64,000 bases of DNA, taken from a virus (Duplodnaviria > Heunggongvirae > Uroviricota > Caudoviricetes). The notes beneath the pieces were generated by a model, which was not told the origin of the DNA, ran no database searches, and saw nothing but the letters and a program-made list of their open reading frames with translations. Numbering within the stretch: position 1 is the stretch's first letter; each line of letters begins with the position of its first letter. Position numbers and translations under genes: made by a program. Shown one piece after another: positions 1 to 64,000 of the stretch. The DNA is taken from positions 1 through 64,000 of IMG/VR virus record IMGVR_UViG_3300017971_000019. The stretch is one strand, 5' to 3'.

Positions 1-87
1 GCACGGGTCACCGAGGGTCACGCTCCCGGCGTCCACGTCCACGAGACCAACCTTCTCCCAGTCCGGCTCTCGGTCGTAGTAGCTCAT
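1..87 (-). CDS. hypothetical protein, N-terminal 29 codons only (gene continues left of window)
   Basis: Minus-strand ATG at 85-87 preceded by AGGAGG (reverse complement of 90-100). Reading frame stays open to position 1. Confidence 0.4.
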   Translation of the reverse strand, partial: MSYYDREPDWEKVGLVDVDAGSVTLGDPC

Positions 88-96
88 GTCTGCCTC

Positions 97-498
97 CTAG
101 TGTCCGAAGCCCATGACGACCACTCTGTCGAAGCTGTCGCCGTGCGTCTGGATTGCGTTGAGCATGGCTATGGCTGCGTCGTATGCCCAGTAGCCTCGGC
201 CCAACCCCTCCTGGTCGATGAGGACACGCTGGTCCTGGGCGAGAGCCCAGACAACCTTGTGCGGCTCCATGACGCTCAGGGCGTCACCGTACCGATCCTC
301 AAGAACCTGGGTGTCACCGTCGTCGGCGTAGAAGTAGACGCCAGCCTTCGCTGGCTTGCTGTCGCCGTGAAGCTCGTAGAACGCGCCAGGGAACAGCTTG
401 CCAAGCTCGACAGAGCCCAGCACTCGACCCCATTGCTTGCCGTCACGGTCCTTGTGTCGGCTCACGTCAACGATCTTCAACGTCACTTCGTATCCCAT
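97..498 (-). CDS. hypothetical protein (133 aa)
   Basis: ORF track. AGGAGG ribosome-binding site 6 nt upstream of the start at 498. It tiles with neighbouring minus-strand genes. Confidence 0.6.
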   Translation of the reverse strand: MGYEVTLKIVDVSRHKDRDGKQWGRVLGSVELGKLFPGAFYELHGDSKPAKAGVYFYADDGDTQVLEDRYGDALSVMEPHKVVWALAQDQRVLIDQEGLGRGYWAYDAAIAMLNAIQTHGDSFDRVVVMGFGH

Positions 499-507
499 CG
501 ATGCCTC

Positions 508-729
508 CTATCGGCTCAGGGTCAGGTTCTTGAACGGAGTGGCCTCAAAGTGATCGATGCCGTACTCATCGACGTACTCCTCGAAAGGGGGGAGGGAGGG
601 GAACTGCTTCCGGTGATCCCGGTATGCCATCTTCACCACTTGCGTGGCCTCCAGGTCACCGAGTCCAAACCCCATGAAGGTGTAGTTCTCGCCTCGCATG
701 ATGGCGAGCTTGAGCTTCATCTTAGGCAT
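508..729 (-). CDS. hypothetical small protein (about 73 aa; start trimmed from the ORF-track 508..771)
   Basis: Internal ATG at 727-729 is preceded by GAGGAGGAGG. The start overlaps the stop of the upstream gene. Confidence 0.5.
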   Translation of the reverse strand: MPKMKLKLAIMRGENYTFMGFGLGDLEATQVVKMAYRDHRKQFPSLPPFEEYVDEYGIDHFEATPFKNLTLSR

Positions 730-929
730 CACTCCTCCTCCTCGATGATCTGGTCGATCTCCTCCATGCACTCCAGCACACTGCCGCAGGAGCCATGTCG
801 GTTGTCACACTCGGGGCAACAGAAGTCCGAGTGAACGTAGTGGTAGTCGCTCGTCCGCACCGGGATGGGCGGCGGATCGAACGTGATGATGTAGCCTCGG
901 TAGCTCACCGGGAATGCCTGTGGGGTCAT
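729..929 (-). CDS. hypothetical Cys-containing small protein (66 aa; CCPECDNRHGSCGS)
   Basis: ORF track. GAGGTG ribosome-binding site. Start and stop codons overlap those of the flanking genes. Confidence 0.5.
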   Translation of the reverse strand: MTPQAFPVSYRGYIITFDPPPIPVRTSDYHYVHSDFCCPECDNRHGSCGSVLECMEEIDQIIEEEE

Positions 930-1096
930 ACGATCACCTCGTGAAAGCCGATCTCTGCCAGAAGAGTGGGGACGTTGAGGATGCTCTTGATCCGCCTGGC
1001 CTCCTCACGCGCCTCTTTGTACTCCGCACGTAGCTGGGTATGGATCTCCCAGTCCTCGTCGCCGGAAACCAGGATCCAGTAGGTTGCCTCAGTCAC
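926..1096 (-). CDS. hypothetical small protein (56 aa, GTG start)
   Basis: GTG start preceded by AGGAGGGG. The stop overlaps the ATG of the downstream gene (ATGA). Not in the ORF track because it is under 60 aa. Confidence 0.35.
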   Translation of the reverse strand: MTEATYWILVSGDEDWEIHTQLRAEYKEAREEARRIKSILNVPTLLAEIGFHEVIV

Positions 1097-1105
1097 GGTC
1101 CCCTC

Positions 1106-1396
1106 CTATCTGTGGATTGAGTACTCGGGCAGGCGCAGGATGCGCTCGATCTCCAGCGTGGCCTGCACGCACGGCTCGGTGTCGAGGGCTCCCCACCGGG
1201 CCAGCCCCTCCTTCGCCACGAGGATGACCCACTTGTGGTACGCCTCCTGGCCTGCCTTCACGTCACCGGCACGCACGTTGTGCAGGGCCTTGCGAAGGAG
1301 CTTGGTGCAGGCTCGCGCAGCCGCACCGACACCCTTCATGTCGGAGTACAACTGCCAGTCATGGATCGTGATCACTCCGACTGCCTCTCTCCTCAT
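1106..1396 (-). CDS. hypothetical protein (96 aa)
   Basis: ORF track. GAGGAGGG ribosome-binding site upstream of the ATG at 1394-1396. Confidence 0.55.
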   Translation of the reverse strand: MRREAVGVITIHDWQLYSDMKGVGAAARACTKLLRKALHNVRAGDVKAGQEAYHKWVILVAKEGLARWGALDTEPCVQATLEIERILRLPEYSIHR

Positions 1397-1644
1397 CAGT
1401 CCCTCCTCGGAAGAGTCTCCTCGTCGCTCAGGAGCGTGTACCCCGTGAGCAGGTACTCATCCTTCCAGCGTGCGCCGCACGAGTCGCAACGGATCTCCTG
1501 CGAGGCCCCGCCGTCGAAAACCAGGGGCTGGCCGTCCTCGTGAATGTCGCTGGTGTCACCGCAGACGGGGCAGACCAGCCCTAGCTGGTTGACGTAGTCC
1601 ATGTCGATCATGGGCTCGCCGTCCGGTCCCACTCGCTCTCTCAT
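1396..1644 (-). CDS. zinc-ribbon protein (82 aa; CPVCG...CDSCG)
   Basis: ORF track. GGGAGGGAG ribosome-binding site. Two CxxC pairs. Confidence 0.55.
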   Translation of the reverse strand: MRERVGPDGEPMIDMDYVNQLGLVCPVCGDTSDIHEDGQPLVFDGGASQEIRCDSCGARWKDEYLLTGYTLLSDEETLPRRD

Positions 1645-1658
1645 AGCTCCCTCCCTTG

Positions 1659-1841
1659 TTAGTCGCCCAGTACTGTCGGGCCCACAAACTCCTCGTACAC
1701 GTTGAGGGCGTCACGGGCCTGAAGGAACGCCTTCATGTCGTTCGCCACCAGGTAGCCGTGAATCTCCTTGTCGAGGAGAAGGACACGCAGTGCGTTCGCC
1801 ATCAGACGGCCAGCCATCCTTTCCTTCTGCTCCTGATTCAT
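1659..1841 (-). CDS. hypothetical small protein (60 aa)
   Basis: ORF track. AAGGAGG ribosome-binding site upstream. Confidence 0.5.
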   Translation of the reverse strand: MNQEQKERMAGRLMANALRVLLLDKEIHGYLVANDMKAFLQARDALNVYEEFVGPTVLGD

Positions 1842-1936
1842 TAGGACGCCTCCTTGCGCTCCTGTCGGAGCAGGAAAAGGATCCGACCAAACAGCTTCAC
1901 GTTCTTGTCTGCCTTGGTCATGTCAACCTCTCAGGT

Positions 1937-1960
1937 TTGAGGGGGGATTACTCCCCCCTC
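1937..1960. other. perfect GC hairpin GAGGGGGG-attac-TCCCCCCTC overlapping the stop codon of the 1948..2178 gene
   Basis: Inverted repeat with an 8-9 bp stem, read directly from the sequence. There is no T-tract after it on the minus strand. Confidence 0.4.
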
Positions 1961-2178
1961 TTGCGGCGAAGCCACTCCGAGAACACCTCCCCGAAGGTCA
2001 CCCTCTCGGGCCGATACTCGGTGCAGCCACGCCAACGGAGGGCGGTGCTAGACGACCGCTTGCCCTCCAGCTTGAACTCGTTGTAGTACGCCTCGTCCGG
2101 GCGGTGATAAGCCTCGAAGAGACCGCACTCGCAGCGTTCAAGCTCATGCTCTGGTCCGTACACCGGGTAGCTCGGCAT
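1948..2178 (-). CDS. hypothetical protein (76 aa; start trimmed from the ORF-track 1948..2343)
   Basis: Internal ATG at 2176-2178 is preceded by AAAGGAGGAG. The ORF-track N-terminal extension is Arg/Ser-rich and overlaps the next gene. Confidence 0.5.
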   Translation of the reverse strand: MPSYPVYGPEHELERCECGLFEAYHRPDEAYYNEFKLEGKRSSSTALRWRGCTEYRPERVTFGEVFSEWLRRKRGE

Positions 2179-2188
2179 CACTCCTCCT

Positions 2189-2503
2189 TTACGAACTGGC
2201 GAGGCCGAAGATGAGCCAGCCCTCGCTCCCGTCCTCGTTCTGGTACTTGAATGCCTCGGCGTCATCCCACTTGGAGTTGACCTCATCAGTGCCCATGCGG
2301 CGCTCTGCCTCCTGGACGGCCTCCTGCCGAGTGGGAAGCTCACCGTTCACGGTGAAGTGACGGCGCTGCACGCCGGTCTTCTCACCGATTGTCCCGGTGT
2401 ACCCGCCGTGCCCGTACTCCCAGCGGGCGTCCTCGACCGCGAGGGCGAACCCCCTGGTCAGCTTGGTCTCGTTGCTGTCAACGTAGAACTCCTGCGCTCC
2501 CAT
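2189..2503 (-). CDS. hypothetical protein (104 aa)
   Basis: ORF track. GAGGGGG ribosome-binding site. Amino-acid composition is protein-like. Confidence 0.55.
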   Translation of the reverse strand: MGAQEFYVDSNETKLTRGFALAVEDARWEYGHGGYTGTIGEKTGVQRRHFTVNGELPTRQEAVQEAERRMGTDEVNSKWDDAEAFKYQNEDGSEGWLIFGLASS

Positions 2504-2516
2504 CTCTACCCCCTCT

Positions 2517-2783
2517 CTACACGCACGCGGCGTGCTTAGCCTCGGCCATGACCTGATCCATGCAGTCGCTCAGGTACTCGTCTCCAAGGGAATCGCAGAT
2601 GATCCCCGACAGCGCCCCCTCCCCGACAGCGCCTGTGATGAGGTTCACCACTCGTGCGCGGACGTAGGCGACTGCGAAGACACCATCCTCAACCTGGCGG
2701 CGGTTGGGGTGATCCTCTGCCAGAGGCATATCGTCGTAGTCGCACTCGGTCTCGACGTAGTAGCGTTCGCGGTTCTGGCTCAT
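2517..2783 (-). CDS. hypothetical protein (88 aa; start trimmed from 2867)
   Basis: ATG at 2781-2783 is preceded by GAGAGAGGTG. The stop overlaps the next gene's start. Confidence 0.5.
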   Translation of the reverse strand: MSQNRERYYVETECDYDDMPLAEDHPNRRQVEDGVFAVAYVRARVVNLITGAVGEGALSGIICDSLGDEYLSDCMDQVMAEAKHAACV

Positions 2784-3001
2784 GCAACACCTCTCTCTCT
2801 CATCTCTTCGAAGGCACGCGCCTCGGCCCGCTCGTACATCCGCAGGATCTTGGCGCCCGTGGGGCACGCCTCGCTCCTGAAACCAGGGTTGCCCTCGGCG
2901 TCAATGATGGGGACGTAGCAGTCACCGCACGTCGCGGCGTGACGCTGCGCGACTTGGGCGAGGAGCACGTACGCTCGCTCGTACCGGCTCACCTTGCTCA
3001 T
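2780..3001 (-). CDS. hypothetical Cys-containing protein (73 aa)
   Basis: AAGGAGG lies 7 nt upstream of the ATG at 2999-3001. Contains CGDC...C. Confidence 0.5.
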   Translation of the reverse strand: MSKVSRYERAYVLLAQVAQRHAATCGDCYVPIIDAEGNPGFRSEACPTGAKILRMYERAEARAFEEMRERGVA

Positions 3002-3354
3002 ACCCACGCCTCCTTGTTCGCCTCGTTCCAGAGGATCTCAGCCTCGTTCTCGACGTTCTCGATTGCCTCGTCCAGCCACTTGGCGAGGTCCCCCTCGTCC
3101 ATGCGGAGGTAGCTGGCCCAGTCGAGGATCTGGGTCTCGGTGACCTCGTCGCTGCCCTCCACGATGCTCCCGAGGTGCAGGCCCACCTCGTCCACGTTGA
3201 GCCACGCGCCGCACGCTGTCGCCTTGTACAGGCGGCGGGAGAGACGACTCACGTCCGCGCCCTCCACTCCGAAGTACTCGTTCAACTCCTCCATGAGGGC
3301 GGACCCGGCATTGGCCTGCTCCTCTGCCGCCTGGTAGCTCACTTCGTTCTGCAT
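2998..3354 (-). CDS. hypothetical acidic protein (118 aa)
   Basis: ORF track. Weak GGGAGC ribosome-binding site. Tiles with neighbouring genes. Confidence 0.55.
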   Translation of the reverse strand: MQNEVSYQAAEEQANAGSALMEELNEYFGVEGADVSRLSRRLYKATACGAWLNVDEVGLHLGSIVEGSDEVTETQILDWASYLRMDEGDLAKWLDEAIENVENEAEILWNEANKEAWV

Positions 3355-3359
3355 AGGTT

Positions 3360-3758
3360 CTAGCTCCCGGTAAGAGGCTCGGAGAGGAGCCTGTCAACGT
3401 GATCGGTCACCTCATTGCAGAGGGACACTCGCTCGCTGGCATCTGGGATCACCTCCCAGAGGTATGCGTTCGCGTCAACGTGATCGTGAAGCTCGGAGAA
3501 GGACTCGATCTCGTAGGGGATCCACTCGTTCGCCTGATCCTCGCGGATCACGTCCAGGATGGCGAGAGCGTACTGGTACGCGGGGGAGTCGTACTCCAGA
3601 TCGTGATCACGCTTCGCCCTCTGGACTGCCACGTCATGCAGCGCCTGCGAGGAGAACTTGAACACCTGGTGGTGCCTGTCGAAGCTCACGTTGAAGGCGT
3701 AGCAGATGCCATCTGCGTCAACTGCCTCGATCCGGCTCCCGTCCTTGCTGACTCGCAT
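3360..3758 (-). CDS. hypothetical protein (132 aa; start trimmed from 3971)
   Basis: ATG at 3756-3758 is preceded by GGGAGGAGG. The longer ORF-track N-terminus is Arg/Pro-rich and looks like a wrong-frame artifact. Confidence 0.5.
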   Translation of the reverse strand: MRVSKDGSRIEAVDADGICYAFNVSFDRHHQVFKFSSQALHDVAVQRAKRDHDLEYDSPAYQYALAILDVIREDQANEWIPYEIESFSELHDHVDANAYLWEVIPDASERVSLCNEVTDHVDRLLSEPLTGS

Positions 3759-3994
3759 TATCGGCCTCCTCCCTGCTGTCCGCCGCTCACGCGCCCTGCC
3801 TTGTACTTCAGGACGCCGGTCTCCTTGGGGAAGGTGACCCGCGTGTCGGGCGTATGACGGTACTCCTCGCTCACCTTGCGCCCCATATCCAGATGGCAGG
3901 CGGCGCAGAGGATGACGTAGTAGCCCTCCCGGTACTCTGCGTCGGGGGTGACTGACCGGCAGAAGCGGCACGTCTTGAATGGTGTCCGGGGCAT
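3758..3994 (-). CDS. zinc-finger small protein (78 aa; CRFC...CAAC)
   Basis: ATG at 3992-3994 is preceded by GAGAGGAGG. Two CxxC pairs. Confidence 0.5.
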   Translation of the reverse strand: MPRTPFKTCRFCRSVTPDAEYREGYYVILCAACHLDMGRKVSEEYRHTPDTRVTFPKETGVLKYKAGRVSGGQQGGGR

Positions 3995-4028
3995 GGTTGC
4001 CTCCTCTCTTCGAATCAATGGCTCCCTG

Positions 4029-4226
4029 CTAGACGCAGGGCTCGGCCAGATGCTCCAGAAGCTTCTGGTCCTCGGCCTCGACCATCACCTTGTAGAAGCC
4101 TGCTCCGTAGCGGTGACCGTTCTCGGTGATGAGCCAGCCGAAGTGCTTCACCAGGCGGGCGGAGATCACGTCTCCGTTGGGGCAGTAGACCCCGTGACCG
4201 GCGACTGTGTAGACGTAGTGGCTCAT
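4029..4226 (-). CDS. hypothetical small protein (65 aa)
   Basis: ATG at 4224-4226 is preceded by GAGGGAGGGAG. Confidence 0.45.
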   Translation of the reverse strand: MSHYVYTVAGHGVYCPNGDVISARLVKHFGWLITENGHRYGAGFYKVMVEAEDQKLLEHLAEPCV

Positions 4227-4240
4227 GGCTCCCTCCCTCT

Positions 4241-4681
4241 CTACAGGTGCGACAGTGTCTCGGCGTCCTCGATCCACTCGGCGTTCTCCTCGCGGGGCAT
4301 GAGCCCCTTGCGGACCCGGTAGCAGGGATCACAGACGTTGGTCTTGTACCCGAGGTAGTGGGTCTCGTGGACCTCCTCCCCGCAGTCCGAGCAGGTCAGT
4401 TCCTTCGGCCAAACCGGCTCGGGATCCACGTCAACGCAGCCCCGGCAGAGATCCTCACCAGGGGTCATCACGTCGAGGCATCCGCAGATGCGGCACTCGT
4501 CCTCACGGTAGTACGGGGCGTTCGCCGCCTCGCACTCGCAGTTGATCTCGGGCTCGCACCCGATAGCGTGATCGATCTGGTCCTGCTCGCAGTCCGCGCA
4601 GTCCCCGCAGGGTGCGTCGGCGGAGCAGTTGGCGAGAACGTCCTTCAGCCCGTCATTCCACTCGGTCATATCGGCCTCCAT
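4241..4681 (-). CDS. cysteine-rich protein (about 143-146 aa; more than 20 Cys in CxxC, CxC and CxxxC arrangements)
   Basis: ORF track. An alternative ATG at 4667-4669 has a GGAGG ribosome-binding site. This is the last gene of the leftward block. Confidence 0.55.
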   Translation of the reverse strand: MEADMTEWNDGLKDVLANCSADAPCGDCADCEQDQIDHAIGCEPEINCECEAANAPYYREDECRICGCLDVMTPGEDLCRGCVDVDPEPVWPKELTCSDCGEEVHETHYLGYKTNVCDPCYRVRKGLMPREENAEWIEDAETLSHL

Positions 4682-4912
4682 TGTTCTGCCCCCACTCGAC
4701 TCCGAGTCACCTCTTCTAGGTCTTGGAGGCGGGTCTGTACGCGCCGCCTCGGGAGCAGGACAATGAAGGCGAGGAGCCCACCAGGCGTACGGCCCGTGAC
4801 ACTCGTGGACTCCTCAGCCCTTCCTTTTGTGCGAGTACCCTCCGAAGACATGATCGGCCTCGATCTAGTAGACGTGCGACTCGGGCTCTACCTCTTGTGA
4901 GCCCTTGGATCC

Positions 4913-4942
4913 GGTCAGGTCGTTAGAAGCACCTTGGCCCCC
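4913..4942. repeat. direct repeat copy 1 (GGTCGTTAGAAGCACCTTGGCCCCC core)
   Basis: One of three similar copies spaced about 56 and 70 bp apart in a region with no coding signal. Confidence 0.6.
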
Positions 4943-4968
4943 TTCCCGGATCGTCCGCCGCTTGCACC

Positions 4969-4998
4969 GTAGAGGTCGTTAGAAGCTCTCTGGCCCCC
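4969..4998. repeat. direct repeat copy 2 (GGTCGTTAGAAGCTCTCTGGCCCCC)
   Basis: 20 of 24 positions match copy 1. Confidence 0.6.
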
Positions 4999-5037
4999 TC
5001 TGACGGCTGCTAGCCCTCTCTCCCTCGTCCTCTTGTC

Positions 5038-5070
5038 TAGAGGCCGCTTAGATGCTCTCTGGCGGGCCCC
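5038..5070. repeat. direct repeat copy 3, degenerate (GCCGCTTAGATGCTCTCTGGCGGGCCCC)
   Basis: Shares TTAGAxGCTCTCTGGC and a terminal CCCC run with copies 1 and 2. Confidence 0.45.
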
Positions 5071-6078
5071 AGGGGGACGGTGGCGGGCCACCTGTAGCCT
5101 TCCTGATCGTCTGATTGATGCCGCCATGAGGAACCGTGTCCCGCCAGTGACCCGAAGGTCCAACCAGCCGGGGGGTCTCGGGAAGCGTTACATCTGAGAC
5201 TGTGGAAGTGGTAGCCCAGGAGAGAGGTATCAAGACCCGGCGTCTGTCCCTTGTCCCCTCAGCCTGCCGTTGGGCGTGCCCCCTTCCTCGCCGCTTCCCG
5301 GAACGCTCGAACAGCGTGCCGTACGCGGGTCTGAAGGGTCTGAGAGGGGCCGTATAGGACCGCCCCGAATCTCCGTACTCTCCTCGCTTACGTCCTCCCC
5401 TTGCGCCCGAGACCCTTGGTCCCTCGCCTTCCCTCTACTCTTAAGGTCTTGACGGGTTAGTCTCTCTACTCGGGATTCCTCCGGGGGGAGGGGGTGCCTC
5501 TCGCTGCTCGGCCTGCCACTAGCTCGGAGCCGCTAAGCTCTCAAGGCCCGTACCCTTCGACCAACGTCCGCTCCAGGTGTAAGGCCCGCTTTCATGTGGC
5601 TGACGCTCAGATTGCCGGGGCTTGGTGACCCCCTGTCTGCCGCCACCGTCTAACTTCGAGACGCAGTCTACCATGTGTTATGACAGGTGAGTCAAGAAAA
5701 ATCGTACGTGCCTTGAAAATAGCCGGCAAACCCCTCCCTGGCCTAGACTTAGAAGAACACCACCAGGAGGGCAAAACCAGAAAACCCAGACCCAAGGGTA
5801 GAATCACATCATGGCAGACCCAATCGCAGCCGCTCTCTGGGAGGCCCAAAAGGCAGTCGAGAGAGAGATCCACAGGCGGCGCGAGAGGCGCGTTCACGGG
5901 GGCCAGGAGCGGCGTAGAGAGGCGCTACGGGCTAGGTGGGCCCATCTGGTCTCCAGCGTCTCTCAGGACGCTCCAGCGAGCCGAGAGGAGCTTGAGGCGT
6001 CCTTTGAGTGGGGGCGCGGGCGGGTCGAGGACCAGGTGCTCTGAGGGTGTACAAAGAGGTATACCAGCTAACTTGAAA

Positions 6079-6095
6079 CTGAAGTTCAACTTCAG
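6079..6095. promoter_or_regulatory. perfect palindrome CTGAAGTT-c-AACTTCAG (putative operator) just upstream of TATATAAG and an SD-like sequence
   Basis: 8-bp inverted arms, read directly. It sits 30 nt upstream of the ATG at 6125. TATATA at 6105-6110 could serve as a -10 element. Confidence 0.5.
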
Positions 6096-6124
6096 GTTGG
6101 TAGGTATATAAGAAGGTGTATAAG

Positions 6125-6298
6125 ATGAATCAGGTCTACTGCCCGTACTGTGAGCGCATGAGGGCGCGTCTGAGGGTGCTCTACAACGAGCGCCACGAGC
6201 GGATGTGGGGGGCCCAGGTTGCGGCGTATGCCGCTGGCTTCCTGAGCGGGGCCGTGACCATCCTGGTACTGAAGTTCATGATCGACTTGGCCAGGTGA
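6125..6298 (+). CDS. small protein with CxxC and a C-terminal transmembrane helix (57 aa)
   Basis: AGAAGG ribosome-binding site 8 nt upstream. High GC at third codon positions in frame. First gene of the rightward array. Confidence 0.4.
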   Translation: MNQVYCPYCERMRARLRVLYNERHERMWGAQVAAYAAGFLSGAVTILVLKFMIDLAR

Positions 6299-6641
6299 AC
6301 ATGAAACCCGTTTTCATCTTGGTAAGTTGAACATGGGATTCAAGTTCAGGGGCCAGGAGGGGGCTGAGACCCCCCGGAGACCCCCGAAGCAGGGCCCAGG
6401 TGCTGTGACCCTGGTAACCCTAGTCATTGCAACAGGTTGGGGATGGTACAGCCTATAATATGAACTATGTAAAGTTGACAGAACAGTTCAGTTTGGGTAA
6501 GTACTGCCCCATCAACCACCTGGGGAGGGTAGGGGGTGGGGGGTATACAGGTCGAGGTCGGGGGGTGAGGTCTCCAGCGCGCCCCCTCACAATCAGGGAA
6601 TCCCCAGAAAATCCCCAAAAGAACAAACTATGAGGTATGTC

Positions 6642-6914
6642 ATGGCGTGTTTCCATACGAGAGAAGTCACCTGTCCTGAGTGTCGTGGATCTCGGGACCA
6701 GGTTGGGAATCCTGTTGGGGGTCTACCGTACTACATTCAGCCTTCTCAGCCTTGCGAGCACTGCATGTGTGGTCGTGAGACGGTGAACGGACGGGAGCAC
6801 GCTGTGTGCTGTATGTGTGGGCACAGGCGGGTCACGACGCAGATCACGTACACGACGACTGTCGGGACGGGGTATACTTCGCCGTCTACGACGTGGAGAG
6901 GCAACGATGGCTGA
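6642..6914 (+). CDS. Cys-rich zinc-finger-like protein (about 90 aa)
   Basis: ORF track 6630..6914. The ATG at 6642 follows GAGG. Multiple CxxC and CxC motifs. Confidence 0.4.
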   Translation: MACFHTREVTCPECRGSRDQVGNPVGGLPYYIQPSQPCEHCMCGRETVNGREHAVCCMCGHRRVTTQITYTTTVGTGYTSPSTTWRGNDG

Positions 6915-7326
6915 GGTTTCGAATACGGGCCTGAGAGCCGTTCTAACGGCTGCGGTGGGGTCCATGGTCTCGGGGAACGTGAAGAGGGGCCCTGTGAGCC
7001 TCCTGGACGCTCTGGAGGGGAATCTGAAGGGGTGGGGGGAGATGAATCTTCACGACATGGGGCCGGCGGTGAACAGCGACACTCACCAGTGGGTGATTCG
7101 GGCGGTGAGGAACGACGGGGTCTGCTACGCGGCACCGATATCCATTTCGGGTCTGGAGATGCAGACGCTATCGAGGAACGACCTGGTGAACGTGTTCAGG
7201 CTCAAGGTGGAGCAAGCGATGAGGGGTCTGGAGGAGCTACGTCGGTGCAACTGCCGGATGGATCCTGACCGGGGGCTTGTCCACTGCGACTCACACCCTC
7301 AACTGCTGACAGGTGTCAGTGAATGA
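6907..7326 (+). CDS. hypothetical protein (139 aa; start trimmed from 6817)
   Basis: The ATG at 6907 overlaps the upstream stop. The longer N-terminus is Arg-rich junk. Confidence 0.45.
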   Translation: MAEVSNTGLRAVLTAAVGSMVSGNVKRGPVSLLDALEGNLKGWGEMNLHDMGPAVNSDTHQWVIRAVRNDGVCYAAPISISGLEMQTLSRNDLVNVFRLKVEQAMRGLEELRRCNCRMDPDRGLVHCDSHPQLLTGVSE

Positions 7327-7544
7327 GCAAGAAGGCGAAGAGAGAGGCTCTGGCCCGCGATGTCGCCCACCTGGACGACGTTGAACTTGAGGGTTGCTGG
7401 GAAGCCGCTCTTCGAGGGGATCTGGAAGCTGTAGAGCTTCGCCTGAAGCGGGTTCGGGACTCCAGGCCTCTTCAGACTGAGATCTCCACAGGCTCTCCTT
7501 GGCGTCAAGGCTCCTCCTGGCTCTTCGGAAGGAAGAACCACTAG
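7323..7544 (+). CDS. hypothetical protein (73 aa)
   Basis: ATGA overlap with the upstream gene. ORF track. Confidence 0.4.
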   Translation: MSKKAKREALARDVAHLDDVELEGCWEAALRGDLEAVELRLKRVRDSRPLQTEISTGSPWRQGSSWLFGRKNH

Positions 7545-7642
7545 CGTGCTCTCCTCTCTCTCTAATCTAGTAGTACGTAGTATGTACTTCCCTCAAAGCA
7601 GAGCAAAGCATATCAAAGCAAAGGGTCATCCGTGTCTTCAGC

Positions 7643-7682
7643 GTCAACAGGGGGTGTTGACAGCCATGGGACAATGTTGACA
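7643..7682. promoter_or_regulatory. operator-like element: GTCAACA-ggggg-TGTTGAC inverted repeat plus a third TGTTGACA half-site, directly upstream of the SD and ATG at 7694
   Basis: Read directly. Two TTGACA hexamers at 7657-7662 and 7677-7682. Preceded by an AT-rich tract and CAAAGCA direct repeats at 7595-7620. Confidence 0.45.
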
Positions 7683-7693
7683 AAGGAGGACGT

Positions 7694-8239
7694 ATGAGCT
7701 TTGCCATCCTCGACGGAAAGGCCCTCACGTCGTCGATCACAGACGAGGGCCTCGTGACGTGGGGAGTCTGGATGGCCATCCTGGCCGACAAGGACCAGGA
7801 CGGAATCACCTCCCTCAACCCCCGCTTCCTCGCCAAGGTCTTCGGACACGACGTGGCCGAGATCGAGGAGGCCTTCAAGACCCTCTCCTCCCCAGACCCG
7901 CACTCGAAGAACGAGGAACACGAGGGACGACGCATCATCCCCGTGGACGGAGGACGCTGGCTCGTCGTGAGTCATGAGAAGTACCGGCAGATCTACCGCA
8001 AGGAGGTCCGCCGCGACTACCTCACCCAGGCGAAGAGAGCGCAGCGCGAACGCGAGAAGAGAGAGAAGCTGTTCACGAAAGACGAACAGCCGCCAGAATT
8101 GAACAAGACCGAGAAGACCGAGCAGGAAATCCTTCAGGAGGCCTTCATCGCACCGGACAAGAAGTGTAAGCACGAGGGCTGCCAGGTGAGGCCGCTCGAC
8201 GGCGACTACTGCTACGACCACTTCATGACAGGCTTCTAG
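7694..8239 (+). CDS. hypothetical protein (181 aa); the N-terminus loosely resembles a phage replisome-organizer or DnaD-like protein
   Basis: Strong AAAGGAGG ribosome-binding site. ORF track. The resemblance comes from memory only and is weak. Confidence 0.7.
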   Translation: MSFAILDGKALTSSITDEGLVTWGVWMAILADKDQDGITSLNPRFLAKVFGHDVAEIEEAFKTLSSPDPHSKNEEHEGRRIIPVDGGRWLVVSHEKYRQIYRKEVRRDYLTQAKRAQREREKREKLFTKDEQPPELNKTEKTEQEILQEAFIAPDKKCKHEGCQVRPLDGDYCYDHFMTGF

Positions 8240-8264
8240 GATGCCTAGCTGGGAAGAGGTGAAA

Positions 8265-8498
8265 ATGGCAAGGTTCGACACATTCTCGGGGGGGTGCTCC
8301 ATCTTCGACCCACCCGACGAGCGAGACGTAGACCGTGAGACAATTCGCCGTCGCCTGGTCAAGGAGGACGCCGCGCTTCGACCGTGGCTGATCGGGAAGG
8401 CCTTGAGGGGAGTCAAGTACACATGGCGAGACCGAGTAAAGTTCACGCTTGCCTCGGCCTGGGAGGCCGGGCTGTGGGCATGGAGGATGAGCAAATGA
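8265..8498 (+). CDS. hypothetical protein (about 77 aa; alternative start 8241)
   Basis: GGAAGAGGTG ribosome-binding site before the ATG at 8265. ORF track. Confidence 0.45.
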   Translation: MARFDTFSGGCSIFDPPDERDVDRETIRRRLVKEDAALRPWLIGKALRGVKYTWRDRVKFTLASAWEAGLWAWRMSK

Positions 8499-8749
8499 AC
8501 CCAGGAACGTGGGGGTTGGTGAAGAAGCTGGACACGTACAAGGAGATCAACAAGAAGCAGGCGGCTCTCATCAGAGAGCTTCGTGAGAGTCTGGAGTCTC
8601 GCGAGTGCGAGGGCTGCAACCACCTCCAGGACGAGAACGATGACCTGGTGAACGAGCTTCTTGAGACGAGGCGGCAAAGGGATGCCTTCAAGTACTCGCT
8701 CACCTGTTACATCAAGGACGACGGACAACTGATCGGGGAGATCGAGTGA
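8495..8749 (+). CDS. hypothetical coiled-coil protein (about 84 aa; start trimmed from 8384)
   Basis: GGAGG lies 8 nt before the ATG at 8495. Contains CEGC. Confidence 0.45.
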   Translation: MNPGTWGLVKKLDTYKEINKKQAALIRELRESLESRECEGCNHLQDENDDLVNELLETRRQRDAFKYSLTCYIKDDGQLIGEIE

Positions 8750-8910
8750 ACGCGGGGGAGATCAACGTCTGCATCGAGCACGAGAAGGAGATCAGGAAGC
8801 TCCGCGAAGAGAAAGCAGAGCTTCAACGACGCATCGACAAGGCAATGGTAGCCGCGAAGAACGGGATGATCATGTACTTCGTCATCGCGGCATTGGAGGG
8901 TCACAAGTGA
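8746..8910 (+). CDS. hypothetical small protein (54 aa, GTG start)
   Basis: GTGA overlap with the upstream stop. The reading frame stays open through to the TGA at 8908-8910. Confidence 0.3.
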   Translation: MNAGEINVCIEHEKEIRKLREEKAELQRRIDKAMVAAKNGMIMYFVIAALEGHK

Positions 8911-9167
8911 GCGAAGAGAAGAACGTCGAACTGACCGAGCAGGAAATCCTGGAGGCGCGGAGCGCGTCGATGATGTTGGCTGCGTGTGCGGCTCCGTACA
9001 ACGCCAACGGACTATCCCTACAGAAGTCTCTGGAACGCGCAGAGCGCATCCTGGAGGCCTCAGAGGCCTACGTCGTGGCGGGATTCACGGCGATCAAGAA
9101 GAGGAACATCGAGGAAGAGGAGAAGCCCAGTGCAGAAGGACAAGCTGATGGCGATCCGGGAGAGTAG
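8907..9167 (+). CDS. hypothetical protein (86 aa, GTG start)
   Basis: ORF track. Translationally coupled to the upstream gene. Confidence 0.45.
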   Translation: MSEEKNVELTEQEILEARSASMMLAACAAPYNANGLSLQKSLERAERILEASEAYVVAGFTAIKKRNIEEEEKPSAEGQADGDPGE

Positions 9168-9525
9168 GGGCGAAGACTACGGCCCCGTCAAGCAGAACCA
9201 CGAATCCATCGGAGCCATCTTCGACGGAATCCTCCACCAGTTCGGGTGGAACTTTCACAAGAAGTCGCTGAAGGACCACCCGGAGGTTGTCACGCTCCTG
9301 ATGAGCGGGCTGAAGCACTCGCGTGAGTCGTTCAAGCACAAGCAGGACAACATCGATGACGCGAAGAACTACCTCGACTTCACCAGAGAGATGGCAGAGG
9401 AAGAGATCTTCGAGGTCAGCAACTCCTACTTCTGCGACTTCAGCGAACTGACAGACGAGGAGATCTGCGAGCTTCTCGATTCCATCGAAATACCAGGGGA
9501 GGTCGAATGCGTCCACGACCGCTAG
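9151..9525 (+). CDS. hypothetical protein (124 aa; start trimmed from 8986)
   Basis: ATG at 9151 follows GAAGGA. The longer N-terminus is Arg/Ser-rich junk overlapping the previous gene. Confidence 0.45.
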   Translation, partial: AIRESRGEDYGPVKQNHESIGAIFDGILHQFGWNFHKKSLKDHPEVVTLLMSGLKHSRESFKHKQDNIDDAKNYLDFTREMAEEEIFEVSNSYFCDFSELTDEEICELLDSIEIPGEVECVHDR

Positions 9526-10610
9526 TTCTATATCACGGCGAGTGCTACGACGGACTCGGTGCCGCCTGGGCGTTCAGATACTTCTACGGCGAGGAGGCCG
9601 ACTTCGTGTCTGTGAGGTACGGGGATCCGCCTCCGTTCAACCTGGTGAAGGGACGCCACCTGTGGCTTCTAGACTTCTCGTACGGGCGCGAGGACATGAA
9701 GAAGCTCATCGTGTCTTCGAAGAAGACAACGGTCTACGACCACCACCAGACGGCAGAGGCCGAACTCGACAAAATCCTCGGAGAGATCCGCAACGAGTTC
9801 CGGGTCCAGCGCGACCAGGACAAGATCGTGTTCGACATGAGCCGCTCCGGTGCTGGTATCACCTACGACGAGATGGAGCGACTGGCTGACCAGAAGGCCG
9901 GCAACAAGACGCCCCGCCTCCTGGGCCGGCGCAAGGCCTGGATCATCGACTACATCGAGGACCGGGACCTGTGGAAGTTCAAGCTTCCCGGATCGAAGTC
10001 CGTGTCCGCCTACCTGGCGTCCATGCCGATGACATTCGAGACCTTCGACGCGGTCAACAAGAGGGAACCCAACGAGGTCATCTCCGAGGGTATGACCATC
10101 GAGAGGTACGTCGATGTCTTCGGAGAAAAGGCCATCAAGAACACGGTGCGGCGCAAGCTCGGTGGGTACGTGGTGCCGATCATCAACGTGCCGTACATGA
10201 ACTCCAGCGACCACATCGGCAAGCTGGTGGAGCAGAACCCCGACGACCCGTTCGCCGCAGGCTTCTTCCTGCGCAACGACGGGAAGTGGCAGTTCGGGCT
10301 TCGCTCGCGTGGGGAGTTCGACGTGTCCGAGATCGCCAAGCTGTACGGCGGGGGAGGACACAAGAACGCCGCAGGCTTCCAGGTGGAGACCCTGCCGTGG
10401 GAGGACCAGTCGCAGCAGATCTACGGGTGGATCGACAAGGAGAAGCTCGAAGAAATCAAGAAGGAGGCGGGAGAAGGCTTCCCGATGCCGACCTCGATTG
10501 CCGTAGAGACGGAAGAGGGCAACGTCGTGACAGTTGCCGAAAACGAAGACGGGGGTCTGTCGTTCACTACCGAGGCCCCCGAGAAGGAGAAGAAGGATGA
10601 AGCAGACTGA
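9507..10610 (+). CDS. DHH-family phosphoesterase with a DHHA1 domain (NrnA/RecJ-like), 367 aa
   Basis: CYDGLGAAW (motif I), VYDHHQ (DHH motif, nt 9738-9746) and a C-terminal LYGGGGHKNAAGF (DHHA1 GGGH motif). Confidence 0.8.
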   Translation: MRPRPLVLYHGECYDGLGAAWAFRYFYGEEADFVSVRYGDPPPFNLVKGRHLWLLDFSYGREDMKKLIVSSKKTTVYDHHQTAEAELDKILGEIRNEFRVQRDQDKIVFDMSRSGAGITYDEMERLADQKAGNKTPRLLGRRKAWIIDYIEDRDLWKFKLPGSKSVSAYLASMPMTFETFDAVNKREPNEVISEGMTIERYVDVFGEKAIKNTVRRKLGGYVVPIINVPYMNSSDHIGKLVEQNPDDPFAAGFFLRNDGKWQFGLRSRGEFDVSEIAKLYGGGGHKNAAGFQVETLPWEDQSQQIYGWIDKEKLEEIKKEAGEGFPMPTSIAVETEEGNVVTVAENEDGGLSFTTEAPEKEKKDEAD

Positions 10611-10833
10611 CTGCCGCATGTGTGGCGCACCCGTGTTCTGGGCCAAGAGCCGTAACGACAAGAACATGCTCATGGACATCGATCCCGTGGAGGGCGGCAA
10701 GTTCGCCATCAACGGAATCGAGACCAACGATCCCCTTGCCCTGAGGATGGGACAGGGCAACTCCGGTGACGATGACCGGACTGCCTACAACTGCCACTTC
10801 GACACCTGTTCAGAAAGGCAGAACAGGGACTGA
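10597..10833 (+). CDS. small zinc-finger protein (78 aa; CRMC...CHFDTC)
   Basis: GAAGAAGG ribosome-binding site before the ATG at 10597. Start trimmed from the ORF-track 10534. Confidence 0.5.
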   Translation: MKQTDCRMCGAPVFWAKSRNDKNMLMDIDPVEGGKFAINGIETNDPLALRMGQGNSGDDDRTAYNCHFDTCSERQNRD

Positions 10834-11345
10834 TGGCGAAGAAGGGTCTCACTCCGAAGCAGAACCGGGCGCTCCTGGTGCTCGCGGCAGGCCAGACGCA
10901 AGAAGCAGCCGCGCAAGCAGCCGGCGTCCGACGACAGCGGGTCCAGGTGTGGATGAAGGAGCACGAGTTCCGCGAGGAACTACGGCTCTCCATGGAAAGA
11001 CTCCGTCACCAGTTCGAATCTCGGATCGTGGGACTCGCCAACAACGCAGCAGTGGTCGTCCAGGAGGCAATGGAACACCCAGACCTGGCGACGAGGATGG
11101 AGGCCGCAAAGACCGCCATCAACGCGGCTGTGCGAATGGCAACGCGGTACAAGGAGCTACAGGTGGAGGGATACGTTCCTCCTCCTACCCCCATGATCAT
11201 GCTCCCACCTGGGTCCAAGATGCCGTGGGAGAATGCAGCCGTATCAGTGACCACACCGCTTCCAGAAACCATCGACGTAGAGGCGACCGAGATTCCAGAA
11301 GAGCCAACGGATGAGCCAGGAACAAAACCAGGAACAGGCAGTTGA
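10833..11345 (+). CDS. putative terminase small subunit (HTH-containing, 170 aa)
   Basis: Sits immediately upstream of the large terminase subunit and overlaps it. Has an N-terminal helix-turn-helix-like segment (LTPKQNRALLVLAAGQTQEAAAQAAGV). ATGA coupling. Confidence 0.5.
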   Translation: MAKKGLTPKQNRALLVLAAGQTQEAAAQAAGVRRQRVQVWMKEHEFREELRLSMERLRHQFESRIVGLANNAAVVVQEAMEHPDLATRMEAAKTAINAAVRMATRYKELQVEGYVPPPTPMIMLPPGSKMPWENAAVSVTTPLPETIDVEATEIPEEPTDEPGTKPGTGS

Positions 11346-12966
11346 TACGACAGAAGCACCCGCGCCCTTCGAATACTCGTCAGATCTCCAGAAGCAGGCG
11401 GTAGAGCACCCACCGGGTAAGCCACTACTCCTCATCGGCGGGTTCAACAGCGGCAAGACCACGGCGGCAATCCTCCACATGTTGCTGCTGTGTGAGTCGT
11501 TTCCGGGCTACAAGGTCGCCGTCCTTCGTAAGACTTTCAAGGATCTTTCTCTTACAACCAGGCCCTCGTTCGACCAGTGGATCCGCCCCGACTTCATCGG
11601 GGAGCCGACCAACGAGAAGGTCGTCACCCTCAAGAATGGGTCAAGTTTCCTCTTTCATTACCTCGATAATCCGAACAGTGCCACCATTCTCAAGGGTCTC
11701 GAAATCAACGGGGCCATCCTCGACCAGGCGGAGCAGATGCAGGAGGCGACGTTCAAGATCCTCCTCGGTCGTCTCGGTCGTTGGAAGGGCGCGAAGGTTC
11801 CGGGCTGGGTCATGGACAGGAGAAATGGAGACTGGCCCTGGAAGGACAACGCTGGGCGTCCGGTTCCTCCGCTCAGCGTCATCCTCACAGCAAACCCAAT
11901 CGAAGAAGGCGACCCAGAGATGCACTGGCTCTGGCAACGCTTCTCGATGGAGTCCGAGACGGCCAGGCAGAAGTACTACCCGATGGGGTATCGGCAGATC
12001 GTCATGCCGACCACCACCAACAAGTTCGCTGGAGAGCAGAACATCGACATGCTGCTCCAGCAGGACGAGGACTACATCAAGCGGTTTGTGAAGGGTGAGT
12101 GGGTCAAGTCCAAGGGCCACCTCTTCAGGCTCGATGAGTCCTCCGTTCTGGAGTACACGCCGCAACTTGTCTCGCACATACAGAACAACATGCGCCTCGG
12201 GCGCGTGCTAGACCACGGAGACACCGCGCCTACGTGCTGCCTCTGGTACGGGGTGGACGAAGACAACAACATCTTCTTCTGGCAGGAGTACTACCAGAAG
12301 GGGATGACCGAAGGCGGGGAGTGGAACGTGTCCGACCACAGAAGGGCAATCACGCAGCTATCGATCCCGCTGACGTTCTCGATGAACCTGGCGGATCCGT
12401 CGATCTTCGATAAGACTCGCGGTATCACCGGCTACAACAAGCGCGAGAAGAGATGGTCAGTGGCCGATGAATATTCTGACGGCAGGATCATCACCGAGGA
12501 CACGAAGATCTACTGGAGGCCGGCGGACAACAACGAGATGCTTTCCAGGCAGAGGCTGCGTCAGTACCTCCAGGTGGACGCGAACCACCGCCACCCGCTC
12601 ACTGGTGAGCTTGGGGCCCCGCACATCTACTTCGTTTCGAGGGACCAGGACTGGGAGCACGGCTGCAACCACGCCATTCGCGAGATCAAGGCGGCGAAGC
12701 TTGAGGTGGTTGGTGAGAACGACGGAGCGCCGATCTACGGGAAGGATCGAGACGACCAGATCCCCGACCACGCACTCGACTGCATCCGCTATGTCGTGAA
12801 CAGCAGACCACTTCCCGCCTCTGAGCCTGCTGCTCCGAGGCAGCTAAAGGCGTATGCTAGAGAGGACGGTCGGGTCTTGGTCACGATTCCCCCCGTCACC
12901 GCTACCCCTCCTCCCGTGCGGCAGAGGCGTAGGGGCGAATGGAAGTCACGCGGCGGAGGCTACTGA
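11311..12966 (+). CDS. terL: terminase large subunit (551 aa)
   Basis: Walker A motif GGFNSGKT (nt 11437-11463) and a Walker B-like GAILDQAE. The size and the C-terminal acidic nuclease-like region fit. A portal-like gene follows. Confidence 0.85.
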   Translation: MSQEQNQEQAVDTTEAPAPFEYSSDLQKQAVEHPPGKPLLLIGGFNSGKTTAAILHMLLLCESFPGYKVAVLRKTFKDLSLTTRPSFDQWIRPDFIGEPTNEKVVTLKNGSSFLFHYLDNPNSATILKGLEINGAILDQAEQMQEATFKILLGRLGRWKGAKVPGWVMDRRNGDWPWKDNAGRPVPPLSVILTANPIEEGDPEMHWLWQRFSMESETARQKYYPMGYRQIVMPTTTNKFAGEQNIDMLLQQDEDYIKRFVKGEWVKSKGHLFRLDESSVLEYTPQLVSHIQNNMRLGRVLDHGDTAPTCCLWYGVDEDNNIFFWQEYYQKGMTEGGEWNVSDHRRAITQLSIPLTFSMNLADPSIFDKTRGITGYNKREKRWSVADEYSDGRIITEDTKIYWRPADNNEMLSRQRLRQYLQVDANHRHPLTGELGAPHIYFVSRDQDWEHGCNHAIREIKAAKLEVVGENDGAPIYGKDRDDQIPDHALDCIRYVVNSRPLPASEPAAPRQLKAYAREDGRVLVTIPPVTATPPPVRQRRRGEWKSRGGGY

Positions 12967-15143
12967 TGGGAAACGAAACACCGGGCCTAGATGAACTCAT
13001 GGATGTTGGGAACCTCTCCATGGGAGACGTTCCGAACGAGCCACAGGTCGGGACATCAGGGTCGGAAGCTCTCGACGCCAGAGACCGGGCGAAGGAAGAA
13101 GAGCGACAGAAGGCCGTGGTGCGTCGATGGTTCAAGCGCATCCGTGTCGCGAAGGAAGTGAAGAAGAAGTGGGAGCAGGACTACGAAGTCAATCGCGCCC
13201 ACGACTACGTACGAGGCTTCCAGAGAGCGAAGGACGACGAGCTAGACGCCCAGGGCGACAAGCGATACGTCATCAACAAAATCCTCGCGAACCTCAAGAC
13301 CAAGATCCCCTCGATCTTCTACTACCACCCGTACATCAGGGTGCGTCCAGCTATCGGTCGTGAGGATTCTCCCGGTCAGACTGTCTCCGGTCGCGCACTC
13401 CTCCTCCAGGACACCATCAACACGATCATCCGTCAGGACGAGACGCGCCTGAAGCCAGAGTGCATGGTTGCCCTGAAGGAGGCCCACTGGGCTTTCGGCA
13501 TCGTTGAGGGTGGCTATTCGGCAGAGTGGGCGGAGAATCCGTACGCGAAGAGGCCGCAACTGATCGAGAGCGAGACGGTCCAGGAGGAGAAGGAGCAGAC
13601 CGAGGAGATCCCCGAGTCGGACTCTCCAGAAGAGGAGATCTTCAACCAGCTAGAGTCCCTCCCGGTCCACGAGTCGTTCTACGTCCGCCACATCCCCGCC
13701 AGGCAGTTCTACGTGGCCACGAACGACCGCTCGCAGACCATCGCACAGGACTGGGTCGGCTACTGGGAGTGGATGTACGTGCGAGACGTGAAGCGCACCA
13801 AGTCGTTCGCGAACACCTCCGACCTCAAGGCCACAGCGAAGATGAGGGAAGAGGGCTACGACCGAGACCTGATGCCGATGGAGACCGCAGAGTCGCCATC
13901 CGACGTGCCGCCCGACATGGTCCGAGTCTGGAAGATCTGGGACCAGCGTGAGAAGAAGCGTCTCGTCCTGGTAGAGGGGCACGACTACCTCCTGAAGGAG
14001 GAGGAGTACGAGCACATCCCGCTCTACGACATCCGCCTAGAGGTCATGCCAGGCGAGTGGTATCCGATCCCGCCGATCTCGCAGCAGTTGATGGAGCAGG
14101 ACGAGTTCAACGACGCCCGCGAGTGGCTGCGCCTCGTGCGCAAGGGCACGCGCCCGCGCTACGTGTACGACAAGCAGGCGTTCACGTCGGACGAACTGGA
14201 GAAGTTCGAGACAGACGAGTTCGGCACGTTCGTCGGCGTCGAGAACGGCAACATGCAGCCGATCTCTCCGGTCCAGCAGCCGTCGTTCGGTGAGAGCGCC
14301 ATCCGTACGCTGTCTCTCTCCGAGCAGGGCTTCGCAGAGCAGGCGGCGACGAGCCCAATCGACCGCCTCACTCGCGGCGGAGGTGGAAAGCCGACAGCGA
14401 CAGAGGTCGGCGCCCTCAGCCAGGCGAGCGACGTGCGTCAGTCGTACGAGCAACAGGAGGTCGCAGACTGGCTCGCCAGGATCGCCTCTGGTCTGCTCAG
14501 GACAGCGGTGCAGCGCATGACCCTTCCTCAGTGGGTGCTCATGAACAGCGACCCGCACGCGCCGCAGCAGGCCCTCCTGGTAGACACGGCAGACATCGCG
14601 AAAGCACTCGACCAGATCCAGAACCCAGTCCCAGAGGACGTGCTCAGGGCAGCTATGGAGCTTCACAGCGCGGCCCTGATGAACCCGAAGGCTGCGATGG
14701 AGCGCGAGTACACCGAGCTTGCACCAGATGATCTGGAGACAGCGTTCGGTGACGGGCGCTGGGACATCACAGTCGATGTGGAGTCGATGTCTCCAGTCAC
14801 AGAGGCCCAGCACGCAGAGAAGCTGATGCAGGCTCTCAACATGCTCGCCAACCCAGGCGTAGGCAGGCTACTGTCCATGTCTCCACCGCTCCTGAAGAAC
14901 ATGCTCAACATGATGGGAATCAGGAACTCCGTCGATCAGCAGTCCATCATGCAGGCTCTACAGATGCGTGATCAGATGGAGCAGCAGATGGCGATGGCTC
15001 AGCAGGGTGGGGGTAGCCAGCCAGCCGAACCAGGCGTAGCGCCGATGGCCGGCGGAGGCCAGCCGAACGACGGGACCGGCGCTCCAGAGGGAGCACCACC
15101 AGACGCGCCACAACCAGCAGCACCACCACAAGCAGCGGGGTAG
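12966..15143 (+). CDS. putative portal protein (about 725 aa)
   Basis: Large gene directly downstream of terL, with an ATGA overlap and a GGCGGAGG ribosome-binding site. Has a Q/M/A/G/P-rich C-terminal tail. Called from position and size only. Confidence 0.55.
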   Translation: MGNETPGLDELMDVGNLSMGDVPNEPQVGTSGSEALDARDRAKEEERQKAVVRRWFKRIRVAKEVKKKWEQDYEVNRAHDYVRGFQRAKDDELDAQGDKRYVINKILANLKTKIPSIFYYHPYIRVRPAIGREDSPGQTVSGRALLLQDTINTIIRQDETRLKPECMVALKEAHWAFGIVEGGYSAEWAENPYAKRPQLIESETVQEEKEQTEEIPESDSPEEEIFNQLESLPVHESFYVRHIPARQFYVATNDRSQTIAQDWVGYWEWMYVRDVKRTKSFANTSDLKATAKMREEGYDRDLMPMETAESPSDVPPDMVRVWKIWDQREKKRLVLVEGHDYLLKEEEYEHIPLYDIRLEVMPGEWYPIPPISQQLMEQDEFNDAREWLRLVRKGTRPRYVYDKQAFTSDELEKFETDEFGTFVGVENGNMQPISPVQQPSFGESAIRTLSLSEQGFAEQAATSPIDRLTRGGGGKPTATEVGALSQASDVRQSYEQQEVADWLARIASGLLRTAVQRMTLPQWVLMNSDPHAPQQALLVDTADIAKALDQIQNPVPEDVLRAAMELHSAALMNPKAAMEREYTELAPDDLETAFGDGRWDITVDVESMSPVTEAQHAEKLMQALNMLANPGVGRLLSMSPPLLKNMLNMMGIRNSVDQQSIMQALQMRDQMEQQMAMAQQGGGSQPAEPGVAPMAGGGQPNDGTGAPEGAPPDAPQPAAPPQAAG

Positions 15144-15146
15144 TAT

Positions 15147-15557
15147 ATGAGCGAAGAGAAGAAGTGCCCGAAGTGCGGCACGACCGAACTGGAGGATCCC
15201 AACGGGAAGTGGTCGCACTGTGAGAAGTGTTGCGCCACCGTCGGCATCGGAGCTTTTCCGTTCTGCAAGGGAGACCCTGACGATCATGGTCCGATGACGG
15301 GCTTCGATGACGCCTTCGAGCCCTACGTCGATGTCCAGTTGCTCGACAGGAAGGATCCTCGCTGCACGAGCACGAACGAGCTTGGAATACGAGGCGTTCC
15401 AATCGGGTCTCGCTCCGAGCGGCGCAGCCTGATGAAGGAGAAGGATCTCCAGTACGGAACCCAGAAGTTCGATGAGAAGCGCGGCAAGGTAATCTACGGC
15501 GGGGCCGCAACGTCCCCGTATCACAAAGGCGGGCCTGGGTTCAGGCGTCGAGACTGA
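15147..15557 (+). CDS. zinc-ribbon protein (136 aa; CPKCG...CEKCC)
   Basis: ORF track. ATG shortly after the portal stop. Confidence 0.55.
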   Translation: MSEEKKCPKCGTTELEDPNGKWSHCEKCCATVGIGAFPFCKGDPDDHGPMTGFDDAFEPYVDVQLLDRKDPRCTSTNELGIRGVPIGSRSERRSLMKEKDLQYGTQKFDEKRGKVIYGGAATSPYHKGGPGFRRRD

Positions 15558-15913
15558 TGTGGAAGACTGAGGACGGCTATGCGTTTGCTGTGGTGCGCCC
15601 TCATTGGAAGGTAAAGGTTAGGAGACAAGACATGGCCAAGGTAGGACAGTTCGAGTTCATCAACGACAACGGGGACCTTCTCGTCCTGGTTCGCGACAAG
15701 ACTCGCGGTGCGGAAGTGATCGCAGAGTGCAAGATCAAGGGCGACGACCTCGGGGAGTTCTTCGATGAGGTGTTCCCCCCTGACGAGAAGGCCATCGCGG
15801 AGGCCAACGAGCGCCTAGAGGTGCTCCTCGACCAGGCGGAAGAGGTGCTCGGCCTCGAAGACGAAGACGACGTTGACGAGCCGGACGACGACGAAGACGA
15901 CGAGGAGGAGTAA
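15557..15913 (+). CDS. hypothetical protein with a strongly acidic C-terminus (118 aa; alternative start 15632 with an AGGAG ribosome-binding site)
   Basis: ORF track. ATGA overlap with the upstream gene. Confidence 0.5.
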   Translation: MWKTEDGYAFAVVRPHWKVKVRRQDMAKVGQFEFINDNGDLLVLVRDKTRGAEVIAECKIKGDDLGEFFDEVFPPDEKAIAEANERLEVLLDQAEEVLGLEDEDDVDEPDDDEDDEEE

Positions 15914-15915
15914 CC

Positions 15916-16203
15916 ATGACAGGTGGAGTTCACACCATCGGGGCCACCGCTGCGAAGCTGGCCAACGACGACAACCCCTACACCAAGATCACGGTCAGGC
16001 TGAACCTCAGCGGGAACCAGACGTTCTTCGGGAACAGCGACGTGGCGAGTGACGGCACCAACGCGCACGGCTACCTAGTGGCGACGGCGACCTCTGGTGA
16101 GTCGTGGACGTTCGGGCCGTACCCGTCCGGGGCCGGCATCAAGCCGTCCGACCTCTACTTCGTTGGCACGGCAGGCGACAAGCTCTTCTGGACAGGCGAA
16201 TAG
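15916..16203 (+). CDS. small protein, paralog A of a duplicated family (95 aa)
   Basis: Its C-terminus (...WTFGPYPSGAGIKPSDLYFVGTAGDKLFWTGE) aligns with the product of 24199..24492. Confidence 0.6.
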   Translation: MTGGVHTIGATAAKLANDDNPYTKITVRLNLSGNQTFFGNSDVASDGTNAHGYLVATATSGESWTFGPYPSGAGIKPSDLYFVGTAGDKLFWTGE

Positions 16204-16216
16204 CCGGGAGGCCACC

Positions 16217-17701
16217 ATGCGCTGGGTAGTCCTTCTCCTTCTGGTCCTCTGGCCGCAGCACGGGACGACGCCAGGAACATCTCACGGAAAGCCTGGTGGC
16301 CCGCCAGAAGACATCACAGCGTCTACTACGTCGTCGTCAGTCTACGACTCTGCCACCGCGATCTGGTGCTTCAACGACAACACCGACCTCGGTGATGACT
16401 GTGCCAGTGATGAGGCCACCTACGACCTGACCCCGGTCAACACCCCAACGGCGACTGGCGGGGCTCTCGGATATGCCCTCGCCAACGATGGCACGGAGGG
16501 CAAGAGAGCCGCCGCCGCAGACTCAGCCACACTCTCTGCCGCCGGGGGGAGCTTCACTGCCTGCTTCTGGACCGTGAACGACAACCCCAACGACAACGAC
16601 TTCTACATCGGGAAGGACGACTGGGGCTCGCAGAGGGAATGGCACTTCAGGAACGATGGGCTCCAGCCTGCGATCTACTACAGCAGGAGCTGCAACAGCT
16701 TCGAGGACAGCGCTAGCACTGGCGTGAACCTCGTTGCTGGTGAGCGGAACTTCGTCTGTGGTTGGTATGACTCTTCCACCAAGAAGGGCACTGCATGGGT
16801 GAACGGGACGGAGGGCAACACCGGCTCCGCGATGGCGACCGACATGGGGGACTGCACCAGCGACTTCGTGGCGGGGGATGCCGAGACCGCAGGGTCTAAC
16901 CGAGACCCGATTGAGGGCACCGTGGGCCCGGTCTACTGGTGGAAGGGTGAGGTGGTGGCGGACGCCACCCTCGACCTGCTCTACAACTCTGGGAAGGGCA
17001 TGACCTGCGAGGACGCCGCAGCGGTGGACACCATGACCGCCTGCTGGGATCTTGACGAAGACCCATCAGGGGGTGCCGGGGCGTACAAGGACTCAGTCGG
17101 CTCTGAGGACATGTCCCCAGAGGGTACTCCTCTGCAAGTCGCTGGGCTGGTGGAGCGGAGTGACTCGGGGATGGGTGCAAACACCCCAACAGCGTCTGGA
17201 CAACGATTTACTATTGCCGATGCGGTGTGGAATTACCCCGGAACGGGTTCCTTTTCGTTCACCTTCTGGTTCAGCGCAGAGGATTTGCCTGCATCCACAT
17301 ACTTCATCCCGATCTCTAAGGGGAATGGGTGGGAGTATCAAGCCACAGCGGGGTATGGTGTTGATAGGATAAATTGTCAGTTCATTGACAATGGGCCAAA
17401 CACAATCACCGCAGGCCCAATTGACTACACCCCAGAAGAGTGGCACTTCGTTGCCTGTGTCCTCGATGCTACGACCGGGAAGGTCAAGATTTCCGTTGAT
17501 GGCTCGGACTTCACAGTCAGCGCAGCCACGTCAAACGGAACCATTCGAGACAGCACGCAAACCATCTCTATTGGAGCATCAAATACAACATTCAGCGGAG
17601 TGCTGGACAACGTAGCCTTTTTCAAAGGCACGGCTCTCACGCAGGAAGACGTGACAGCACTCTACGCCGCAGGCGAGGGCCTCTTCTACCCGGAGTCTTA
17701 G
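16217..17701 (+). CDS. protein with two tandem concanavalin-A/LamG-like domains and a signal-peptide-like N-terminus (494 aa)
   Basis: GGGAGG ribosome-binding site before the ATG at 16217. The N-terminus MRWVVLLLLVLWP is hydrophobic. Two blocks show LamG-type patterns (W.H.a.v.D...k.Y.DG; ...LDNVAFFKGTALTQEDV). Confidence 0.7.
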   Translation: MRWVVLLLLVLWPQHGTTPGTSHGKPGGPPEDITASTTSSSVYDSATAIWCFNDNTDLGDDCASDEATYDLTPVNTPTATGGALGYALANDGTEGKRAAAADSATLSAAGGSFTACFWTVNDNPNDNDFYIGKDDWGSQREWHFRNDGLQPAIYYSRSCNSFEDSASTGVNLVAGERNFVCGWYDSSTKKGTAWVNGTEGNTGSAMATDMGDCTSDFVAGDAETAGSNRDPIEGTVGPVYWWKGEVVADATLDLLYNSGKGMTCEDAAAVDTMTACWDLDEDPSGGAGAYKDSVGSEDMSPEGTPLQVAGLVERSDSGMGANTPTASGQRFTIADAVWNYPGTGSFSFTFWFSAEDLPASTYFIPISKGNGWEYQATAGYGVDRINCQFIDNGPNTITAGPIDYTPEEWHFVACVLDATTGKVKISVDGSDFTVSAATSNGTIRDSTQTISIGASNTTFSGVLDNVAFFKGTALTQEDVTALYAAGEGLFYPES

Positions 17702-17874
17702 TGAACTGCTGCATCTGCGGGAACCAGGACAACGCCGTAGAGTGGTGCTCGATCTGTGAGCACTTCTTCTGCGGCGGTTGCCGTTGGAGCCTGTTTCATC
17801 GTGGCCGAGACGCATTGAAGCAGTGGCTTCTGAAGAAGCCGCCGAAGCACTGTAATCACAAGGGGGAGAGATGA
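17701..17874 (+). CDS. small Cys-rich protein (57 aa, GTG start; CxxC x3)
   Basis: Reading frame is open. The start overlaps the upstream stop and the stop overlaps the downstream ATG. Confidence 0.35.
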   Translation: MNCCICGNQDNAVEWCSICEHFFCGGCRWSLFHRGRDALKQWLLKKPPKHCNHKGER

Positions 17875-19181
17875 TCGAAGTAAATCCACCAGCCGTAGCC
17901 CCAGACGAGGCCGATGATCGCCTAGAGAAGTACGCGACTCCTTTGCAGTGGACCTGGTACTTGAAGTGGGTCGAGCACGGATCGTACTCCGCAGCCGCAC
18001 GCGATGTCGGCGCGGACGGCACGACTCTTCGGCGTGGGATCCGCTCCATCTACAAGAAGGCTGCTCAGCAGGGCTACGCGCCCCACCACGGCCTTGTACA
18101 CGAGGTCCCCGAGGGAATGACCTCCAAGGGCACCTCAGTGCTCTACGACGGAGATGGTGAGGTCCAGGGGTACTGGAACAAGACCACGCGCCAGGGGAAG
18201 GAGCCGGACGAGGCAATCCAGCTTCCAGACGGCGTGGCCGTGAAGGTCTCCACCCTCTACGACAACGCTGGGAGGGTACAGCAGCAGTGGGTCCAGGAGA
18301 GGCCAGAAGACAGGGACCGCATCGAGATCTGGACCGAGATTGCGAAGGAGCTTGCCAAGAAGATTGAGCCCCTTCCGCAGATCTCCAGCCCTGGTCAGCA
18401 CATGGACTCTGACCTATTCGTGGGCTATCCGGTGAGCGACCTACATCTAGGGATGCTCTCGTGGGACAGGGAGACTGGGGACGACTGGGACATCAAGATC
18501 GGTGAGGAGATGCTCAACAAGTCCATCGCCTACCTTGTCTCTGCGGCGCCGAAGTCTGACGAGGCCCTCATCGCCTTCATGGGCGACTTCATGCACTACG
18601 ACTCGTTCGACACAGTGACGCCGACTCAGAGGAACCTCCTCGACGCGGACGGGCGCTACCCGAAGATGGTCCGAGCCGCAATCAGGGCGATGCGCAATAC
18701 CATCGAGGAAGTGGCGAAGAAGCACCGTGTGGTGAGGGTGATCATCGAGATCGGGAACCACGACCTGTCGTCCTCGATCTTCCTCGCGGAGGCGATGCAC
18801 GCTCTCTACGAGAACACTCCGCGCATCTTCATCGACACGAGCCCGATGCACTTCCACTACGCCGAGTACGGGAAGGTTCTCATCGGAACTCACCACGGGC
18901 ATGGTGTGAAGATGGACAAGCTCCCCGGCCTGATGGCATCTGATCAGCACGAGGCATGGGGGCGTACAGAGCACCGTGTGTGGTGGACAGGGCACATCCA
19001 CCACACCCAGATCCACGAGTTCCCAGGCTGCAACGTCGAGAGCTTCCGCGTTCTCGCTCCAAAGGACGCCTGGCACCACCAGCGCGGCTACCGCGCAGCC
19101 AGAGACCTGAAGGCCATCGTGTTCCACAAGGATTACGGTGAGGTCTCTAGGCTGACGGTGAACCCGGAGATGTTCAGGTAG
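17871..19181 (+). CDS. calcineurin-like metallophosphoesterase with an N-terminal domain of unknown function (436 aa)
   Basis: Metallophosphatase motifs GDFMHYD and IEIGNHD (GNHD/E), and a histidine-rich THHGHG...HIHH region. Confidence 0.7.
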   Translation: MIEVNPPAVAPDEADDRLEKYATPLQWTWYLKWVEHGSYSAAARDVGADGTTLRRGIRSIYKKAAQQGYAPHHGLVHEVPEGMTSKGTSVLYDGDGEVQGYWNKTTRQGKEPDEAIQLPDGVAVKVSTLYDNAGRVQQQWVQERPEDRDRIEIWTEIAKELAKKIEPLPQISSPGQHMDSDLFVGYPVSDLHLGMLSWDRETGDDWDIKIGEEMLNKSIAYLVSAAPKSDEALIAFMGDFMHYDSFDTVTPTQRNLLDADGRYPKMVRAAIRAMRNTIEEVAKKHRVVRVIIEIGNHDLSSSIFLAEAMHALYENTPRIFIDTSPMHFHYAEYGKVLIGTHHGHGVKMDKLPGLMASDQHEAWGRTEHRVWWTGHIHHTQIHEFPGCNVESFRVLAPKDAWHHQRGYRAARDLKAIVFHKDYGEVSRLTVNPEMFR

Positions 19182-19735
19182 TGGAACTCTTCCAACTCAT
19201 CGCCGGGTTCTTCCAGCACCTCACGTCCTGGCTTCCTCGTCCATTCCTCTTGAACGTGACAGAGCGTGGGGTGCTGTTCCGGCGCGGCCAGGAGCCAAGG
19301 CTCCTAGAGCCAGGATTCCATTGGCACATGCCGTTGATGTCCAGCTACGAGCGCATCAGCATCCTGAAGGACGCGACGGAGTTCGAGCCGGTGGTGCTAC
19401 CGACGGAAGACGGGAAGACCATAGCCATCGGGTTCGTGATCGTCTGGCACATCAGGCCGGACAACGTGATCAGGTCTGTGACCACTTCCGACGACATCAC
19501 GGCGATGGTAGGGGAGGTTGGGGAGAGCCTTCTCCCGCCCCTGGTCATGCAGTACAGCTTCAGCGAACTCCAGAAGAGGATCAGGGGAGGGAGGAACCTG
19601 ATCACCGTAAACGATTCCCTCACACAGTCTGCCCAGGATATGCTTGAGGAGTACGGGGTGACTGTGGATAGAGCACGAATCAACTTCCTGGCTCCAGCGA
19701 GGGTGCTCAAGCACATCAACAACCCTCTAATGTGA
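19181..19735 (+). CDS. SPFH/band-7 (stomatin/prohibitin-like) domain protein (184 aa, GTG start)
   Basis: Hydrophobic N-terminus followed by V.ERGVLFRRG..P..LEPGFHW..P....ISIL, a pattern typical of SPFH domains. Confidence 0.5.
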   Translation: MELFQLIAGFFQHLTSWLPRPFLLNVTERGVLFRRGQEPRLLEPGFHWHMPLMSSYERISILKDATEFEPVVLPTEDGKTIAIGFVIVWHIRPDNVIRSVTTSDDITAMVGEVGESLLPPLVMQYSFSELQKRIRGGRNLITVNDSLTQSAQDMLEEYGVTVDRARINFLAPARVLKHINNPLM

Positions 19736-19742
19736 GGCCATC

Positions 19743-20783
19743 ATGCCCAGCCCAGCAGAGAACTACCTAGCGAGCTTCCCACCGGACGAACAGCAGAAGA
19801 TCCGCGACTCGTGGGGTGGGCAGGACCGTCTCCAGGAGTGGTTTGACAACGCGTATCGTGCGAACGCTGTAGACGCGCAGGGAAACTCGACCGTTGGGAC
19901 CGGGGTGACCTCTCCGGGATCTGGGCATTCGCTACAGAGCACAGCAGACGTGACCGGGATGCGTGCGGCGGCACGCGAGGCGGGGATGTCCGAGGACTTC
20001 GACCGCTTCGATGAGGAGACCCTTCAGAGGTGGGAGCAGTTCAGGGATCCGAAGTGCCCTCCGAAGTTCCCCTACCGACAGGACAAGCAGCACGCGACCC
20101 AGAACCGCTTCTCCTACCAGGAGAACGCGTGCGTCGAGAAGCCAATCGACACAGGCGGCGTCATCCAGGACCAGAGCGGGAACTGGATCCAGAACCCGGA
20201 GGGCCAGCCCGGTCAGCAGGGCGCGAACCCGTCCAGCAAGATGGCAAAGGCTCCGCCGCCACCGAAGCCGACAACGTTCGGTGGTGCCGGCGACATCACC
20301 TACACCGGCAACCCTCTCGTGGACAACCTGATCTACCAGTTCAACACCCAGAGGCAGCTTGGAGACACCGGGCAGAACAACCTGAATATCTTCGGGATGC
20401 GCAACGAGAGAACTGCCGATCCGAGCAACGTAAACAACGATCCGCAGAACATCAAGGGCCAGCTTCTTAAGGGCGGTGGGATGTGGTGGACGGACGCCAA
20501 CCAGGCGAAGGACGTGTTCCAGGGCTGGCGTGTTGGACAGCAGCAGCAGCAGAAGAAGAAGAAGAAGGCCGGCGGCGGAGGCGGGAGCGTTGGCTACTCG
20601 ACGCAGCCGGCGACAACACAGCCGGCGCCAGCCCCACAGCCGGCGCAGACCAAGGCTCCGAACGTGAACCCGCTGAACGAGACGCCTGGGTACGAGAACG
20701 CGAACAAGAACGTGAAGGTCCCGCAGTACAAGTCGAACCTCCTAGAGGAGCGCAAGTCCGGGTACGGGTTCAACTACAGGTAG
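19743..20783 (+). CDS. Gly/Gln/Pro-rich low-complexity protein (346 aa)
   Basis: ORF track. Contains a (CAG)5(AAG)5 homocodon run at 20541-20570 and a GGGGG stretch. Confidence 0.55.
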   Translation: MPSPAENYLASFPPDEQQKIRDSWGGQDRLQEWFDNAYRANAVDAQGNSTVGTGVTSPGSGHSLQSTADVTGMRAAAREAGMSEDFDRFDEETLQRWEQFRDPKCPPKFPYRQDKQHATQNRFSYQENACVEKPIDTGGVIQDQSGNWIQNPEGQPGQQGANPSSKMAKAPPPPKPTTFGGAGDITYTGNPLVDNLIYQFNTQRQLGDTGQNNLNIFGMRNERTADPSNVNNDPQNIKGQLLKGGGMWWTDANQAKDVFQGWRVGQQQQQKKKKKAGGGGGSVGYSTQPATTQPAPAPQPAQTKAPNVNPLNETPGYENANKNVKVPQYKSNLLEERKSGYGFNYR

Positions 20784-20792
20784 GAGGCCACC

Positions 20793-21113
20793 ATGGCCAG
20801 CAAGATCTCTGACCACCTCACCGAGATGTCTGAGAAGGGGCACTTGAAGAAGCCCTCCATGCAGATCTCGGCGTACGTCTCTTCAGAGAGTGGCCTCGCG
20901 CAGCCAGATGACGACTGGGAACTGAAGTACGCGAAGAAGGATAAGGCGGTGTTGACAAAGGAGATACAATTCCTTCGTGGACAACTTCGCAACTTCGACC
21001 CGGAGGCGGCGGCTCGTAAGGTGAAGCGTGCAATGAAGAAGGAACTCGCGTCAAAGAGGGCCCGCCTGGCCGAGTGCAACGCTCGGATCGACGCGTTCAA
21101 GGAATACCAGTAG
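20793..21113 (+). CDS. hypothetical coiled-coil protein (106 aa)
   Basis: ORF track. GGAGG ribosome-binding site. Confidence 0.5.
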   Translation: MASKISDHLTEMSEKGHLKKPSMQISAYVSSESGLAQPDDDWELKYAKKDKAVLTKEIQFLRGQLRNFDPEAAARKVKRAMKKELASKRARLAECNARIDAFKEYQ

Positions 21114-21123
21114 AGGAGAGCAA

Positions 21124-22212
21124 ATGGGTATCGCAGAGGCCATCGCTGCCGAGTCCGACGAGACTCTAGGCACAAGTGAAGAGCCGGATGAGACCGGGAC
21201 GGATGTCGTCTCCGAAGACGACGACACCGTAGTCGAAGAGGACGACGACACCGTAGTCGAAGAAGACGACGACATCGAAGAGGACGACGACGACGAGGTA
21301 GACGACTGGGACACGGACCCGTCCGAGGACGAAGACGAAGAGGACGACGAGGACGACGAACAGAAGCTCGTCGCCCAGGAGGCTGAGGAGGAGGAGGGCT
21401 CCAACGTAGACCCGCTGGAGAACCTCACAGCAGAAGAGATCGCTGCGATCAACGCCAACCCTGCGCTGAAGAAGCTCAAGCGGGCGATCATGCGCGGGTA
21501 CAACGAGAGGGTCAAGCAGGACGCAGAGCTACTCCAGCTAGGCGCGGCCTACAAGAGCGACCCAGTTGGGACAGTGCAAACCCTCGCACGCGCCCACGGG
21601 ATGTCCATCCAGGAAGCGACAGAGATGGCTCAGGCCGGTGCTGCGGCGGCAGACCAACAGCAGGGCAGCGCTGGCAACGCCATGGAGCAAGCCGGGAAGG
21701 AACTCGAAGCCCTCTTCGGTGAGAAGATCGGCCCCCGTGTTCGTTCCGTCTTCGAGAGGTGGGCAGATGCTCGCTTCGGTGACGCGCTCCAGCCTGTGGA
21801 ACAGGTGGTTGGCCAACTCACAAGCACCCAGGAAGCTCAGCGCATGATGAGCGAGGAGCAGTCGTTCAAGGAGCGCCACAAGGATATCCTCACTCCAGAA
21901 CTGGAGCGGAAGGTCATCGAACTCGGCTCCAGCGGGATGATCGTGCCTGGCGAGAAGATGACCCCTGCCGAGTACCTCGACACCCTTCTCGACGTGGCCA
22001 TCGCGAGGAACGTGAAGTCGGAGGGTGCGAACGCCGGAAGGAACGCGGCGAGGAGGCTCGCGAAGAAGGTCAGGCGCAACCGTTCCGACCAGGAGCCATC
22101 TGGTGTATCCTCGAAGGCGAGGATGAGCAAGAAGTCACGCGTGAGCGAAGCGGGCAGCATCAGCGAGGCGCTCGACATCGCAGACGCAGAGCTTTCCGCA
22201 GAAAGCCTCTAG
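21124..22212 (+). CDS. putative scaffolding protein (362 aa; poly-acidic N-terminus followed by a helical region)
   Basis: Sits immediately upstream of the capsid gene. Has a long D/E run (EDDDTVVEEDDD...) and a coiled-coil-like remainder. Confidence 0.5.
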   Translation: MGIAEAIAAESDETLGTSEEPDETGTDVVSEDDDTVVEEDDDTVVEEDDDIEEDDDDEVDDWDTDPSEDEDEEDDEDDEQKLVAQEAEEEEGSNVDPLENLTAEEIAAINANPALKKLKRAIMRGYNERVKQDAELLQLGAAYKSDPVGTVQTLARAHGMSIQEATEMAQAGAAAADQQQGSAGNAMEQAGKELEALFGEKIGPRVRSVFERWADARFGDALQPVEQVVGQLTSTQEAQRMMSEEQSFKERHKDILTPELERKVIELGSSGMIVPGEKMTPAEYLDTLLDVAIARNVKSEGANAGRNAARRLAKKVRRNRSDQEPSGVSSKARMSKKSRVSEAGSISEALDIADAELSAESL

Positions 22213-22230
22213 GTCTCTCCCCCCAGCCGT

Positions 22231-22272
22231 GGGGCGGGTCAGGGTTCTCGGTCCCCTGGCCCGCCCTTTTTT
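22231..22272 (+). terminator. intrinsic terminator: GGGCGGGTCAGGG...CCCTGGCCCGCCC hairpin followed by T7
   Basis: Perfect 13-bp GC-rich stem followed by TTTTTTT, directly after the stop of the scaffold gene. Confidence 0.8.
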
Positions 22273-22278
22273 TGGGTC

Positions 22279-22307
22279 TTGACTTTTGTATACCTTTTTG
22301 TATAGGT
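22279..22307 (+). promoter_or_regulatory. sigma70-like promoter: TTGACT, a 16-17 bp spacer, then TGtATAGGT; followed by a leader of about 215 nt to the capsid gene
   Basis: AT-rich island in a GC-rich genome. Contains a TTTGTATA direct repeat. Confidence 0.5.
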
Positions 22308-22522
22308 TCAGAAACTGAAGGTACGCGGACATAGCCTGCCAGTTGGCAATCGCCGCCGACATCCTCTTCGGAGGGGAAACGTAGAGCGGTAGGAGGCCGA
22401 CCGAGAAGCAAGGCGGAAACGCAGCGTGACCAAGGACAGTCGTTCCCTAGCGCCTATGGTCTCGTTGCGCAGTGCAATCCCCCATAGGCGGTTCGACCAA
22501 CCAATCTTTGGAGGATTGACAC

Positions 22523-23575
22523 ATGGCAGCAACAAGCATCACTCGCACGTACAACGCGAGGCTGACGGCGCTGCTCGACAAGATCCGCCCGGTCATCCAG
22601 AACCAGATCACCACCGCGAACCCGTTCTACTTCAAGTACAAGAAGTCCGGGAACTGGAAGACCGTTTCGACTCTTGGCGACCGCCTGCGCGTGCCTCTCA
22701 TGTACGAGTTCGCACCCGTGGACACCTTCGGCCCCAACGGCGTGGGCCAGGTGGACGTGACCCCAACCGATGGCCAGACTCCCGCCTTCTTCGAGTGGGC
22801 GCGTATGGCCTCCTCGATCACCATCGGTGACTTCGAGCGTGCCCAGAACAAGGGTGCCGCCCTCGATCTGCTCAAGAGCAAGACCGAGCAGGCGATGTCC
22901 GGTCTGGAAGATCGCTTCGGTCGCTGGCTGATGCAGGGTGAGGGCGCGAACGACACGTCCAGCATCACCACCGCTCGCACCAGCGCGGTCAACGGCTCGA
23001 CCTTTGTGGAGCCCATCCCGCTGATGATCAAGTACAGCCCCGCCACCACCTCGGTCGGATCCATCGACCCGGCATCCGAGACCTGGTGGAGGAACCAGGC
23101 GGTCTCGACCGCTTCCGGCACCTACGCGGCTCTGCTCAAGAACATCGACCACCTGATCAACCTCTGCTCCCAGAGCGCAGGACCCGGCCCCGACCTGTTC
23201 GTGGCCGACCTTCTGGGCTACGAGGTGATCTCGGCGGCTCTTCGTTCTCTCCAGCGTTTCGTGGACTACGAGGAAGTCTCCTTCCCGTGGAAGGCGATCC
23301 GCCTCAACGGCGCTCCGCTCTGCTTCGACCAGTTCGTTCCCGACGCACGGAACGGCAGCACCACGATCAGCACCGCTTCCACCCTGTACGCGGCCAACAC
23401 CAAGTACATGGGCGTGTCCGTGTACTCGGGCGCGGACTTCACCCCAGGCGAGTTCGTTCGTGCGCCGAACGGCACGGGCGAGACCTCGATCATCCAGTGG
23501 TACGGCGCCCACTGGATGAGCCGTCGTGACAAGCACGGCGTCCTCGGCATCAGCGACAACAGCATCACGAGCTAG
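22523..23575 (+). CDS. putative major capsid protein (350 aa)
   Basis: Has its own promoter, a GGAGGA ribosome-binding site and a terminator downstream. Follows the scaffold-like gene. Size is consistent with an HK97-fold coat protein. Confidence 0.6.
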   Translation: MAATSITRTYNARLTALLDKIRPVIQNQITTANPFYFKYKKSGNWKTVSTLGDRLRVPLMYEFAPVDTFGPNGVGQVDVTPTDGQTPAFFEWARMASSITIGDFERAQNKGAALDLLKSKTEQAMSGLEDRFGRWLMQGEGANDTSSITTARTSAVNGSTFVEPIPLMIKYSPATTSVGSIDPASETWWRNQAVSTASGTYAALLKNIDHLINLCSQSAGPGPDLFVADLLGYEVISAALRSLQRFVDYEEVSFPWKAIRLNGAPLCFDQFVPDARNGSTTISTASTLYAANTKYMGVSVYSGADFTPGEFVRAPNGTGETSIIQWYGAHWMSRRDKHGVLGISDNSITS

Positions 23576-23672
23576 CGCCCTCTAGGGGGGTAGGCAATAG
23601 TGCTGAGCCCCCCTTCACTCACTCATGGTGGCGTTAGTTCAGTGCGAGGCCACCGACAAAGGAGAACGTTCA

Positions 23673-24110
23673 ATGATCTTCAACAGCTTCCAGCGCGACG
23701 ACGACGACAAGGTCTTCACCATCGTCCGCAACGTGTCCGGGGCAACCCTGGCCGTCGGTGAGGCCTGCGTCTGGGATTCCGGCGCTTCCCGCGACGGCGT
23801 TCGCGTGACCCAGGCTGCGGCAACGACCCTGTGCCTCTTCCGAGGCATCGTGGCCGAGTCCCTCGCGGACTCCGCCTACGGCAAGGTCCAGGTCCACGGT
23901 CTGTTCACCGACGCGTCCGTCACCAACGACACCTCCATCTCCGTGGCAGCGGGCTCCCCGCTTCTCGCGGTGGCCTCTCAGGACTACCTGAAGCCGCTCA
24001 TCAACACCGCGACCGGCTACGAGGGCTTCGTGTACGCCGCAGAGGCCTACGCGGACAACACCTCGGTCGTGGCGGCGGCGGAGAAGGACGTGTTCATCCG
24101 CGCCCTGTAG
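23673..24110 (+). CDS. putative head decoration or minor capsid protein (145 aa)
   Basis: AAAGGAG ribosome-binding site before the ATG at 23673 (ORF-track start 23625 trimmed). Lies between the capsid gene and the terminator. Confidence 0.45.
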   Translation: MIFNSFQRDDDDKVFTIVRNVSGATLAVGEACVWDSGASRDGVRVTQAAATTLCLFRGIVAESLADSAYGKVQVHGLFTDASVTNDTSISVAAGSPLLAVASQDYLKPLINTATGYEGFVYAAEAYADNTSVVAAAEKDVFIRAL

Positions 24111-24153
24111 TCACGGCTACAAGAGGGCTTTCCGAAGGCCCAGTGGGGGTTCC

Positions 24154-24176
24154 GGCCCCTGCTGGGCCTTTCTTCG
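24154..24176 (+). terminator. intrinsic terminator-like hairpin GGCCCC-tgct-GGGCC followed by TTTCTTCG, with a TGcTAAAAT extended -10-like box at 24181-24189
   Basis: Read directly. The T-tract is imperfect. Confidence 0.5.
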
Positions 24177-24198
24177 TCCGTGCTAAAATGGCGGTGTT

Positions 24199-24492
24199 AT
24201 GAGCCTATCGAGTTCGGTCCAGGGTCACATGATCACGCTGGGAGTGGCTAGGACGGCACTCTCGACAAGCAATGTCCCCTGCCGGCAGATCACCATCCGA
24301 GCCCACGAAGGTACAGACGAGATGAGCATCGGGCTATCCGACGTGGATCCGGCAACCAGGTTCGGGTTCGTCTCTGATGGTGAGGCCTTCACCATCGGTC
24401 CCTTCAACGATGGCAGAGGGCTCAGGCCCAACGAGGTCTTCGTGGTCGGGACCGTTGGTGACAGGCTTACCTGGTTCGGGGAGAACGCATGA
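24199..24492 (+). CDS. small protein, paralog B of a duplicated family (97 aa)
   Basis: Its C-terminus (...FTIGPFNDGRGLRPNEVFVVGTVGDRLTWFGE) aligns with the product of 15916..16203. Confidence 0.6.
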   Translation: MSLSSSVQGHMITLGVARTALSTSNVPCRQITIRAHEGTDEMSIGLSDVDPATRFGFVSDGEAFTIGPFNDGRGLRPNEVFVVGTVGDRLTWFGENA

Positions 24493-26378
24493 GCCAGTAC
24501 TCGACCCACCCAAAGAAGATCAAGATCCACGACGATGACGGCGATGTCCTGGAGATCAACGCCGACGGGACCATTGGAGTCGTTGTCCCGGACACGACGA
24601 AGGTTAAGGTCTGGGACGGGACAGACGAGCTAGCAGTCAACACTGACGGCTCGATCACCACGCAGCTTCTCAGCAAGATCTGCACGAACAACTCGACCGA
24701 TACCCCGCTCCTGGCCAACGCCACGTTCACCGGCACAGCGGGAGAGATGAACGGGTACGCTTCCATCCTGATCACGGTCTACACGGACGTGGCGAGCGCA
24801 ACTGATGGGCTTTCTATCCAGTTCTCTCACACGGACAGCCCGTACGACTGGCACGAGTCTGACGCTTACACAATCGCTGCGGGTGCGTACAAGACCTTCA
24901 CGCTCCAGCCGGTGGATGCCTACTTCAGGATCGTCTACACGAACGGCGGAAGCGACCAGACTGCATTCCACATCAACGTCCAGCTTCACTCGGTAGCGCC
25001 GAAGGCATCCTCGCACAGGATGGAGGACGACATCAGCGGGCAGGACGATGCCCAGTTGGTGAAGTCGATCCTCGCGGCAGAGAGACCGGGAACTGCGGGA
25101 ATCTACACGAACATCCAGGCGACGAACGGTGGGAACCTGAAGGTGAGCGTGGAGGAGTTTGACGGACTCCAGACTAATCCAGACGGAAATCAGATCGTTC
25201 AGATCAGCGACAACAACCTCGATGCTTTCTCGCGCATGAGGGTCTCGCTGCCGATTGCGCTCTTCGACTCATCTTTCCGCTACGACCTGGACCCGCTCAT
25301 TTTTGAGACAAGCACGGCCAACGGAGGGAGTGTTACTCATGCGCCCGCGAGGGCTGCTGCCGCTCTTGCTTTGGATGGAACTGCCGGTGGAAGTGCCATC
25401 ATTCAGTCCAAGGAGTACATGCAGTATGTTCCGGGCAGGAGCCAGCTTATCCTGATCACTGGGCTGATTGGTGCTGGCAACGGGAACCAGAAGCGCGTCG
25501 GCTACTTTGACGCCAACAACGGCATCTACTTCGAGCAAGACACGGACGACTCTATCAAGATCGTCAGGAGGACTGACACCTCTGGGTCGCCAGTCAATAA
25601 TGAAGTGGAGCAGGCGAACTGGAACCTAGACACTCTGGACGGAAATGGATTTAGCGGAATAACTCTAGACCCGACGAAGGTCTACATCCTGGTCATCGAC
25701 CTTCAGTGGCTCGGGATGGGGCGCGTCCGAGTGGGCTTCGACATCAACGGAGAGATCGTGTGGGCTCATGAGTTCCTGAATGCCAATGTCCTCACAACGG
25801 TCTACATGAGAACTGGCTCTCTTCCAGTTCGTTGGGAGCACACTGGAGACAATGCAGACAGCATGGATGCTGTGTGCTCAGCCGTCCTCTCAGAGTCTGG
25901 TAACGATTCCCAGCTTAGCTATCACTTCTCCGGTAATGTGGGAGAGATCAGTGCAGGAACAAGCGCTACCTACGCGGGGGCGATCAGGCCCGCCGCCACG
26001 TTCAACTCCATCACGAACAGGACTCACATTCAGCTTGAGAGCGCTGGGCTCACCGTCACCGGCAACTATGCGGTGAGGCTGGAGATCTACTACGGTGGAA
26101 CTATCGGTGGGAGCCCTTCTTGGACAGCAGCGAACGCTTCTTCTGCCCTTGAGGTGGACGTTGCGGGCACCCCGTCCGGTGGTGTGAAGATTGACGAGTT
26201 CGTTGTTGGGGCGACCTCAAGGGCATCAAGCTCTTTGGAGGCAAGCGTGTCTCACCGCTTCCCCCTCTGCCTCGACATTGCAGGAACGGGCTACAACCTC
26301 ATCTACGCGACTGTTACATCTCTGGGCGTTTCATCTAGCGACTGCTACCCAGACTTCAAGTGGAACGAGTATAGGTAG
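24489..26378 (+). CDS. large virion structural protein (629 aa), function unknown
   Basis: ATGA overlap with paralog B. Composition is beta-rich with many Thr/Ser/Gly. Confidence 0.65.
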   Translation: MSQYSTHPKKIKIHDDDGDVLEINADGTIGVVVPDTTKVKVWDGTDELAVNTDGSITTQLLSKICTNNSTDTPLLANATFTGTAGEMNGYASILITVYTDVASATDGLSIQFSHTDSPYDWHESDAYTIAAGAYKTFTLQPVDAYFRIVYTNGGSDQTAFHINVQLHSVAPKASSHRMEDDISGQDDAQLVKSILAAERPGTAGIYTNIQATNGGNLKVSVEEFDGLQTNPDGNQIVQISDNNLDAFSRMRVSLPIALFDSSFRYDLDPLIFETSTANGGSVTHAPARAAAALALDGTAGGSAIIQSKEYMQYVPGRSQLILITGLIGAGNGNQKRVGYFDANNGIYFEQDTDDSIKIVRRTDTSGSPVNNEVEQANWNLDTLDGNGFSGITLDPTKVYILVIDLQWLGMGRVRVGFDINGEIVWAHEFLNANVLTTVYMRTGSLPVRWEHTGDNADSMDAVCSAVLSESGNDSQLSYHFSGNVGEISAGTSATYAGAIRPAATFNSITNRTHIQLESAGLTVTGNYAVRLEIYYGGTIGGSPSWTAANASSALEVDVAGTPSGGVKIDEFVVGATSRASSSLEASVSHRFPLCLDIAGTGYNLIYATVTSLGVSSSDCYPDFKWNEYR

Positions 26379-26401
26379 TTTTGAAAACGGGAGAGAGACC
26401 G

Positions 26402-27817
26402 ATGAAGCAGAAGTGCCTCATGCTGGGGGCGGGGTCTGCTCCGCCGAAGAGGAAGCTGACGGACCCCCAGTTCTCGGCTTCCGAGGAAGAGACCGAGTGG
26501 GTCACCCTCGACATCATGGAGAGGAATAAGCCGGACATCCTCTTCGATCTGAACTGGATCGAGAGGACCGACATGACCGTAGCCACGCACGGGCTGCGCG
26601 ATGGATACCTCTGCAATCAGATCCCAGTCCCAGACGAGACATTCGATGAGATCCACGCCTACGAGGTGATGGAGCACTACGGGAAGCAGGGGGACTGGGA
26701 GGGGTTCTTCCAGGGGATGAAGGAACTCTGGCGCATCCTGAAGCCTGGGGGGATGCTCATCGGGACCGTTCCGAAGTACACGTCCGAGTGGGCATGGGGA
26801 GATCCTGGTCACACGAGGGTGATCACAAAGGGGACGCTCTCCTTCCTGATGAAGGCGTCGTACGAGAACAAGTCGAGCAACGAGCCGAGGACGGACTACC
26901 AGGACTACGTCGATCCGTGCTGGTGGGAGCCGAGGCATGGGGCTGACCTGGGGGAGCACTACAGCTTTGGGATCAGGAAGCCTATCGGTGAACTCAGCCT
27001 TCAGATCGAGACTGGCTCGACGTGCAACGCCGCTTGCAACTTCTGCGTCTACCCGGAGGCAGCGAAGGAGCGCAGCGGGAAAAAGATGCGACGGCACACG
27101 TTCGAGGACATCATCGACGATGCGGAAGTCCTGGGTGTTGGCAAGGTGGTACTGAACGGACTGAACGAGCCGCTCCTGGACCCGGACCTAGAGTCGAAGA
27201 TCGAGTACGTCAGGGCCAAGATGCCGAGGGCATTCATCGAGATCTACTCCAACGGGCTCCTGATGACGCCACGTAGGTTCGACTCGCTGGCGGATGCAGG
27301 GCTCTCCGGGGTGGTCTTCAGTCTCAATGCAGTGACCCCGAGGCAGCACGAAGAGATCATGGGCATGAAGGGGAAGTTCGACCTCATCGAAGGTCACATC
27401 GACTACGCCCGCGAGAACAAGAAGGGCGTCACGGTTGAGGTTCATGCCGTGATGAACCCCGACTACTTCGACCACTCGGACGAGATGAGCTTCTACCACA
27501 GGTGGGGGCACTACAACGAGCCGAATGGGGTCGGCGCTGTCATCCGCGAGGGGAACTGGGCGAACGAACTTGACGCGATCAAGAAGTTCTCCCCGAATGA
27601 GAAGTGCGGAAGGGCCACCAACCAGATGTACATCACGTACGACGGGAGAGTCACGACGTGCTGCTTCGACCCGTTCGGACGCCAGGTCTTCGGGAACGTC
27701 GAGAAAGAATCCCTGAAGGTGATCCGCGACTCCGAAGAGTACGTGGCGTTCAGGAAGGCCCACGAAGAGGACCGCGCAGACGAGTACGACATCTGCCGCA
27801 ACTGCACGAGAATCTGA
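26402..27817 (+). CDS. fusion protein: N-terminal class-I SAM methyltransferase plus C-terminal radical-SAM enzyme with a SPASM/twitch-like domain (about 471 aa)
   Basis: GGGAGAGAG ribosome-binding site. Methyltransferase motifs LMLGAGSA and LKPGGML. Radical-SAM cluster motif CNAACNFC (nt 27023-27046). C-terminal Cys-rich region TTCCFDPFG...GNVEKESLKVIRDS...ICRNC. Confidence 0.75.
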   Translation: MKQKCLMLGAGSAPPKRKLTDPQFSASEEETEWVTLDIMERNKPDILFDLNWIERTDMTVATHGLRDGYLCNQIPVPDETFDEIHAYEVMEHYGKQGDWEGFFQGMKELWRILKPGGMLIGTVPKYTSEWAWGDPGHTRVITKGTLSFLMKASYENKSSNEPRTDYQDYVDPCWWEPRHGADLGEHYSFGIRKPIGELSLQIETGSTCNAACNFCVYPEAAKERSGKKMRRHTFEDIIDDAEVLGVGKVVLNGLNEPLLDPDLESKIEYVRAKMPRAFIEIYSNGLLMTPRRFDSLADAGLSGVVFSLNAVTPRQHEEIMGMKGKFDLIEGHIDYARENKKGVTVEVHAVMNPDYFDHSDEMSFYHRWGHYNEPNGVGAVIREGNWANELDAIKKFSPNEKCGRATNQMYITYDGRVTTCCFDPFGRQVFGNVEKESLKVIRDSEEYVAFRKAHEEDRADEYDICRNCTRI

Positions 27818-28374
27818 TGGGCATCATCGAGCAGTACGCGACAGGCAACAAGCTGAACATCGGGTGTGGCACAGACTGTCGAGACGGCTGGGTGAACGTG
27901 GACTTCCACGGCGCTGTTGGGTCGGACTATCAGTTCGACCTCAGGAGCAGGTGGTCGCTGTTCCAGAACAGCACCTTCGACACGGTGCTGGCCTCGCACG
28001 TCCTAGAGCACTTCTCTGGGCCGGACCTGTTCCACGTCATGTTCGAAGCCGGTCGCGTTCTGCGACCAGGCGGGCGGCTCCTCGGAATCGTCCCATATGC
28101 AACGAGCGAGATCTTCTACGCCAACCCGTTCCACAAGCAGGCGTGGACGGAGAGAACTCCGATGCAGTTTGACCGGCGGCTCTATCATTCCGGCGGCGGG
28201 CCATCGTCCCTGCACGCAGACCAGGGAATGAAGCTTCAGCCGTGGGACGTGGAGTGTGTGTATCTTAGGCCGGCGGAGGGGTGGGAGGACGAGCCCGACA
28301 TCCAGGCGGCAGCGAGGAAGTACCTCAACGTGATTGACGAGATGCACTTCGTCATGAAGCTGGTGGAGGAGTAA
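27817..28374 (+). CDS. class-I SAM-dependent methyltransferase (185 aa)
   Basis: ATGA overlap with the upstream gene. Motifs LNIGCGTDC, VLASHVLEH and LRPGGRLLGIVP. Confidence 0.7.
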   Translation: MGIIEQYATGNKLNIGCGTDCRDGWVNVDFHGAVGSDYQFDLRSRWSLFQNSTFDTVLASHVLEHFSGPDLFHVMFEAGRVLRPGGRLLGIVPYATSEIFYANPFHKQAWTERTPMQFDRRLYHSGGGPSSLHADQGMKLQPWDVECVYLRPAEGWEDEPDIQAAARKYLNVIDEMHFVMKLVEE

Positions 28375-29138
28375 TGGTACAGGCGAAGGCGGATGAGTTC
28401 TCGGGGTTCCGAGTGATGCTGGTGACCCCGACCTATGGGCCTGTGGACCCGATCTGCGCGAAGGATCTCCGAGTCGCAGTCATGGGCGCTTCGAACCACG
28501 GTGTCTACTGGTGCGGTGACGGCTCAGGCGACAGGATGGGCTACTCGCTCACGAGGAACGGGTCTACCCAGATCGCGTACGAGAAGGAGGATATCGGGGG
28601 GATCATGTGGGTGGACTCCGACATCCGCCCAGCGCCAAACAGCATCCTTTCCATCCTAGCGTCGGTGAGGGACTTCAAGGCGGAGTTCGTGACCGGCATC
28701 TACCACCAGAGGGCCGGCAGGAACCTCCCGGTGATCTACGACTTCGATGAGGAGACGGAGCACTTCCGCCAGTACCAGGGCTACCCGGAGAACACGTTCA
28801 TGCCGGTGGATGGCTGCGGGTTCGGGTTCGTCTGGACGAGCAGGAAGCTCATCCGGGCCATCGCAGAGCACCCGGAGTTCAAGCAGGAAGACGGATGGTT
28901 CCCCGACAAGCGGGACGCGGGTGGGTACGGTGAAGACCTCAGCTTCTGCTACCAGGCGCGAAGGGCTGGGTTCCAGTTGTACGCCAATACGTCTGTTCAG
29001 GTCGGACACCTGGCCGCGCCGTACGTGGTCACCAGGCAGGACTTCCTCAACAAGGAAGTGAAGGGTGACGAGCTTGCCAAGGTGGTCCTGAAGGAGCGGA
29101 AGAACATTGGAGTGTGGGGAGAGCGAGAAGATGATTAA
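28374..29138 (+). CDS. putative GT-A fold (family 2-like) glycosyltransferase (254 aa)
   Basis: LVTPTYG, a DSD acidic motif and the overall pattern resemble GT2 enzymes. Called from memory; moderate confidence. Confidence 0.5.
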   Translation: MVQAKADEFSGFRVMLVTPTYGPVDPICAKDLRVAVMGASNHGVYWCGDGSGDRMGYSLTRNGSTQIAYEKEDIGGIMWVDSDIRPAPNSILSILASVRDFKAEFVTGIYHQRAGRNLPVIYDFDEETEHFRQYQGYPENTFMPVDGCGFGFVWTSRKLIRAIAEHPEFKQEDGWFPDKRDAGGYGEDLSFCYQARRAGFQLYANTSVQVGHLAAPYVVTRQDFLNKEVKGDELAKVVLKERKNIGVWGEREDD

Positions 29139-29502
29139 GGACTACCCGAAGATCAAGGCCCTACAGGGCGAACTCAGGAACGACGGAAAGGTCTACGACC
29201 TCTACAGGTGCCGCAAGTGCGGGCACGTCTTCACCAGGGAGGAGGAGCTTGAGTTCTACGCGATGGGCTCCCTCTTCACCCCGGAGGAGGAGCGGGAGGA
29301 GACCATTTGCCCGTGCGGGAGCATGAAGTTCGAGCCGAAGCGCCCGCCCAAGAAGCCCAGCGAGATGCTCCGCAAGGAATTCCGCCGTTGGCGGATCTGG
29401 GCCTATGTGGGTAAGCTGGTGCTTGCACGATGGCTGGCACCGAAGCTGGAGAAGAACCGGAATCTCCAGTTCCTGCTACCTTATATCGAGAAGCTCGTCT
29501 AG
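29130..29502 (+). CDS. zinc-ribbon protein (124 aa; CRKCG...CPCG)
   Basis: GGGAGAGCGAG ribosome-binding site. Start trimmed from 29107. Confidence 0.5.
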
Positions 29503-29512
29503 GAGGACAAGC

Positions 29513-29815
29513 ATGGCCAACTACGCACAGACCGGAAACCGATACACCGCGATCTTCGTCATCGAGAAGGACAACTCCGGTGGCAAGCTGTACAAGAGGG
29601 CCCCGTTCGATCTCGTCCGCTTCAATGTGGACTCGAACCCGGACGCAGAGCCAGAGATTGTCCCCCTCGGGGTTCAGGAGAGCCCTCCAGGGACAGCGGC
29701 GACACCGCCAAAGCCGGACACGGACAAGATCTACGAGAAGATCTGGGTCGTGGAGACGATGCCGTACAGCGCGTCCCGCACCGGCAAGCACGACTTCGCT
29801 CCGCACCTCGACTAG
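29513..29815 (+). CDS. hypothetical protein (100 aa)
   Basis: AGGAGGA ribosome-binding site before the ATG at 29513. Confidence 0.5.
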   Translation: MANYAQTGNRYTAIFVIEKDNSGGKLYKRAPFDLVRFNVDSNPDAEPEIVPLGVQESPPGTAATPPKPDTDKIYEKIWVVETMPYSASRTGKHDFAPHLD

Positions 29816-29824
29816 GGGTGACCT

Positions 29825-30244
29825 ATGCGCGTAGAGGACATGCTCCTCCGTGAGGAGGGATTCGTCCCGCACGCCTACCAGGATCCGCTCGGATACTGGA
29901 CAATCGGCATCGGGCGATTGATCGATAAGCGCAAGGGTGGAAGGGTCTCGAAGGATGAGGCCCTTTTCCTTTTGCGTAACGACATCGATGAGGTCAAGCG
30001 CGGGCTTGACGAGAACATCCCATGGTGGCAGGGCTTGAAGCCAGTCAGGCAGGCTGTCCTGATCTCGATGGCCTTCCAGATGGGCGTTGCCGGCCTTCTC
30101 AAGTTCAAGCGGACACTTCAGGCCGTAAAGGACGGGGACTTCGAGAAGGCTGCGAAGGGGATGCGTGGTTCGCTGTGGGCCAGGCAGACACCTGGTCGCG
30201 CAGAGCGTCACGCACGACAGATGGAGACAGGACGATGGCACTAG
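29825..30244 (+). CDS. endolysin: glycoside hydrolase family 24 (T4-type) lysozyme (139 aa)
   Basis: MLLREEGFVPHAYQDPLGYWTIGIGRLI carries the T4-lysozyme catalytic Glu, Asp and Thr signature. Confidence 0.85.
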   Translation: MRVEDMLLREEGFVPHAYQDPLGYWTIGIGRLIDKRKGGRVSKDEALFLLRNDIDEVKRGLDENIPWWQGLKPVRQAVLISMAFQMGVAGLLKFKRTLQAVKDGDFEKAAKGMRGSLWARQTPGRAERHARQMETGRWH

Positions 30245-30543
30245 ACGACTTCTACTGGGTAGTCTGGCTTCTCGTGATCTTCCTGCCGTACGAACTCTAC
30301 GGTGCCTTCTCGAAGAAGGACGGGGACACGCTCTCTGAAAACGTCTGGGACTGGTTCGCCGTCAAGAACAAGAATGCGAAGTACGGTAGGCTCCGCCGGC
30401 TGATTCTCTTCGGCTTCTGGGTTGGGCTAGGAAGCCACTTCGTGTTCGCGACCAGCGTCCTGCCCGTCATCATCGGCGGGATCGGGATGGCCTGGTCCAT
30501 CGGGTACTACTACCTGAAGGAGAAGAAGCACGATGAGAGTTAA
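30235..30543 (+). CDS. holin-like small membrane protein (102 aa, 2-3 transmembrane helices)
   Basis: Overlaps the lysozyme stop. Hydrophobic segments VVWLLVIFL and LILFGFWVGLGSHFVFATSVLPVIIGGIGMAW. Confidence 0.5.
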   Translation: MALDDFYWVVWLLVIFLPYELYGAFSKKDGDTLSENVWDWFAVKNKNAKYGRLRRLILFGFWVGLGSHFVFATSVLPVIIGGIGMAWSIGYYYLKEKKHDES

Positions 30544-31750
30544 GAGGCTGATTCTTACCGTGGCCGTGTTCACTATCACGGCCATGATAACGGGGGCCGT
30601 TATTGGTTGTGGAGGATGGACCCCTCCAGGCCCTCCTGTGAACCCGTGCGACCAGTGCGACCCGGAGACGCAGTACTGCGACGACGGACAGTGCGTGGAC
30701 AAGTACACGGAGGAGTGCCAGGCCCTTCTCGACCAGGGGCTTCCGTGGTGCGCACCGGGCACGACATGCGGTGAATGTGTCCACAACCCAAGCGCGGACC
30801 CGCGCCATTGCGAGAAGCTGGCCTCCTGCACCGAGCCTCCACTCCCAGAGCCCCAGTGCCCGCAGTTCACGGATAGGGGCGGAACGCTACGTCTTCTCAG
30901 GGCCACCCCAGACCTCACGAAGGACCCATGCGACTGCTACCTTGGTGAGGAGTGGATCCCATGCGACGACCCGGTCGCGTGCGGTTTCCCGCAGGGCATC
31001 CCGAACGAGAAGTTCACCCTCGTCCAGAACCCCGGTCGATACGGGTCCGTAGTCAATAGTGTGATGGCAGAACTCACCGGATGCGCGGTGGGGACGGACT
31101 GCCCCATCACCTTCGGGCCAGACCCGTGGATGAAGCTGGTATGCGACTCGCTCTGCGAGAAGGGGTTCAACTGTGGCCGGCACAACGACACACCGCCAGG
31201 CGCAACCGACCAGATCAGCGTCAAGCAGGGGGACTTCTGCGACGGACAACTCCACGAGAACTACCAGATCTACAACTACGGAGGAAAGAAGGTACGCTGG
31301 GCTCCAGGAGGACAGCAGGATGGCTGGCTTGTGGAGTGCGATGGAAGTACTCCTCCGCCGGTTGGTGATTGCACGCAGCCGCATCCAGACGTGACTAGGA
31401 TGCAACTGAAGTGCCGCGAGCACAACGGGATCCTCGACTGCACATGGGTCACAGTGAACCAACCCGACTTCTGCGGATCTATCGGCTACTGCTGTATGCC
31501 TGGTTCTCCGTGCGGTTGCAACGAATGCGGTGTGCCTGGCTGTACACCCCGTGGGGGGTGCCCTGTTCGAGGGGATGGGGATCCAGAGCGCGATGTCTGC
31601 GAGGCGGAACTCTGCGACCAGAAGTGGACATGCAACGGGGAGCCCTATCCTCCGTACAAGGGCAATCCCGCTCAAAGCGATTGCAGGGGAAACTGGGTGA
31701 CGTGGTGCAGTGCCCCAGGCTCCACGGCAAGAGCGGAAGGTCACCGATGA
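30533..31750 (+). CDS. cysteine-rich secreted protein or lipoprotein (405 aa, about 55 Cys)
   Basis: N-terminal signal sequence with a lipobox-like VIGC. The mature part has dense CxxC and CxC motifs. Confidence 0.6.
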   Translation: MRVKRLILTVAVFTITAMITGAVIGCGGWTPPGPPVNPCDQCDPETQYCDDGQCVDKYTEECQALLDQGLPWCAPGTTCGECVHNPSADPRHCEKLASCTEPPLPEPQCPQFTDRGGTLRLLRATPDLTKDPCDCYLGEEWIPCDDPVACGFPQGIPNEKFTLVQNPGRYGSVVNSVMAELTGCAVGTDCPITFGPDPWMKLVCDSLCEKGFNCGRHNDTPPGATDQISVKQGDFCDGQLHENYQIYNYGGKKVRWAPGGQQDGWLVECDGSTPPPVGDCTQPHPDVTRMQLKCREHNGILDCTWVTVNQPDFCGSIGYCCMPGSPCGCNECGVPGCTPRGGCPVRGDGDPERDVCEAELCDQKWTCNGEPYPPYKGNPAQSDCRGNWVTWCSAPGSTARAEGHR

Positions 31751-31989
31751 AGCTTGACTTCAAGACCATCGCGACCACGCTTCTGATTGGCATCCTCACG
31801 TTCATCGCAGGCAAGGTCTGGGAAGGCGTGGAGATCGCCAAGGAGAACAGGACGCACCGCGAGATGCAGGCGGAGGACATCCAGGAGATCAAGGCGGACC
31901 TGAAGGAACTCCGCAAGGAACTCTACGGCATCTACCCGGTGATCAACGAGGTGGCTGAGGCCGCAGACGTTGGGACAGGAGCGGAGTGA
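31747..31989 (+). CDS. i-spanin-like protein: N-terminal transmembrane helix plus coiled coil (80 aa)
   Basis: ATGA overlap. TIATTLLIGILTFIAG is followed by a charged helical region. Confidence 0.45.
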   Translation: MKLDFKTIATTLLIGILTFIAGKVWEGVEIAKENRTHREMQAEDIQEIKADLKELRKELYGIYPVINEVAEAADVGTGAE

Positions 31990-32273
31990 TGGACGAAAGA
32001 CTCAGGAAGGTCTACTTTCCATCTGGTGGTCACGGAGACCTCCAGGAGATCCGAATCTTCAACGACTCGGCCATCCAGAGGAGCGTTGACAACGCTCTCA
32101 GGCGGGTCCACCCGGAGAAGAGCGGGGCGGTCCTGAAGGTCAACCTGGACGACCAGGGGATCGCGGCTGTCATGGCAGCCCGCCTTGGTGACAACTGGTC
32201 TATGGGGCTGGTCCTGGACCGCAAGTGGACAGGCGAGATGTCGGCTGGTGCAGAAGTCGTCTTCGAGTGGTAG
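31986..32273 (+). CDS. hypothetical protein (95 aa)
   Basis: ORF track. Coupled to the upstream gene. Confidence 0.45.
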   Translation: MMDERLRKVYFPSGGHGDLQEIRIFNDSAIQRSVDNALRRVHPEKSGAVLKVNLDDQGIAAVMAARLGDNWSMGLVLDRKWTGEMSAGAEVVFEW

Positions 32274-32294
32274 TCTGGCCCTTGTAGGAGGGTT

Positions 32295-32489
32295 GTGATG
32301 AAGAACTTCCAGAGACTGATCATCGAGCTAGTGATCGCCTTCGCAGCGGGCGTCTTCACGACCCTGGCCCCACTGTCTCAGGACGGCGTCCAACAGAACG
32401 AGATCTTCGCGGCCCTGGCCGCAGGGTTCGTCGCAGCCGGCGCTCTCATGAGGAAGAAGCCAGAGGTCACGAAGCCGAATGCTGGGTAG
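32295..32489 (+). CDS. small membrane protein (64 aa)
   Basis: ORF track. Two hydrophobic helices. Confidence 0.4.
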   Translation: MMKNFQRLIIELVIAFAAGVFTTLAPLSQDGVQQNEIFAALAAGFVAAGALMRKKPEVTKPNAG

Positions 32490-32610
32490 GAACAGATCGC
32501 CGTTCGGTCTCCATCGAAGCACAATCCTGAAGTGGAGGAAGGGTCTGTCGTGGCTCTTTCTCCTCATGGTTTCTTTGCTGACTCTGGCGATCCTATTGGG
32601 GTAGGGCATC

Positions 32611-33027
32611 ATGGACATTGACATCGTTGTGGCGGTTATCCAAACCCTTACAGGGATTCTCCTCGGTATCATCGGCTGGTGGTTGATACAGTTGAATGGA
32701 AGAGTCAGGGATCTGGAGGTCAAGGTGGCTACCTATGAAGGTGACGTAAGGGTGGCCAACGAGAAGCTTGTCTCCATTGACGAGAAGATCGGTGGCCACA
32801 TCCTGAGAGAAGAGCACGAGACGTGGGGAAAGATCGATGCTCTTGGTGGCGAGGTTGCAGACATGAGGGTATCCATGGCGACCATGGTGACCGAACTGAA
32901 GGGGCTCGGGAGGGCCGTGCAGGAAGCCCTGGCAAAAGTTGTCGATCACGACAAGGAAGCGACGGACTGGAAGCACCGGATCGTTGCTCTTGAGGCGGTG
33001 GTGAGCAAGCACCACCCGGCCCCTTAA
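32611..33027 (+). CDS. membrane protein with an N-terminal transmembrane helix and a long coiled coil (138 aa); spanin- or antiholin-like
   Basis: VAVIQTLTGILLGIIGWWLI followed by a heptad-rich segment. Confidence 0.5.
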   Translation: MDIDIVVAVIQTLTGILLGIIGWWLIQLNGRVRDLEVKVATYEGDVRVANEKLVSIDEKIGGHILREEHETWGKIDALGGEVADMRVSMATMVTELKGLGRAVQEALAKVVDHDKEATDWKHRIVALEAVVSKHHPAP

Positions 33028-33039
33028 AGGAGAAGTACG

Positions 33040-33384
33040 ATGGCCACACAGCCACCAGCAGCAGAGCCCGGTTGGTTCCAGAAGATCGTTGAGATGCTCG
33101 AAGGTGGAGCCGGGGGGCCGGCTTCCCAGGTTCCGCCTCAGGCCGCAGCGCCTCCTGGTGGAGTCGCAGGAGCCCCGATGCCTGGAGCCGCGCCTCCGAA
33201 TCCAAACGACCCGGCAGCCATCGCTGAGCAGTTGATGCAGCGAAACCAGGAGATGGCTCCGTACGGTCAGACCGGACCAGGCGCAGAGACCACCGGGCTT
33301 CAGAACCCAGGCCCCAACCCTCAGGATCCGGGCATGATCGCCCAGCTTCTGAGCAGCATCTTCGGTGGTGGTGCGGGCTCTTAG
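33040..33384 (+). CDS. Pro/Ala/Gly-rich protein (114 aa)
   Basis: ORF track. AGGAGAAG ribosome-binding site. Confidence 0.45.
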   Translation: MATQPPAAEPGWFQKIVEMLEGGAGGPASQVPPQAAAPPGGVAGAPMPGAAPPNPNDPAAIAEQLMQRNQEMAPYGQTGPGAETTGLQNPGPNPQDPGMIAQLLSSIFGGGAGS

Positions 33385-33973
33385 CGCCTGCGCCATCGCC
33401 CTCGCATTACTACCCGGAGTCACCATGGCAGACAGGGGAATCCCGTTCAGGCCGCAAGCACAACCCCCGGTCAACCCACTGGCTGGGATGCTCATGCAGA
33501 GCTTCTCGCCAATGTCGCCCTTCATTGAGCACGCGAGTGTGGCTGGACGACAGGTGCCAACGTTCCCGAAGGACTCGAACAAGGACTACACCGAGAGAGA
33601 TCTCGACGTGGTCTCTCGTACGGCCTATGGGGAAGCTAGAGGAGAGGGCGACGAGGGGATCCGCGCTGTTCTCCACGTCATGAGGAACCGCAAGCTCCTC
33701 GGTGACGACACATCGTACAGCGAGGTGGCTCTCAAGCCGCGCCAGTTCTCCGCCTGGAACAAGGGTGATCCAAACAGGGAACTGATCCAGAGTCTCGGTG
33801 AGGAAGAGCTTGCCGACACTAGGGACATCGCAGAAGAGGTCTTGTCTGGAGAATCTGAGGACCCAACCGGAGGAGCGACGCACTATCACGCGAAGGAAGT
33901 GAGCCCGAAGTGGGCTAGCGAGATGAGGCCTACCGCGACCATCGGAAGGCACAGGTTCTACCGTGAGGACTAG
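33365..33973 (+). CDS. SleB/CwlJ-like cell-wall hydrolase with a Sec-type signal peptide (202 aa from the GTG start; alternative ATG at 33425)
   Basis: SleB-family signature YGEARGE...VLHVMRNR...QFSAW...ATHYHA. The GTG-start N-terminus ALSACAIALALLPGVTMA-D looks like a signal peptide. Confidence 0.75.
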   Translation: MVVRALSACAIALALLPGVTMADRGIPFRPQAQPPVNPLAGMLMQSFSPMSPFIEHASVAGRQVPTFPKDSNKDYTERDLDVVSRTAYGEARGEGDEGIRAVLHVMRNRKLLGDDTSYSEVALKPRQFSAWNKGDPNRELIQSLGEEELADTRDIAEEVLSGESEDPTGGATHYHAKEVSPKWASEMRPTATIGRHRFYRED

Positions 33974-33975
33974 GT

Positions 33976-34659
33976 ATGGACACAGCGCAGAGCATGATCA
34001 ACCGCGTGATCGTGCGATTGGAGGACCCGGACTACGTCTTCTTCTCGCAGGATGACCTCATCGGTGCGTACAACGATGCGCTAGACGAGATCAGCGAAGC
34101 CACGGAGATCAACGAGACCACGGCAGTCATCAAGCGCAGGAAGAAGGCGGCGTACACAGACCTCCGAGGAATCCTCCCAGCCACGGCCCTTCGCGTCACA
34201 GCCATCTGGAACCTCAACACCCAGAGGTGGCTCCACCCAACCACAGTCACGGAGCTTGATGACCTACTGGGACGCCAGTGGGAAGACAAGCCGGACACGG
34301 AGCCGCGCTGGTGGTGGATGCGCGGGCTCTGGCATCTTGGGGCGTACCCGGTTCCGAACGCCGACATCGCCAACCTCCGCATCCACTACGCGGACATCCT
34401 TCCACACGTCAGGTCAGACGGCGGGCTCTCCCAGGGTCTCGGAACGTCTCCAGCCCTACCCGACGACTTCACCGACGCCATTGAGAACTACATGCTGTAC
34501 CAGCTTCTCGCGCAGAGGAAGGAGACCAAGAAGTCTCTGGATCACTTCAAGGAGTACAAGGTCCACGAGGCCGAGCTTTACAAGCTGGCCCACAACAGGA
34601 TGAGGCGCGACAGAGCAGGACAGATGGGTGCCCGTAGAGGATGGGGGCTCCGACGATGA
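33976..34659 (+). CDS. virion structural protein (227 aa)
   Basis: ORF track. Tiles between the lysin and the tail genes. Confidence 0.6.
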   Translation: MDTAQSMINRVIVRLEDPDYVFFSQDDLIGAYNDALDEISEATEINETTAVIKRRKKAAYTDLRGILPATALRVTAIWNLNTQRWLHPTTVTELDDLLGRQWEDKPDTEPRWWWMRGLWHLGAYPVPNADIANLRIHYADILPHVRSDGGLSQGLGTSPALPDDFTDAIENYMLYQLLAQRKETKKSLDHFKEYKVHEAELYKLAHNRMRRDRAGQMGARRGWGLRR

Positions 34660-35717
34660 TCACGCTAGCAACTTCCACGGCACGCGTACAGCGCCAGCTA
34701 GACGACGAGGATGCAGACGTTTGGACCGTCACCCAGGTGCAGGACTTTCTCCAGGACGGGTACGACAGGTTCTGCCGCGACACACAGTGCATCTTCGACA
34801 TGGAGATGTACGAGGACCGTCCGCACACCGGGAACTACACCAAGGAGCACGAGAAGGACTACATGACGGACATCCCGATTCTGGCCAGATTCACGATCAC
34901 CAAGGAGTCTGACCGTCAGTATGTGGATCCCGGCGCTCCGATCCCGTCGAACCACACCAGGCAGGACGACGCGTCCTACATGAGCACCGACAGGGATAGC
35001 CTGGCGACCTCTGGATCCTCCACGAGGACGGTGGGCATCCTGCCGGCGAGGTTCGTGTCTGTGGACAGGGTCACCCACGACTGGCTCCGCCTTGCGCCAG
35101 AGAGTGCCCGCTACAACCGCCGCAACAGGAACATCTACCAGACGGAATCTGGTGGCGTGTACGCGTACCAGATGGACGAGGATGGTCTATGGAACTTCCG
35201 CACCGTGGGCGTGCCCGTAAGAGAGCTTCCGACAGTGACTATCAGCGGGATCTTCGGAGGCATTCGAGCATTCACCGACGACGAGTTCGACTACGACGAC
35301 GAGGTCGTTGTCGGGACGTACGGTGGGGTACGCCAGGTGCCGCAGCAGTTCGCATCGGGCCAGTACGGTGGTGTTCGGAAGATCATCCCGGACGCGAACG
35401 CGACGAGAGTTGAGTACTTCCGCCTCGGGAAGAATCTCAGGGCGCACCCGTTCGAGATTCCTGACAGGTACGTTCGCTACGTCGAGTGGTACGCCCTCTA
35501 CAGGGCCTACAACACACCAGGCGAAGGCGAGGACAAGGCTCTCGCTGACCACTACATGCAGCGCTTCCAGATGGGCATCGAGAAGATGAAGAAGCGCGTT
35601 GATGACGAGATGAAGGAGCGGGCGCAAGCCATGGGAACGAAGAGGCTTGGTAAGCTGGACTCGTACCTAGAGCGTTTCCCGTCCAACTACGGGTACAAGC
35701 GCCCGTTCAGGGGGTAG
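34641..35717 (+). CDS. virion structural protein (358 aa)
   Basis: ORF track. Overlaps the upstream gene. Confidence 0.6.
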   Translation: MGAPTMITLATSTARVQRQLDDEDADVWTVTQVQDFLQDGYDRFCRDTQCIFDMEMYEDRPHTGNYTKEHEKDYMTDIPILARFTITKESDRQYVDPGAPIPSNHTRQDDASYMSTDRDSLATSGSSTRTVGILPARFVSVDRVTHDWLRLAPESARYNRRNRNIYQTESGGVYAYQMDEDGLWNFRTVGVPVRELPTVTISGIFGGIRAFTDDEFDYDDEVVVGTYGGVRQVPQQFASGQYGGVRKIIPDANATRVEYFRLGKNLRAHPFEIPDRYVRYVEWYALYRAYNTPGEGEDKALADHYMQRFQMGIEKMKKRVDDEMKERAQAMGTKRLGKLDSYLERFPSNYGYKRPFRG

Positions 35718-35719
35718 GA

Positions 35720-36112
35720 ATGGCAATCGTAGTCGAAACCTGGATGTCGGAGGATCTCGAACTGGGGGTGGACTCCACCACAAAGACGCATCCTGGTGGT
35801 GGAACGCTCAACGGCACTCAGATCTCCCTCAGCACGTTCTCTCGTGCGGGCGCGAGCGGGACCAGCGAGACGACCACCTGGGACCCAGGCGAGATCGCGT
35901 CTGGCTCGTCAGAGGAGAAGGAGATCACCGTGCAGGGTGCCCAGCTTGGGGACTTCGTGCTGGCCTCCCTCAACATCGACCTGGCAGGGCTGATGCTCAG
36001 CGCATACGTCTCCGCCGAGAACACGGTCACGGCGTCACTGTACAACCTGTCTGGTGGCGCTGTGAACCTCGGAAGCGCAACGCTCAAGGTGGCTGTCTTC
36101 GAGACGAGGTAA
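35720..36112 (+). CDS. structural protein (130 aa), Ig-like or beta-sandwich composition
   Basis: ORF track. Confidence 0.55.
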   Translation: MAIVVETWMSEDLELGVDSTTKTHPGGGTLNGTQISLSTFSRAGASGTSETTTWDPGEIASGSSEEKEITVQGAQLGDFVLASLNIDLAGLMLSAYVSAENTVTASLYNLSGGAVNLGSATLKVAVFETR

Positions 36113-36115
36113 CGG

Positions 36116-38098
36116 ATGGGCCGCGTAATCAACACGAACTCGGAGACCTTCGGCTCTGTCAACCAGAGCGCGAAGACTCAGTCGATGACGCTGAGGAGGT
36201 ACTGTTCCTCCGACTCTGGAGACGACGAGCAGACTCACGAGTTGGCGTACTCGCAGAGTGCGAGCCCGTCCTCCTGGACCGACTCTAGGACTGAGTTCAT
36301 CCCTCCCACCACCGACTGGCGGAACAAGACTTACGACCTGGCCTGCGACGAGACCTACTACTGGAGGGCTCGCGGTCGCTGGTATCAGAGCAGCGTCCTC
36401 CAGGAGACGAAGACAACCAACACTCCGGGTCGCACGTTCAAGACGCACGCAGTTATTCCGACCATCGGGACTCCGTCTCTGAGCAACGAGACCTCCTCCT
36501 CGGTGAGGGTGAACGGAAGCTGGACTCCGGGCACGAGTGAGACGACAGCCTACTGCTACGTCCAGTACAAGAAGACCGCCAACTCCACCTGGTTGACGTT
36601 CGGCGGAGCCGTGGACACGGACACCGGGTACTCCAGTGTGTCGATCCCGGCAACGACCGTGACGGGGCTGGATTCGAGCACCAGCTATGACTTCAGGCTC
36701 CAGGTCCAGAGGCCAGGCGCGACCAACTCGACAACCTACAACGGCACCGCAGCGGCGACGAACACAGAAGCCGGCGACCCGACGATGACAACGAACGCGG
36801 CCACCTCTGTCAGTCACAACTCAGCCACACTGAGCGCGACCATCGTCATGAACGACGCCACTGGCGTGACCCTTGGGTTCGGGTACGAGGACTCACAGCA
36901 TGATCCGTGCCCGCAGCCATGCACCAGCTACGCCAACACGTCTTCGACGCAACTGGTAGTATCAGATGGGACGTATACACAGCAGATCACGGGGCTTACC
37001 CCGTCAACGACGTACTACTTTAGGGCCATCGCGGATTGGGATTCTGGGGGAGCGACGACGGAAGACGATCCGCTAGGGGCAAGCGAGCTTTCGTTCACGA
37101 CACCTGGCGATCCAGGGGAACTATCAAGGGAACAAGAGATGCTACCAATTCAAGATTTCGACAGGAAGTGGGGGGTAGCCACCACGATCTTCTTCGTAGC
37201 TCCCCAGGATGCGAACTCGTCTTCGGACTCGTTCCTCGACGCGGCAGTGCCGTGGACGACTGGGGACAGCAAGATCACGGGTGTCGTGTACGACGATGAC
37301 TCCACCCCTACGATCACGGCGGAGGACGACACGGACAGCCTGCCGGCAAGGGTCGCCTCTACCAATCTGTACAGGCTGGACCTGAGTGATACCGAGATGG
37401 AGCACGATGAGGTCTTCATCACGCTGACCACAGCGACTCCATCATCCAGCGGTGTGCGTGACGTGATGCTTCGAGTGCGCACTCACCTCCAGCTAGGTAC
37501 GGCCCACATCGACGCAGCGACCGGAGAGAAGTCAAACGCGACTGCGTTCAAGGTCGAGGGGTACGGGTCTGGCCATGGCATCGAAGCCATCGGTGGAACC
37601 TCCGGTCAGGATATCAATGGCATCATCCGCGAGCACTTCAAGGATGTTGGTACGTGCCAGACACACCCTGGTGGGGCGACGATCAAGCTGGCATCTACGG
37701 CAAGCTCTCAGGATGACGCGTACAACGGCGACGTGGTCTTCATCCCGGAGGGGACGAACGCTGTCGGCCAGGGTCGCGTGATCACGGACTACAACGGCAC
37801 GACGAAGGAAGCCACCGTGGACAGCGCGTGGGTCGGAACAGCGCCGGGCACCTCCGAGCAGTACATCGTCATCAGCGGTCCACGAGTGTGGGAGCAGGAG
37901 ATTTCTTCCGAGCTTTCCTCGATCCCAGGCGCGACCGACAACTTCGGACGGAAGCTACAGACCCTCTTCCAAAGGTTCACGTTCAGGATCTCCCAGACGG
38001 CCACAGAGCAGACCTGGTACAAGGCTGACGGAACGACCACCCTCGACACCAGGGCGGTGTCCGACAACGGAACGACCCAGCTTATCGAAGAGTTCTAA
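36116..38098 (+). CDS. tail or appendage protein with two fibronectin type III-like repeats (660 aa)
   Basis: FN3 C-terminal consensus appears twice: VTGLDSSTSYDFRLQV and ITGLTPSTTYYFRAIA. Confidence 0.7.
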   Translation: MGRVINTNSETFGSVNQSAKTQSMTLRRYCSSDSGDDEQTHELAYSQSASPSSWTDSRTEFIPPTTDWRNKTYDLACDETYYWRARGRWYQSSVLQETKTTNTPGRTFKTHAVIPTIGTPSLSNETSSSVRVNGSWTPGTSETTAYCYVQYKKTANSTWLTFGGAVDTDTGYSSVSIPATTVTGLDSSTSYDFRLQVQRPGATNSTTYNGTAAATNTEAGDPTMTTNAATSVSHNSATLSATIVMNDATGVTLGFGYEDSQHDPCPQPCTSYANTSSTQLVVSDGTYTQQITGLTPSTTYYFRAIADWDSGGATTEDDPLGASELSFTTPGDPGELSREQEMLPIQDFDRKWGVATTIFFVAPQDANSSSDSFLDAAVPWTTGDSKITGVVYDDDSTPTITAEDDTDSLPARVASTNLYRLDLSDTEMEHDEVFITLTTATPSSSGVRDVMLRVRTHLQLGTAHIDAATGEKSNATAFKVEGYGSGHGIEAIGGTSGQDINGIIREHFKDVGTCQTHPGGATIKLASTASSQDDAYNGDVVFIPEGTNAVGQGRVITDYNGTTKEATVDSAWVGTAPGTSEQYIVISGPRVWEQEISSELSSIPGATDNFGRKLQTLFQRFTFRISQTATEQTWYKADGTTTLDTRAVSDNGTTQLIEEF

Positions 38099-38109
38099 AG
38101 GAGCCCACC

Positions 38110-41100
38110 ATGCCCAACCTATTCAAGCGTGCGGGTGGGTGGAAGTGGCTTCCAGACTCCGACTCTGTTGGCGCTCCAGACGAAGCCCTGCTCAGGGCGC
38201 ACAACACCGTCCCAGACGAGATCGGTGGTCGCGCTCTGCGTGGGGGTTCGTCTGAACTCTACACAAGCCTTGGGACGAGAGTGGATTCTCTCCGCACCGC
38301 AACGCTCCAGAAGACAACCTACAGGTATGCCGGGGTTGACGATGAGCTAGTCATCAACGGAGCATCCAGCGGTAAGACGTTCGATGGCTCTGGGGACATC
38401 ACATTCGGTGACGACTCGTACCAGGCGTTCGCGGCCCGTGGAACCAAGAAGTGGAAGCACGACGGGTCAACTACTAACACATGGGGCATCGCGAAGCCGA
38501 CGAAGAAGCCGACCCTGGCCGCTGTCACGAGGGTCACGAAGGAAGTCGCATCCTTCGACTCTGACGAGTTGCCAGCGTTTGTGATCAACGAGGGGTCCGC
38601 TGGGACTCCTCAGTTCATCACTGACTACGACGGCACCGCCAACGGCGCGATGCAAGTGGAGCCAGACGCAGAGAGCGGAATCGCTTCGGTCACCAAGTAC
38701 TACAACACAGAGCAGGACTTCCTCAACCTACAGGGCTTCCAGGGCGCAGAAACGGACGTGTTCGACATGCGCGTTTGGCTGGAGAACCCTCGCCAGGTCG
38801 AGAAGGTCACGATCATGTTCGGGCTGGACGACCCGAAGTCAGACTCTGCCTCTATCACGATGACCTCTTCCTCTACGACAGCGACTGTGACGCACTCGTC
38901 CCATCCGCTCAGCGATGGAGATGTTGTCGTGATCACTGGAGCGACGAACAGCGAGTTCAACGGAGTCTTCTCGATCACGTATATCAACGCGAACTCATAC
39001 TCGTACACAATGTCGTCTGCGACGACCCCACCAGGAGAGAGCGACTCTGGAACAGTCACGTACGTGACAAAGGACGCGTTCAGGGACAATCACTACTTCT
39101 TCGACTTCAACATCAGGAACAACGGGAAGATCGACAACAAGGATGCGGCGTCATCGTCTGTCGAGGCGTACAGAAAGTCAACGAACAGGCTTCTTGAGCA
39201 ACTAACGGCGGATGAGATCACAGAGGTAAAGACTCCAGAGGATGCAGGGCAGATTCTGAAGAGGCTCGGTGGGTCCTACAGGGGATCTACGGTCCAGGCT
39301 CGTGCGGATGGAACTGCCGCGTCCCCGGCGTGGGGGCACTTCTCGGTGACCCGTGGTCAGTTCAAGAGGATTGGGGATTCTGACGCAGACTGGAATGACG
39401 TGACGGCGTTCAAGGTCGTCTACCACGCAGTCCCAGGAGAGGACACCAGCAAGAAGAAGTTCGGAATGGATGACGCGGTGTGGGCCGGCTCTGGAAACAG
39501 GTCTCTCACTGGTAAGTTTCAGGCGGCGTACAGGTACGCACGCCGATTCAAGGATGACGATGGGGATCTCGTCTACACCGAGCTTTCTCCGATGTCTCCA
39601 CTATCGGATCCGATCACGCTGAAGCAGCAGACGCTGAACGTGACAATCACAGAGGCTGGCCTGTCTGGCGCAGACCCTCAGGTGGACACGATCTGGATCT
39701 ATATCTTCGGCGGCTGGCTAGACACTTTTTACCGCGCCGCAGTCACGGCGTCATCGATCAACCAGGGGCTCACCATCGATGAACTCACGAACCCTGGAGC
39801 CGGGGCAGCCAACTTCGATGACGCGATCCAGAGGTCTCGCCTCACGACCCACGGATTCACGTATGTCCAGACTGGAACGGAAACGTCACTAAGCGCGGGA
39901 GAGCTAACAAGCAGCAGTACGACCGCTACCGTGACACACACGAACACACTCTCGGCTGGGGACTACGTCCTCATCTCGTGGGCAGCGCAGTCTGAGTACA
40001 ACGGCGTCTACCTGGTTGACTCTGCCACTGGGTCCGACTTCACGTACACGTTCGCCGGGAGCGCCACCTCGCCGGCCACCGCTGGTGGGGGAGACCCCTC
40101 GAACCCAGGTGTCATCACGTTCACTCCGCTGGCCGGCTACCCGACAGGAACACCGACTGGTGCGGCAAGCAACGACCTGACGGTCTCCATCGCGAAGAGC
40201 GAGATCGACTTGATGATCGAGAACGAGATCTTCGAGCCAGGCTCGATTGGACCCCCAGACGACATCGTCGGAATCGCCGGCCCGTGGAACCGCAGGATGT
40301 TCGTCCTCACGAAGAAGGGATGGCTCTACCCATCGAGCACGAAGTCCCCATCCAGCTTCAGCCTCTACCACGCCATCGATCTGAGGCGCTACGGTGAGCC
40401 GCTATGGCTCGCGGGGACAGCGAACGGAGTCATTGCTGGCTGCTCGAAGGACATCATCAGGATCGCAGGCACTGGCGACGAGAGCGCGGATCACGTCACG
40501 GTGGACCTATTCCCGCAGCCGTTCAGTGCCGGGAACCCTCCTGTGGACAAGGCCCTGGCGGTTGACTCGAACGTCATCATCTACAGGGCCGCAGACGGGC
40601 CGATGATGCTCGTCGGGAACACCTTCCAGATGATCCCGTTCATCGGCACAGAGCTTCTGTGGCGCGGCTACAACAGGCACGGCGTCGAGGCGCTGGACAT
40701 CGAAAACGGGAGATTCAGGTTCGCAACAGACAACCACAACCTATACATGCTCGCGCCAGAGGGGGTGGAGTCTGAGACATCAGTGACGATCACCAGGAGC
40801 GAGACAACCGCCACAGTGACCCACACCGAGCACGGGTTCTCGAACGGCGACAAGGTCAGGATCAAGGGCGCATCCGACTCTTACTACAACGGCGACCACA
40901 TCATCATGGTCGTTGATGACGACTCATACACTTTCACAGTGAACGGCGGGGCTGAGAATCCAGCGACGGGATCAATCAAGGCCGTCCTGATCAAGGATCC
41001 GGTGGCTGTGTGGAAGTACTACCAGGCGCAGCAGGAGTGGTGCAGGCTAACGTACGGGTACACGATCAACTCGATCACCCGCGAGCCAGACGGGAATGTG

Positions 41101-41823
41101 ATTCTCGGAACGAAGAGCGGAGAGGTTCTGAGGGCCGAGCTTGGAGACGAGGACAACAGCGAGGCCATCGCCGTGGATATCCTCACTCCTATCAACGACG
41201 GCGGAAACCCACTCGCCAGGAAGGACCCGTCAGACTTCCAGATCCACTGCTACACAGCGGACGATTCCGGTACGGCATCGTTCTACATCAACGGTCTGAC
41301 GGAGCCTGTCGCGTCTGTGACGCAGACGTTCGCAACTGGTGCCAACGAGGTGTACAGAACCGACCTAACTGGTCTCGGGAAGTTCCTCAAGCTCCAGCTT
41401 GGGATCACAGGCTCGTTCAGGCAGTTCTCCATGAACGCGTTCAACGTCACCTATAGGCCTCTGCCGCAACAGGTGATGGTCTACGACACTGGTCACATCA
41501 TCGCCCCGAGGCAAGATCTAGCTTGGATCAACGAGGTGGAGATTGACGTGGAGAGCCCCGCTGACCTGGAGATGGAGATCTGGAAGAACGGTTCGCTCTG
41601 GCAGACCCTCGATGTTCCGGTCACGGCCAACATCAGGGATGTGTACACTATCGTTTGCCCGAGGCAGACGAAGGGACGCCGCCTACGCCTAGTCTTCAAG
41701 ACGACGAACTCCAACGGCGAGGGCAACGTCGGGTTCGAGCCGTACGGAATCGCGGTTCGCTTCCGTGGAAGTGGAAACTTCACAGAGCTTCCGCTCACGC
41801 AGGGTGACCAGGGGAATGTCTAG
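38110..41823 (+). CDS. large tail or internal structural protein (1237 aa) with three copies of a domain of about 70 aa
   Basis: Repeats starting around nt 38863, 39906 and 40792 share the pattern (S/T)xTTATVTHxxHxxSxGDxVxI.GAxxSEYNGV...Y(T/S)(F/M). The protein is not alpha-helical or Ala/Gly-rich as a tape measure would be. Confidence 0.75.
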   Translation: MPNLFKRAGGWKWLPDSDSVGAPDEALLRAHNTVPDEIGGRALRGGSSELYTSLGTRVDSLRTATLQKTTYRYAGVDDELVINGASSGKTFDGSGDITFGDDSYQAFAARGTKKWKHDGSTTNTWGIAKPTKKPTLAAVTRVTKEVASFDSDELPAFVINEGSAGTPQFITDYDGTANGAMQVEPDAESGIASVTKYYNTEQDFLNLQGFQGAETDVFDMRVWLENPRQVEKVTIMFGLDDPKSDSASITMTSSSTTATVTHSSHPLSDGDVVVITGATNSEFNGVFSITYINANSYSYTMSSATTPPGESDSGTVTYVTKDAFRDNHYFFDFNIRNNGKIDNKDAASSSVEAYRKSTNRLLEQLTADEITEVKTPEDAGQILKRLGGSYRGSTVQARADGTAASPAWGHFSVTRGQFKRIGDSDADWNDVTAFKVVYHAVPGEDTSKKKFGMDDAVWAGSGNRSLTGKFQAAYRYARRFKDDDGDLVYTELSPMSPLSDPITLKQQTLNVTITEAGLSGADPQVDTIWIYIFGGWLDTFYRAAVTASSINQGLTIDELTNPGAGAANFDDAIQRSRLTTHGFTYVQTGTETSLSAGELTSSSTTATVTHTNTLSAGDYVLISWAAQSEYNGVYLVDSATGSDFTYTFAGSATSPATAGGGDPSNPGVITFTPLAGYPTGTPTGAASNDLTVSIAKSEIDLMIENEIFEPGSIGPPDDIVGIAGPWNRRMFVLTKKGWLYPSSTKSPSSFSLYHAIDLRRYGEPLWLAGTANGVIAGCSKDIIRIAGTGDESADHVTVDLFPQPFSAGNPPVDKALAVDSNVIIYRAADGPMMLVGNTFQMIPFIGTELLWRGYNRHGVEALDIENGRFRFATDNHNLYMLAPEGVESETSVTITRSETTATVTHTEHGFSNGDKVRIKGASDSYYNGDHIIMVVDDDSYTFTVNGGAENPATGSIKAVLIKDPVAVWKYYQAQQEWCRLTYGYTINSITREPDGNVILGTKSGEVLRAELGDEDNSEAIAVDILTPINDGGNPLARKDPSDFQIHCYTADDSGTASFYINGLTEPVASVTQTFATGANEVYRTDLTGLGKFLKLQLGITGSFRQFSMNAFNVTYRPLPQQVMVYDTGHIIAPRQDLAWINEVEIDVESPADLEMEIWKNGSLWQTLDVPVTANIRDVYTIVCPRQTKGRRLRLVFKTTNSNGEGNVGFEPYGIAVRFRGSGNFTELPLTQGDQGNV

Positions 41824-44399
41824 TGGCAGGAAGAATCAGGCACCCGGACGACGCGACCCACGACATCCAGGTCGCGTTCAGGGACGTAGACGACGAGCTA
41901 ATCGCAATCGCTCGATTGGCGGAGCAGGCCTCTAGGCAGACAGAGGCCTCTGCGGTCGAGATCAAGAGGGTCGAGGACAGCCTCAACCAGAGGATCGACG
42001 CTCCTACCCACCTAGACCACAGGGATGTGATGCGCGGTGCCGGCGACGGCCACGCCATCGGCTACGTTCCAGACCCTGGTCCGACTCTGGACACGACGAA
42101 GTTCCTCAGGCACGACGGTGCCTGGGAGCCGATCTCTGGAGCCGCTGTCGATCACGGGAGTCTTGGTGGACTTGGAGGCGACGACCATACCCACTATCTA
42201 CTAGCGGATGGCACTAGGGCACTTACTGGGAACTGGGACGCCGGCTCATTCCAAATCCGAGCCGAGACCCTCCGCTCAGACGTGGCCACCGGGACCGCTC
42301 CGCTCACGATAGCGTCCACGACTCTGGTCACAAATCTCAATAGCGACCAGCTTGATGGACAAGAGGGATCGTACTACCTGGACTCCGCGAACTTCACTGG
42401 GACTGACTGGACGGACCTGACGGACGCTGGGGACACCACTCTCCACGGTCACGACATTACTGGCCTCACTGGCTACAGCAACGACCATGGGGCCCTCGAC
42501 GGGCTCGCGGACGACGACCATACGCAGTACCTCCTGGTGAATGGGACTCGCGACATGACGGGGGACCTCCTCCCGAACGCGACGGGCACCCTGGACCTCG
42601 GGGCGACGACGGACTACTGGGCCGAGTCCTACGTCAATCTCATGTACGTCGGGACAAGGGTGGAAGGACAACTGGCCAACCTTGAACTGAGGGCGCCGTC
42701 TGGGAACGTTCAGCTTTCCCTCGGCGGTACGTACACATGGTCGGCAAGCTCGACAGGGTTCTACCCGTCTGGGGCAGGAGACGCAGACATCGGAACGAAC
42801 TCTCTTCCGATCAGGGACCTATACATCGCTGACCAGGTCATCTCCTCGGTGGCGACCGGAACAGCGCCACTCACAATCGCCTCCACCACCCTAGTCTCGA
42901 ACCTGAACGCTGACCTTTTGGACGGTCAGGAAGGGAGCTACTACCTCGACCTGACGAACGCCACGAATCAGAGTGCCATCGACCATACGTCGATCAGTAA
43001 CATCGGGACGCAGAGTCACGCGGCTATTGACTCCCACATCATAGACACGTCGATCCACTTCGCACAGACTGGGATCGATCATGGAACCATCGGTGGTCTC
43101 ACGGACGATGATCACACGCAGTACACGCTGATCAGTTCCCAGGCAGGAACTCCAAGCTCTACGCCGTCTCGTGTTGGGCTCATCAACGTGGACACGAGCG
43201 CAGAGACGGCCTATGTCTCTACTGGTACGGCAAGCTCTGCCGACTGGGACCTTATTGAGACAGGAGGCTCCGTTGATCACGGTGGCCTCCTGGGCCTTGG
43301 GGACGATGACCACACGCAGTACTTCCTGGCAGACGGATCCCGCGACCTGACCGGCGACCTGGTCATGAAGACCGGGAACACGATCTACGCCTACGGTGAG
43401 TACACAGACGCTTCGAACTACGGTCGAGCTTACTTCGAGGCGACTGTCGCTTCTGCGGCTATCGGTTTCGAGACTGCCGGTACTGGGGATGACAAGCCTC
43501 TCGTCATCAAGAACGAGTCGAACGGGCTCATGAGCTTCCACACCAACAACACCATGAAGTGGCTGATCGAGGCGGGTGGGGACTTCGAGCCAGGGGCGGA
43601 CGACACGTATGACATCGGGGCGTCAAGCTGGCAGGTCGCGGATGTCTGGACGACAGGACTGAAATCCGACGGCTACATCGACAAGAACGAGAACTCCCAC
43701 TTCATCGACCTGCCCCTCCGCGCCCCCGACGGACGGATCGTCACTGTCGAGGATGACTTTGTCCACGGGGGTCCATTGGTGTCCGGGGACATTGGTACGC
43801 TCAATTGGAACATCAGCGGGGGGACGGGGTACACAGTCGGCTACGGAAGTGGCACCAACAACGGACACCCCGGACTGGTCCGCATCAAGCCAGACAACGA
43901 CACCGGGGATGCCGTCTACCTCTTTGCCAATTACACCACCTACACGATGTTCAACGGGATCGAAGAGTACTGGCAGACTTGGATTCTCTATGACGCCCAG
44001 AGCACCGAGGGTGAGGTGAACATCATCGTTGGGATCAACACAACCGTTGACTACGCAGCAGGCACGGACGGGATCTACTTCTACTGTGACTACAATGCCA
44101 ACAACAACTGGCAGGCGAGGACCATCGCGTCCGGCTCCGCAACCGACACAGATACCGGAGTGGCGCACCGATCCGGAGACAGCGCCAACGACTACTTCCG
44201 GTTCGACATCCACTACACCCCGACTGCGGTGAAGTTCTACATCGACGGATCTCTGGTGGCGACCAACACCACGAACATTCCGACCAGTGACGCCATGATG
44301 CCAGCCCTCGCGGTGGAGTGTGACGCGACAGGGGCAGGTAACTCGCTGGAGAACGTCTTCCTCGACTATTACGCAATGACTTACAAGGTGGACCGATAA
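41823..44399 (+). CDS. tail fibre protein (858 aa) with repeated HG.LGGL.DDDHTQY motifs
   Basis: Four copies of DDHT(H/Q)Y at 42181, 42512, 43098 and 43305. A duplicated segment ATGTAPLTIASTTLV(T/S)NLN(S/A)D.LDGQEGSYYLD at 42288-42380 and 42856-42950. Confidence 0.7.
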   Translation: MAGRIRHPDDATHDIQVAFRDVDDELIAIARLAEQASRQTEASAVEIKRVEDSLNQRIDAPTHLDHRDVMRGAGDGHAIGYVPDPGPTLDTTKFLRHDGAWEPISGAAVDHGSLGGLGGDDHTHYLLADGTRALTGNWDAGSFQIRAETLRSDVATGTAPLTIASTTLVTNLNSDQLDGQEGSYYLDSANFTGTDWTDLTDAGDTTLHGHDITGLTGYSNDHGALDGLADDDHTQYLLVNGTRDMTGDLLPNATGTLDLGATTDYWAESYVNLMYVGTRVEGQLANLELRAPSGNVQLSLGGTYTWSASSTGFYPSGAGDADIGTNSLPIRDLYIADQVISSVATGTAPLTIASTTLVSNLNADLLDGQEGSYYLDLTNATNQSAIDHTSISNIGTQSHAAIDSHIIDTSIHFAQTGIDHGTIGGLTDDDHTQYTLISSQAGTPSSTPSRVGLINVDTSAETAYVSTGTASSADWDLIETGGSVDHGGLLGLGDDDHTQYFLADGSRDLTGDLVMKTGNTIYAYGEYTDASNYGRAYFEATVASAAIGFETAGTGDDKPLVIKNESNGLMSFHTNNTMKWLIEAGGDFEPGADDTYDIGASSWQVADVWTTGLKSDGYIDKNENSHFIDLPLRAPDGRIVTVEDDFVHGGPLVSGDIGTLNWNISGGTGYTVGYGSGTNNGHPGLVRIKPDNDTGDAVYLFANYTTYTMFNGIEEYWQTWILYDAQSTEGEVNIIVGINTTVDYAAGTDGIYFYCDYNANNNWQARTIASGSATDTDTGVAHRSGDSANDYFRFDIHYTPTAVKFYIDGSLVATNTTNIPTSDAMMPALAVECDATGAGNSLENVFLDYYAMTYKVDR

Positions 44400-44617
44400 T
44401 GGCTATTCCAGTTCGACGTAAGGGGGAGATCGTCGCCTCCGTGGACATCGTGGGGATCGACATTCCCGACGACGAAGACGGGAGAGCCCGCATCGCATAC
44501 CTCGTAGTAGAGAGGACCGACAACCAGAATCGCTACAGCTTCAAGATCGGCACCCCGCAGGAGCTTGACGAGGGGCCAGACCTTGGGTCCGGGTCCGATG
44601 TTCCGGTTGTCCTTTGA
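44399..44617 (+). CDS. hypothetical protein (72 aa)
   Basis: ATGA overlap with the fibre gene. Confidence 0.45.
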   Translation: MAIPVRRKGEIVASVDIVGIDIPDDEDGRARIAYLVVERTDNQNRYSFKIGTPQELDEGPDLGSGSDVPVVL

Positions 44618-44680
44618 TCTGGTACTCTCAAAGGTGCATGGAGATCGCGTGCCTGCGCGAACCCACTGAGGAGGCATAAG

Positions 44681-45418
44681 ATGTTTGGAATTGGACGACT
44701 ACTGAAGGCGCTTGTTCCGCCGCCTCCGCAGTTCGGGTTCTTGGGGCTTCTGGCGGCGGCTGTCCCGGCTATCGTTGGGGGTATCGCCAAGCACAAGGCA
44801 GCGAAGAAGCAGGCTGACTTCTCGGACAAGATGTACCGGGACGCGAAGGCTGATATCGACGCAGACCGTGCGGACCAGTTGGCCTGGCTGGAGCAGATGA
44901 CCCCGCAGTTCCAGTCTCTGGCTGGGATGGCGATGGGGCCTCAGATCACCAACACGACAAGCTCGTACAACGACATGCTCCGCAAGGTCGTTGATCCTGG
45001 CCAGGCGAGGATGAAGGCTGCGCTCGACAAGCAGTACTTCCAGGACATCACAGCCCCAGCCCTAGAGCCCGGATACGCGGCAAGGCAGATCGCTGCCATC
45101 AACGCGGCCAACGCTGGGGCGGAGCAGGCAGAGCGCAATGCGCTCATTCGCCGTGGAGGATCGATGGACATGCCGCTCGCATCGACCAGGGCGACGACTG
45201 CCGAGAAGCTCAACTTCATGGCCGGTCTTCCGATGCTCAAGGAGCAGATCAAGGACAAGAGGAGGGCCACCGCCGCCAATTGGATGGGTCAGTGGCAGGG
45301 GCAGCACAAGAAGGGGACGAGCAGCCAGACGACAGAGGGCCCAGCGAACGTCGGTGCGGCTCTCAGCGCTCTCGGCGCGATGCGTCCACCTGAGCGTCAG
45401 ATTCTCTACAGGGGGTAG
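44681..45418 (+). CDS. putative internal virion protein (245 aa) with a hydrophobic N-terminus
   Basis: GAGGAGG ribosome-binding site. ORF track. Confidence 0.55.
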   Translation: MFGIGRLLKALVPPPPQFGFLGLLAAAVPAIVGGIAKHKAAKKQADFSDKMYRDAKADIDADRADQLAWLEQMTPQFQSLAGMAMGPQITNTTSSYNDMLRKVVDPGQARMKAALDKQYFQDITAPALEPGYAARQIAAINAANAGAEQAERNALIRRGGSMDMPLASTRATTAEKLNFMAGLPMLKEQIKDKRRATAANWMGQWQGQHKKGTSSQTTEGPANVGAALSALGAMRPPERQILYRG

Positions 45419-45420
45419 CG

Positions 45421-45747
45421 ATGTCTATCATCTACGCGGGCGAGAGGCCCAACGACAGCGGGTGGAACCTTGTTGGAGACCTAGCTCAGGTTGCCGCGAA
45501 GACGCTGCCTGGGATGTTTAAGAAGCCAGAAGTGCAAGAGTTGCCAGGCGCGAAGAACTTCGCGAACCCAGAAGCGATGGTTCCGGCAGTCACACCAGTC
45601 ACACACAATCCTGCGGCTCCGGTTCCACTTGGTGGCGGCATGGGCGGACTTGGGGACTTCGGTGATCTGGGAGACTACAAGATCCCGAGTCTCACGGTCG
45701 CTGACATGATGCTCCCGTACTTCGGCGGCTTCGGACCTCGTTTCTAA
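45421..45747 (+). CDS. putative internal virion protein (108 aa); its N-terminal 30 aa are paralogous to the N-terminus of the next gene
   Basis: MSIIYAGERPNDSGWNLVGDLAQVAAK aligns with MAQIIFTGKRPEDSAWATLVPGLAQAAS. Confidence 0.5.
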   Translation: MSIIYAGERPNDSGWNLVGDLAQVAAKTLPGMFKKPEVQELPGAKNFANPEAMVPAVTPVTHNPAAPVPLGGGMGGLGDFGDLGDYKIPSLTVADMMLPYFGGFGPRF

Positions 45748-45759
45748 GAGGAGTGAGCC

Positions 45760-47586
45760 ATGGCTCAGATCATCTTCACAGGTAAGCGCCCAGAGGATTC
45801 AGCCTGGGCGACTCTCGTTCCAGGGCTCGCTCAGGCTGCGTCTCTCGCATTCGCTGAGAAGAAGCGGCAGGACCAGTTGAAGATCGAGGCCGAGGAGCGA
45901 GAGCGCAAGAGGGAGCGAGAGGACTGGACGTTCGAGACAGAGCAGCAGAGGCGCGAGGAGGAGAAGGAGGACCGCGTCGCTGAGACCCAGTCGAAGACGC
46001 ACGAGATCCAGAAGGCTCTAGCGGAGGAGCAGGCGGAGAGGGACGTTGACGAGGCGTACGAGAGGGCTGGCACTGTTCAAAAAGGGCTTCTGGAGGACTA
46101 CCTGAAGCCGACCGAGCTAAAGATGCCTGGTGCTGTTTCGATGGAGAGAGAGGTCGCTCCGGGCGTGACTCTCGACAGACAGCAGGTAGGAACAGAGGAA
46201 GCGGTTGACATTGGTGACAGCGCCAAGAGCATGGAGGCGCTAAACGCGCTGATGGAGAGTGCTCCAGGGGCGAGGGAGTTCGCGGAAAGGCTCCAGGGCG
46301 ACGTGACGATCCCTGGGGTCGAGAAGTACGGCGTAGAGGATGAGACGTTGGGTAGGGGTGAGCTTGCCGCTCGTGCGTACGACGACAGGCAGAGGGCAGC
46401 AGCCGCGAGAGCGCGTGAGAAGGGCGAGGGCCCGATTGTCTTCCCGGATGACGAGAGTGTGCCCCCGTTCTTCAGGGGCAGGACGTTCAGGCCAGGCGAG
46501 GACGGGTACGAGATGGCCGAAGAGGTCGCGCCAGAGTACGCGAAGAGTCTGTTCGCTTCCAAGAAGGCTGGCTCTCTGAAGCAGGCGTACGACTCTAAGT
46601 CCGGTCGTAAGGTCTTCGTTACGGACTCAGAGATCCAGTCGGGCGGCGGTCGCTACCAGCCTATTTCCGCCGCACCTGACGACGCGCCGGACAAGGAGAA
46701 CAGGTTCCTGCGTGGCGCAGCCTGGGACATCGTTGAGAACGCGAGGGACGAGTGGCTCGCGGGCAATAGGAAGAACATGGACCTGACAGATGCGGAGAGG
46801 AAGAGGTTCCTCGCGTCTTTGCCGGTAGAGATCCTAGGCCCAGCGCAGGGCGTAGCTGACCTCGACCTCGACCCGGCTAAGGCTGGCCGAGGAGTGGAGA
46901 TGCGCTCCGCGATCATCCAGACTGCGAAGATCCTGAATCCAAACTTCACGCAGCACGGGTTCGAATTCAAGCGCGATTGGGCGAAGGGAAAGCCAGCGAC
47001 TGCTCGCCGCGCCGTCAACGACGCTATCGCGGACGTTGGTCGCGCCTTCAAGCTCTCAGAGGAGTTCCGTCGCACCGGGATGCCATGGATCAACAAGGGC
47101 TACGTCTGGTTCCTAGAACAGGTTGGATCTCCAGAGGAGAAGGCTCTCCGCACCAGGCTGAAGACTCTCGCTACCGAGTTCTCGAAGGCGCAGAACAACG
47201 GAATGGCCGCGAAGCAGGAAGAAATCGAGGAGGCGTACAGAAGGTACATGACCTCCGCCACCCCAGAGGAACTGGAGGCCATCCTCAGAGAGGATCTCCA
47301 CTCCACGGTGAACCGCATCGTCACTCTCGAAAACGACTACGAGCGATTCGTTGGCGAGCCCGTACCGACGCCTACCCTCAACAAGCAGACCATCGAGAAG
47401 GCTCGCGAGGCTGGCTACTACGACATCTTCGTGGATGCCGGCGCGGTTCTCACTGAGGGTGGCGGCGGAGGAGCACCTGGGGACGAGCCCATTCCTGAGA
47501 TCGGAGCCGTTGGGCAGACGATCACACGCAACGGAAAGACGTACGTCTGGGATGAAGTGGAGGGTGGATTCACCCCGCAGGAATAG
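45760..47586 (+). CDS. putative internal virion protein (608 aa), charged and coiled-coil-rich, with the shared N-terminal tag
   Basis: GAGGAG ribosome-binding site. ORF track. The N-terminus is paralogous to that of the 45421 gene. Confidence 0.6.
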   Translation: MAQIIFTGKRPEDSAWATLVPGLAQAASLAFAEKKRQDQLKIEAEERERKREREDWTFETEQQRREEEKEDRVAETQSKTHEIQKALAEEQAERDVDEAYERAGTVQKGLLEDYLKPTELKMPGAVSMEREVAPGVTLDRQQVGTEEAVDIGDSAKSMEALNALMESAPGAREFAERLQGDVTIPGVEKYGVEDETLGRGELAARAYDDRQRAAAARAREKGEGPIVFPDDESVPPFFRGRTFRPGEDGYEMAEEVAPEYAKSLFASKKAGSLKQAYDSKSGRKVFVTDSEIQSGGGRYQPISAAPDDAPDKENRFLRGAAWDIVENARDEWLAGNRKNMDLTDAERKRFLASLPVEILGPAQGVADLDLDPAKAGRGVEMRSAIIQTAKILNPNFTQHGFEFKRDWAKGKPATARRAVNDAIADVGRAFKLSEEFRRTGMPWINKGYVWFLEQVGSPEEKALRTRLKTLATEFSKAQNNGMAAKQEEIEEAYRRYMTSATPEELEAILREDLHSTVNRIVTLENDYERFVGEPVPTPTLNKQTIEKAREAGYYDIFVDAGAVLTEGGGGGAPGDEPIPEIGAVGQTITRNGKTYVWDEVEGGFTPQE

Positions 47587-47589
47587 AGA

Positions 47590-50500
47590 ATGGCAAAGCT
47601 ATACCTCGATCCAGAGACAGGCGAAGAAGTCACAGCGAACGAGTTCAGGAGGCGTCGAGCCAGGAGGCAAGCCGCCTCTGAGGGGCAACCTATCGCTGAC
47701 TTCATGTCCCCGACGCGTCAGCTACTTGGGATCCCAGAGCCTGGGACCATGTTCTCTACCGAAGAGCAGAAGGACGTTCCAGAGGGTCATCTGTCTGGGT
47801 ATAGGAAGAGGAAGACTTACCTCGATCCGGCCACCGGAGAAGAGGTTGATGAGATTGAGTTCCGTGCCCGCAAGGCGAAGCGTGAGCGTGAGAAGGAAGA
47901 GCTAGATAAGAACGCAGCGGAGCGGAAGAGGGCCGAGGAGATAGCGGCGAAGGACCGCGAGATTGCGGAGAGGGTCACCCAGGGGATCCCGTTCGAGCCG
48001 CTTCGGAAGCTTGCCGCGTCGAAGCCAGCACGCCTTGCCATGGAGACCGCCACGGGGCTACCCCGCACCATCGGTTTGGACTTCCTCCTTGGCCCAGCCG
48101 AGTCTGACGTTCAGTTGCTGGGCGCCGGCGAGAGGGCCGCGACGAGGGCTGGCCGCAAGCGCGGCAGGGCCATGATGCCGACGGTTGGTGGTGGCGGAGT
48201 TCCTGGCGTCCCGGACATCCCGACCGGACTAGAGGCTGATGAGGACAGGTACGTCACAGATCTCCCGACCGGCGTCAAGGAGCTTGGCGACAGGACATGG
48301 GCGTCCGACCTAACCCAGGAGACCATCGACAAGATCAAGGCGATCCAGCTACCAGGCAGGAACCCGTTCACCGACGAGCCGCTCGCTGAGGGCGAGCAGC
48401 CGTACGCGTCTGTCGGCGGAAGTGTCGGGGTCTCGCCAAGGGTCGCTGAGGCCCTTCGCGATCCGTTCATCTACAACAACGAGGTCGAGTTCTCGCGTAC
48501 CGCCAGGTGGAGGTCCGGGATTGAGGAGGCCATTCGTCCAGCCATGTTCGGCGCTGGGGAGAGCTTCGAGACAGCGAAGGATGTCGCGCTCCCAGCCGCT
48601 GTTGCGTACGGCGCAGTTAGGCGACCATGGCACACGATTCCTGCTATCGCTGGTATCGAGCTTATGTCCATCCTTGGCGAGAAGGGCGCGAGGGCGGCTT
48701 CACAACACCTAGGCGAAGACGAAGAGCGGATGGCCCAGATCGGGCGAGAGATTCCGATGGCCCCTGCCGGCCTGAAGGTCGGCCCAGCATTGACGAAGGC
48801 GGGTCTCAGGGCTACATCTCCCCTACTGGGGAAGGCGAAGACTCGCAAGTGGCTTGCGCGGGGCGCTAGGACCAACAACAGTCGCGAAAGGTCCATTGAC
48901 CTTGAGGTGCAGCGAGTCACCGGGAAGACTCTGCTCCAGACTCTCCGAGACGTTGGGCGTGGCGCTAAGTGGTGGACTCAGGAGAGGACCACCGATGGCC
49001 CGTTCATGGCCATGAGGCGTGAGCTAGGTGCTCGTAAAGATCTGGCTAAGGGCTTCCAAACTCCGTACGCGAGGCGCGGCATCACTCAGGAAACAGCGGA
49101 GAAGCTGAGAGACCTCCAGGATCCGCGCTGGAGGGATAAGGCTGACTGGTCACAGCCTGTTGGGGAGAGGGGCGACTTCCTCGGATGGAGGGCGAATAAG
49201 CAGGGCAAGCTGGAGCCGGTCTACGCGCCGGCATCTCCAGTCAGAACTGATGCCCCGCCTGGCCCAGGCAGGGGTGTCATCTACGACCAGGAAGGCAACG
49301 TCAAGGACACGTATGACCTGGACGCGCAGGGCAAGCCTGTCGGTGCGTCTGGAGGAGTAGACGTTCCCGAAGCCGTTCGTCGCTACGCGCCGATGACCGC
49401 TGGGTACATCGCCCAGGGCATGACATTCTCGAAGTGGCCACTCCCTCTTGGAAGGTTCGCAGCCGGTCGTTTTGCAAACCTCGGTGCCAGAAGGCTTGTC
49501 TCCAGAATGCTGGAGGGTGTGAGGAGGAAGAAGCCCGCCCGCAACGTTGAGGCGTTCGACGCGGAGGCCAACGAGTTCGTGATGGTCCCCGAGGACGCAC
49601 TAATCAACAACCCTGCGAAGTACAAGACCAAGGGTCAGGGTGCGCGAATCCTCAAGGAGAGGGACGCTCTTCGTAAGGCGAGGGAGAAGGAAGCCGATCA
49701 GGCTCGCAAGGCCAAGGAAAAGGCGGACGCTGAGGCGAAGAAGGAGCAGGAGAAGCTCCAGAAGGCCGTAGAGGACGCGATCAAGCAGGCTGAGGCTGAG
49801 CAGCAGTCTCGCCAGGGCATGTCCTCGACGCTCTCCCCGCAGGAGGGCTCCAAGATCATGGAGATCATGGAGCACCAGGTTGCGGTAGAGCGCGTCATGA
49901 AGGAGATGGGCGTTGACCGCGTAGAGGCGGAGAGGATCCTCAAGCAGCGCGGCGATGTTACTGCTCCAGAGACTCCTATCGAGTCCGCGAAGTTCAAGTC
50001 TGGAGATATCACAGAAGCCGATATCTTGAAGGCTGCTCAGGATGGCGCGACCCCGGAACAGCTTCGCGCCATGCGCGAGAAGCTCGCCCAGAAGGGTGAG
50101 CCAACGAAGCCGGCAGAGCCTCCAAAGCCTGAGCCTCCTGCGGAGCCTGTCGCAGAGCCTGCCCCAACGAAGCCGAAGGCTCCCGAGGGTGAAGGCGGAG
50201 CCGAGACCGTTGAGTCTCTTGGTGGGACGGGACATCTCTCGAAGGGCCAGCTTGGTGCCTTCAGGCAGAGAGTGGAGATGGGCGAAGACCCGGTCACCGT
50301 CCTGAAGCAGATCAACGAGTACAGGCGGAAGAAGGGACAGTCGGTTCCAGAGTCGAAGCCTACTGAGCCGGCGAAGGCGCCGCCTGCTGAGCCTCCAGCG
50401 GACACGTCGCTCGACAGGACAAGCGGGACTATCCGCACGCGTCGAAAGAAGCAGGAGCGAGACAGGAATCTCGGTGAGGACGCCCCCGAGGACGCAGCCG

Positions 50501-53500
50501 TGTTTGAGCCCATCGTAAAGGGTCAGGAGGTTGGAGACGGAGTCAGGATCGGTGACACCTACGTAGACGTATCGGGCGAGACTCCACGCACTGTTCGCGT
50601 CGAGGGACAACTAGACACGCGTGGGAAGATCCGCCTTCATCTCGTTGACGCAAAGACGGGAGACTGGGTCTTGGGTGAGCCGACGAACGGGCACAGTTTC
50701 CTGAAGGGGCTTAGAAAGGACATCAAAGACGGCCTGATCGAGAAGCCAGCCGAGAGGCCAACCAAGCCAACCGCTCCGAAGGGCGGGAAGTCCGGTAAGG
50801 CTCAGGAGCCGTTCGACACGACCACGCCTGAGGGTCGCGCAAAGGCGTTCGCTCGCGAAGGTGGTCCTACCGACGCCGAGTGGAACCAGATGGGCGGCAA
50901 CATCGCGAAGCGTGCGTGGCTTGAGTCGCAGGGGAAGACAGGCGAGCCTCGCATGACCGGGCCTACGCCGGAAGGGCTTGAGGGGCCGGCGGGCAAGGCT
51001 CTCTCCGAGACGCAGACGCCTCCGACAGAGAAGCCGTCGAAGGGGAAGGGCAAGAAGAAGAAGGGCAAGCCTCGTCCAGGAGTCATCCGCAAGGGTGACG
51101 TTGTCGAGTTCGCGGACGGGACTCGCGGGATCGTCAAGGGCAAGGGAAGGAGCGGGGGCCTCAAGGTTCAGGTCGGAGAGACGACTCGTCTCGCCACACC
51201 GGACCAGGTGAAGAAGGTCGAAGCGAAGGCTCCGACTCCAGAGGAGCGCCAGGCTGCGCTCGACAAGGTCAAGGAACTCGGTGAAGGCAACAGGGGAATG
51301 CTGGAGCGCGAGTTCTACGAGTCCGGCCCAGAGGCGGCTGTCATTCTGGGCACGGAGAAGATGGGCCTCGAAGAGCCGGTAGTCCGCTCGTTCATCGAAT
51401 CCCTCCCTGAGACGAGGCCCCCAGCCACCCCAGCCGAAGCCGCTGTCGAGATCACGAAGGGCAGCTTCAAGGGCCAGAAGGGTGTCCCAATCGGGGAGGC
51501 CGACGCCAAGGGCGTGACCAACGTCATGCTCGAATCCGGCGAGGTCCAGCCCTTCAAGGCCGGCGAGTTCAAGGTGCTCAGGGGATCCGGGAAGGACGCA
51601 GATATTGCGGCCACCATCAAGAAGGCCGAGGAGGACGCTGGGATCGAGTGGGGAGAGCCCCTAAAGGGCCCTGAGAAGGCCCCAGAGGCTCCAGGAGCGC
51701 CTGTAGAGGGCAAGAAGGCCCCAGAGGCCGGGAAGCCGGCTACGGGCCGTAGGGGGGCTTGGAGCGGCCTTGACGCGGCTGTTCGAGAAGGGGACCAGGC
51801 GAGGGCCAGCAGCATCGCCCGAGGGGCTGTCAAGGACCCCGAGGCCAGCGCCGTGGTCGGCGGGCAGGGTGTCAGGGTCGGGGACGTGATCGAGTCCGGG
51901 CCGCACGCCGGGAAGATGGTTCTGGAGGTTCAGGACGGGGCCGTCGTCCAGATGACCAAGAAGAAGTTCACCGGGGGTGGGGGTCGCTACCAGGTCGGAC
52001 GGGTGACCACCGTCGGGGAACTCACCGCCCGCCGTGCCCGCCCGAACTACCAGGGCTACTACTCGCAGCTTGAGAGGGTGCTGGAGACTCCACACGTTCA
52101 GGAAACTCAGGTTGCCCACGACTGGCTCCGCTTCCTCAAGAAGCGCAAGCGCGGCGTGACTGCCGACGAACTCTACTGGACAGGCCTAGAGGAGTTCCTG
52201 AAGTCGAAGAAGCCGTGGGAGCGAGTAACCAAGGGCAAGCTCCTTCAGTACCTCAAGGACAACAAGGTTGAGTTGTCCGAGTGGAGGCAGGGCGACATCC
52301 ACCAAATCGACTTCAATAGCCCGGCCCAGGTGGACGCGTACGTTCGTATGTGGGAGCGCAGGGCTAGGGAGTCCGGTGTCTACACGGAGCAGGAAGTCCG
52401 CAACATCGGTGCCGCGATGCGTAACGACCCGATGTCTAGGATTGACCAACTCAGGGAGGACATCACGAAGCCTGAGTACGGCGACTACAAGGAACCGGGC
52501 GGAACGAACTACCGCGAGTTCATCGTGACGATCCCGTCGAAGAGTGTCCCGACTCCACTCCGCTATCGCGTCGAGAGCATGGACAGGTCCATTCCCCCGG
52601 AAAAGAAGGCGAGGGTGGACGAGCTAAACGAGGAGAAGGGCGCACTGGAAGCCGCCCTGGTCACAGAGTTCGGCGCAGTCTTCCGAGTGAGGAGGGGCGA
52701 GCCGAGAGTCAAGCCGCGCCACCTCAAGGATAAGGATCGAATCCTAGAGATCAACAAGGAGATCCAGAAGATCCGAGAAGAGGGCGGGGAACTCTGGACC
52801 GTCGAGTCTTACTGGGCAGACAACGGAGTGCAGGCGAAGTCTCCAGGGACAGGAGGGACTTACAAGTCCAAAGCGGAGGCAAAGGCGGCAGCGGAGAAAC
52901 TAGCCAAGGAGAAGCCAACCCACGGCAGGCTTCACGCCAAGTGGGACGCACCACACTTCTCGCATCTCAACGCACAAGGGGGCATCCTCTACCACATCCG
53001 CATGACGGACAGGATCGACCCGGCAACCGGAGAAAAGATCCTCTTCGCTGAGGAGTTCCAGTCCGATGCCGCATGGGACGCCAAGAAGAAGGGAGTAAGG
53101 AAGCCAAACAAGGCCTGGCAGAAGGATCTGGAGAGGTTCAACGAGCTTAGCGATAGGAATCGAGAGATCAGGAACAAGCGCGACACCTCTTCCCTGACTA
53201 AGGACGAGAAGCGTGCGCTCAAGGCGGAGTACGAGCGAAACTCCGAAGAGATGCAGCGCATCAACAACAAGTACGGCGAACACCCAGGCTCTGGCGTACG
53301 TGGCTTCATGGGTCGGAAGGACGTGCCTACCGAGATGCCGTACATCGAGTCCACCAACAAGTGGCTCGACCTGGCCACGAAGCGATTCATCAAGATGGCC
53401 GTAGAGGAAGGCTACGATCAGGTCCGCTTTACTTCCGGCTCGATGCAGACTCGTCGCTACGACCTCTCTCAGAGGGTGGATGAGGTCCGTTGGGATCCCG

Positions 53501-56500
53501 CAGAGAAGAGGCTAGAGGGATACAAGGACGGCGAGAACATCCTCAACGAGTACGATGTCCCTGCTGAGAAGCTCGCGGACTACATCGGTGAGGAACCGGC
53601 TGCGCGGCTCAGGAGGGCGGCGCAGAACTGGAAGGAGCCCGACCCGCTTGGTGGATGGGGGATCGAGCAGGCAAGGCGACCAGGCGAGTTCTACGTCATC
53701 GACCCGAATGGCCAGTACGTCTACACCAGGGAGGGTAAGAGGGACCTCTTCTACGGTAAGGATGAGGCCAGGAACTACATCGAGGAATCCATTCGTGAGT
53801 CTGGCGACACAGTGAGCCAGATCCCGGCAATCTCTGGACAGGATCTCTCGATGGGCTCCACTGGCCTCGCGAAGCTCTACGACGTGATGATTCCGCAGTC
53901 CTTCAACCGCGTCCTCAAGCCGTTCAGGACTCAGGGTGAGACCATCTACCGCCTAGAGGGAGACCGCCTGACGAAGACGGTCGAGGGCGCGAAGGGACCG
54001 AAGCTCGAAGAAGGGCAGATGGGGGAGAATTCGTACACCAAGAGGTACGAGGTCAGGGAGCACCCGGATCAGGCTCTGGCAAACCAGGGCGCAATGGCCA
54101 TCTATGATCTGGGCACCGAGACGTGGGCGAGGTCCACTGACCCACGTATGCCTATCGATCCTGATCTTATGGCGATGAGAAAGCGCCAGGGGGTAACGGA
54201 CACCACTGGAGCTAGGGCCAACTACTTCAAGAGCGCAGCCGACGCACGTCGCGTAGCGTCTGAGATGAACCTCGACTACGCTCACGACAGGATGGCTGAT
54301 GGCGTTCTTAGCCGCTTCAAGTACAACGTCGTTGATGCGAAGACAGGCAAGATCGTCAGGACGGTCAATGAGCCCTGGCAGACGGTGGACGCTGTGCGGG
54401 AACTCGAAGGCAAGAGTGGCCGCGAGTACGTTGTAGAGCCTGCCGGCGAAACCGTACACACCATCAGGATCCCGGACGAACTCAAGCGCCAGGTCGAGAA
54501 GGAAGGGTTCCCTCAGTACAAGATCGGCAAGGAAGACCTCGTAGAGACCCCGATCACGACGGAAGACGTGCGCATGGCTCTGCCAGAGGCGCTGCGTCCA
54601 CTCCTCAAGAGGGCCACGAGGACGGAGACCAGGCCGGCGGGGAAGGGGAAGGGAGAGGTTCGCGCAGACGCGAAGATGGGACTCCGTGCCGGCGACTGGT
54701 ACATCGACACTCCTCACGGTGGAAGGATCATCATCAAGCAGAACGGGTTCATCAGGATCGAGAACCCGGAGCAGTCGCTGGTCGGATACTCGCCGGAAGT
54801 CATCGCAGACGTGAAGGCCGGCAAGCGCGGCGCACTGGGCCGCATGGAGACGCCAGGCCAGGGTCCGCTGGTTCCGAAGTACCGCCGCAAGTACGGCATC
54901 GACCGCGACATGCAGATGCGCATCCTCAACGCGGGAGTCATCCCGCACGAGATGGGCCACATCTTCATCGACTACTTCGCGAGCCCCAGGGAGAAGGCAC
55001 GCATCGAATCCTGGTTCAGGGAGGAGATGGAGGCGAAGGGCCTAGAGAAGTATGACGAACTGTTCGCTGAGGGCTTCAGGGAGTGGTTCGAGTCCTACCG
55101 CTGGAAGAAGAAGCCTCGCAACGCTGTCGAGAGGGTGTACAAGGCGATCTACGAGTTCGTTGCGAACGTCTACGACACCTTCCGCCCGACAATCGAAGGC
55201 CAGTACAGGAAGGTCGCCCAGGGCAAGCCGTTCAAGCGTGGTCGCCACCAGGATGGATGGGTAGGAAGGACTGCTAAGGAGGCGTACCAGATCGCGGCTC
55301 GCGAGGTCGGAGACAGCGAAGCCAACTTCATGAAGTGGTTCAAGAAGTCTGTCGCCAACACCCAGTGGGACCAGATGAGCAAGGGCCAGATGGGCGGTCT
55401 CAAGCTTGGCAAGCACCCAGAGGGCTACCCGCACTACGGCCACGACAAGATGCCGTTGGAGCTATACCACGCGACCATCGCGAAGGCAGACTTCGACGCG
55501 TTCAAGCCTGGTAGCAGGCCAAGGTACGTGGACCCGGCCAACCCAGACGCCGACTACGGACGTGGCGTGGACGGCATGGGCATCTGGTTCGCAGAGGATG
55601 CCGAGTTCGCGAACTCCAAGCTCCGGTTCGACTGGATGGCTGAGGACATGAGGCGAGGCGGGCCTCCGCCGGACCACAACGCCATCCGCAACCCGGAGGG
55701 CCCCATTCCCGAAGGGGGAAGGATCATTCCCGCTTATCTCTCCCTCCAGAAGCCGCTCTTTGTACGCGAGAGGCGCGATCTCGACTACGAGGTAGCGAAG
55801 AAGTGGGCGCAGATCGAAGCCAAGGATCCCGCAAAGAGTGCGAAGGCCAAGAAGAGGAGCAAGAAGGCGAACAAGGCTCTCCTGAAGGTCGATAGGGACG
55901 TGAGGAACTACGTCAACGAGCTTGCCGACAAGTACGCCGTTCCGAAGGGTGGTGGAATCACGTTCCAGGACAGGCTGCTTATCGCCTACGACAGGATCAA
56001 CGCTGTCGAGCGTGCCAAGCTCATGGAGTACCGCAGGGCGGGTGAAAAGGCTAGGCTGGAAGCCGCTATCGCTGAGGCAGAGATGACCGGCAACCCGGAG
56101 GCGTACCTACAGACCCTCAGGCGCGGAGACCCGAAGGACATCGCGAGGGCCAAGAAGGCTCTCCAGTCCGAGGGCTACGACGGGTTCCTCGTGGGCGACG
56201 ACATGGGCTTCGGTCGCGCATGGGTGGTATTCGAGGGCGAGCAGATCAAGTCCTCCAGGGCGAACGTCGGGACGTACGACCCGAAGAACCCTGAGTACCG
56301 CCACATGATCGAGCCTGAGCGTGCGAAGAAGCTCAAGACCAGGAAGCACCTTCCAACAAGGCGGGAGTTCGCAGAGGCAGTCCAGAACACCAAGGGCGCG
56401 GCGATCACAGAGGATGGGCTCATCATGGAGCTTCAGCGTTGGCAGAAGCCAGACCAGGCTGGAGCACTCTCCATCAGGACCGGGGTCTTCTACCTACCTA

Positions 56501-59500
56501 AGGGTGACCGCAAGGCCAGCGCTTACAGGATCACTCCGAACTCGAAGCACACCGGGGCTGGTATCGCCTACGGCGGAACCGATAAGGTTGAGGGGCAGAC
56601 CCTCATCCGCAAGCCTCTGTTCGTGCGCGGAGCTACCGGAGGCAGGGCCCCAGAGGAAGCCTTCAAGATCATCAAGGGAGCCCCAGCGTTTTCGAAGCTC
56701 GAAGACCAGCTTTGGTCGATCCACATGAGCGACTACTCGATGCGCGAGTGGCCGGACATGATCCACGCGAAGGCTCGTGCAGAGAAGGCGGCGAAGGCCT
56801 ACTCCGAGGCTCGTGCAGAGCACGGCCAGGACTTCACGAAGTACGAGGACATCTACAACGAGTACCACGACGCCCAGAGGCTCTTGGCAACGACCCGCGA
56901 CAAGATCCAGACCAGTGAGATCGAGAGGGTCCTACAGGACTTCGGCGGCGACCCGTCCATGGCTCGCGACATTCTGGCCAACTCCAGGGAGGGCAACCAG
57001 CTTCGCTACGCGATCCAGGAGAACATCATCGCCCACGTCGTGAGGGACGAGGGCTTCGACGCTGTGGTCGGCTTCACGAAGGGCAAGAACGGAGCGAAGT
57101 TCTCCGAGGTCTTCGACGTTCGCGAGACCACGTACCCGGACACCGGGTATGTCCAATCTGACATCCACCCGTCATTCATCCCCGAGAGCGTCGGTCGCTA
57201 CCAGGTCGGGCAGAAGAAGGGCGACACGAGCACCCCAGAGTTCAAGAAGTGGTTCAGGAAGTCCACCATCAAGGACGGGAACAAGCCGAGGCCGGTGTAC
57301 CACGGTACTGGCAAGGAAGGATTCTTCGAGTTCGAGTGGCCAGAGCACGACCTCGGGTTCCACGTTGGGTCCAGGGCGCAGGCAGTCGAGGCCGGTGTCA
57401 CGAATAGGATCAGCAGGCTCAGCGAAGAGATGAGGGCTCTCCGGGCGGAGGCGCTTCCGTACGCACAAGCCGGGAAGGAAGTGCCGAAGGAGATCAAGGA
57501 CAAGATCGCCAAGAACGAGAAGGAGGCGAAGACGAGCGGGCGGATTCCTGGACAGGAGGGCTTCGAGGAACCACGCATGATCGAACTGTACGCTCGCGCA
57601 GAGAACCCGCTCCGTCTCCATGACGTTGGAGACAAGTGGGGCTACTACGCGTACGACTACCTACCAATCGGAAAGACCGTACAGGGCGGCAAGCCTGGGT
57701 TTACTCGCGAAGAGGTCCAGATGCTGAGGGATCTACCTAGGAGGTTCAGGCCGGCGGAGACAGTCAAGCTGATCAAGAGCAAGGGCTACGACAGCATCGT
57801 GTACAAGAACGAGCACGAGGGCAGGGTTTACGACAGAGCGACAGGAGAGCTAAAGTCCCGCGATGACTCCTACATCCTCTTCGACAAGAACCAGGTGAAG
57901 CAGACGAGCAACGTCACATGGGGAGAGGGCGGAGACTTCCGCTACCAGGTCGGGCCGAAGGGTGCTGGCAGCAACCTGAAGAGGTCACTGGAGAAGCTGG
58001 AGTCCACCCGCAAGGCCCGCAAGCCGATCAAGGGTGTGATGGACAGGAAGGCAGACCTCTCCCCTAGGTTGGTGAAGAAGATGGACAGGAAGGCTACTCC
58101 GAGGTTCTCGGTCGGAGAGGTCTCCGATGTCCTGCCGGAAGCGCTCAGGGGTATGCCCGAGATCTACAGGGACCAGTTGACGGACGCCCTCACCTCCAAG
58201 AGGTTCGAGGTCAAGATGACCGAGGACACGAAGAGTGACTGGAAGGGCACGATCTACCAGTACAGGCTTAGTCCGGCGCGTCCAAAGCACGCGAGGGTGG
58301 AGCCTCCGAGGTGGGAGGGCGAAGAGCCTAACGCCTGGTACGACCCAGAGATCGCGGAACTCAAGAGTACATCAGAGGGCGGGTTCCGACAGATCGGGTA
58401 CGACCTGAAGCCTGGCTGGACACGCAGCGTGGAAGACCTCACCTCTGGTGACGGTACGACCTACTTCCGTGGCATGAGCGCAGAGGAGTGGGTGGAGATC
58501 CAGCGCACAGGCAAGATCAGGTCACAGGGTGCCTACAACCTCGGTGACAAGCAAGTCGGCAAGACCTACTACTCGGTGAGCCCAGGACAGGCGGAGTCCT
58601 ACGCCGCCGGCTTCCAGCCGTGGCAGAGGACCCCAGCGCACGGGAAGAACGCGTACATCGTGGAGATCAGGAACCCGAAGAGGAAGGGCACCCTAGAGCA
58701 GGGTGATGAGCGTGGGGTTCCGGGCGAGATCAACGCCTCAGAGATCGTCAACGTGTACGAAGGCGTGCCGTATTACTTCAAGGACGGCAAGGTCGAGTAC
58801 ACGCCAGATACCGTCAGGGGGCCAGGTGGAGAGGGTTGGGTGAGCACCCACGTCGAGGGCTCTCGCTACTCCCCAAGCACACACGTTGCATGGCGCAAGA
58901 TCGATGGCGAGAAGGTAGCCAGGCTCCGCGCAGAGGCGGAGACGGTGACCCTCACGGACGGCGCGATGGCTGTCGAGCCAGCGGCCAGGTACGCGCTCTC
59001 AGAGGCTGGACGCAAGAGGCTCCGTGAGAAGCAGATGGAAGAGGCCAGGAAGATCGCTGGCGAGGGTGCCCTGGTCGATGAGGCGACGATGGAGAAGTAC
59101 TTCCGCGACGAGGCCTCCATCGCCCGCGAGGTCCACGACGACTTCTCCCGTCTCGGCTACAAGGAGAGCTTCGCTGACCATCTCAGGGCCATCAAGACGA
59201 ACGCCGACGAGTACTACATGAGGAGCCTCGACTTCACCACGATGTGCAGGAAGAGGTACGTCCTCGGCGCAACCATCGACGCCATCCAGCAGAAGCTTGG
59301 CCGTCCTCTCGACGCCAAGGACATCATGAGGGTGGGAGCCCAGATGAGGCTCCACGGCATTGAGACCGCCTGCGGTCCATGCTACGTAGAGTCGAAGCGT
59401 CTCCAGAACGCTGCCATCATGGAGCAGTTGAAGACCGGCTGGTACAGGCCAATGCCGAAGATCGACCCGAAGACCGGCAAGAAGATGCGCGATGACAACG

Positions 59501-62067
59501 GGAAGATCATCAAGGTCAAGACCTGGATTCCACCGATCCCGAAGAAGCTCCACGACAAGCTCCTCACCTCCGATGGCATCGCTGAGATCGCTGCGAACTA
59601 CCCACAGGAGCGCATCAAGATGGGCTACCTGTACGGGGACAGGAAGGTGAAGGCCCCAGAGGTGCGCGTCTCCTACAAGGGAGAGATCCTCAGCAAGGTG
59701 GACAAGGAGGGCGGGCTCACTGACGGAATGGTAGCCAAGATGAACAAGCGTTCCGGCCTCAGGTGGCAGTCCTGGTCGGACTTCGAGGTTCCGCACATCA
59801 TCGACGCCATGCAGGCAATCGCGGACATGCACCTACGCGGGCTCAAGGGCCACGCCTACACGAAGGTCCCCGAGTTCGTTGAGGTGCTCGCGCCTACCGG
59901 CCTGGCAATCAACATGAGCATGATCCCGAAGGACATCGGGATCAGGAACGGAAAGCTCTGGTTCAACGATGCCGAGTCCTTCCCGTTCGACTTCGGGCTC
60001 AGGATGAGGAAGAAGTACAAGAACGTGGGCTTCGAGACCATCGGCGTGAACGACGCGCAGATCAAGATGGCCCTGGCCGATCCTCGCATCGACTACGTGA
60101 TCCCGTACCACCAGTCCGGCCTCAACAGGAACTACATGAAGATGGTGGGCATGGGCAAGTGGCAGGACTACACGGGTGAGCAGAACTTCACCGTGCGCGG
60201 GACCACCAAGCAGTTGAGCACTGGCAAGTGGCAGGGCAAGGCCTCCAGCAAGAAGGTTCTCTGGGACGAGTACAAGGGCGACCTGAACCTCCTCGACAAG
60301 CTCGCGAAGGAGCGCGGCATCGATCCTCCGTTTGTGAGGATGAGGCACTGGAAGGGATACGAGAAGCTTCTGAACGACCGCCGCAGCTTCATCGAGAATG
60401 GCAAGGGCTACATCAACCAGGACGTGGTGAAGCCAGAGTTCGATATGCGTGCGATCAAGAGGATCATGCGCGAGTACACCCCACCAGACATCAAGCCTGC
60501 CGGCGTGGTCGTGGACGAGTTCGTGAAGGGCGAGATCCCAGCGGAGCCGAGGCAGAGGTACTCCCTTGGCCTACCGAAGAAGACGGAGGGCGTGACTAGG
60601 GGAGGCAGGACCGTCACCCCGAGGAACAAGCCTTCCCAGCCGGCTAGGAGGATCATGGAGCACATGGCTCCTAACCTCACCGGGAAGACGATCCTCGACT
60701 ACGGGGCGGGGTACGGGGTTGACCTCAAGCACTACGAGGGTAGCGGCATCTTCAAGGGCGTCCAGGGCTACGACCCGAACCACATGCAAACGAAGCCTCG
60801 CAAGGCAGACATCGTGACGAACACCTTCGTGGCCAACGTGCTGGAGCCCGTTGACCGCCATGCTATGCTTCGCTCCGCATACAAGCACGCGAACGAGGCA
60901 CTCATCGTGAGTGTGCGTGCTGACAAGATCCCCGGAACGCCGCACCTGGATGGGGTGATCACCAAGAAGGACACGTTCCAGAAGTCCTACAAGAAGGGAG
61001 AGCTTGTGAAGGAACTGGGAGAACTGTTCGGCAAGGAGAACGTCGAGGAGCTTCGCTACGGCGTCTCTGGGGCGCAGATGGCCATCGTCACGAAGCCGAA
61101 GGGGAAGCTGAAGGGCGAAGATCAGCCCAGGTTCTCGATCACGGACCCGGTCCTCGTCGCAGGCGGATCCGCAGGGCGCACCTCCATCCCAACCGCGAAG
61201 GTCACCGAGCCAGCATTCACGATCAAGGCGACCCCGAAGGAGCCGATCAGGTTCACGAGGGGTGACAAGGTGTACAGGCTGTCCGAGCGTGGAGTGGCCC
61301 GCCTCATGGGCGTCTCCGACAGCTACAAGCTGCCCGAGAACAAGGCGCTGGCTCGCACGGTTCTGGGGAACGGCGTCCCACCGCCGCTCGCAAGGGCCGT
61401 CGTGCTGCCGCTCCTCAAGGGCATCAAGAAGCCGACAGCCGTGACCCTCTTCTCTGGCGGGAGCCTGGTAGAGGAAGGGCTGAAGGATAAGGTCCGCTTC
61501 CTGGGCGGACACGAGATCAGCGCGGACATCGCCGGGGTGGCTCGTTCGAACGGACACAACACCCGCATCGTGGACGTGACGAAGGCTGACTTCTCGGACT
61601 TCGCAGGGGCTGACTGGCTCCACGCCTCCCCGGTGTGCAAGAACTTCTCGGCGGCGAAGAACCAGTCCGGTGAGGTTCCTCTGGACATCCGCTCCGCAGA
61701 GGCTGTGGTCAGGGCAATCGATCAGGTGGGGCCAACAGTGGTCACCATCGAGAACGTGAAGGGCTACCGTGGCTCGGAGGCCCTACAGTTGATCATCGAG
61801 AAGCTCAAGAAGGAGGGCTACAACGTGGACGCCGCCGTATACGACGCGGCTGACTACGGAACCCCTCAGCACCGCCAGAGGCTGCTCGTGAGGGCCATCA
61901 AGGGCAAGCTTCTTCCGCCTCCTCCGATGAAGCAGTCGCACGTCTCCTGGTGGGACGCTGTGAAGGATCTGAAGCACCCGCTCGATCCGAAGGGCCTGGC
62001 GGACTGGCAGAAGCGTAGGCTGGCTCCCCTGGAGCACATGATCGTGGGGGTGGGCGATGCCCCTTAG
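47590..62067 (+). CDS. giant multidomain 'polyvalent' virion protein (4825 aa) with several identified domains
   Basis: Uninterrupted ORF of 14,478 nt with coding-like GC at third codon positions. Its start follows the stop of the upstream gene after a 3-nt gap. Identified elements: an N-terminal tandem 23-aa repeat; a K/E/A/P-rich linker; an HEMGH zincin motif at nt 54946-54960; a possible ADP-ribosyltransferase motif set; a repeated GYD module; a class-I SAM methyltransferase at about nt 60640-60990; and a C-terminal C5-cytosine DNA methyltransferase at about nt 61430-61930 with motifs FSGGS, PVCKNFS, ENV and QHRQR. Confidence 0.85.
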   Translation: MAKLYLDPETGEEVTANEFRRRRARRQAASEGQPIADFMSPTRQLLGIPEPGTMFSTEEQKDVPEGHLSGYRKRKTYLDPATGEEVDEIEFRARKAKREREKEELDKNAAERKRAEEIAAKDREIAERVTQGIPFEPLRKLAASKPARLAMETATGLPRTIGLDFLLGPAESDVQLLGAGERAATRAGRKRGRAMMPTVGGGGVPGVPDIPTGLEADEDRYVTDLPTGVKELGDRTWASDLTQETIDKIKAIQLPGRNPFTDEPLAEGEQPYASVGGSVGVSPRVAEALRDPFIYNNEVEFSRTARWRSGIEEAIRPAMFGAGESFETAKDVALPAAVAYGAVRRPWHTIPAIAGIELMSILGEKGARAASQHLGEDEERMAQIGREIPMAPAGLKVGPALTKAGLRATSPLLGKAKTRKWLARGARTNNSRERSIDLEVQRVTGKTLLQTLRDVGRGAKWWTQERTTDGPFMAMRRELGARKDLAKGFQTPYARRGITQETAEKLRDLQDPRWRDKADWSQPVGERGDFLGWRANKQGKLEPVYAPASPVRTDAPPGPGRGVIYDQEGNVKDTYDLDAQGKPVGASGGVDVPEAVRRYAPMTAGYIAQGMTFSKWPLPLGRFAAGRFANLGARRLVSRMLEGVRRKKPARNVEAFDAEANEFVMVPEDALINNPAKYKTKGQGARILKERDALRKAREKEADQARKAKEKADAEAKKEQEKLQKAVEDAIKQAEAEQQSRQGMSSTLSPQEGSKIMEIMEHQVAVERVMKEMGVDRVEAERILKQRGDVTAPETPIESAKFKSGDITEADILKAAQDGATPEQLRAMREKLAQKGEPTKPAEPPKPEPPAEPVAEPAPTKPKAPEGEGGAETVESLGGTGHLSKGQLGAFRQRVEMGEDPVTVLKQINEYRRKKGQSVPESKPTEPAKAPPAEPPADTSLDRTSGTIRTRRKKQERDRNLGEDAPEDAAVFEPIVKGQEVGDGVRIGDTYVDVSGETPRTVRVEGQLDTRGKIRLHLVDAKTGDWVLGEPTNGHSFLKGLRKDIKDGLIEKPAERPTKPTAPKGGKSGKAQEPFDTTTPEGRAKAFAREGGPTDAEWNQMGGNIAKRAWLESQGKTGEPRMTGPTPEGLEGPAGKALSETQTPPTEKPSKGKGKKKKGKPRPGVIRKGDVVEFADGTRGIVKGKGRSGGLKVQVGETTRLATPDQVKKVEAKAPTPEERQAALDKVKELGEGNRGMLEREFYESGPEAAVILGTEKMGLEEPVVRSFIESLPETRPPATPAEAAVEITKGSFKGQKGVPIGEADAKGVTNVMLESGEVQPFKAGEFKVLRGSGKDADIAATIKKAEEDAGIEWGEPLKGPEKAPEAPGAPVEGKKAPEAGKPATGRRGAWSGLDAAVREGDQARASSIARGAVKDPEASAVVGGQGVRVGDVIESGPHAGKMVLEVQDGAVVQMTKKKFTGGGGRYQVGRVTTVGELTARRARPNYQGYYSQLERVLETPHVQETQVAHDWLRFLKKRKRGVTADELYWTGLEEFLKSKKPWERVTKGKLLQYLKDNKVELSEWRQGDIHQIDFNSPAQVDAYVRMWERRARESGVYTEQEVRNIGAAMRNDPMSRIDQLREDITKPEYGDYKEPGGTNYREFIVTIPSKSVPTPLRYRVESMDRSIPPEKKARVDELNEEKGALEAALVTEFGAVFRVRRGEPRVKPRHLKDKDRILEINKEIQKIREEGGELWTVESYWADNGVQAKSPGTGGTYKSKAEAKAAAEKLAKEKPTHGRLHAKWDAPHFSHLNAQGGILYHIRMTDRIDPATGEKILFAEEFQSDAAWDAKKKGVRKPNKAWQKDLERFNELSDRNREIRNKRDTSSLTKDEKRALKAEYERNSEEMQRINNKYGEHPGSGVRGFMGRKDVPTEMPYIESTNKWLDLATKRFIKMAVEEGYDQVRFTSGSMQTRRYDLSQRVDEVRWDPAEKRLEGYKDGENILNEYDVPAEKLADYIGEEPAARLRRAAQNWKEPDPLGGWGIEQARRPGEFYVIDPNGQYVYTREGKRDLFYGKDEARNYIEESIRESGDTVSQIPAISGQDLSMGSTGLAKLYDVMIPQSFNRVLKPFRTQGETIYRLEGDRLTKTVEGAKGPKLEEGQMGENSYTKRYEVREHPDQALANQGAMAIYDLGTETWARSTDPRMPIDPDLMAMRKRQGVTDTTGARANYFKSAADARRVASEMNLDYAHDRMADGVLSRFKYNVVDAKTGKIVRTVNEPWQTVDAVRELEGKSGREYVVEPAGETVHTIRIPDELKRQVEKEGFPQYKIGKEDLVETPITTEDVRMALPEALRPLLKRATRTETRPAGKGKGEVRADAKMGLRAGDWYIDTPHGGRIIIKQNGFIRIENPEQSLVGYSPEVIADVKAGKRGALGRMETPGQGPLVPKYRRKYGIDRDMQMRILNAGVIPHEMGHIFIDYFASPREKARIESWFREEMEAKGLEKYDELFAEGFREWFESYRWKKKPRNAVERVYKAIYEFVANVYDTFRPTIEGQYRKVAQGKPFKRGRHQDGWVGRTAKEAYQIAAREVGDSEANFMKWFKKSVANTQWDQMSKGQMGGLKLGKHPEGYPHYGHDKMPLELYHATIAKADFDAFKPGSRPRYVDPANPDADYGRGVDGMGIWFAEDAEFANSKLRFDWMAEDMRRGGPPPDHNAIRNPEGPIPEGGRIIPAYLSLQKPLFVRERRDLDYEVAKKWAQIEAKDPAKSAKAKKRSKKANKALLKVDRDVRNYVNELADKYAVPKGGGITFQDRLLIAYDRINAVERAKLMEYRRAGEKARLEAAIAEAEMTGNPEAYLQTLRRGDPKDIARAKKALQSEGYDGFLVGDDMGFGRAWVVFEGEQIKSSRANVGTYDPKNPEYRHMIEPERAKKLKTRKHLPTRREFAEAVQNTKGAAITEDGLIMELQRWQKPDQAGALSIRTGVFYLPKGDRKASAYRITPNSKHTGAGIAYGGTDKVEGQTLIRKPLFVRGATGGRAPEEAFKIIKGAPAFSKLEDQLWSIHMSDYSMREWPDMIHAKARAEKAAKAYSEARAEHGQDFTKYEDIYNEYHDAQRLLATTRDKIQTSEIERVLQDFGGDPSMARDILANSREGNQLRYAIQENIIAHVVRDEGFDAVVGFTKGKNGAKFSEVFDVRETTYPDTGYVQSDIHPSFIPESVGRYQVGQKKGDTSTPEFKKWFRKSTIKDGNKPRPVYHGTGKEGFFEFEWPEHDLGFHVGSRAQAVEAGVTNRISRLSEEMRALRAEALPYAQAGKEVPKEIKDKIAKNEKEAKTSGRIPGQEGFEEPRMIELYARAENPLRLHDVGDKWGYYAYDYLPIGKTVQGGKPGFTREEVQMLRDLPRRFRPAETVKLIKSKGYDSIVYKNEHEGRVYDRATGELKSRDDSYILFDKNQVKQTSNVTWGEGGDFRYQVGPKGAGSNLKRSLEKLESTRKARKPIKGVMDRKADLSPRLVKKMDRKATPRFSVGEVSDVLPEALRGMPEIYRDQLTDALTSKRFEVKMTEDTKSDWKGTIYQYRLSPARPKHARVEPPRWEGEEPNAWYDPEIAELKSTSEGGFRQIGYDLKPGWTRSVEDLTSGDGTTYFRGMSAEEWVEIQRTGKIRSQGAYNLGDKQVGKTYYSVSPGQAESYAAGFQPWQRTPAHGKNAYIVEIRNPKRKGTLEQGDERGVPGEINASEIVNVYEGVPYYFKDGKVEYTPDTVRGPGGEGWVSTHVEGSRYSPSTHVAWRKIDGEKVARLRAEAETVTLTDGAMAVEPAARYALSEAGRKRLREKQMEEARKIAGEGALVDEATMEKYFRDEASIAREVHDDFSRLGYKESFADHLRAIKTNADEYYMRSLDFTTMCRKRYVLGATIDAIQQKLGRPLDAKDIMRVGAQMRLHGIETACGPCYVESKRLQNAAIMEQLKTGWYRPMPKIDPKTGKKMRDDNGKIIKVKTWIPPIPKKLHDKLLTSDGIAEIAANYPQERIKMGYLYGDRKVKAPEVRVSYKGEILSKVDKEGGLTDGMVAKMNKRSGLRWQSWSDFEVPHIIDAMQAIADMHLRGLKGHAYTKVPEFVEVLAPTGLAINMSMIPKDIGIRNGKLWFNDAESFPFDFGLRMRKKYKNVGFETIGVNDAQIKMALADPRIDYVIPYHQSGLNRNYMKMVGMGKWQDYTGEQNFTVRGTTKQLSTGKWQGKASSKKVLWDEYKGDLNLLDKLAKERGIDPPFVRMRHWKGYEKLLNDRRSFIENGKGYINQDVVKPEFDMRAIKRIMREYTPPDIKPAGVVVDEFVKGEIPAEPRQRYSLGLPKKTEGVTRGGRTVTPRNKPSQPARRIMEHMAPNLTGKTILDYGAGYGVDLKHYEGSGIFKGVQGYDPNHMQTKPRKADIVTNTFVANVLEPVDRHAMLRSAYKHANEALIVSVRADKIPGTPHLDGVITKKDTFQKSYKKGELVKELGELFGKENVEELRYGVSGAQMAIVTKPKGKLKGEDQPRFSITDPVLVAGGSAGRTSIPTAKVTEPAFTIKATPKEPIRFTRGDKVYRLSERGVARLMGVSDSYKLPENKALARTVLGNGVPPPLARAVVLPLLKGIKKPTAVTLFSGGSLVEEGLKDKVRFLGGHEISADIAGVARSNGHNTRIVDVTKADFSDFAGADWLHASPVCKNFSAAKNQSGEVPLDIRSAEAVVRAIDQVGPTVVTIENVKGYRGSEALQLIIEKLKKEGYNVDAAVYDAADYGTPQHRQRLLVRAIKGKLLPPPPMKQSHVSWWDAVKDLKHPLDPKGLADWQKRRLAPLEHMIVGVGDAP

Positions 62068-62227
62068 CGAGTACTACGGCGGGAAGGGCGCAAAGGTCAT
62101 GAAGGACATGGTCAAGCGCTATGGCAAGAAGAAGGGCAAGCGGGTGTTCTACGCGACCCACAACAAGCAGAAGAAAAAGGACTCCGTGGCTGGTATGCTG
62201 GAGTCACACTTTGGAGGTGGACGATGA
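62057..62227 (+). CDS. small lysine-rich basic protein (56 aa)
   Basis: Open frame overlapping the stop of the giant gene. Under 60 aa, so absent from the ORF track. Confidence 0.35.
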   Translation: MPLSEYYGGKGAKVMKDMVKRYGKKKGKRVFYATHNKQKKKDSVAGMLESHFGGGR

Positions 62228-62376
62228 AGGGTAAGGGCAAGGCCATTCTGAAGGCCGGAACAGGCGGAGGCGGCAAGGGAAAGCCGTCCCTCGCAGCAAA
62301 GCCGTACGTGGGCAACAAGGGTGGTCAGGTCCGTTCGGGCAAGGCCTCCAACGCCAGCAAGTACTCGAAGAGGTGA
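62224..62376 (+). CDS. small Lys/Gly-rich basic protein (50 aa)
   Basis: ATGA overlap with the upstream gene. Confidence 0.35.
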   Translation: MKGKGKAILKAGTGGGGKGKPSLAAKPYVGNKGGQVRSGKASNASKYSKR

Positions 62377-62380
62377 CACC

Positions 62381-62956
62381 ATGCCAGCGCCACTGTTGAA
62401 CTCTGCATTCAGTGCAATCAGGTCAGGGATGTCGAAGGCCCCAGACATGTCTGGCTACGCTGGAGCCGGCGGCGCTGAGAAGTGGATGGCTGAGTCCGGC
62501 GGCAACATGGATCAGTACAACCAGCAGATGAAGGCCTACAAGGGTCAGGGTCAGGGGCAGCCGCCGCCACAGGGGCAGCCGCCGTCAAAGCAGGGCGGGC
62601 AGGGCGCGAGCTATGCGATGCCGAGGCCTGCGCCACAGAACGGACAGGAGCAGCGTACAGCGCCACCGCCTCCACCACCACCACAGCCAGGAGGTGGTGG
62701 AAGCTTTATGGATCGCTTCAGGAACATTGCGCAGGCTAGCGCAGGCTTGCCGACCTCTGGAGGGGACGCTTTGCTAAGCGCGGTCACAGGGATTCCTGGG
62801 CTTGGCAGCATAGCGAGTATGCTTGGCGGACTCTTTGGGGGTGGCCCGATGAGGGGCCCTTCTGCTGCTGACGGTCAGCGCATCAACGCTGAGAGATTGG
62901 CTGCGGCGCAGGGAGACCCGAATGCGCCACAGGGATACGGTGGATACGGAGGATAG
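62381..62956 (+). CDS. Gly/Gln/Pro-rich low-complexity protein (191 aa)
   Basis: The ATG at 62381 lies 4 nt after the upstream stop. ORF track (62321..62956, trimmed). Confidence 0.45.
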   Translation: MPAPLLNSAFSAIRSGMSKAPDMSGYAGAGGAEKWMAESGGNMDQYNQQMKAYKGQGQGQPPPQGQPPSKQGGQGASYAMPRPAPQNGQEQRTAPPPPPPPQPGGGGSFMDRFRNIAQASAGLPTSGGDALLSAVTGIPGLGSIASMLGGLFGGGPMRGPSAADGQRINAERLAAAQGDPNAPQGYGGYGG

Positions 62957-62958
62957 AA

Positions 62959-63126
62959 ATGAAGGGTTACAACAAGCACATGAAGACGGGCCAGCAGCCC
63001 TCGGGCTCCAGGATCAAGACCACCCGTCCCCCAGGCAAGGCCACCAAGGGCTCTCAGAGCAACAGCGCCAAGCCCAACATGAAGACCGGGCCGAACTACG
63101 GCGGGCCCCACGAGAAGGAGATGTAG
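62959..63126 (+). CDS. small lysine-rich basic protein (55 aa)
   Basis: Open frame immediately after the upstream stop. Confidence 0.35.
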   Translation: MKGYNKHMKTGQQPSGSRIKTTRPPGKATKGSQSNSAKPNMKTGPNYGGPHEKEM

Positions 63127-63128
63127 CC

Positions 63129-63503
63129 ATGGCGAATACGAAGAGGGGTCAGGCGGTCGAGTCCTTCGACAACATGATGAAGGAAGGCGTCAGAAAGAGG
63201 CGGGCGAAGACGAAGAGGGGCCAGGCGGTCGAGTCCTTCGACAAGATGATGAAGGAGGGCGTCAGAAAGAGGCGGAAGGGGCAGACCCTCTCCGAGTACA
63301 CCAAGGGGCTCAAGAAGAAGAAGAAGAAGCCGTCCCTGGACGAACTCTCCCTAGGCAGAACAAGCGTGTCCGACATGGCGAAGAGGGCGAGAAGGGGCGT
63401 CATGAGCAGCGGCGGTACGCGTGCCAAGAAGAAGAAGGGCGGCATGTCGATTGACGACAAGCTCAGGTGGGGCGTGTACAAGAGGAAGAGCGGTAAGTCA
63501 TGA
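63129..63503 (+). CDS. lysine/arginine-rich basic protein (124 aa) with a 24-aa tandem repeat
   Basis: TKRGQAVESFD(N/K)MMKEGVRKRR(AK/KG) appears twice at nt 63138-63281 with a 72-nt period. Also a KKKKKKP run. Confidence 0.5.
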   Translation: MANTKRGQAVESFDNMMKEGVRKRRAKTKRGQAVESFDKMMKEGVRKRRKGQTLSEYTKGLKKKKKKPSLDELSLGRTSVSDMAKRARRGVMSSGGTRAKKKKGGMSIDDKLRWGVYKRKSGKS

Positions 63504-63721
63504 AGAAGCCAGTTGGCAAGAAGCCAGGCCGCAAGCGGAAGAAGAGCCTCAGTCTCGACGCCCTCTCTGAGGCGCTGGAGAATGAGAAGGCCATGAAGGT
63601 CCCCGCTCCACCTCGGAAGAAGCGCAGGAGGGCCCCGAAGATGAAGCAGGGGAAGTGGGGCACTCAGGAACCAGCAGCGAAGCCCAACTACAAGGGCAAT
63701 CGCATGGGAGAGGGCTACTAG
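63500..63721 (+). CDS. small lysine/arginine-rich basic protein (73 aa)
   Basis: ORF track. ATGA overlap. Last plus-strand gene. Confidence 0.45.
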   Translation: MKKPVGKKPGRKRKKSLSLDALSEALENEKAMKVPAPPRKKRRRAPKMKQGKWGTQEPAAKPNYKGNRMGEGY

Positions 63722-63723
63722 GC

Positions 63724-63797
63724 TGGAAGGGGCGGGGGGAGTCGAACCCCCGCTGCCTGGTTCAAAGCCAGGTGCTCTGCCGTTGAGCTACGCCCCT
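63724..63797 (-). tRNA. tRNA-Gln (anticodon UUG), with the CCA end encoded
   Basis: The reverse complement folds as a cloverleaf: acceptor stem AGGGGCG/CGCCCCU, U8, D arm GCUC-AACGGCA-GAGC, anticodon arm CCUGG-CUUUGAA-CCAGG, T arm GGGGG-UUCGACU-CCCCC, and a 3' terminal UCCA. Confidence 0.8.
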
Positions 63798-64000
63798 AGT
63801 AGCAAGCGGTTGCTTCTCCGATGGTAACGCACACGGTCAACTCGCCCCGCCTCCAGATGCTGGTAGCGGGGCCGTTCTTCGTAACGACAACTCCACGCTC
63901 CATGGGGATGACAAGGTGAGAATCCTTCTCGGACTTCAGAACGACATAGCCCGCTTCGCGGCGTGGACGATAGCTGCCGTACTTGCGTTCGCACTCTTGA
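63796..64000 (-). CDS. 3' end of a minus-strand gene that continues beyond the window
   Basis: Open minus-strand frame ending at TAG (63796-63798). It translates to ...ECERKYGSYRPRREAGYVVLKSEKDSHLVIPMERGVVVTKNGPATSIWRRGELTVCVTIGEATACY. A second minus-strand frame is also open, so the call is uncertain. Confidence 0.3.
   Translation of the reverse strand, partial: QECERKYGSYRPRREAGYVVLKSEKDSHLVIPMERGVVVTKNGPATSIWRRGELTVCVTIGEATACY

Follow-up and report, generated by a model that had tools for sequence, protein, structure and literature searches.

An N-terminal module shared by two adjacent late phage genes and its possible role in the docking of internal virion proteins

The capsid-targeting sequence (CTS) of phage T4 is a short N-terminal peptide common to the packaged proteins IPI, IPII and IPIII. 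It comprises about 10 residues, ends at the cleavage site of gp21 and works via the scaffolding core of a protease-bearing myovirus prohead. In Staphylococcus phage 80alpha, the scaffold and the major capsid protein share an N-terminal leader. It mimics the N-terminus of L27, a ribosomal protein of the host, whose protease Prp cleaves it off.

For P22, T4 and N4, incorporation or docking is known to proceed via N-terminal parts of the ejection proteins (PMC8402733, PMC13434306). For the encapsidation of T4 IPIII, its first 10 residues are sufficient according to Mullaney and Black (1996), as cited in PMC8402733. In P22, gp7 and gp20 bind procapsids via their N-terminal portions, in the case of gp7 via residues 21–154; the incorporation of the ejection proteins needs the scaffolding protein, and their assembly signals have so far been mapped to large N-terminal portions only (PMC8402733). 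In full virions of N4, residues 1–16 of gp52 are found in 12 copies in the adaptor lumen, and a predicted gp51:gp52 complex is held by the N-termini of both proteins (PMC13434306). Little is understood of how internal ejection proteins are loaded and ordered in podoviruses, above all in the case of giant multi-enzyme effectors. Phage polyvalent proteins are predicted to be packaged and injected, with MuF or portal fusions as their known packaging handles (PMC5512222), and one of them, gp47 of phi24B, was found in virions by proteomics (bioRxiv 10.64898/2026.04.10.717836).

The late gene block and its resemblance to podovirus ejection cassettes

We analyzed a 64,000 nt stretch of DNA (in the following called the window) from a tailed phage that is uncultivated and known from metagenome contigs. 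The late structural module within the window, which also holds a candidate for an acidic scaffold (21124–22212), consists of genes for the terminase, the portal (candidate at 12939–15143), the major head protein and an SU10-type head-to-tail adaptor (34641–35717, plus strand; Pfam PF24175 SU10_adaptor, 34.4 bits, cut-off 27), followed by tail genes extending to 44399 and then by four genes encoding proteins of 245, 108, 608 and 4825 amino acids. Judged from this domain match, the adaptor marks the virion as short-tailed and podovirus-like. From the tail genes via the 108-aa and 608-aa protein genes to the giant gene, the genes are tightly packed and co-oriented in one apparent operon, placing the 108/608 pair in a structural-module context.

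The 245-aa protein (44681–45418, plus strand) possesses a single transmembrane-like segment close to its N-terminus (residues 15–38), which is strongly hydrophobic with a Kyte-Doolittle value of 2.12. At a threshold of at least 1.4 over 19 residues, this was the one strong segment in the block, and the 108-aa, 608-aa and giant proteins had none; in cassettes of the T7 and N4 type, membrane-spanning segments would be expected in the small (outer-membrane pore) and large (inner-membrane) members. No credible relative of the 245-aa protein was found in Pfam, PHROGs or the PDB.

The giant protein of 4825 amino acids (47590–62067, plus strand) matches ART-PolyVal (PF18760; 57.5 bits, cut-off 31.2) and carries a C-terminal C5 DNA methylase (PF00145 DNA_methylase, 99.2 bits; assigned as DNA methyltransferase in PHROGs). 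A second methyltransferase domain, Methyltransf_23, lies below its cut-off with 22 bits. Several unrelated enzymatic domains are thus predicted in one polypeptide whose gene lies among virion genes, as in the phage polyvalent proteins (PMC5512222), of which phi24B gp47 is another. Unlike polyvalent proteins with MuF or portal handles, the giant showed no MuF match in Pfam and PHROGs scans; instead, a short module is found on its two smaller neighbors.

Neither neighbor has a credible relative in Pfam, PHROGs or the PDB. Following the module, the 108-aa protein consists of a P/G/A-rich body, free of Cys and, according to its composition and the Kyte-Doolittle scan, of hydrophobic segments; this body is probably disordered. 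Its AF2 model is of low confidence (pLDDT 53), with residues 15–28 forming the sole helix. It had no match in Pfam or PHROGs, and its only database relative is the protein itself. In the 608-aa protein, the module is followed by a predicted long charged helix (about residues 20–115) and a mostly helical body, which is best conserved in its C-terminal part (about residues 360–560). Its AF2 model is poor (pLDDT 47), the long helix alone reaching 67–79. Searches of Pfam, PHROGs and the PDB gave no credible relative: the Pfam match, MAP7, is implausible and sub-threshold (17 bits, cut-off 28.5), and the two chains from the PDB profile search (E about 0.009) were both 3-oxoacyl-ACP synthase III, which is also implausible.

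By analogy, this context fits a podovirus ejection-protein cassette. As in T7 (gp14-gp15-gp16), P22 (gp7-gp20-gp16) and N4, the genes belong to a late operon beside tail and adaptor genes, and the largest member is predicted to be enzymatic. The co-oriented genes follow each other in the order small, medium, large, and both the order and the size classes resemble gp52-gp51-gp50 of N4 (108, 608 and 4825 amino acids here versus 150, 644 and 3500 in N4). There are, however, clear differences. No homology to the N4, T7 or P22 proteins was detectable at the level of sequence or profile, and searches with PDB profiles, hhalign and N-terminal HMMs gave no sequence or fold homology to characterized ejection proteins; there were no PDB or PHROGs matches, and hhalign assigned the 608-aa protein a probability of 0.25% of homology to N4 gp51. 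The large member is a predicted polyvalent ART/methylase, not an RNA polymerase or transglycosylase, and an extra 245-aa membrane protein is encoded ahead of the pair. We also considered the start ‘MAQI-x-aromatic’, common to the 608-aa protein and N4 gp51, as a sign of homology and rejected it, as it is unsupported by hhalign and the HMMs fail in both directions.

We searched for relatives with genomic context and found none among the INPHARED phages (blastn, tblastn), in IMG/VR, among JGI metagenome contigs or in GTDB genomes. The sole relative found is a 3.8-kb Logan contig, here called L001, which represents a second lineage. Its gene order equals that of the window (224/114/602/giant), and its large protein is 61% identical to the 608-aa protein.

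The shared N-terminal module and its conservation

The genes encoding the 108-aa protein (45421–45747) and the 608-aa protein (45760–47586) lie next to each other on the plus strand, in one reading frame and separated by 12 nt. Both ORFs use the earliest start codon available in the frame and are preceded by Shine-Dalgarno-like sequences, AGGGGG at 45410–45415 and GAGGAG at 45748–45753, respectively. With no in-frame start upstream, the module begins at Met1 in both. It spans codons 1–27 in the 108-aa protein gene (45421–45501, plus strand; MSIIYAGERPNDSGWNLVGDLAQVAAK) and codons 1–29 in the 608-aa protein gene (45760–45846, plus strand; MAQIIFTGKRPEDSAWATLVPGLAQAASL).

BLASTP aligned residues 2–26 of the small protein with residues 3–28 of the large protein, with 14 of 26 positions identical and one gap (E=4e-5). 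Among the first 35 residues of all 51 predicted proteins of the window (1275 pairs), this pair reached a Smith-Waterman score of 63, compared to 37 for the runner-up. None of 20,000 composition-preserving shuffles attained 63, the top shuffle scoring 41. We further performed non-circular profile tests against 1451 six-frame segments of the window and L001. A profile built from the two large-protein tags returned both small-protein N-termini as the top non-self matches (E=1.4e-6 and 0.032), and the small-protein tags, used as a profile, returned the N-termini of both large proteins (E=1e-5 and 7.8e-5), while all other segments in both tests had E>0.4. The N-termini are paralogous, at the exact N-terminal ends of both proteins. 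An initial sequence-only reading had described the first 30 residues as paralogous and the two proteins as otherwise unrelated in size. Formal alignment reproduces the similarity over a slightly shorter span of about 26–28 residues; BLASTP found no significant segment outside of it, where the proteins are unrelated. The consensus is M-x-I-[IR]-[YF]-x-G-x-R-P-x-[DA]-S-x-W-x-L-[VF]-x-x-L-A-[QE]-x-A, in which a short hydrophobic strand can be read, followed by a G-x-R-P-x-x-S-x-W loop and the beginning of a helix; the G-x-R-P and S-x-W residues are invariant.

The module is confined to the 108-aa and 608-aa families. Among 1.84 billion representative proteins, a profile search recovered it from these families only and from no cellular protein; seven other profile matches were multi-stretch repeats, namely tandem-repeat artefacts and the linkers of C2H2 zinc fingers (HTGERPY). 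Neither a regular expression nor an HMM detected further copies in the six frames of the window and about 10 kb downstream, and by HMM both the giant and the 245-aa protein are devoid of it. In the window, the regular expression matched three gene termini only, those of the 108-aa and 608-aa proteins and the C-terminus of the 245-aa protein. The latter ends in the hexapeptide QILYRG (45398–45415), which resembles the module start and is invariant in L001; the tag HMM does not reach it. As the module is missing from the 245-aa protein and from the giant, presumably the main cargo, a role as the general encapsidation signal of this phage is not supported.

In L001, both genes again carry the module. 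The evidence for its conservation consists of one orthologous comparison per gene, as two lineages are known. In the small protein, 16 of the 27 module residues are identical to the L001 ortholog (dN/dS 0.20, dS 1.26), compared to about 23% identity in the rest of the protein. Conservation drops sharply past residue 27: codons 28–58, with a pN of 0.72, are effectively randomized, leaving the module as the sole clearly conserved part. At the N-terminus of the 608-aa protein, 26 of the first 32 residues are invariant between the lineages, and codons 1–33 yielded a dN/dS of 0.16 (dS 0.80). In four further contigs, nearly identical to the window, each cassette gene had 0–1 SNPs, too few to gauge selection. 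Within the window, the two paralogous tags share just 57% of their nucleotides (pS 0.66) and differ in the codon families used for Ser and Arg. Synonymous sites between them are nearly saturated, with the amino acids kept, and selection on the module is on the protein and not on the DNA. Judged from these substitution patterns, the module is under purifying selection in two lineages; as known from the present sequences, it is a lineage-specific feature of two metagenomic lineages.

A candidate docking module and competing explanations

In our view, there is an even chance that this sequence is a lineage-specific interaction module on two adjacent late genes, serving as a shared docking or assembly handle of virion-internal proteins. 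We infer from the gene context that the 108-aa and 608-aa proteins are present in the virion, most likely as part of a cassette of ejection proteins (internal virion proteins), in which they would be the small and the medium member and the 4825-aa polyvalent protein the large one. The module would most likely let both proteins bind one identical partner surface, candidates being sites on the scaffold, the portal or the adaptor during particle assembly; alternatively, the N-termini of the two proteins may bind each other. With either partner, both proteins would become jointly incorporated and positioned at the portal vertex, and cleavage of the module would be unnecessary. A short selected module on two members of the cassette would offer a compact handle for the loading of ejection proteins, and it could be of practical use for bringing cargo into capsids.

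The sequence-only reading had taken the shared N-terminus to support the idea that the gene block encodes packaged cargo together with the giant. The block closes a structural module of podovirus type and immediately precedes the polyvalent protein, which is consistent with this idea, whereas the giant itself carries no module. A wider variant would make the module a portable encapsidation and positioning peptide of a podovirus lineage that packages a giant polyvalent effector. Strand addition to a single symmetric site of the portal vertex would then dock both tagged proteins, and possibly the 245-aa protein through its QILYRG terminus, setting the exit order of the ejectosome and the giant effector. 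We consider this variant unlikely; if true, it would constitute a second capsid-targeting system, mechanistically distinct from the T4 CTS.

The module might instead work after ejection, with the small and medium proteins co-assembling as a trans-envelope channel or binding the same host envelope component, which appears rather unlikely. Contacts of this type are known from the ejectosomes of T7 and N4, in which N-terminal regions of the medium protein (gp15/gp51) touch the small protein (gp14/gp52) (PMC8954989, PMC13434306). Moreover, the N-terminus of gp51-like proteins is near-invariant (MAQ[IL]TWRNVDAPxFSG) across 9 Schitoviridae genera with 25–30% identity elsewhere; strong functional constraint therefore acts on the N-termini of such proteins. 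However, the known cassettes make this contact via dissimilar N-termini. The gp52-like and gp51-like sequences are unrelated, and, unlike at this locus, the small and medium proteins of the nine schitoviruses checked have no common N-terminal motif. Identical modules would favor one common site over complementary pairing, and the lack of a hydrophobic segment in the 108-aa protein also argues against a function after ejection. By sequence alone, a role after ejection is inseparable from one in assembly or docking.

A strict T4-like capsid-targeting propeptide, cut by a prohead or host protease after entry into the procapsid, is improbable. The sequence-only reading had compared the shared N-terminus to such signals, and part of this resemblance stands. 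As in the T4 internal proteins, a short peptide at the extreme N-terminus is common to several proteins, here two consecutive putative internal proteins that are presumed to be packaged; it is paralogous and under purifying selection, and its abrupt end in the small protein after residue 27 is as in a separable leader. Besides the targeting sequence of T4 IPIII, there is a precedent in P22, where the first 20 residues of gp7 are cut by the host protease OpdA (PMC8402733). The suggested removal by a prohead protease found no support, as no such family was detected when the larger ORFs in 7694–62956 were scanned with Pfam and PHROGs, or in precomputed Pfam matches for the genes in about 10 kb downstream. 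A divergent or host protease may have escaped this search, and as these proteins occur on contigs of up to 92.5 kb, part of the genome may lie beyond the region covered. The four tag/body junctions (AAKTLPG/MFKK, SLAFAE/KKRQ, SLGFAA/KKQH and AGKGYEA/YRGW) have neither an L/I-x-E nor an S/A/G-x-E motif in common, hence no conserved cleavage site. In the 608-aa protein, the conserved stretch runs on into the predicted long helix, so the module could be an integral part of the fold there and not a separable tag. The idea of a general cargo tag is not supported, either, with the module missing from the giant, the 245-aa protein and every other ORF of the window and about 10 kb downstream. Compared to the T4 CTS, the module is also longer (about 27 residues) and shows no sequence similarity. 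The pair further resembles the 80alpha arrangement in that two consecutive genes start with the same short sequence; unlike the L27-mimicking leader, however, the module has no counterpart among cellular proteins.

It is quite improbable that the two proteins are not virion-internal and belong to lysis, tail assembly or other late functions, with the shared N-terminus binding a common chaperone or membrane partner, such as the 245-aa protein. Homology identifies neither of the two proteins, and the adjoining 245-aa protein offers both a transmembrane-like segment and a conserved C-terminus resembling the module start. Against this, the gene position between the tail genes and the giant corresponds to that in the N4 and T7 ejection cassettes, and the 108-aa protein has no signal-like segment and, being free of Cys, no lipobox. 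For the latter reason, we also rejected a spanin/lysis reading of the 245/108 pair.

A neutral leftover of partial gene duplication, chance or a nucleotide-level element in translation initiation or RNA structure would suit two adjacent genes in the same frame but is very improbable, since BLASTP, profiles and shuffles exclude chance, the tag DNA has diverged with the amino acids kept and a low dN/dS between lineages, and RNA folding of the 91 nt surrounding each start codon gave structures no more stable than those of shuffles (z −0.57 and −0.31). Local duplication is nevertheless the likely origin of the shared segment.

N-terminal module of the 108-aa and 608-aa proteins

The sequence-only reading had described two consecutive genes with paralogous N-termini, and formal alignment reproduced this similarity. 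By BLASTP, residues 2–26 of the 108-aa protein matched residues 3–28 of the 608-aa protein (14/26 identical, one gap, E=4e-5), with no further similarity beyond the N-termini. When the first 35 residues of the 51 predicted window proteins were compared all-against-all (1275 pairs), this pair scored 63 and the runner-up 37; 0 of 20,000 composition-preserving shuffles of both N-termini reached 63 (maximum 41). The common length is ~26–28 residues, slightly shorter than the 30 first proposed.

In this phage genome segment, all called genes from ~5.7 kb to the 3′ end of the window lie on the plus strand. The 108-aa ORF (45421–45747) and the 608-aa ORF (45760–47586) each use the earliest start codon that their open frame offers, preceded by Shine-Dalgarno-like sites (AGGGGG, 45410–45415, and GAGGAG, 45748–45753, respectively). 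Both genes share one reading frame across the spacer TAA GAG GAG TGA GCC. The same-frame arrangement recurs in a second lineage, the 3.8-kb Logan contig L001 (window 45745–45762; L001 1726–1740), the gap being 12 nt with two stops in the window versus 9 nt with one stop in L001. Hypothetical read-through of the pair would yield a fusion with a second, internal module copy.

Regex and HMM scans of all six frames confined the module to these two genes; the 4825-aa giant protein and the 245-aa protein lack it, and no copy was found in the ~10 kb 3′ of the window. Searching 1.84 billion representative proteins with a profile gave the two families as the only genuine matches, the others being repeat artefacts and zinc-finger linkers. 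The module is thus lineage-specific, as the window, downstream and protein searches recover only these two families.

Conservation in a second lineage

Among 5.8 billion database clusters, the sole relative of the 608-aa protein was P0002 (602 aa, 61% identical). It is carried by L001, whose gene order (224 aa, 114 aa, 602 aa, giant-protein start) is that of the window, and the module opens both L001 genes (MPIRYVGARPQASGWGLFGDLAEAAGK and MAQIIFTGERPKASAWDYLVPGLAQAASL). The four module sequences have eleven invariant columns (M, I, G, R, P, S, W, L, L, A, A). Non-circular profile tests were run against 1451 six-frame segments: a profile from the two large-protein tags retrieved the small-protein N-termini (E=1.4e-6 and 0.032), and one from the two small-protein tags retrieved the large-protein N-termini (E=1e-5 and 7.8e-5), all remaining segments having E>0.4 in both tests. 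No other lineage carrying the module was found in the databases searched, for a total of two.

Synonymous sites of the tags are near saturation between the lineages (dS 0.80 and 1.26), with dN of 0.125 and 0.256 and hence dN/dS of 0.16 and 0.20. In the small protein, clear conservation is limited to the module, with 16/27 residues identical between the orthologs against ~23% in the remainder; codons 28–58 are effectively random (pN 0.72). Because the two window tags share only 57% DNA identity (pS 0.66) and differ in codon families (conserved Ser AGC/TCA, conserved Arg AGG/CGC), and dN/dS is low, the tag duplication is an old one, and it is the peptide that is being conserved. The RNA around the two start codons showed unremarkable folding (z −0.57 and −0.31).

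Genomic context of the tagged pair

Upstream of the pair, on the same strand, lie a terminase (11311–12966), a probable portal (12939–15143), the major head protein (22523–23575) with further structural proteins, an SU10-type adaptor (34641–35717; PF24175) and large tail or fibre proteins up to 44399. Then follow a 72-aa ORF, the 245-aa protein, whose N-terminal part carries a single strongly hydrophobic segment, the tagged pair and, at the block end, the giant. Because it combines ART-PolyVal and C5 DNA-methylase domains, the giant qualifies as a polyvalent protein as Iyer et al. (PMC5512222) use the term, a class predicted to be packaged and injected; proteomics has detected the 2811-aa gp47 of phi24B in virions (bioRxiv 10.64898/2026.04.10.717836). 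The small, ~600-aa and giant genes stand in the order of the N4 ejection cassette gp52 (150 aa), gp51 (644 aa) and gp50 (3500 aa), and likewise mirror T7 gp14/15/16 (PMC8954989). Pfam, PHROGs, PDB and profile-profile comparisons gave no relationship to characterised ejection proteins. Gene order and context thus support an ejection-protein cassette by analogy only, and not by homology. The tagged pair probably encodes virion-internal proteins.

Several neighbouring genes showed further features. The 245-aa protein ends in ...RPPERQILYRG* (45398–45418) and its L001 ortholog in ...KPIEHQILYRG* (1354–1374); these last six residues are invariant at an overall identity of only 49% and are similar to the strand that opens the module (QIIFTG / SIIYAG). 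The tag HMM scored below significance there. In the six-frame window, [QSP]I[ILR][YF].G is intact only at the 245-aa C-terminus and the two module starts, three adjoining gene termini, one other regex match containing a stop codon. At its N-terminus the giant has two copies of a ~25-residue motif (YLDPETGEEVTANEFRRRRARR and YLDPATGEEVDEIEFRARKAKRE; 47590–47900), kept in L001 (3557–3838), which may serve the giant itself as an assembly or DNA-binding element. Two unusual proteins are encoded 3′ of the giant gene (62321–63503; L017 1540–2680): a P/Q/G-rich 197-aa protein ends in GYGGYGG, similar to the GG[FY]G ends of the 108-/114-aa proteins, and a K-rich 124-aa protein has the internal repeat TKRGQAVESFDxMMKEGVRKRR; both may be further internal proteins.

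Among the tail genes, which also have PHROGs hits, the 1237-aa protein (38110–41823) contains three Ig-like repeat copies (SSSTTATVTH..H.LS.GD.V.I.GA....NG) and the 858-aa fibre (41823–44399) repeated HG.L.GL.DDDHTQY.L.DG.R motifs. Inside the fibre gene, at ~43671, lies a recombination breakpoint: from there onward contigs L002 and L003 match the window at 98.5% identity, with no nucleotide similarity upstream, and they combine different tail genes (696/996/423 aa) with the same ejection cassette, which looks like a host-range module swap. A methyltransferase/radical-SAM/SPASM fusion protein (26381–27817) and an SPFH/Band-7 domain protein (19181–19735) are unusual cargo for their position within the head/structural module. 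Between the portal and head genes, a 436-aa protein (17871–19181) matches phrog_704 'DNA repair exonuclease' (E=3.5e-114; no Pfam hit), an annotation that fits poorly with its position.

Possible roles of the module

The original interpretation is partly supported, in that the module is functional. The best-supported reading, to which we assign about an even chance, is a selected interaction peptide: while the portal vertex is assembled, both proteins would dock through it at a single shared site or would bind one another. This reading follows from the selected N-terminal module together with three precedents from other phages in which N-terminal segments serve assembly or docking. P22 gp7 and gp20 bind the procapsid via N-terminal portions, and ejection proteins need scaffolding protein for their incorporation; the host protease OpdA cuts 20 residues off the start of gp7, most of which can be dispensed with (PMC8402733). 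For T4 IPIII, the N-terminal ten residues are enough to bring about encapsidation (cited in PMC8402733). Residues 1–16 of gp52 occupy the adaptor lumen of N4 virions in twelve copies, and N-termini hold the predicted gp51:gp52 complex together (PMC13434306).

Sequence alone does not distinguish an assembly role from one after ejection, e.g. co-assembly in the host envelope. Weaker is a T4-like capsid-targeting tag removed by a prohead protease, as originally suggested: neither the scanned window ORFs nor the precomputed Pfam hits of downstream genes included a prohead protease family, the four tag/body junctions have no cleavage motif in common, the conserved stretch of the 608-aa protein appears to continue into a long predicted helix (the AlphaFold models of both proteins being of low confidence), and the giant, the presumed main cargo, is untagged.

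We also compared Schitoviridae gp51/gp52 loci from nine genera, in which the small and medium proteins, unlike the pair described here, have no motif in common with each other. The gp51-type start resembles MAQIIFTGKRPEDSAW of the 608-aa protein; HMMs gave no support for homology, and the schitovirus N-terminal profile did not match the module. Across the nine genera, gp51-like proteins begin with a nearly invariant stretch of ~16 residues (MAQ[IL]TWRNVDAPxFSG), their remainder falling to 25–30% identity, and in the most distant homologs the match to N4 gp51 is confined to residues 1 to ~110.

Follow-up and report, generated by a model that had tools for sequence, protein, structure and literature searches.

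Polyvalent proteins are a predicted, almost untested way by which phages would deliver an enzyme toolbox together with their DNA. They were described by Iyer, Burroughs, Anand, de Souza and Aravind (2017, J Bacteriol; PMC5512222), who reported sizes of up to 12,242 aa and predicted that these proteins are packaged and subsequently processed by zincins. In that work the ART-PolyVal and LPD38 partner domains are known only from delivered proteins, the described set is dominated by the triad of N6-adenine methyltransferase, SNF2 and LPD36, and N4-like phages possess comparable giants, such as the virion RNA polymerase (vRNAP) of Roseovarius Plymouth podovirus 1, which carries an ART and a zincin (PMC5512222). 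A further precedent is gp69 of the Bcep22-like podovirus JC1, a protein of 4515 aa that ends the virion module, accounts for 22% of the genome and has been identified in purified virions by mass spectrometry (PMC9144972).

The gene considered here lies in a window of 64,000 nt (the whole stretch analysed, positions 1 to 64,000 of the IMG/VR record IMGVR_UViG_3300017971_000019). Its product is probably a polyvalent protein of the phage type, from an uncultured podovirus-like phage, and this protein would be packaged, ejected and then processed. Proteins of this kind are already described; what is new are two uncharacterised conserved domains, denoted X1 and X2, and a short motif repeated at the domain joints. 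An earlier note on this DNA had called the protein exceptionally large and possibly undescribed, which was overstated, as proteins of 12,242 and 4515 aa are on record (see above) and the X2-bearing family includes other proteins of up to 4844 aa.

The giant gene and its surroundings

The ORF begins with an ATG 3 nt past the stop of the upstream gene, to which it is translationally coupled, with an AGGA 7 nt upstream of the start, and the sole stop of the frame is the terminal one. Its coding signature (GC3 > GC1 > GC2) holds in 16 out of 16 blocks of 900 nt, and the other two forward frames contain 132 and 138 stops. Moreover, the protein recurs in four independent metagenome contigs (JGI and ENA, 18-92 kb). 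Two of these copies, of 4825 aa, differ from the window protein by 3 and 8 substitutions, and the other two were called from an internal Met as aa 54-4825, with 100% and 99.8% identity. Since all four contigs carry a near-identical, intact frame, a frameshift or an assembly chimera is very unlikely. The uninterrupted 14.5-kb, 4825-aa ORF claimed by the earlier note is therefore borne out, and contigs from two data sources keep the frame with only 0-9 substitutions. It could still be argued that the unusual size, the heterogeneous mosaic of domains and the rise of GC3 from ~0.70 to ~0.80 after the first 3.6 kb betray an artefact, either a chimera or genes fused through sequencing errors. Against this stand the contig copies, the unbroken coding signature with its stop-ridden alternative frames, and the existence of over 140 related proteins, 2-4.8 kaa in length, so that this reading is hardly credible and has effectively been refuted already.

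Regarding gene context, which was read from the window only (the window may belong to a longer contig of 92 kb), the giant gene forms the 3' end of a plus-strand block that includes terminase, portal, a virion structural protein and an SU10-type adaptor (Table 1). This agrees with the earlier placement of the gene at the end of the structural operon, since the terminase, portal, phrog_1645 and adaptor-like genes lie on the same strand. The adaptor-like gene indicates a podovirus-type tail. The three genes just upstream, closely coupled to the giant gene and previously taken for putative internal virion proteins, yielded no PHROG or Pfam match. Three related loci likewise have an ORF, of 484-492 aa, right before the giant gene, and none of these ORFs shows significant sequence similarity to the 608-aa ORF of the window.

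Table 1. Features of the giant gene, its product and the neighbouring genes (nucleotide positions in the window)
Feature	Residues (aa)	Nucleotides	Strand	Remarks
TerL		11311-12966	+	structural block with giant gene
Portal		12939-15143	+	structural block with giant gene
phrog_1645 structural protein			+	same strand as giant gene
Adaptor-like gene		34641..35717	+	PF24175 SU10_adaptor, 4e-8, 34.4 bits vs 27 cutoff
Three upstream genes		44681..47586	+	245, 108 and 608 aa
Giant gene (candidate polyvalent protein)	1-4825	47590..62067	+	single ORF, 4825 codons, ~14.5 kb
N-terminal region	1-1465	47590..51984	+	low complexity, K/E/A/P/G-rich; several short beta-like modules
RYQVG	1466-1470	51985..51999	+	just ahead of X1; 14-nt identity with two other sites
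Domain X1	1489-2112	52054..53925	+	PGGTNYRE, LFxEExQSD, YDxVxFTSG..RYDLS
QYKIG	2309-2313	54514..54528	+	just ahead of zincin-like domain
Zincin-like domain	~2330-2560	54577..55269	+	HEMGH aa 2453-2457 (nt 54946-54960)
ART-PolyVal domain 1	2620-2894	55447..56271	+	PF18760; YHAT, GIWFA, VVFEGEQIK; insert of ~100 aa
Degenerate module	3043-3177	56716..57120	+	GFDAVV at end; marginal ART-PolyVal match, i-E 0.019
RYQVG	3203-3207	57196..57210	+	ahead of ART-PolyVal 2
ART-PolyVal domain 2	3228-3444	57271..57921	+	PF18760; VYHGT, GFHVG, ILFDKNQVK
RYQVG	3451-3455	57940..57954	+	past ART-PolyVal 2
RFSVG	3505-3509	58102..58116	+	ahead of R-S-E-like domain
R-S-E-like domain	3531-3797	58180..58980	+	FRGMS, YYSVSP, DERG
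Domain X2	3825-4324	59062..60561	+	SLDFTTMCxKR, CGxCYVESxR, RWQSWSDFE, HAYTK, INMSLIPKG, IPYHxSG
RYSLG	4323-4327	60556..60570	+	between X2 and SAM methyltransferase
Small class-I SAM methyltransferase	4338-4500	60601..61089	+	TIGR04096 8e-23; Methyltransf_23 weak
RFSIT	4514-4518	61129..61143	+	between SAM and C5 methyltransferases
Circularly permuted C5-cytosine DNA methyltransferase cassette	4518-4812	61141..62025	+	PF00145, two stretches in swapped order

Domains of the giant protein and the joints between them

The chain is made of a low-complexity arm followed, in this order, by X1, a zincin-like domain, two ART-PolyVal domains, an R-S-E-like domain, X2, a SAM methyltransferase and a permuted C5 methyltransferase. 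It thus combines disparate activities (two ART-PolyVal, C5 and SAM methyltransferases, an HExxH...E site), contains the hallmark ART-PolyVal family PF18760 and has its gene set among the structural and portal-terminase packaging genes of a phage. Its relatives carry ART-PolyVal, PBECR5, MuF_C, GNAT, LPD3, LPD38 and glucosaminidase domains. The polyvalent reading of the earlier note holds as to the PF18760-containing mosaic and the position in the structural block, and its domain-search check gave significant matches beyond low complexity (PF18760, PF00145); however, the likeness to DarB that it invoked does not hold. Membership in the DarB (P1) family was discarded because neither an N6-adenine methyltransferase nor an SNF2 helicase nor LPD36 was found over the whole protein (Pfam, NCBIfam, PADLOC, PDB).

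The N-terminal region has no family match and no homologue among 148 related giants, and within it only aa 1079-1187 match the protein P0033. The tandem repeat, the K/E/A-rich stretch and the Pro-rich linkers announced by the earlier note were all found in the translation: aa 3-27 and 75-99 agree at 15 of 25 residues, the K/E/A-rich stretch spans ~aa 690-745, and the linkers lie at ~aa 835-870 and 920-940. GC3 amounts to 0.68-0.73 in four of five 900-nt blocks of this region and is higher downstream. The region lacks cysteine altogether, and the 4825 residues contain just four, three in X2 plus the catalytic Cys of the C5 methyltransferase, all at conserved sites. This near-total lack of cysteine fits a passage of the unfolded chain through a short tail.

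Domain X1, which has an insert at ~aa 1655-1785, matched neither a Pfam LPD nor any other family. Stand-alone X1 proteins of ~700-755 residues (P0002 and P0019) are encoded in two T7-like contigs directly after the nozzle gene and two small genes, that is, in the third slot. It is therefore these homologues, and not the window gene itself, that hold the position of the T7 internal-core genes, a fact that lends new support to a virion or ejection status of the giant protein. No sequence or fold match between X1 and gp15 or gp16 was obtained. One X1 gene comes after six separate ART-PolyVal genes, and this arrangement is an unfused version of the giant's set.

The HEMGHIF motif (aa 2453-2459), which the earlier note had assigned to a zincin, is present, and in an alignment of 11 homologous sequences with 15-29% identity the only invariant columns are H2453, E2454, H2457 and E2490, the latter (nt 55057-55059) being the candidate third ligand. 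However, no Pfam peptidase family or PDB profile matched this domain. PF18760 scored 57.5 bits on the whole protein (cutoff 31.2), and a home-made family profile recovered ART-PolyVal 1 and 2 with i-E values of 2.5e-15 and 5e-16, respectively. Accordingly, the three G(Y/F)D modules previously noticed correspond to the C-terminal motif of ART-PolyVal, significantly so in two copies, but the middle one (aa 3043-3177) is degenerate and without a Pfam match. Both significant copies of this Tox-ART-HYD2-like H-Y-D domain keep the His (YHAT, YHGT) and an acidic residue (E in copy 1, D in copy 2), and the Tyr column of the profile, weakly conserved in the home-made one, is occupied by W and H, respectively. 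Because the Tyr is substituted in both, these copies may be variant or inactive. As for the R-S-E motifs suggested to resemble those of ADP-ribosyltransferases (YFRGMS, YYSVSP, DERG), they are present and conserved in few homologues, namely four database proteins, P0033 and a 2772-aa protein of Planktothrix phage Pag-Yong1; FRG, Y-S-x-(S/D) and ERG are invariant in five sequences. The domain, which would belong to the Alt/VIP2-like R-S-E clade, matched no ART profile or structure (Pfam, PDB profiles), and hhalign gave only a local match to the ART-PolyVal profile (E 0.013, probability 3%).

Domain X2 is predicted to be a conserved, barrel-like enzyme domain. Across 149 proteins it retains over 20 polar residues that are strictly invariant or nearly so, along with the invariant cysteines C3886 (nt 59245-59247), C3928 (nt 59371-59373) and C3931 (nt 59380-59382). 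The family that it defines comprises at least 2084 clusters (50% identity), mostly of phage proteins of 2-5 kaa, and X2 was not found in Pfam, PHROGs, PDB sequences, GenBank phages or plasmids. The CxxxCxxC cluster motif that radical SAM enzymes have after beta-1 is absent from X2, whose cysteines are spaced C-x41-C-x2-C.

The class-I SAM methyltransferase read by the earlier note was confirmed by its profile matches. Its TIGR04096 match (80.9 bits, below the 150-bit cutoff) covers profile positions 7-144 of 478, only the N-terminal Rossmann part, and it was thus considered a related Rossmann methyltransferase domain rather than a member of that Dnd-associated family. The cassette is C-terminal in six related giants. 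The C5 enzyme, formerly described as Dcm-type, was also confirmed by PF00145 (4e-28, 99.2 bits vs a cutoff of 22); it scored 79.9 with TIGR00675, below the 100.65 cutoff, and matched PADLOC MTase_II as well as HaeIII and HhaI in the PDB. However, it does not follow the canonical motif order: motifs IX-X (aa 4552-4600, profile 269-314) precede motifs I-VIII (aa 4620-4774, profile 6-165). All motifs are present (FSGGS, SPVC, IENV, QHRQR, GNGVPP), with C4683 as the catalytic Cys. The permuted cassette is internal in P0044 (58% identity) and P0103 (48%), and P0088 has the canonical order; both methyltransferase cassettes are self-contained and move from one protein to another. Among known m5C methyltransferases some are circularly permuted or split, such as M.BssHII and M.AquI. 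The enzyme described here resembles them in having IX-X ahead of I-VIII and the break inside the variable target-recognition region, and differs in being a cassette of ~295 aa embedded in giant phage proteins.

The pattern R-[YF]-[QS]-[VIL]-G, defined post hoc, occurs at 6 sites against 0.08 expected, a number reached in 0 of 2000 shuffles. All boundary-motif sites fall at domain boundaries that were set independently by homology. After X2, 90 of the 145 family members show a (Q/K)(Y/F)S motif, which elsewhere in those relatives is 2.7 times as frequent as in shuffled sequences. In P0048 the place that corresponds to QYKIG, just ahead of its own zincin-like domain, reads GFPRFSVA, and the boundary motif is much weaker in the closest relatives (0-2 sites each). 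The boundary pattern may be a processing site. A bolder and rather doubtful extension would make X2 an unrecognised, virion-delivered metallo-enzyme, the engine of the giant injected family, acting on DNA, nucleotides or the envelope at entry and perhaps divergent radical-SAM-like with an Fe-S centre at its spaced cysteines, with the boundary junctions as a cleavage code that frees the effectors.

Proposed delivery of the giant protein and rival readings

The proposed course of events is as follows. The giant protein would be made late, alongside the structural proteins, and be stored in the capsid as one of the internal or ejection proteins. It would then enter the host by way of the short tail, in unfolded form, before or with the DNA. 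Once in the cell, the methyltransferases would modify the incoming genome, so that restriction is blunted, the ARTs would modify host proteins, as T4 Alt does, and X2 would perform a metal-dependent reaction. The boundary sites are probably the cuts releasing the separate enzymes, with either a head protease or the zincin-like domain of the chain itself as the possible cutter. We infer packaging and delivery from the position of the gene and from precedent.

An alternative would be a polyprotein that is never packaged and acts in the cytoplasm, made late or throughout infection, which methylates progeny DNA before packaging and modifies host proteins, the fusion serving just for co-expression. 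Indeed, replicating DNA in the producing cell is a common substrate of phage DNA methyltransferases, the C5 and SAM methyltransferases are mobile cassettes, and the giant protein yielded no match to a recognised capsid-targeting, MuF, portal-binding or known internal-core domain. Nevertheless, such a protein would not be expected to be encoded, by a translationally coupled gene, at the end of the structural block, nor to contain a domain whose homologues hold the internal-core position, and neither the cysteine depletion nor the disordered arm of 1465 aa has a rationale in a purely cytoplasmic enzyme. In addition, ART-PolyVal and LPD38 partners are on record only from delivered proteins, and the positional analogue in JC1 is a virion protein. 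We therefore regard the cytoplasmic polyprotein as unlikely.

Slightly less probable still is a primarily structural role, in which the protein would serve a tail devoid of tape measure as internal core, scaffold or ejection conduit, in the manner of T7 gp15/gp16, and the enzyme-like domains would be carried along as degenerate, largely or wholly inactive passengers. The synteny of X1 with internal-core genes, the very long low-complexity arm, the Tyr substitutions in both ART-PolyVal copies together with the degenerate middle module, and the lack of a tape-measure candidate among the genes scanned all speak for it. In contrast, the retention of every catalytic motif in the C5 methyltransferase, of the invariant polar residues of X2 and of HExxH...E indicates selection for catalysis. 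Structural and enzymatic roles are, in any case, not mutually exclusive, and the packaged, ejected and processed polyvalent protein remains the preferred reading.

Comparison with known systems

The window protein shares with the polyvalent proteins of Iyer and coworkers the ART-PolyVal, zincin-like HExxH and DNA methyltransferase domains, and a gene near portal-terminase and structural genes. It differs in its permuted C5 and small Dnd-associated-type SAM methyltransferases, in X1 and X2, which have no match among the Pfam LPDs or other families, and in the repeated boundary motif, which offers concrete candidate cleavage sites for the long-standing prediction of zincin processing. X2 represents a 500-aa enzyme-like domain present in thousands of giant phage proteins and absent from all isolated phages searched, and, together with the two methyltransferases, it could yield new DNA-modifying reagents.

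With DarB-like JC1 gp69 it has in common its size (~4.5-4.8 kaa), a gene that is the final large one in the virion module, a share of ~22% of the sequence, a phage GC content of roughly 60% or higher and a presumed role in protecting incoming DNA. No sequence similarity to the Bcep22-like giants was found, and, unlike DarB and JC1, the window protein contains ARTs, X1, X2 and a C5 methyltransferase. It thereby adds a C5-cytosine methyltransferase, as a permuted and putatively delivered cassette, to the adenine methyltransferase plus helicase of the DarB type. The sole isolated-phage match is the 'large polyvalent protein' of Pag-Yong1 (UMO75972.1, encoded in a 65-kb genome) and its identical-length records, with ~35% identity over the R-S-E-like domain; this protein has LPD38 and a weak ART-PolyVal, yet the R-S-E-like domain is the only shared one, and tblastn gave no X1, X2 or methyltransferase match.

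The N4-like vRNAP giants are also giant podovirus proteins with a conserved central enzyme, ART-PolyVal and zincin-like domains, and the window protein would be packaged and ejected likewise; in contrast, no RNA polymerase module was detected in it, and its central enzyme is X2, with a predicted barrel-like fold. As in T7 gp14-gp15-gp16, whose slot is taken by X1 homologues, the giant gene ends a podovirus-like structural block. X1 thus ties polyvalent proteins to the internal-core (ejection) slot of T7-like podoviruses, although the window protein is three to six times larger than the T7 core proteins and carries enzymes.

The giant reading frame and its genomic setting

The claim of an earlier note that a single uninterrupted frame of 14.5 kb spans 47590..62067 (+) of the window was borne out by translation, which yields one ORF with an ATG start, 4825 codons and a single stop at its end. 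The ATG lies 3 nt beyond the stop of the preceding 608-aa gene, with AGGA ahead of it. The order GC3 > GC1 > GC2 holds in 16/16 blocks of 900 nt across the ORF, and the other two forward frames contain 132 and 138 stops. Four independent copies of the giant protein were found in the protein collection, on contigs of 18-92 kb from JGI and ENA. A length of 4825 aa recurs in two of them, with 3 and 8 substitutions, and the other two begin at Met54, with identities of 100% and 99.8%. Because the coding signature runs throughout and four independent intact copies exist, a frameshift artefact or the assembly chimera about which the note had been concerned is very unlikely.

Profile scans of the window genes showed that the giant ORF closes a long plus-strand block (see table). 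As had been claimed, no tape-measure-like gene was found among the genes scanned, which are a subset of the window ORFs. For the three genes directly upstream (245, 108 and 608 aa), no relatives could be detected, and comparison of the two large upstream proteins with PDB sequences gave nothing informative. Their designation as internal virion proteins is therefore positional only: their place next to the giant ORF stands, but homology does not back it.

Features of the structural block (window nucleotides) and sites of the boundary motif in the giant protein (aa)
Feature	Position	Strand	Remark
Large terminase	11311-12966	+	in the block ended by the giant ORF
Portal-like protein	12939-15143	+	same block
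Virion structural protein, 629 aa	24489-26378	+	phrog_1645, 2.6e-77
SU10 podovirus adaptor match	34641-35717	+	PF24175, 4e-8
Boundary motif	aa 1466		before X1
Boundary motif	aa 2309		before zincin-like domain
Boundary motif	aa 3203		before ART-2
Boundary motif	aa 3451		after ART-2
Boundary motif	aa 3505		before R-S-E-like domain
Boundary motif	aa 4323		between X2 and SAM methyltransferase
RFSIT	aa 4514		between SAM and C5 methyltransferases; additional to the six sites

Neither megablast with the giant ORF nor tblastn with the window portal matched any GenBank phage. When aa 1491-4337 were compared by tblastn with 50,697 GenBank phage records, only four matched, three being cyanophage records of identical length that match the R-S-E-like domain, and the fourth a Caudoviricetes sp. 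that matches X1. By such comparisons, the window phage is far from anything isolated.

Several other traits of the window were recorded. The phrog_1645 protein is ~34% identical to the 'virion structural protein' of T4-like cyanomyoviruses (S-RIM8, S-WAM2; 167 records), an odd kinship for a podovirus-like phage. Positions 1-6000 show negative GC and AT skew, with the longer ORFs mainly on the minus strand, a pattern suggestive of an early or regulatory module with divergent transcription. The last ~45 aa of an 858-aa protein (41823-44399) weakly resemble (1,3-1,4)-beta-glucanases (E 0.005), and this product may be a spike or fibre of the tail whose tip binds or cleaves glycans. Three viral contigs bearing X2 carry, directly before their giant gene, an ORF of 484-492 aa (L001 6639-8117, L003 3387-4841, L007 3435-4913), the window counterpart of which is the 608-aa ORF (45760-47586). 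All of them share a short hydrophobic N-terminus followed by a strongly charged helical stretch, with no significant sequence similarity between the 484-492-aa ORFs and the window ORF; the gene in this place may be a conserved partner of the giant gene.

The domains X1 and X2

The 31 homologues of X1 (aa 1489-2112) include many stand-alone proteins of ~700 aa, and further ones are polyvalent proteins with ART-PolyVal, LPD3 or glucosaminidase domains. The gene context of two contigs (L099 and L102) places the stand-alone proteins P0002 and P0019 within T7-like structural modules. There, the genes for portal (PF12236), scaffold (PF05396) and capsid are followed by one gene of 204 aa, a nozzle-like one of 664 aa and two more, X1 being the third gene behind the nozzle-like one. 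T7 encodes its internal core/ejection proteins at this place. X1 may be a domain of such core/ejection proteins that has gone unrecognised in T7-like phages of marine or fresh waters. On a third contig (L100, Logan ERR12037365, 2864-10247), six separate ART-PolyVal genes (198-243 aa each), among which lies a single gene of 259 aa, and then a 165-aa gene precede the stand-alone X1 gene; this locus looks like an 'unfused' counterpart of the window fusion. A protein of 4515 aa, encoded in a Bcep22-like podovirus at the genomic position that the giant ORF has in the window, was identified by 51 unique peptides in purified virions (PMC9144972). The T7-like slot, the unfused locus, this precedent and the scarcity of cysteine speak for an internal or ejected virion protein. 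We infer that the giant protein would be packaged, ejected and processed, and that it would methylate the incoming DNA and ADP-ribosylate host targets.

The second domain, X2 (aa 3825-4324), is far more widespread. When 1.84 billion cluster representatives were searched exhaustively with phmmer, 2084 proteins were retrieved at E <= 1e-3, 687 of them at E <= 1e-30. Among the best 148, the median length is 3031 aa (range 553 to 4844), and X2 is the sole region that they have in common. Since Pfam scans of 14 of these giants revealed ART-PolyVal (6), C5 methyltransferase (2), PBECR5 (2), MuF_C and GNAT domains, the X2-bearing proteins constitute a large family of polyvalent proteins. X2 itself has no match in Pfam, PHROG, NCBIfam or PDB sequences, and tblastn found none in the 50,697 GenBank phage records or in 72,556 plasmids. 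In 185,579 species genomes, only 15 contigs contain it, 14 of them labelled as MAGs or uncultured isolates. At least 110 IMG/VR contigs carry X2; these were found with an alignment as the query, a single X2 sequence giving no match. Homologues of the other window genes are absent from 95 loci that bear X2 and from the context loci of X1 and X2, which indicates that the giants sit in very different phages.

Three cysteines of X2 (aa 3886, 3928 and 3931) are kept in 146-148 of 149 proteins, and S4063, D4064, D4072, Y4090, K4092, N4108, S4110 and P4172 are strictly invariant across the 149. A decent AF2 model (pLDDT 77.5, pTM 0.77) displays alternating beta/alpha elements, and Foldseek returned nothing significant with it. 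X2 is predicted to be a metal-binding barrel-like enzyme. A radical-SAM-like enzyme would be a possible but rather unlikely reading of the domain, whose cysteines are spaced C-x41-C-x2-C and which has no canonical CxxxCxxC. The reading as a polymerase analogous to the N4 vRNAP was dropped, the predicted fold being a beta/alpha barrel.

Composition and catalytic modules of the giant protein

The N-terminal arm (aa 1-1465) is of low complexity and rich in K/E/A/P/G. The repeat, the K/E/A-rich stretch and the Pro-rich linker that had been noticed in it are all found in the translation, the repeat being one of 25 aa (aa 3-27 versus aa 75-99, 15/25 identical, read by eye). The arm has no relatives among the 148 related giants. 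GC3 lies at 0.68-0.73 over the initial 3.6 kb of the ORF (47590-51190) and at 0.76-0.88 over 51190-62067, which could reflect a separate origin of the arm or a composition effect of low-complexity sequence.

The zincin-like module (aa ~2330-2560) was proposed from an HEMGHIF motif. In an alignment of 11 sequences with 15-29% identity, no columns are invariant except H2453, E2454, H2457 and E2490, the HExxH...E signature of a gluzincin. The module matches no Pfam peptidase family or PDB profile. As for the three G(Y/F)D...(I/V)(L/F)(F/V)D modules, they correspond to the C-terminal motif of the ART-PolyVal domain. Two belong to bona fide PF18760 domains (aa 2620-2894 and 3228-3444), each with a large insert, the His kept and the profile Tyr replaced by W in the first and by H in the second, but the middle copy (aa 3043-3177) is a marginal match (i-E 0.019). 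Self-BLAST of the protein detected no internal repeats at E <= 0.01, and the ART-PolyVal copies are old duplicates or independent acquisitions.

The R-S-E-like domain (aa 3531-3797) keeps FRGMS, Y-S-x-(S/D)P and ERG invariant in 5/5 available sequences and is also present in a 2772-aa 'large polyvalent protein' of Planktothrix phage Pag-Yong1. It matches no ART profiles or structures, and profile-profile comparison with ART-PolyVal gave a local E of 0.013 only; a putative ART is a plausible reading of its motifs. The annotation of Synechococcus phage MinM2 would make it a RelA/SpoT protein, but Pfam found no RelA/SpoT domain in the Pag-Yong1 record, tested in place of MinM2 given its identical length and match statistics. 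Two stand-alone homologues (P0188 and P0189) both start with MGDF(V/Q)GHPFRGNQ(Y/W)T. This FRGNQ motif may recur at the joints of effector proteins associated with phage heads; the literature searched for it gave nothing relevant.

Two methyltransferases follow X2. The class-I SAM methyltransferase read from the sequence was recovered at aa 4338-4500 as a small Rossmann-fold domain akin to the N-terminal part of TIGR04096 (8e-23, though under cutoff), a cassette that is C-terminal in six related giants. The C-terminal Dcm-type C5-cytosine methyltransferase (aa 4518-4812) was correctly identified and has every catalytic motif, but in a permuted rather than canonical order, IX-X and then I-VIII, with the break inside the variable target-recognition region. 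The same permuted cassette of 295 aa is internal in the giants P0044 (58% identity) and P0103 (48%), and the C5 methyltransferase of P0088 has the canonical order. Of 4825 residues, only four are cysteines, namely the three invariant ones of X2 and the catalytic C4683 of the C5 methyltransferase. Every dispensable cysteine appears to have been purged, and the confinement of cysteine to conserved functional sites is consistent with a protein that is stored and translocated unfolded.

Candidate processing sites and comparison with known systems

The motif [RQ][YF][QSK][VIL]G occurs six times in the giant protein against 0.08 expected (0/2000 shuffles reach six), and R[YF][QS][VIL] six times against 0.32, for a pattern that was chosen post hoc and of which the closest relatives carry few copies. 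All sites coincide with domain limits set independently by homology. Within the family, (Q/K)(Y/F)S-x-(R/K) is found within ~30 residues after X2 in 90/145 proteins, a matrix trained on this post-X2 site recovered 156 more sites elsewhere in those proteins versus 57 in shuffles, and P0048 has GFPRFSVA directly before its zincin-like domain, where the window protein has GFPQYKIG. That zincins embedded in polyvalent proteins cleave them into functional units was proposed by Iyer et al. (PMC5512222), and the boundary motifs are candidate sites for such cleavage. At the DNA level, the exact 14-mer CGCTACCAGGTCGG is present thrice in the window (51985-51998, 57196-57209 and 57940-57953; 0.03 expected), each copy coding for RYQVG at one of the domain boundaries in the giant ORF. 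These copies could hint at recombination joints for cassette exchange, but the peptide motif together with codon bias accounts for most, though not all, of the repeat (identical codons have P about 0.01), and a meaning of its own in DNA was not upheld.

Wherever they can be checked in silico, the giant protein shows the features by which phage-type polyvalent proteins are defined. The earlier interpretation was right in kind but overstated the novelty. Interest lies in X2, the connection with the gene slot of the internal core, the C5 methyltransferase cassette in its permuted form and the candidate cleavage code. According to the 2017 survey, the methyltransferases of polyvalent proteins are almost always DarB-type adenine methyltransferases plus a helicase, and cytosine-5 methyltransferases are not discussed there (PMC5512222); a 2022 survey described Alt/VIP2 ARTs fused to MuF (PMC9503650). 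The suggested likeness to DarB does not hold, since the giant protein lacks the adenine methyltransferase, the helicase and LPD36 and is not a DarB homologue. The view of it as exceptionally large and possibly undescribed is overstated, and its size is not without precedent: polyvalent proteins reach 12,242 aa, in a plasmid protein (PMC5512222), and the 4825 aa of the window protein compare with 4515 aa in the giant of the Bcep22-like podovirus JC1 and up to 4844 aa in the X2 family.

Follow-up and report, generated by a model that had tools for sequence, protein, structure and literature searches.

There is precedent for a DNA methyltransferase residing in a very large phage protein whose gene lies with virion genes. 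The methylase-helicase dyad typified by DarB of phage P1 has this arrangement and has been proposed to protect injected DNA (Iyer et al. 2017, PMC5512222). Methylases of the DarB type are EcoKI/TaqI-like N6-adenine enzymes with an NPP(Y/F) motif, and they have LPD36 and a SNF2 ATPase as flanking elements. In its main text the same paper, which deals with polyvalent proteins, describes adenine methylases and does not mention cytosine methylases; a zincin-like MPTase domain is common in polyvalent proteins but not obligatory (PMC5512222). Natural circular permutation has been described for C5-cytosine methyltransferases of restriction-modification (R-M) systems, including M.BssHII, M.Alw26I, M2.Eco31I, M.Esp3I and M2.BsaI, with 27 in REBASE (PMC5944983).

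The DNA analyzed here (the window) is a stretch of 64,000 nucleotides from a virus of the Caudoviricetes, IMG/VR record IMGVR_UViG_3300017971_000019. We are highly confident that it encodes a polyvalent-type phage protein containing a permuted C5-methyltransferase module, which occupies the last ~300 of 4825 residues. A protein identical to this one (P0121) is encoded on a JGI metagenome contig. The relevant features are as follows.

47590-62067, plus strand: giant open reading frame, 4825 aa, polyvalent-type phage protein, frame without interruption
55450-56274, plus strand: ART-PolyVal ADP-ribosyltransferase domain, aa 2621-2895 (PF18760, E=3.5e-15, score 57.5 bits with the cutoff at 31.2)
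60607-61011, plus strand: Dnd-related class I methyltransferase-like domain, the second such domain of the giant protein, aa 4340-4474 (TIGR04096, E=2.8e-24)
61126-62022, plus strand: complete circularly permuted C5-cytosine methyltransferase module, aa 4513-4811
61147-61272, plus strand: second half of the variable/target-recognition region (PVLVAGGSAG ... PAFTIKAT ...), N-terminal to motif IX; when un-permuted it aligns after the WQxxRL helix of canonical-order clade members; low pLDDT
61273-61335, plus strand: motif IX (YRLSERGVARLMGVSDSYKLP), which lines up with residues ~270-295 of M.HaeIII and with motif IX of DNMT1
61366-61401, plus strand: motif X (GNGVPPPLARAV), aligning to GNAVPxxLA of M.HaeIII and DNMT1; upstream of motif I
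61447-61467, plus strand: motif I (LFSGGSL), SAM-binding loop, aligning to LFSGAGG of M.HaeIII
61504-61521, plus strand: motif II (GGHEIS) with acidic residue E4642 (E128 of alignment A1), invariant in 44 sequences
61627-61650, plus strand: motif IV (SPVCKNFS), catalytic Cys4683 at 61636-61638; P167 and C169 (A1 numbering) invariant in 44 sequences
61747-61764, plus strand: motif VI (IENVKG), aligning to ENVKG of M.HaeIII; E207 and N208 invariant in 44 sequences
61867-61887, plus strand: motif VIII (QHRQRLL), aligning to QDRKRVF of M.HaeIII; R248 and R250 invariant in 44 sequences
61888-62022, plus strand: first half of the variable region (LPPPP...WWDAVKDL...WQKRRL), placed C-terminally by the permutation; collinear with the segment after motif VIII of canonical clade members
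62023-62064, plus strand: C-terminal tail of 14 aa (APLEHMIVGVGDAP), non-conserved and unmatched in every relative

The original prediction placed a C5-cytosine DNA methyltransferase at the C terminus of the giant protein, and evidence from profiles, structure and conservation bears this out. PF00145 matched the module with 99.2 bits (cutoff 22), and E-values across three profile libraries ranged from 1e-24 to 1e-39. The TIGR00675 score of 86 bits lies under the full-length cutoff of 100.65, as is expected because a permuted domain matches in two pieces. The C5-methyltransferase fold was recovered with confidence in a predicted structure, in which both target-recognition halves have low confidence. 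Motifs I, II, VI (ENV), VIII (QxRxR), IX and X were all found, F-S-G-G-S in motif I being the sole deviation among them, and those named in the prediction (I, IV, VI and VIII) each align to their M.HaeIII counterpart. The catalytic Cys is present: Cys4683 aligns with C71 of M.HaeIII, and the C71S entry 3ubt has Ser in the same column. M.HaeIII and M.HhaI share with the module the fold and catalytic motifs I, II, IV, VI, VIII, IX and X, but their motifs run linearly from I to X, motif IV reads Pro-Cys-Gln, and both occur as free-standing enzymes of R-M systems. The module is complete and probably active.

What did not hold is the claim that the motifs follow the canonical Dcm order. This fails for the whole domain because motifs IX and X (61273-61401) precede motif I (61447), and the linear I-to-X order is not found. 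The blocks instead run: second target-recognition half, IX, X, I, II, III, IV, VI, VIII, first target-recognition half. The chain is broken ~45 aa past motif VIII, dividing the variable region between the two ends. Once un-permuted, the sequence aligns collinearly to canonical-order clade members, and BLAST against other giant open reading frames gave non-collinear pairs of matches; in one of them, residues 4614-4811 correspond to 1748-1956 of the relative L007 and residues 4506-4609 to its residues 1957-2059. Matches to relatives stop at WQKRRL. Like the module, the enzymes of the M.BssHII group have IX and X ahead of I-VIII, a permutation site that falls, between VIII and IX, in the variable region and an intact catalytic domain (PMC5944983). 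However, the members of that group are free-standing R-M methylases with the entire target-recognition region (>100 aa) at the N terminus, whereas the present module belongs to a different clade, is fused into a giant protein and has its region split. The regular expression used for the REBASE search in that study does not match motif I of the module (T-L-F-S-G-G-S), and neither SPVC nor GNGVPP occurs in the published alignment of the M.BssHII group (PMC5944983). Together with the fact that the closest relatives of the module are canonical-order enzymes (45-49% identity), the absence of these strings points to a permutation that may have arisen independently of the M.BssHII/M.Alw26I group.

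These closest relatives belong, as does the module by its sequence, to a distinct clade of C5-methyltransferases that we refer to as SPVC. We sampled the clade through its best 150 representatives at 50% identity; 70 of these are at least 1000 aa long, 40 are at least 3000 aa long and 12 have the permuted order. Among the relatives with a permuted module, two (L001 and L008) lie between portal and coat/capsid genes, and others are found within proteins of 3000-5000 aa that have further modules in common with the window protein. Two standalone permuted relatives (P0008 and P0004) adjoin DNA polymerase A and DnaB. In the broader clade, the standalone ORF010R of the Planktothrix phage PaV-LD is 33% identical to the module and has the same 'WY.A..DL...WQ..RL' helix after motif VIII and a 'PSFTI' element, but it differs in its canonical order, in having SPPCQ as motif IV and in its location in a replication module.

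The giant protein itself shares several features with the polyvalent proteins that Iyer et al. (2017) described: giant size, unrelated enzymatic domains including ART-PolyVal, a late-gene context with portal and terminase, and shuffled modules. It combines several unrelated effector domains (ART-PolyVal, Dnd-related methyltransferase-like and C5-methyltransferase), and its modules recur in differing order in P0122, P0127, P0129 and L011. One segment resembles a protein of the Planktothrix phage Pag-Yong1 annotated as 'large polyvalent protein'. The Dnd-related domain lies immediately upstream of the C5 module; its TIGR04096 match covers the N-terminal 144 of 478 profile positions and it also weakly matches Methyltransf_23 in Pfam. 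Like DarB, the protein is very large, contains a DNA methyltransferase domain and is encoded with virion genes. It differs from DarB in that the methylase is a C5-cytosine enzyme and its neighbor is the Dnd-related domain, and in that no helicase or translocase partner was detected. Pfam and PHROG scans of the whole giant protein found no helicase or SNF2 family, and the C5 family gave their only DNA-methylase matches; the DarB-like combination of N6-adenine methylase, LPD36 and SNF2 ATPase is not present. The MPTase, MuF and LPD families of Pfam had no match. An HEMGH motif occurs at aa 2453, in a region kept in relatives. Since no peptidase family was found for this region in Pfam or PDB, proteolytic processing of the giant protein is speculative.

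Upstream of the giant gene, on the same strand, are genes for terminase, portal, major head protein, a virion structural protein and an SU10-type adaptor, and in this podovirus-like phage the giant gene follows those for adaptor and tail. At least 16 six-base palindromes are wholly absent from the genome. Of the 1820 hexamers with an expected count of at least 15, nine are absent and all nine are palindromes. This avoidance of restriction sites is extreme and fits restriction pressure.

On balance we favor an explanation in which the permuted C5-methyltransferase is delivered with the virion and has a DarB-like anti-restriction role; the module is a mobile one that phages have repeatedly built into giant polyvalent proteins whose genes lie among those for the virion. 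The giant protein would be packaged inside the capsid and ejected along with the DNA, and the methylase, either as part of the protein or proteolytically released, would then methylate phage DNA at a short site, leaving host type II restriction enzymes unable to cut it. Such an activity would complement the wholesale loss of 6-bp palindromes from the genome. The earlier suggestion that a virion-tethered methylase acts on incoming DNA is plausible. P1 DarB and the polyvalent proteins offer precedents (PMC5512222), and contextual support comes from the adaptor and tail genes, the ART-PolyVal domain, the location of relatives and the avoidance of sites. We regard virion delivery with protection of incoming DNA as about as likely as not.

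In a competing scenario, the module is active as a C5-methylase on DNA but works only within the cell, late in infection, modifying progeny DNA before packaging as phage orphan methylases do, and the fusion serves only to co-regulate expression. As the product of a late gene, the giant protein is present during DNA replication and packaging. In addition, P0008 and P0004 lie in replication modules, which shows that this type of enzyme does not need virion delivery and also serves as an ordinary intracellular phage methylase; the related canonical enzyme ORF010R lies beside a replicative helicase. However, the recurrence of the module in giant proteins and in portal-to-capsid blocks is hard to explain through expression alone, and delivered effectors typically carry ART-PolyVal domains (PMC5512222). 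We consider an exclusively intracellular role rather unlikely.

It could also be argued that the module is catalytically impaired and acts as a DNA-binding or base-flipping decoy, by occupying sites or as a dominant negative. Motif IV lacks the Pro-Cys dipeptide, reading S-P-V-C-K with Val where Pro is near-universal, and the last Gly of motif I is replaced by Ser; either the Val before Cys4683 or this Ser could lower or change activity. Nevertheless, SPVCK is present in 97 of the 150 best representatives, Val being the norm of this large clade, standalone enzymes included, and the last-Gly position of motif I differs among clade members (R, E or S), with F and the first G invariant in alignment A2. 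None of the catalytic residues checked, E (II), P..C (IV), EN (VI) and RxR (VIII), varies among 44 relatives, and the SAM contacts of motifs X and II are kept. A dN/dS of 0.13 against the nearest relative (L006) indicates purifying selection. A decoy is thus very unlikely.

We give still less weight to the possibility that the fold serves another substrate or cofactor, with tRNA as the substrate in the manner of DNMT2, or with Cx-SAM as the carboxymethyl donor, as for PDB 8yf3. DNMT2 and the C5-carboxymethyltransferase 8yf3 are among the structural neighbors, and an uncharacterised second methyltransferase-like domain adjoins the module, but by both sequence and fold the module matches DNA enzymes best (M.HaeIII, M.HhaI and the prophage methyltransferase 3g7u), DNMT2 matches are weaker in sequence (E 0.02-0.2), and a non-exhaustive look through the window revealed no CmoA-like gene. 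A chance resemblance or decayed remnant, in whose favor only the atypical residues of motifs I and IV speak, is refuted by the results of the profile and fold searches, and purifying selection argues against it as well.

The module probably represents a known strategy, the delivered anti-restriction methylase, in a new form rather than a new kind of system. One tentative extension, which we think less likely than not, starts from the presence of both the Dnd-related domain and a permuted C5 module in P0122, P0127 and P0129 as well as in the window protein. Permuted SPVC methylases may be an independent lineage that forms with the Dnd-related domain a conserved modification pair in giant ejected proteins, protecting incoming DNA at the few GC-rich sites that have not been purged, for example GCCGGC. 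If this is true, the pair would be the cytosine-modifying equivalent of the adenine-methylase/helicase dyad of DarB.

Judged by its sequence, the C5 module of the giant protein resembles C5-cytosine DNA methyltransferases far beyond what chance would produce. The protein is encoded by a single uninterrupted ORF in the window (47590-62067, + strand; 4825 aa), in whose frame GC at the three codon positions is 0.64/0.45/0.84; long antisense ORFs across the C5 region gave no family matches and are of the kind that 60% GC commonly produces. Searches with the giant protein matched PF00145 in Pfam (E=4.2e-28; 99 bits vs a cutoff of 22), TIGR00675 'dcm' in NCBIfam (E=3e-24) and PHROG 116 'DNA methyltransferase' (E=2e-39), and M.HaeIII, M.HhaI and DNMT1 are phmmer matches of the module, so that the C5-methyltransferase identity proposed from motifs in the original prediction was recovered by profile. 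The motif strings on which that proposal was built all lie in the last ~300 residues of the protein:

61447-61467, + strand, motif I (LFSGGSL)
61627-61650, + strand, motif IV (SPVCKNFS)
61747-61764, + strand, motif VI (IENVKG)
61867-61887, + strand, motif VIII (QHRQRLL)

Where the original prediction needed correction was in the limits and the topology of the domain, which it had placed at 61430-61930 in the canonical order of a Dcm-type enzyme. The nearest relative (P0001 on locus L006, 74% identity) is homologous from aa 4513 onward and all matches to relatives end at aa 4811, and the module is therefore 61126-62022, followed by an unconserved tail of 14 aa. Its Pfam and PDB matches are split in two pieces: aa 4618-4780, with motifs I-VIII, align to M.HaeIII residues 4-190, and aa ~4552-4608 (YRLSERGVARLMGVSDSYKLP ... 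GNGVPPPLARAV) align with motifs IX and X in the C-terminal part of M.HaeIII and DNMT1. Given that the IX-X piece (61273-61401) precedes motif I, the domain is circularly permuted. When the module was cut between motifs X and I and rejoined canonically, it became collinear end to end with canonical-order relatives such as P0005, P0006, P0010-14, P0023 and P0026, the old chain ends joining at a short linker that runs from a conserved 'WQxxRL' helix to a 'P-x-x-V-x-GGS' strand within the variable (target-recognition) region. BLAST against giant ORFs of IMG/VR gave the same picture, in that window residues 4614-4811 correspond to 1748-1956 of L007 and window residues 4506-4609 to the immediately adjoining 1957-2059; this non-collinear pattern recurs in L009-L012, L016, L053 and L087.

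Two possible traces of how the permutation arose were considered and rejected. P0138, P0141 and similar proteins looked like intermediates with IX-X on both sides of the core; each has a single motif X, and upstream the alignment had spuriously run on into a peptidase-like region. Likewise, the tail string HMIVGVGDAP, which under a duplication-truncation model would be a vestige of a duplicated PVLVAGGSAG strand, is unconserved and finds no support in the alignment. In a neighbour-joining tree, monophyly of the permuted set had a bootstrap of 0.2 and the permuted sequences fell near the base of the small-recognition-region subclade, a placement in which one permutation event and several are indistinguishable.

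When 1.84 billion representatives were searched exhaustively with phmmer, 5486 matched, 450 of them at E<=1e-30; one of the matches is the window protein (P0121, recorded on a JGI metagenome contig). Among the best 150 of the 5486, 70 are at least 1000 aa long and 40 at least 3000 aa (the longest 7058 aa), and the motif order is canonical in 105 and permuted in 12. The permuted set makes three groups: (i) standalone enzymes (P0128, P0007/P0008 and P0004), with P0008 and P0004 in replication modules, next to DNA polymerase A and DnaB; (ii) mid-sized proteins with the module at the C-terminus (P0001, P0003, P0125 and P0126), the P0003 gene on L001 being flanked by a P22-type portal gene and a coat gene; and (iii) giant proteins with the module internal (P0122, P0123, P0124, P0127 and P0129). 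At L008, the permuted module lies mid-way in an 1850-aa protein whose gene is between the portal and major head genes. Locus searches were effective with the smaller alignment of relatives (A2), the larger (A1) being too diverse, and a single-protein pattern scan of IMG/VR gave no confirmed relative. Many IMG/VR contigs at first passed as permuted on the grounds that query residues 3-297 were covered, but motif order and BLAST showed nearly all of them to be canonical; their coverage had come from adding up two non-collinear pieces, and among those contigs only L008 is permuted. The canonical-order form occurs within ORFs >5000 aa on more than 70 IMG/VR contigs and one [Ruminococcus] lactaris contig, and C5 modules are thus common in giant polyvalent-type proteins. 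These viral contigs (L012-L086 from IMG/VR, mostly sample 3300045988, and L087 from [Ruminococcus] lactaris) are 30-75 kb long and carry a canonical-order SPVC C5-methylase near residue 3400 of ORFs that are longer than the >5000 aa recorded and overrun the 10-kb flank.

Several signs point to a module under functional constraint. The columns invariant in a 44-sequence alignment are the motif II Glu, the motif IV Pro and Cys with the next Ser, the Glu-Asn of ENV and both Arg of QxRxR, and the window module keeps them all. Its motif IV reads S-P-V-C-K vs the textbook P-C-Q, and SPVCK is normal throughout the clade, occurring in 97 of the best 150 representatives. In motif I the window module has F-S-G-G-S and its nearest relative F-S-G-G-G; elsewhere in the clade this last position varies among R, E and S. 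Relative to L006, dN/dS (Nei-Gojobori) is 0.13, with dS near saturation.

The rest of the giant protein is best read as that of a polyvalent protein. The other 4512 residues had no match in a PDB sequence search; two domains were identified by profile:

aa 2621-2895, ART-PolyVal (PF18760, E=3.5e-15)
aa 4340-4474 (60607-61011, + strand), class I methyltransferase-like domain directly upstream of the C5 module

The second is Dnd-related: its match to TIGR04096 ('DNA phosphorothioation-associated putative methyltransferase'; E=2.8e-24) covers the N-terminal third of the profile. Three further giant proteins (P0122, P0127 and P0129) combine this Dnd-related domain with a permuted C5 module, and the HEMGH region and the 3810-4317 module are common to them and the window protein as well. 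The order of modules differs from that of the window protein, as in P0122 and P0127 the HEMGH region is followed by the C5 module and the Dnd-related domain is C-terminal; this is domain shuffling as described for polyvalent proteins. The HEMGH region (aa ~2289-2550) is named for a zinc-peptidase-like motif at 54946-54960 (+ strand), is conserved in P0122, P0123, P0127 and P0129, where the C5 module comes directly after it, and had no Pfam or PDB match; that it is a processing peptidase is only a guess. Residues ~3607-3773 (58408-58908, + strand) are 35% identical to part of a protein of Planktothrix phage Pag-Yong1 that is annotated as a 'large polyvalent protein'. Their counterpart in Synechococcus phage MinM2 is annotated RelA/SpoT, and by eye the stretch (YFRG...YYSVS...ERGVPGE) resembles an R-S-E ADP-ribosyltransferase.

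The window is from a phage, as its virion genes, all before the giant gene and on the same strand, attest:

11311, same strand, terminase
12939, same strand, portal
22523, same strand, major head protein
24489, same strand, virion structural protein
34641, same strand, SU10-type adaptor

Coming after terminase, portal, head and adaptor, the giant gene therefore occupies the position that genes for internal or ejection proteins have in podoviruses. Nothing in GenBank is close to this phage: megablast with 24 kb of the window found no near relative among GenBank phages, and its capsid protein shares only 24-26% identity with the counterparts from Mx9 (Myxococcus) and from Brucella podophages. 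Other genes of the region merit mention. Between the portal and capsid genes, in an unusual place for a nucleic-acid enzyme, is a DNA repair exonuclease homologue (17871-19181, + strand; phrog_704, E=3.5e-114), and just after the virion structural protein gene, within the virion block, an ORF (26381-27817, + strand) fuses a methyltransferase-like N-terminus to radical SAM and SPASM domains. Directly 3' of the giant gene, 5-6 small ORFs (62056-63721, + strand) encode very basic, low-complexity products rich in Lys, Arg and Gly, one with an internal direct repeat (KRGQAVESFD.MMKEGVRKRR, x2). Just past the late operon, on the opposite strand, is a tRNA-Gln (anticodon TTG; 63724-63797, - strand); it could be either a tRNA of the phage or the attachment site of a prophage.

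On the best-supported reading, which takes P1 DarB and the scheme proposed by Iyer et al. 2017 (PMC5512222) as its models, the giant protein would be packaged and then ejected with the DNA, and its C-terminal module would methylate cytosines of phage DNA, blocking restriction enzymes whose sites persist in the genome. An equally possible substrate of the methylase is progeny DNA, at the late stage of infection at which the giant protein is made; the two roles are compatible. The original prediction of a virion-tethered, anti-restriction methylase is supported in part: the analysis establishes the identity and topology of the domain, the constraint on its sequence, its recurrence in giant phage proteins and its gene context, and activity, packaging, timing, target site and protection are inferred.

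The composition of the genome bears on restriction as well. Among the 1820 hexamers with a Markov expectation of at least 15 across the 64 kb, nine are absent, every one palindromic (CTCGAG, GTCGAC, GACGTC, CGATCG, CACGTG, CCGCGG, CCCGGG, CGCGCG and GAGCTC); seven more palindromes, expected 6-15 times, are also missing from the window, and GCGCGC and TCCGGA occur once each. There is no avoidance of GCCGGC (48 observed vs 34 expected), GGATCC, TGATCA, CGTACG or TGGCCA, and 5-mer statistics of the window gave no signal. Many type II systems have evidently left their mark on the lineage, and palindrome avoidance fits an anti-restriction role of the methylase without proving one. Reading the target site of the enzyme from these statistics was abandoned, as the hexamer pattern marks purged sites and not the site of the methylase.

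C5-methylases, permuted C5-methylases and polyvalent proteins are all already known, and this is not a new kind of system. Natural circularly permuted C5-methyltransferases are few (among them M.BssHII, M.Alw26I, M2.Eco31I, M.Esp3I and M2.BsaI; 27 in REBASE; PMC5944983), and the M.BssHII group has the same kind of topology as the window module. The module nevertheless appears, on sequence comparison, to belong to a separate lineage, since (i) the published alignment of the M.BssHII group has neither the SPVC nor the GNGVPP string; (ii) the recognition region is wholly N-terminal in that group and here divided over both ends, about 45 aa at each; (iii) the closest relatives of the module are canonical-order SPVC enzymes; and (iv) its motif I falls outside the pattern of the REBASE search for permuted enzymes (PMC5944983). 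The main text of the polyvalent-protein paper describes adenine methylases coupled to SNF2 ATPases and leaves cytosine methylases unmentioned (PMC5512222). If the module is active and delivered, virion proteins would carry cytosine methylation into the cell, beyond the adenine methylation of the DarB type, and the natural circularly permuted C5-methyltransferases would gain a second lineage, apparently of independent origin. With canonical and permuted forms at 45-50% identity in one clade, the SPVC enzymes are a compact natural test case for the origin of a permutation and for what it changes, and for protein engineers, who have had to construct such a topology artificially, the module (~300 aa) is a candidate small DNA methylase whose chain begins and ends in the recognition domain.
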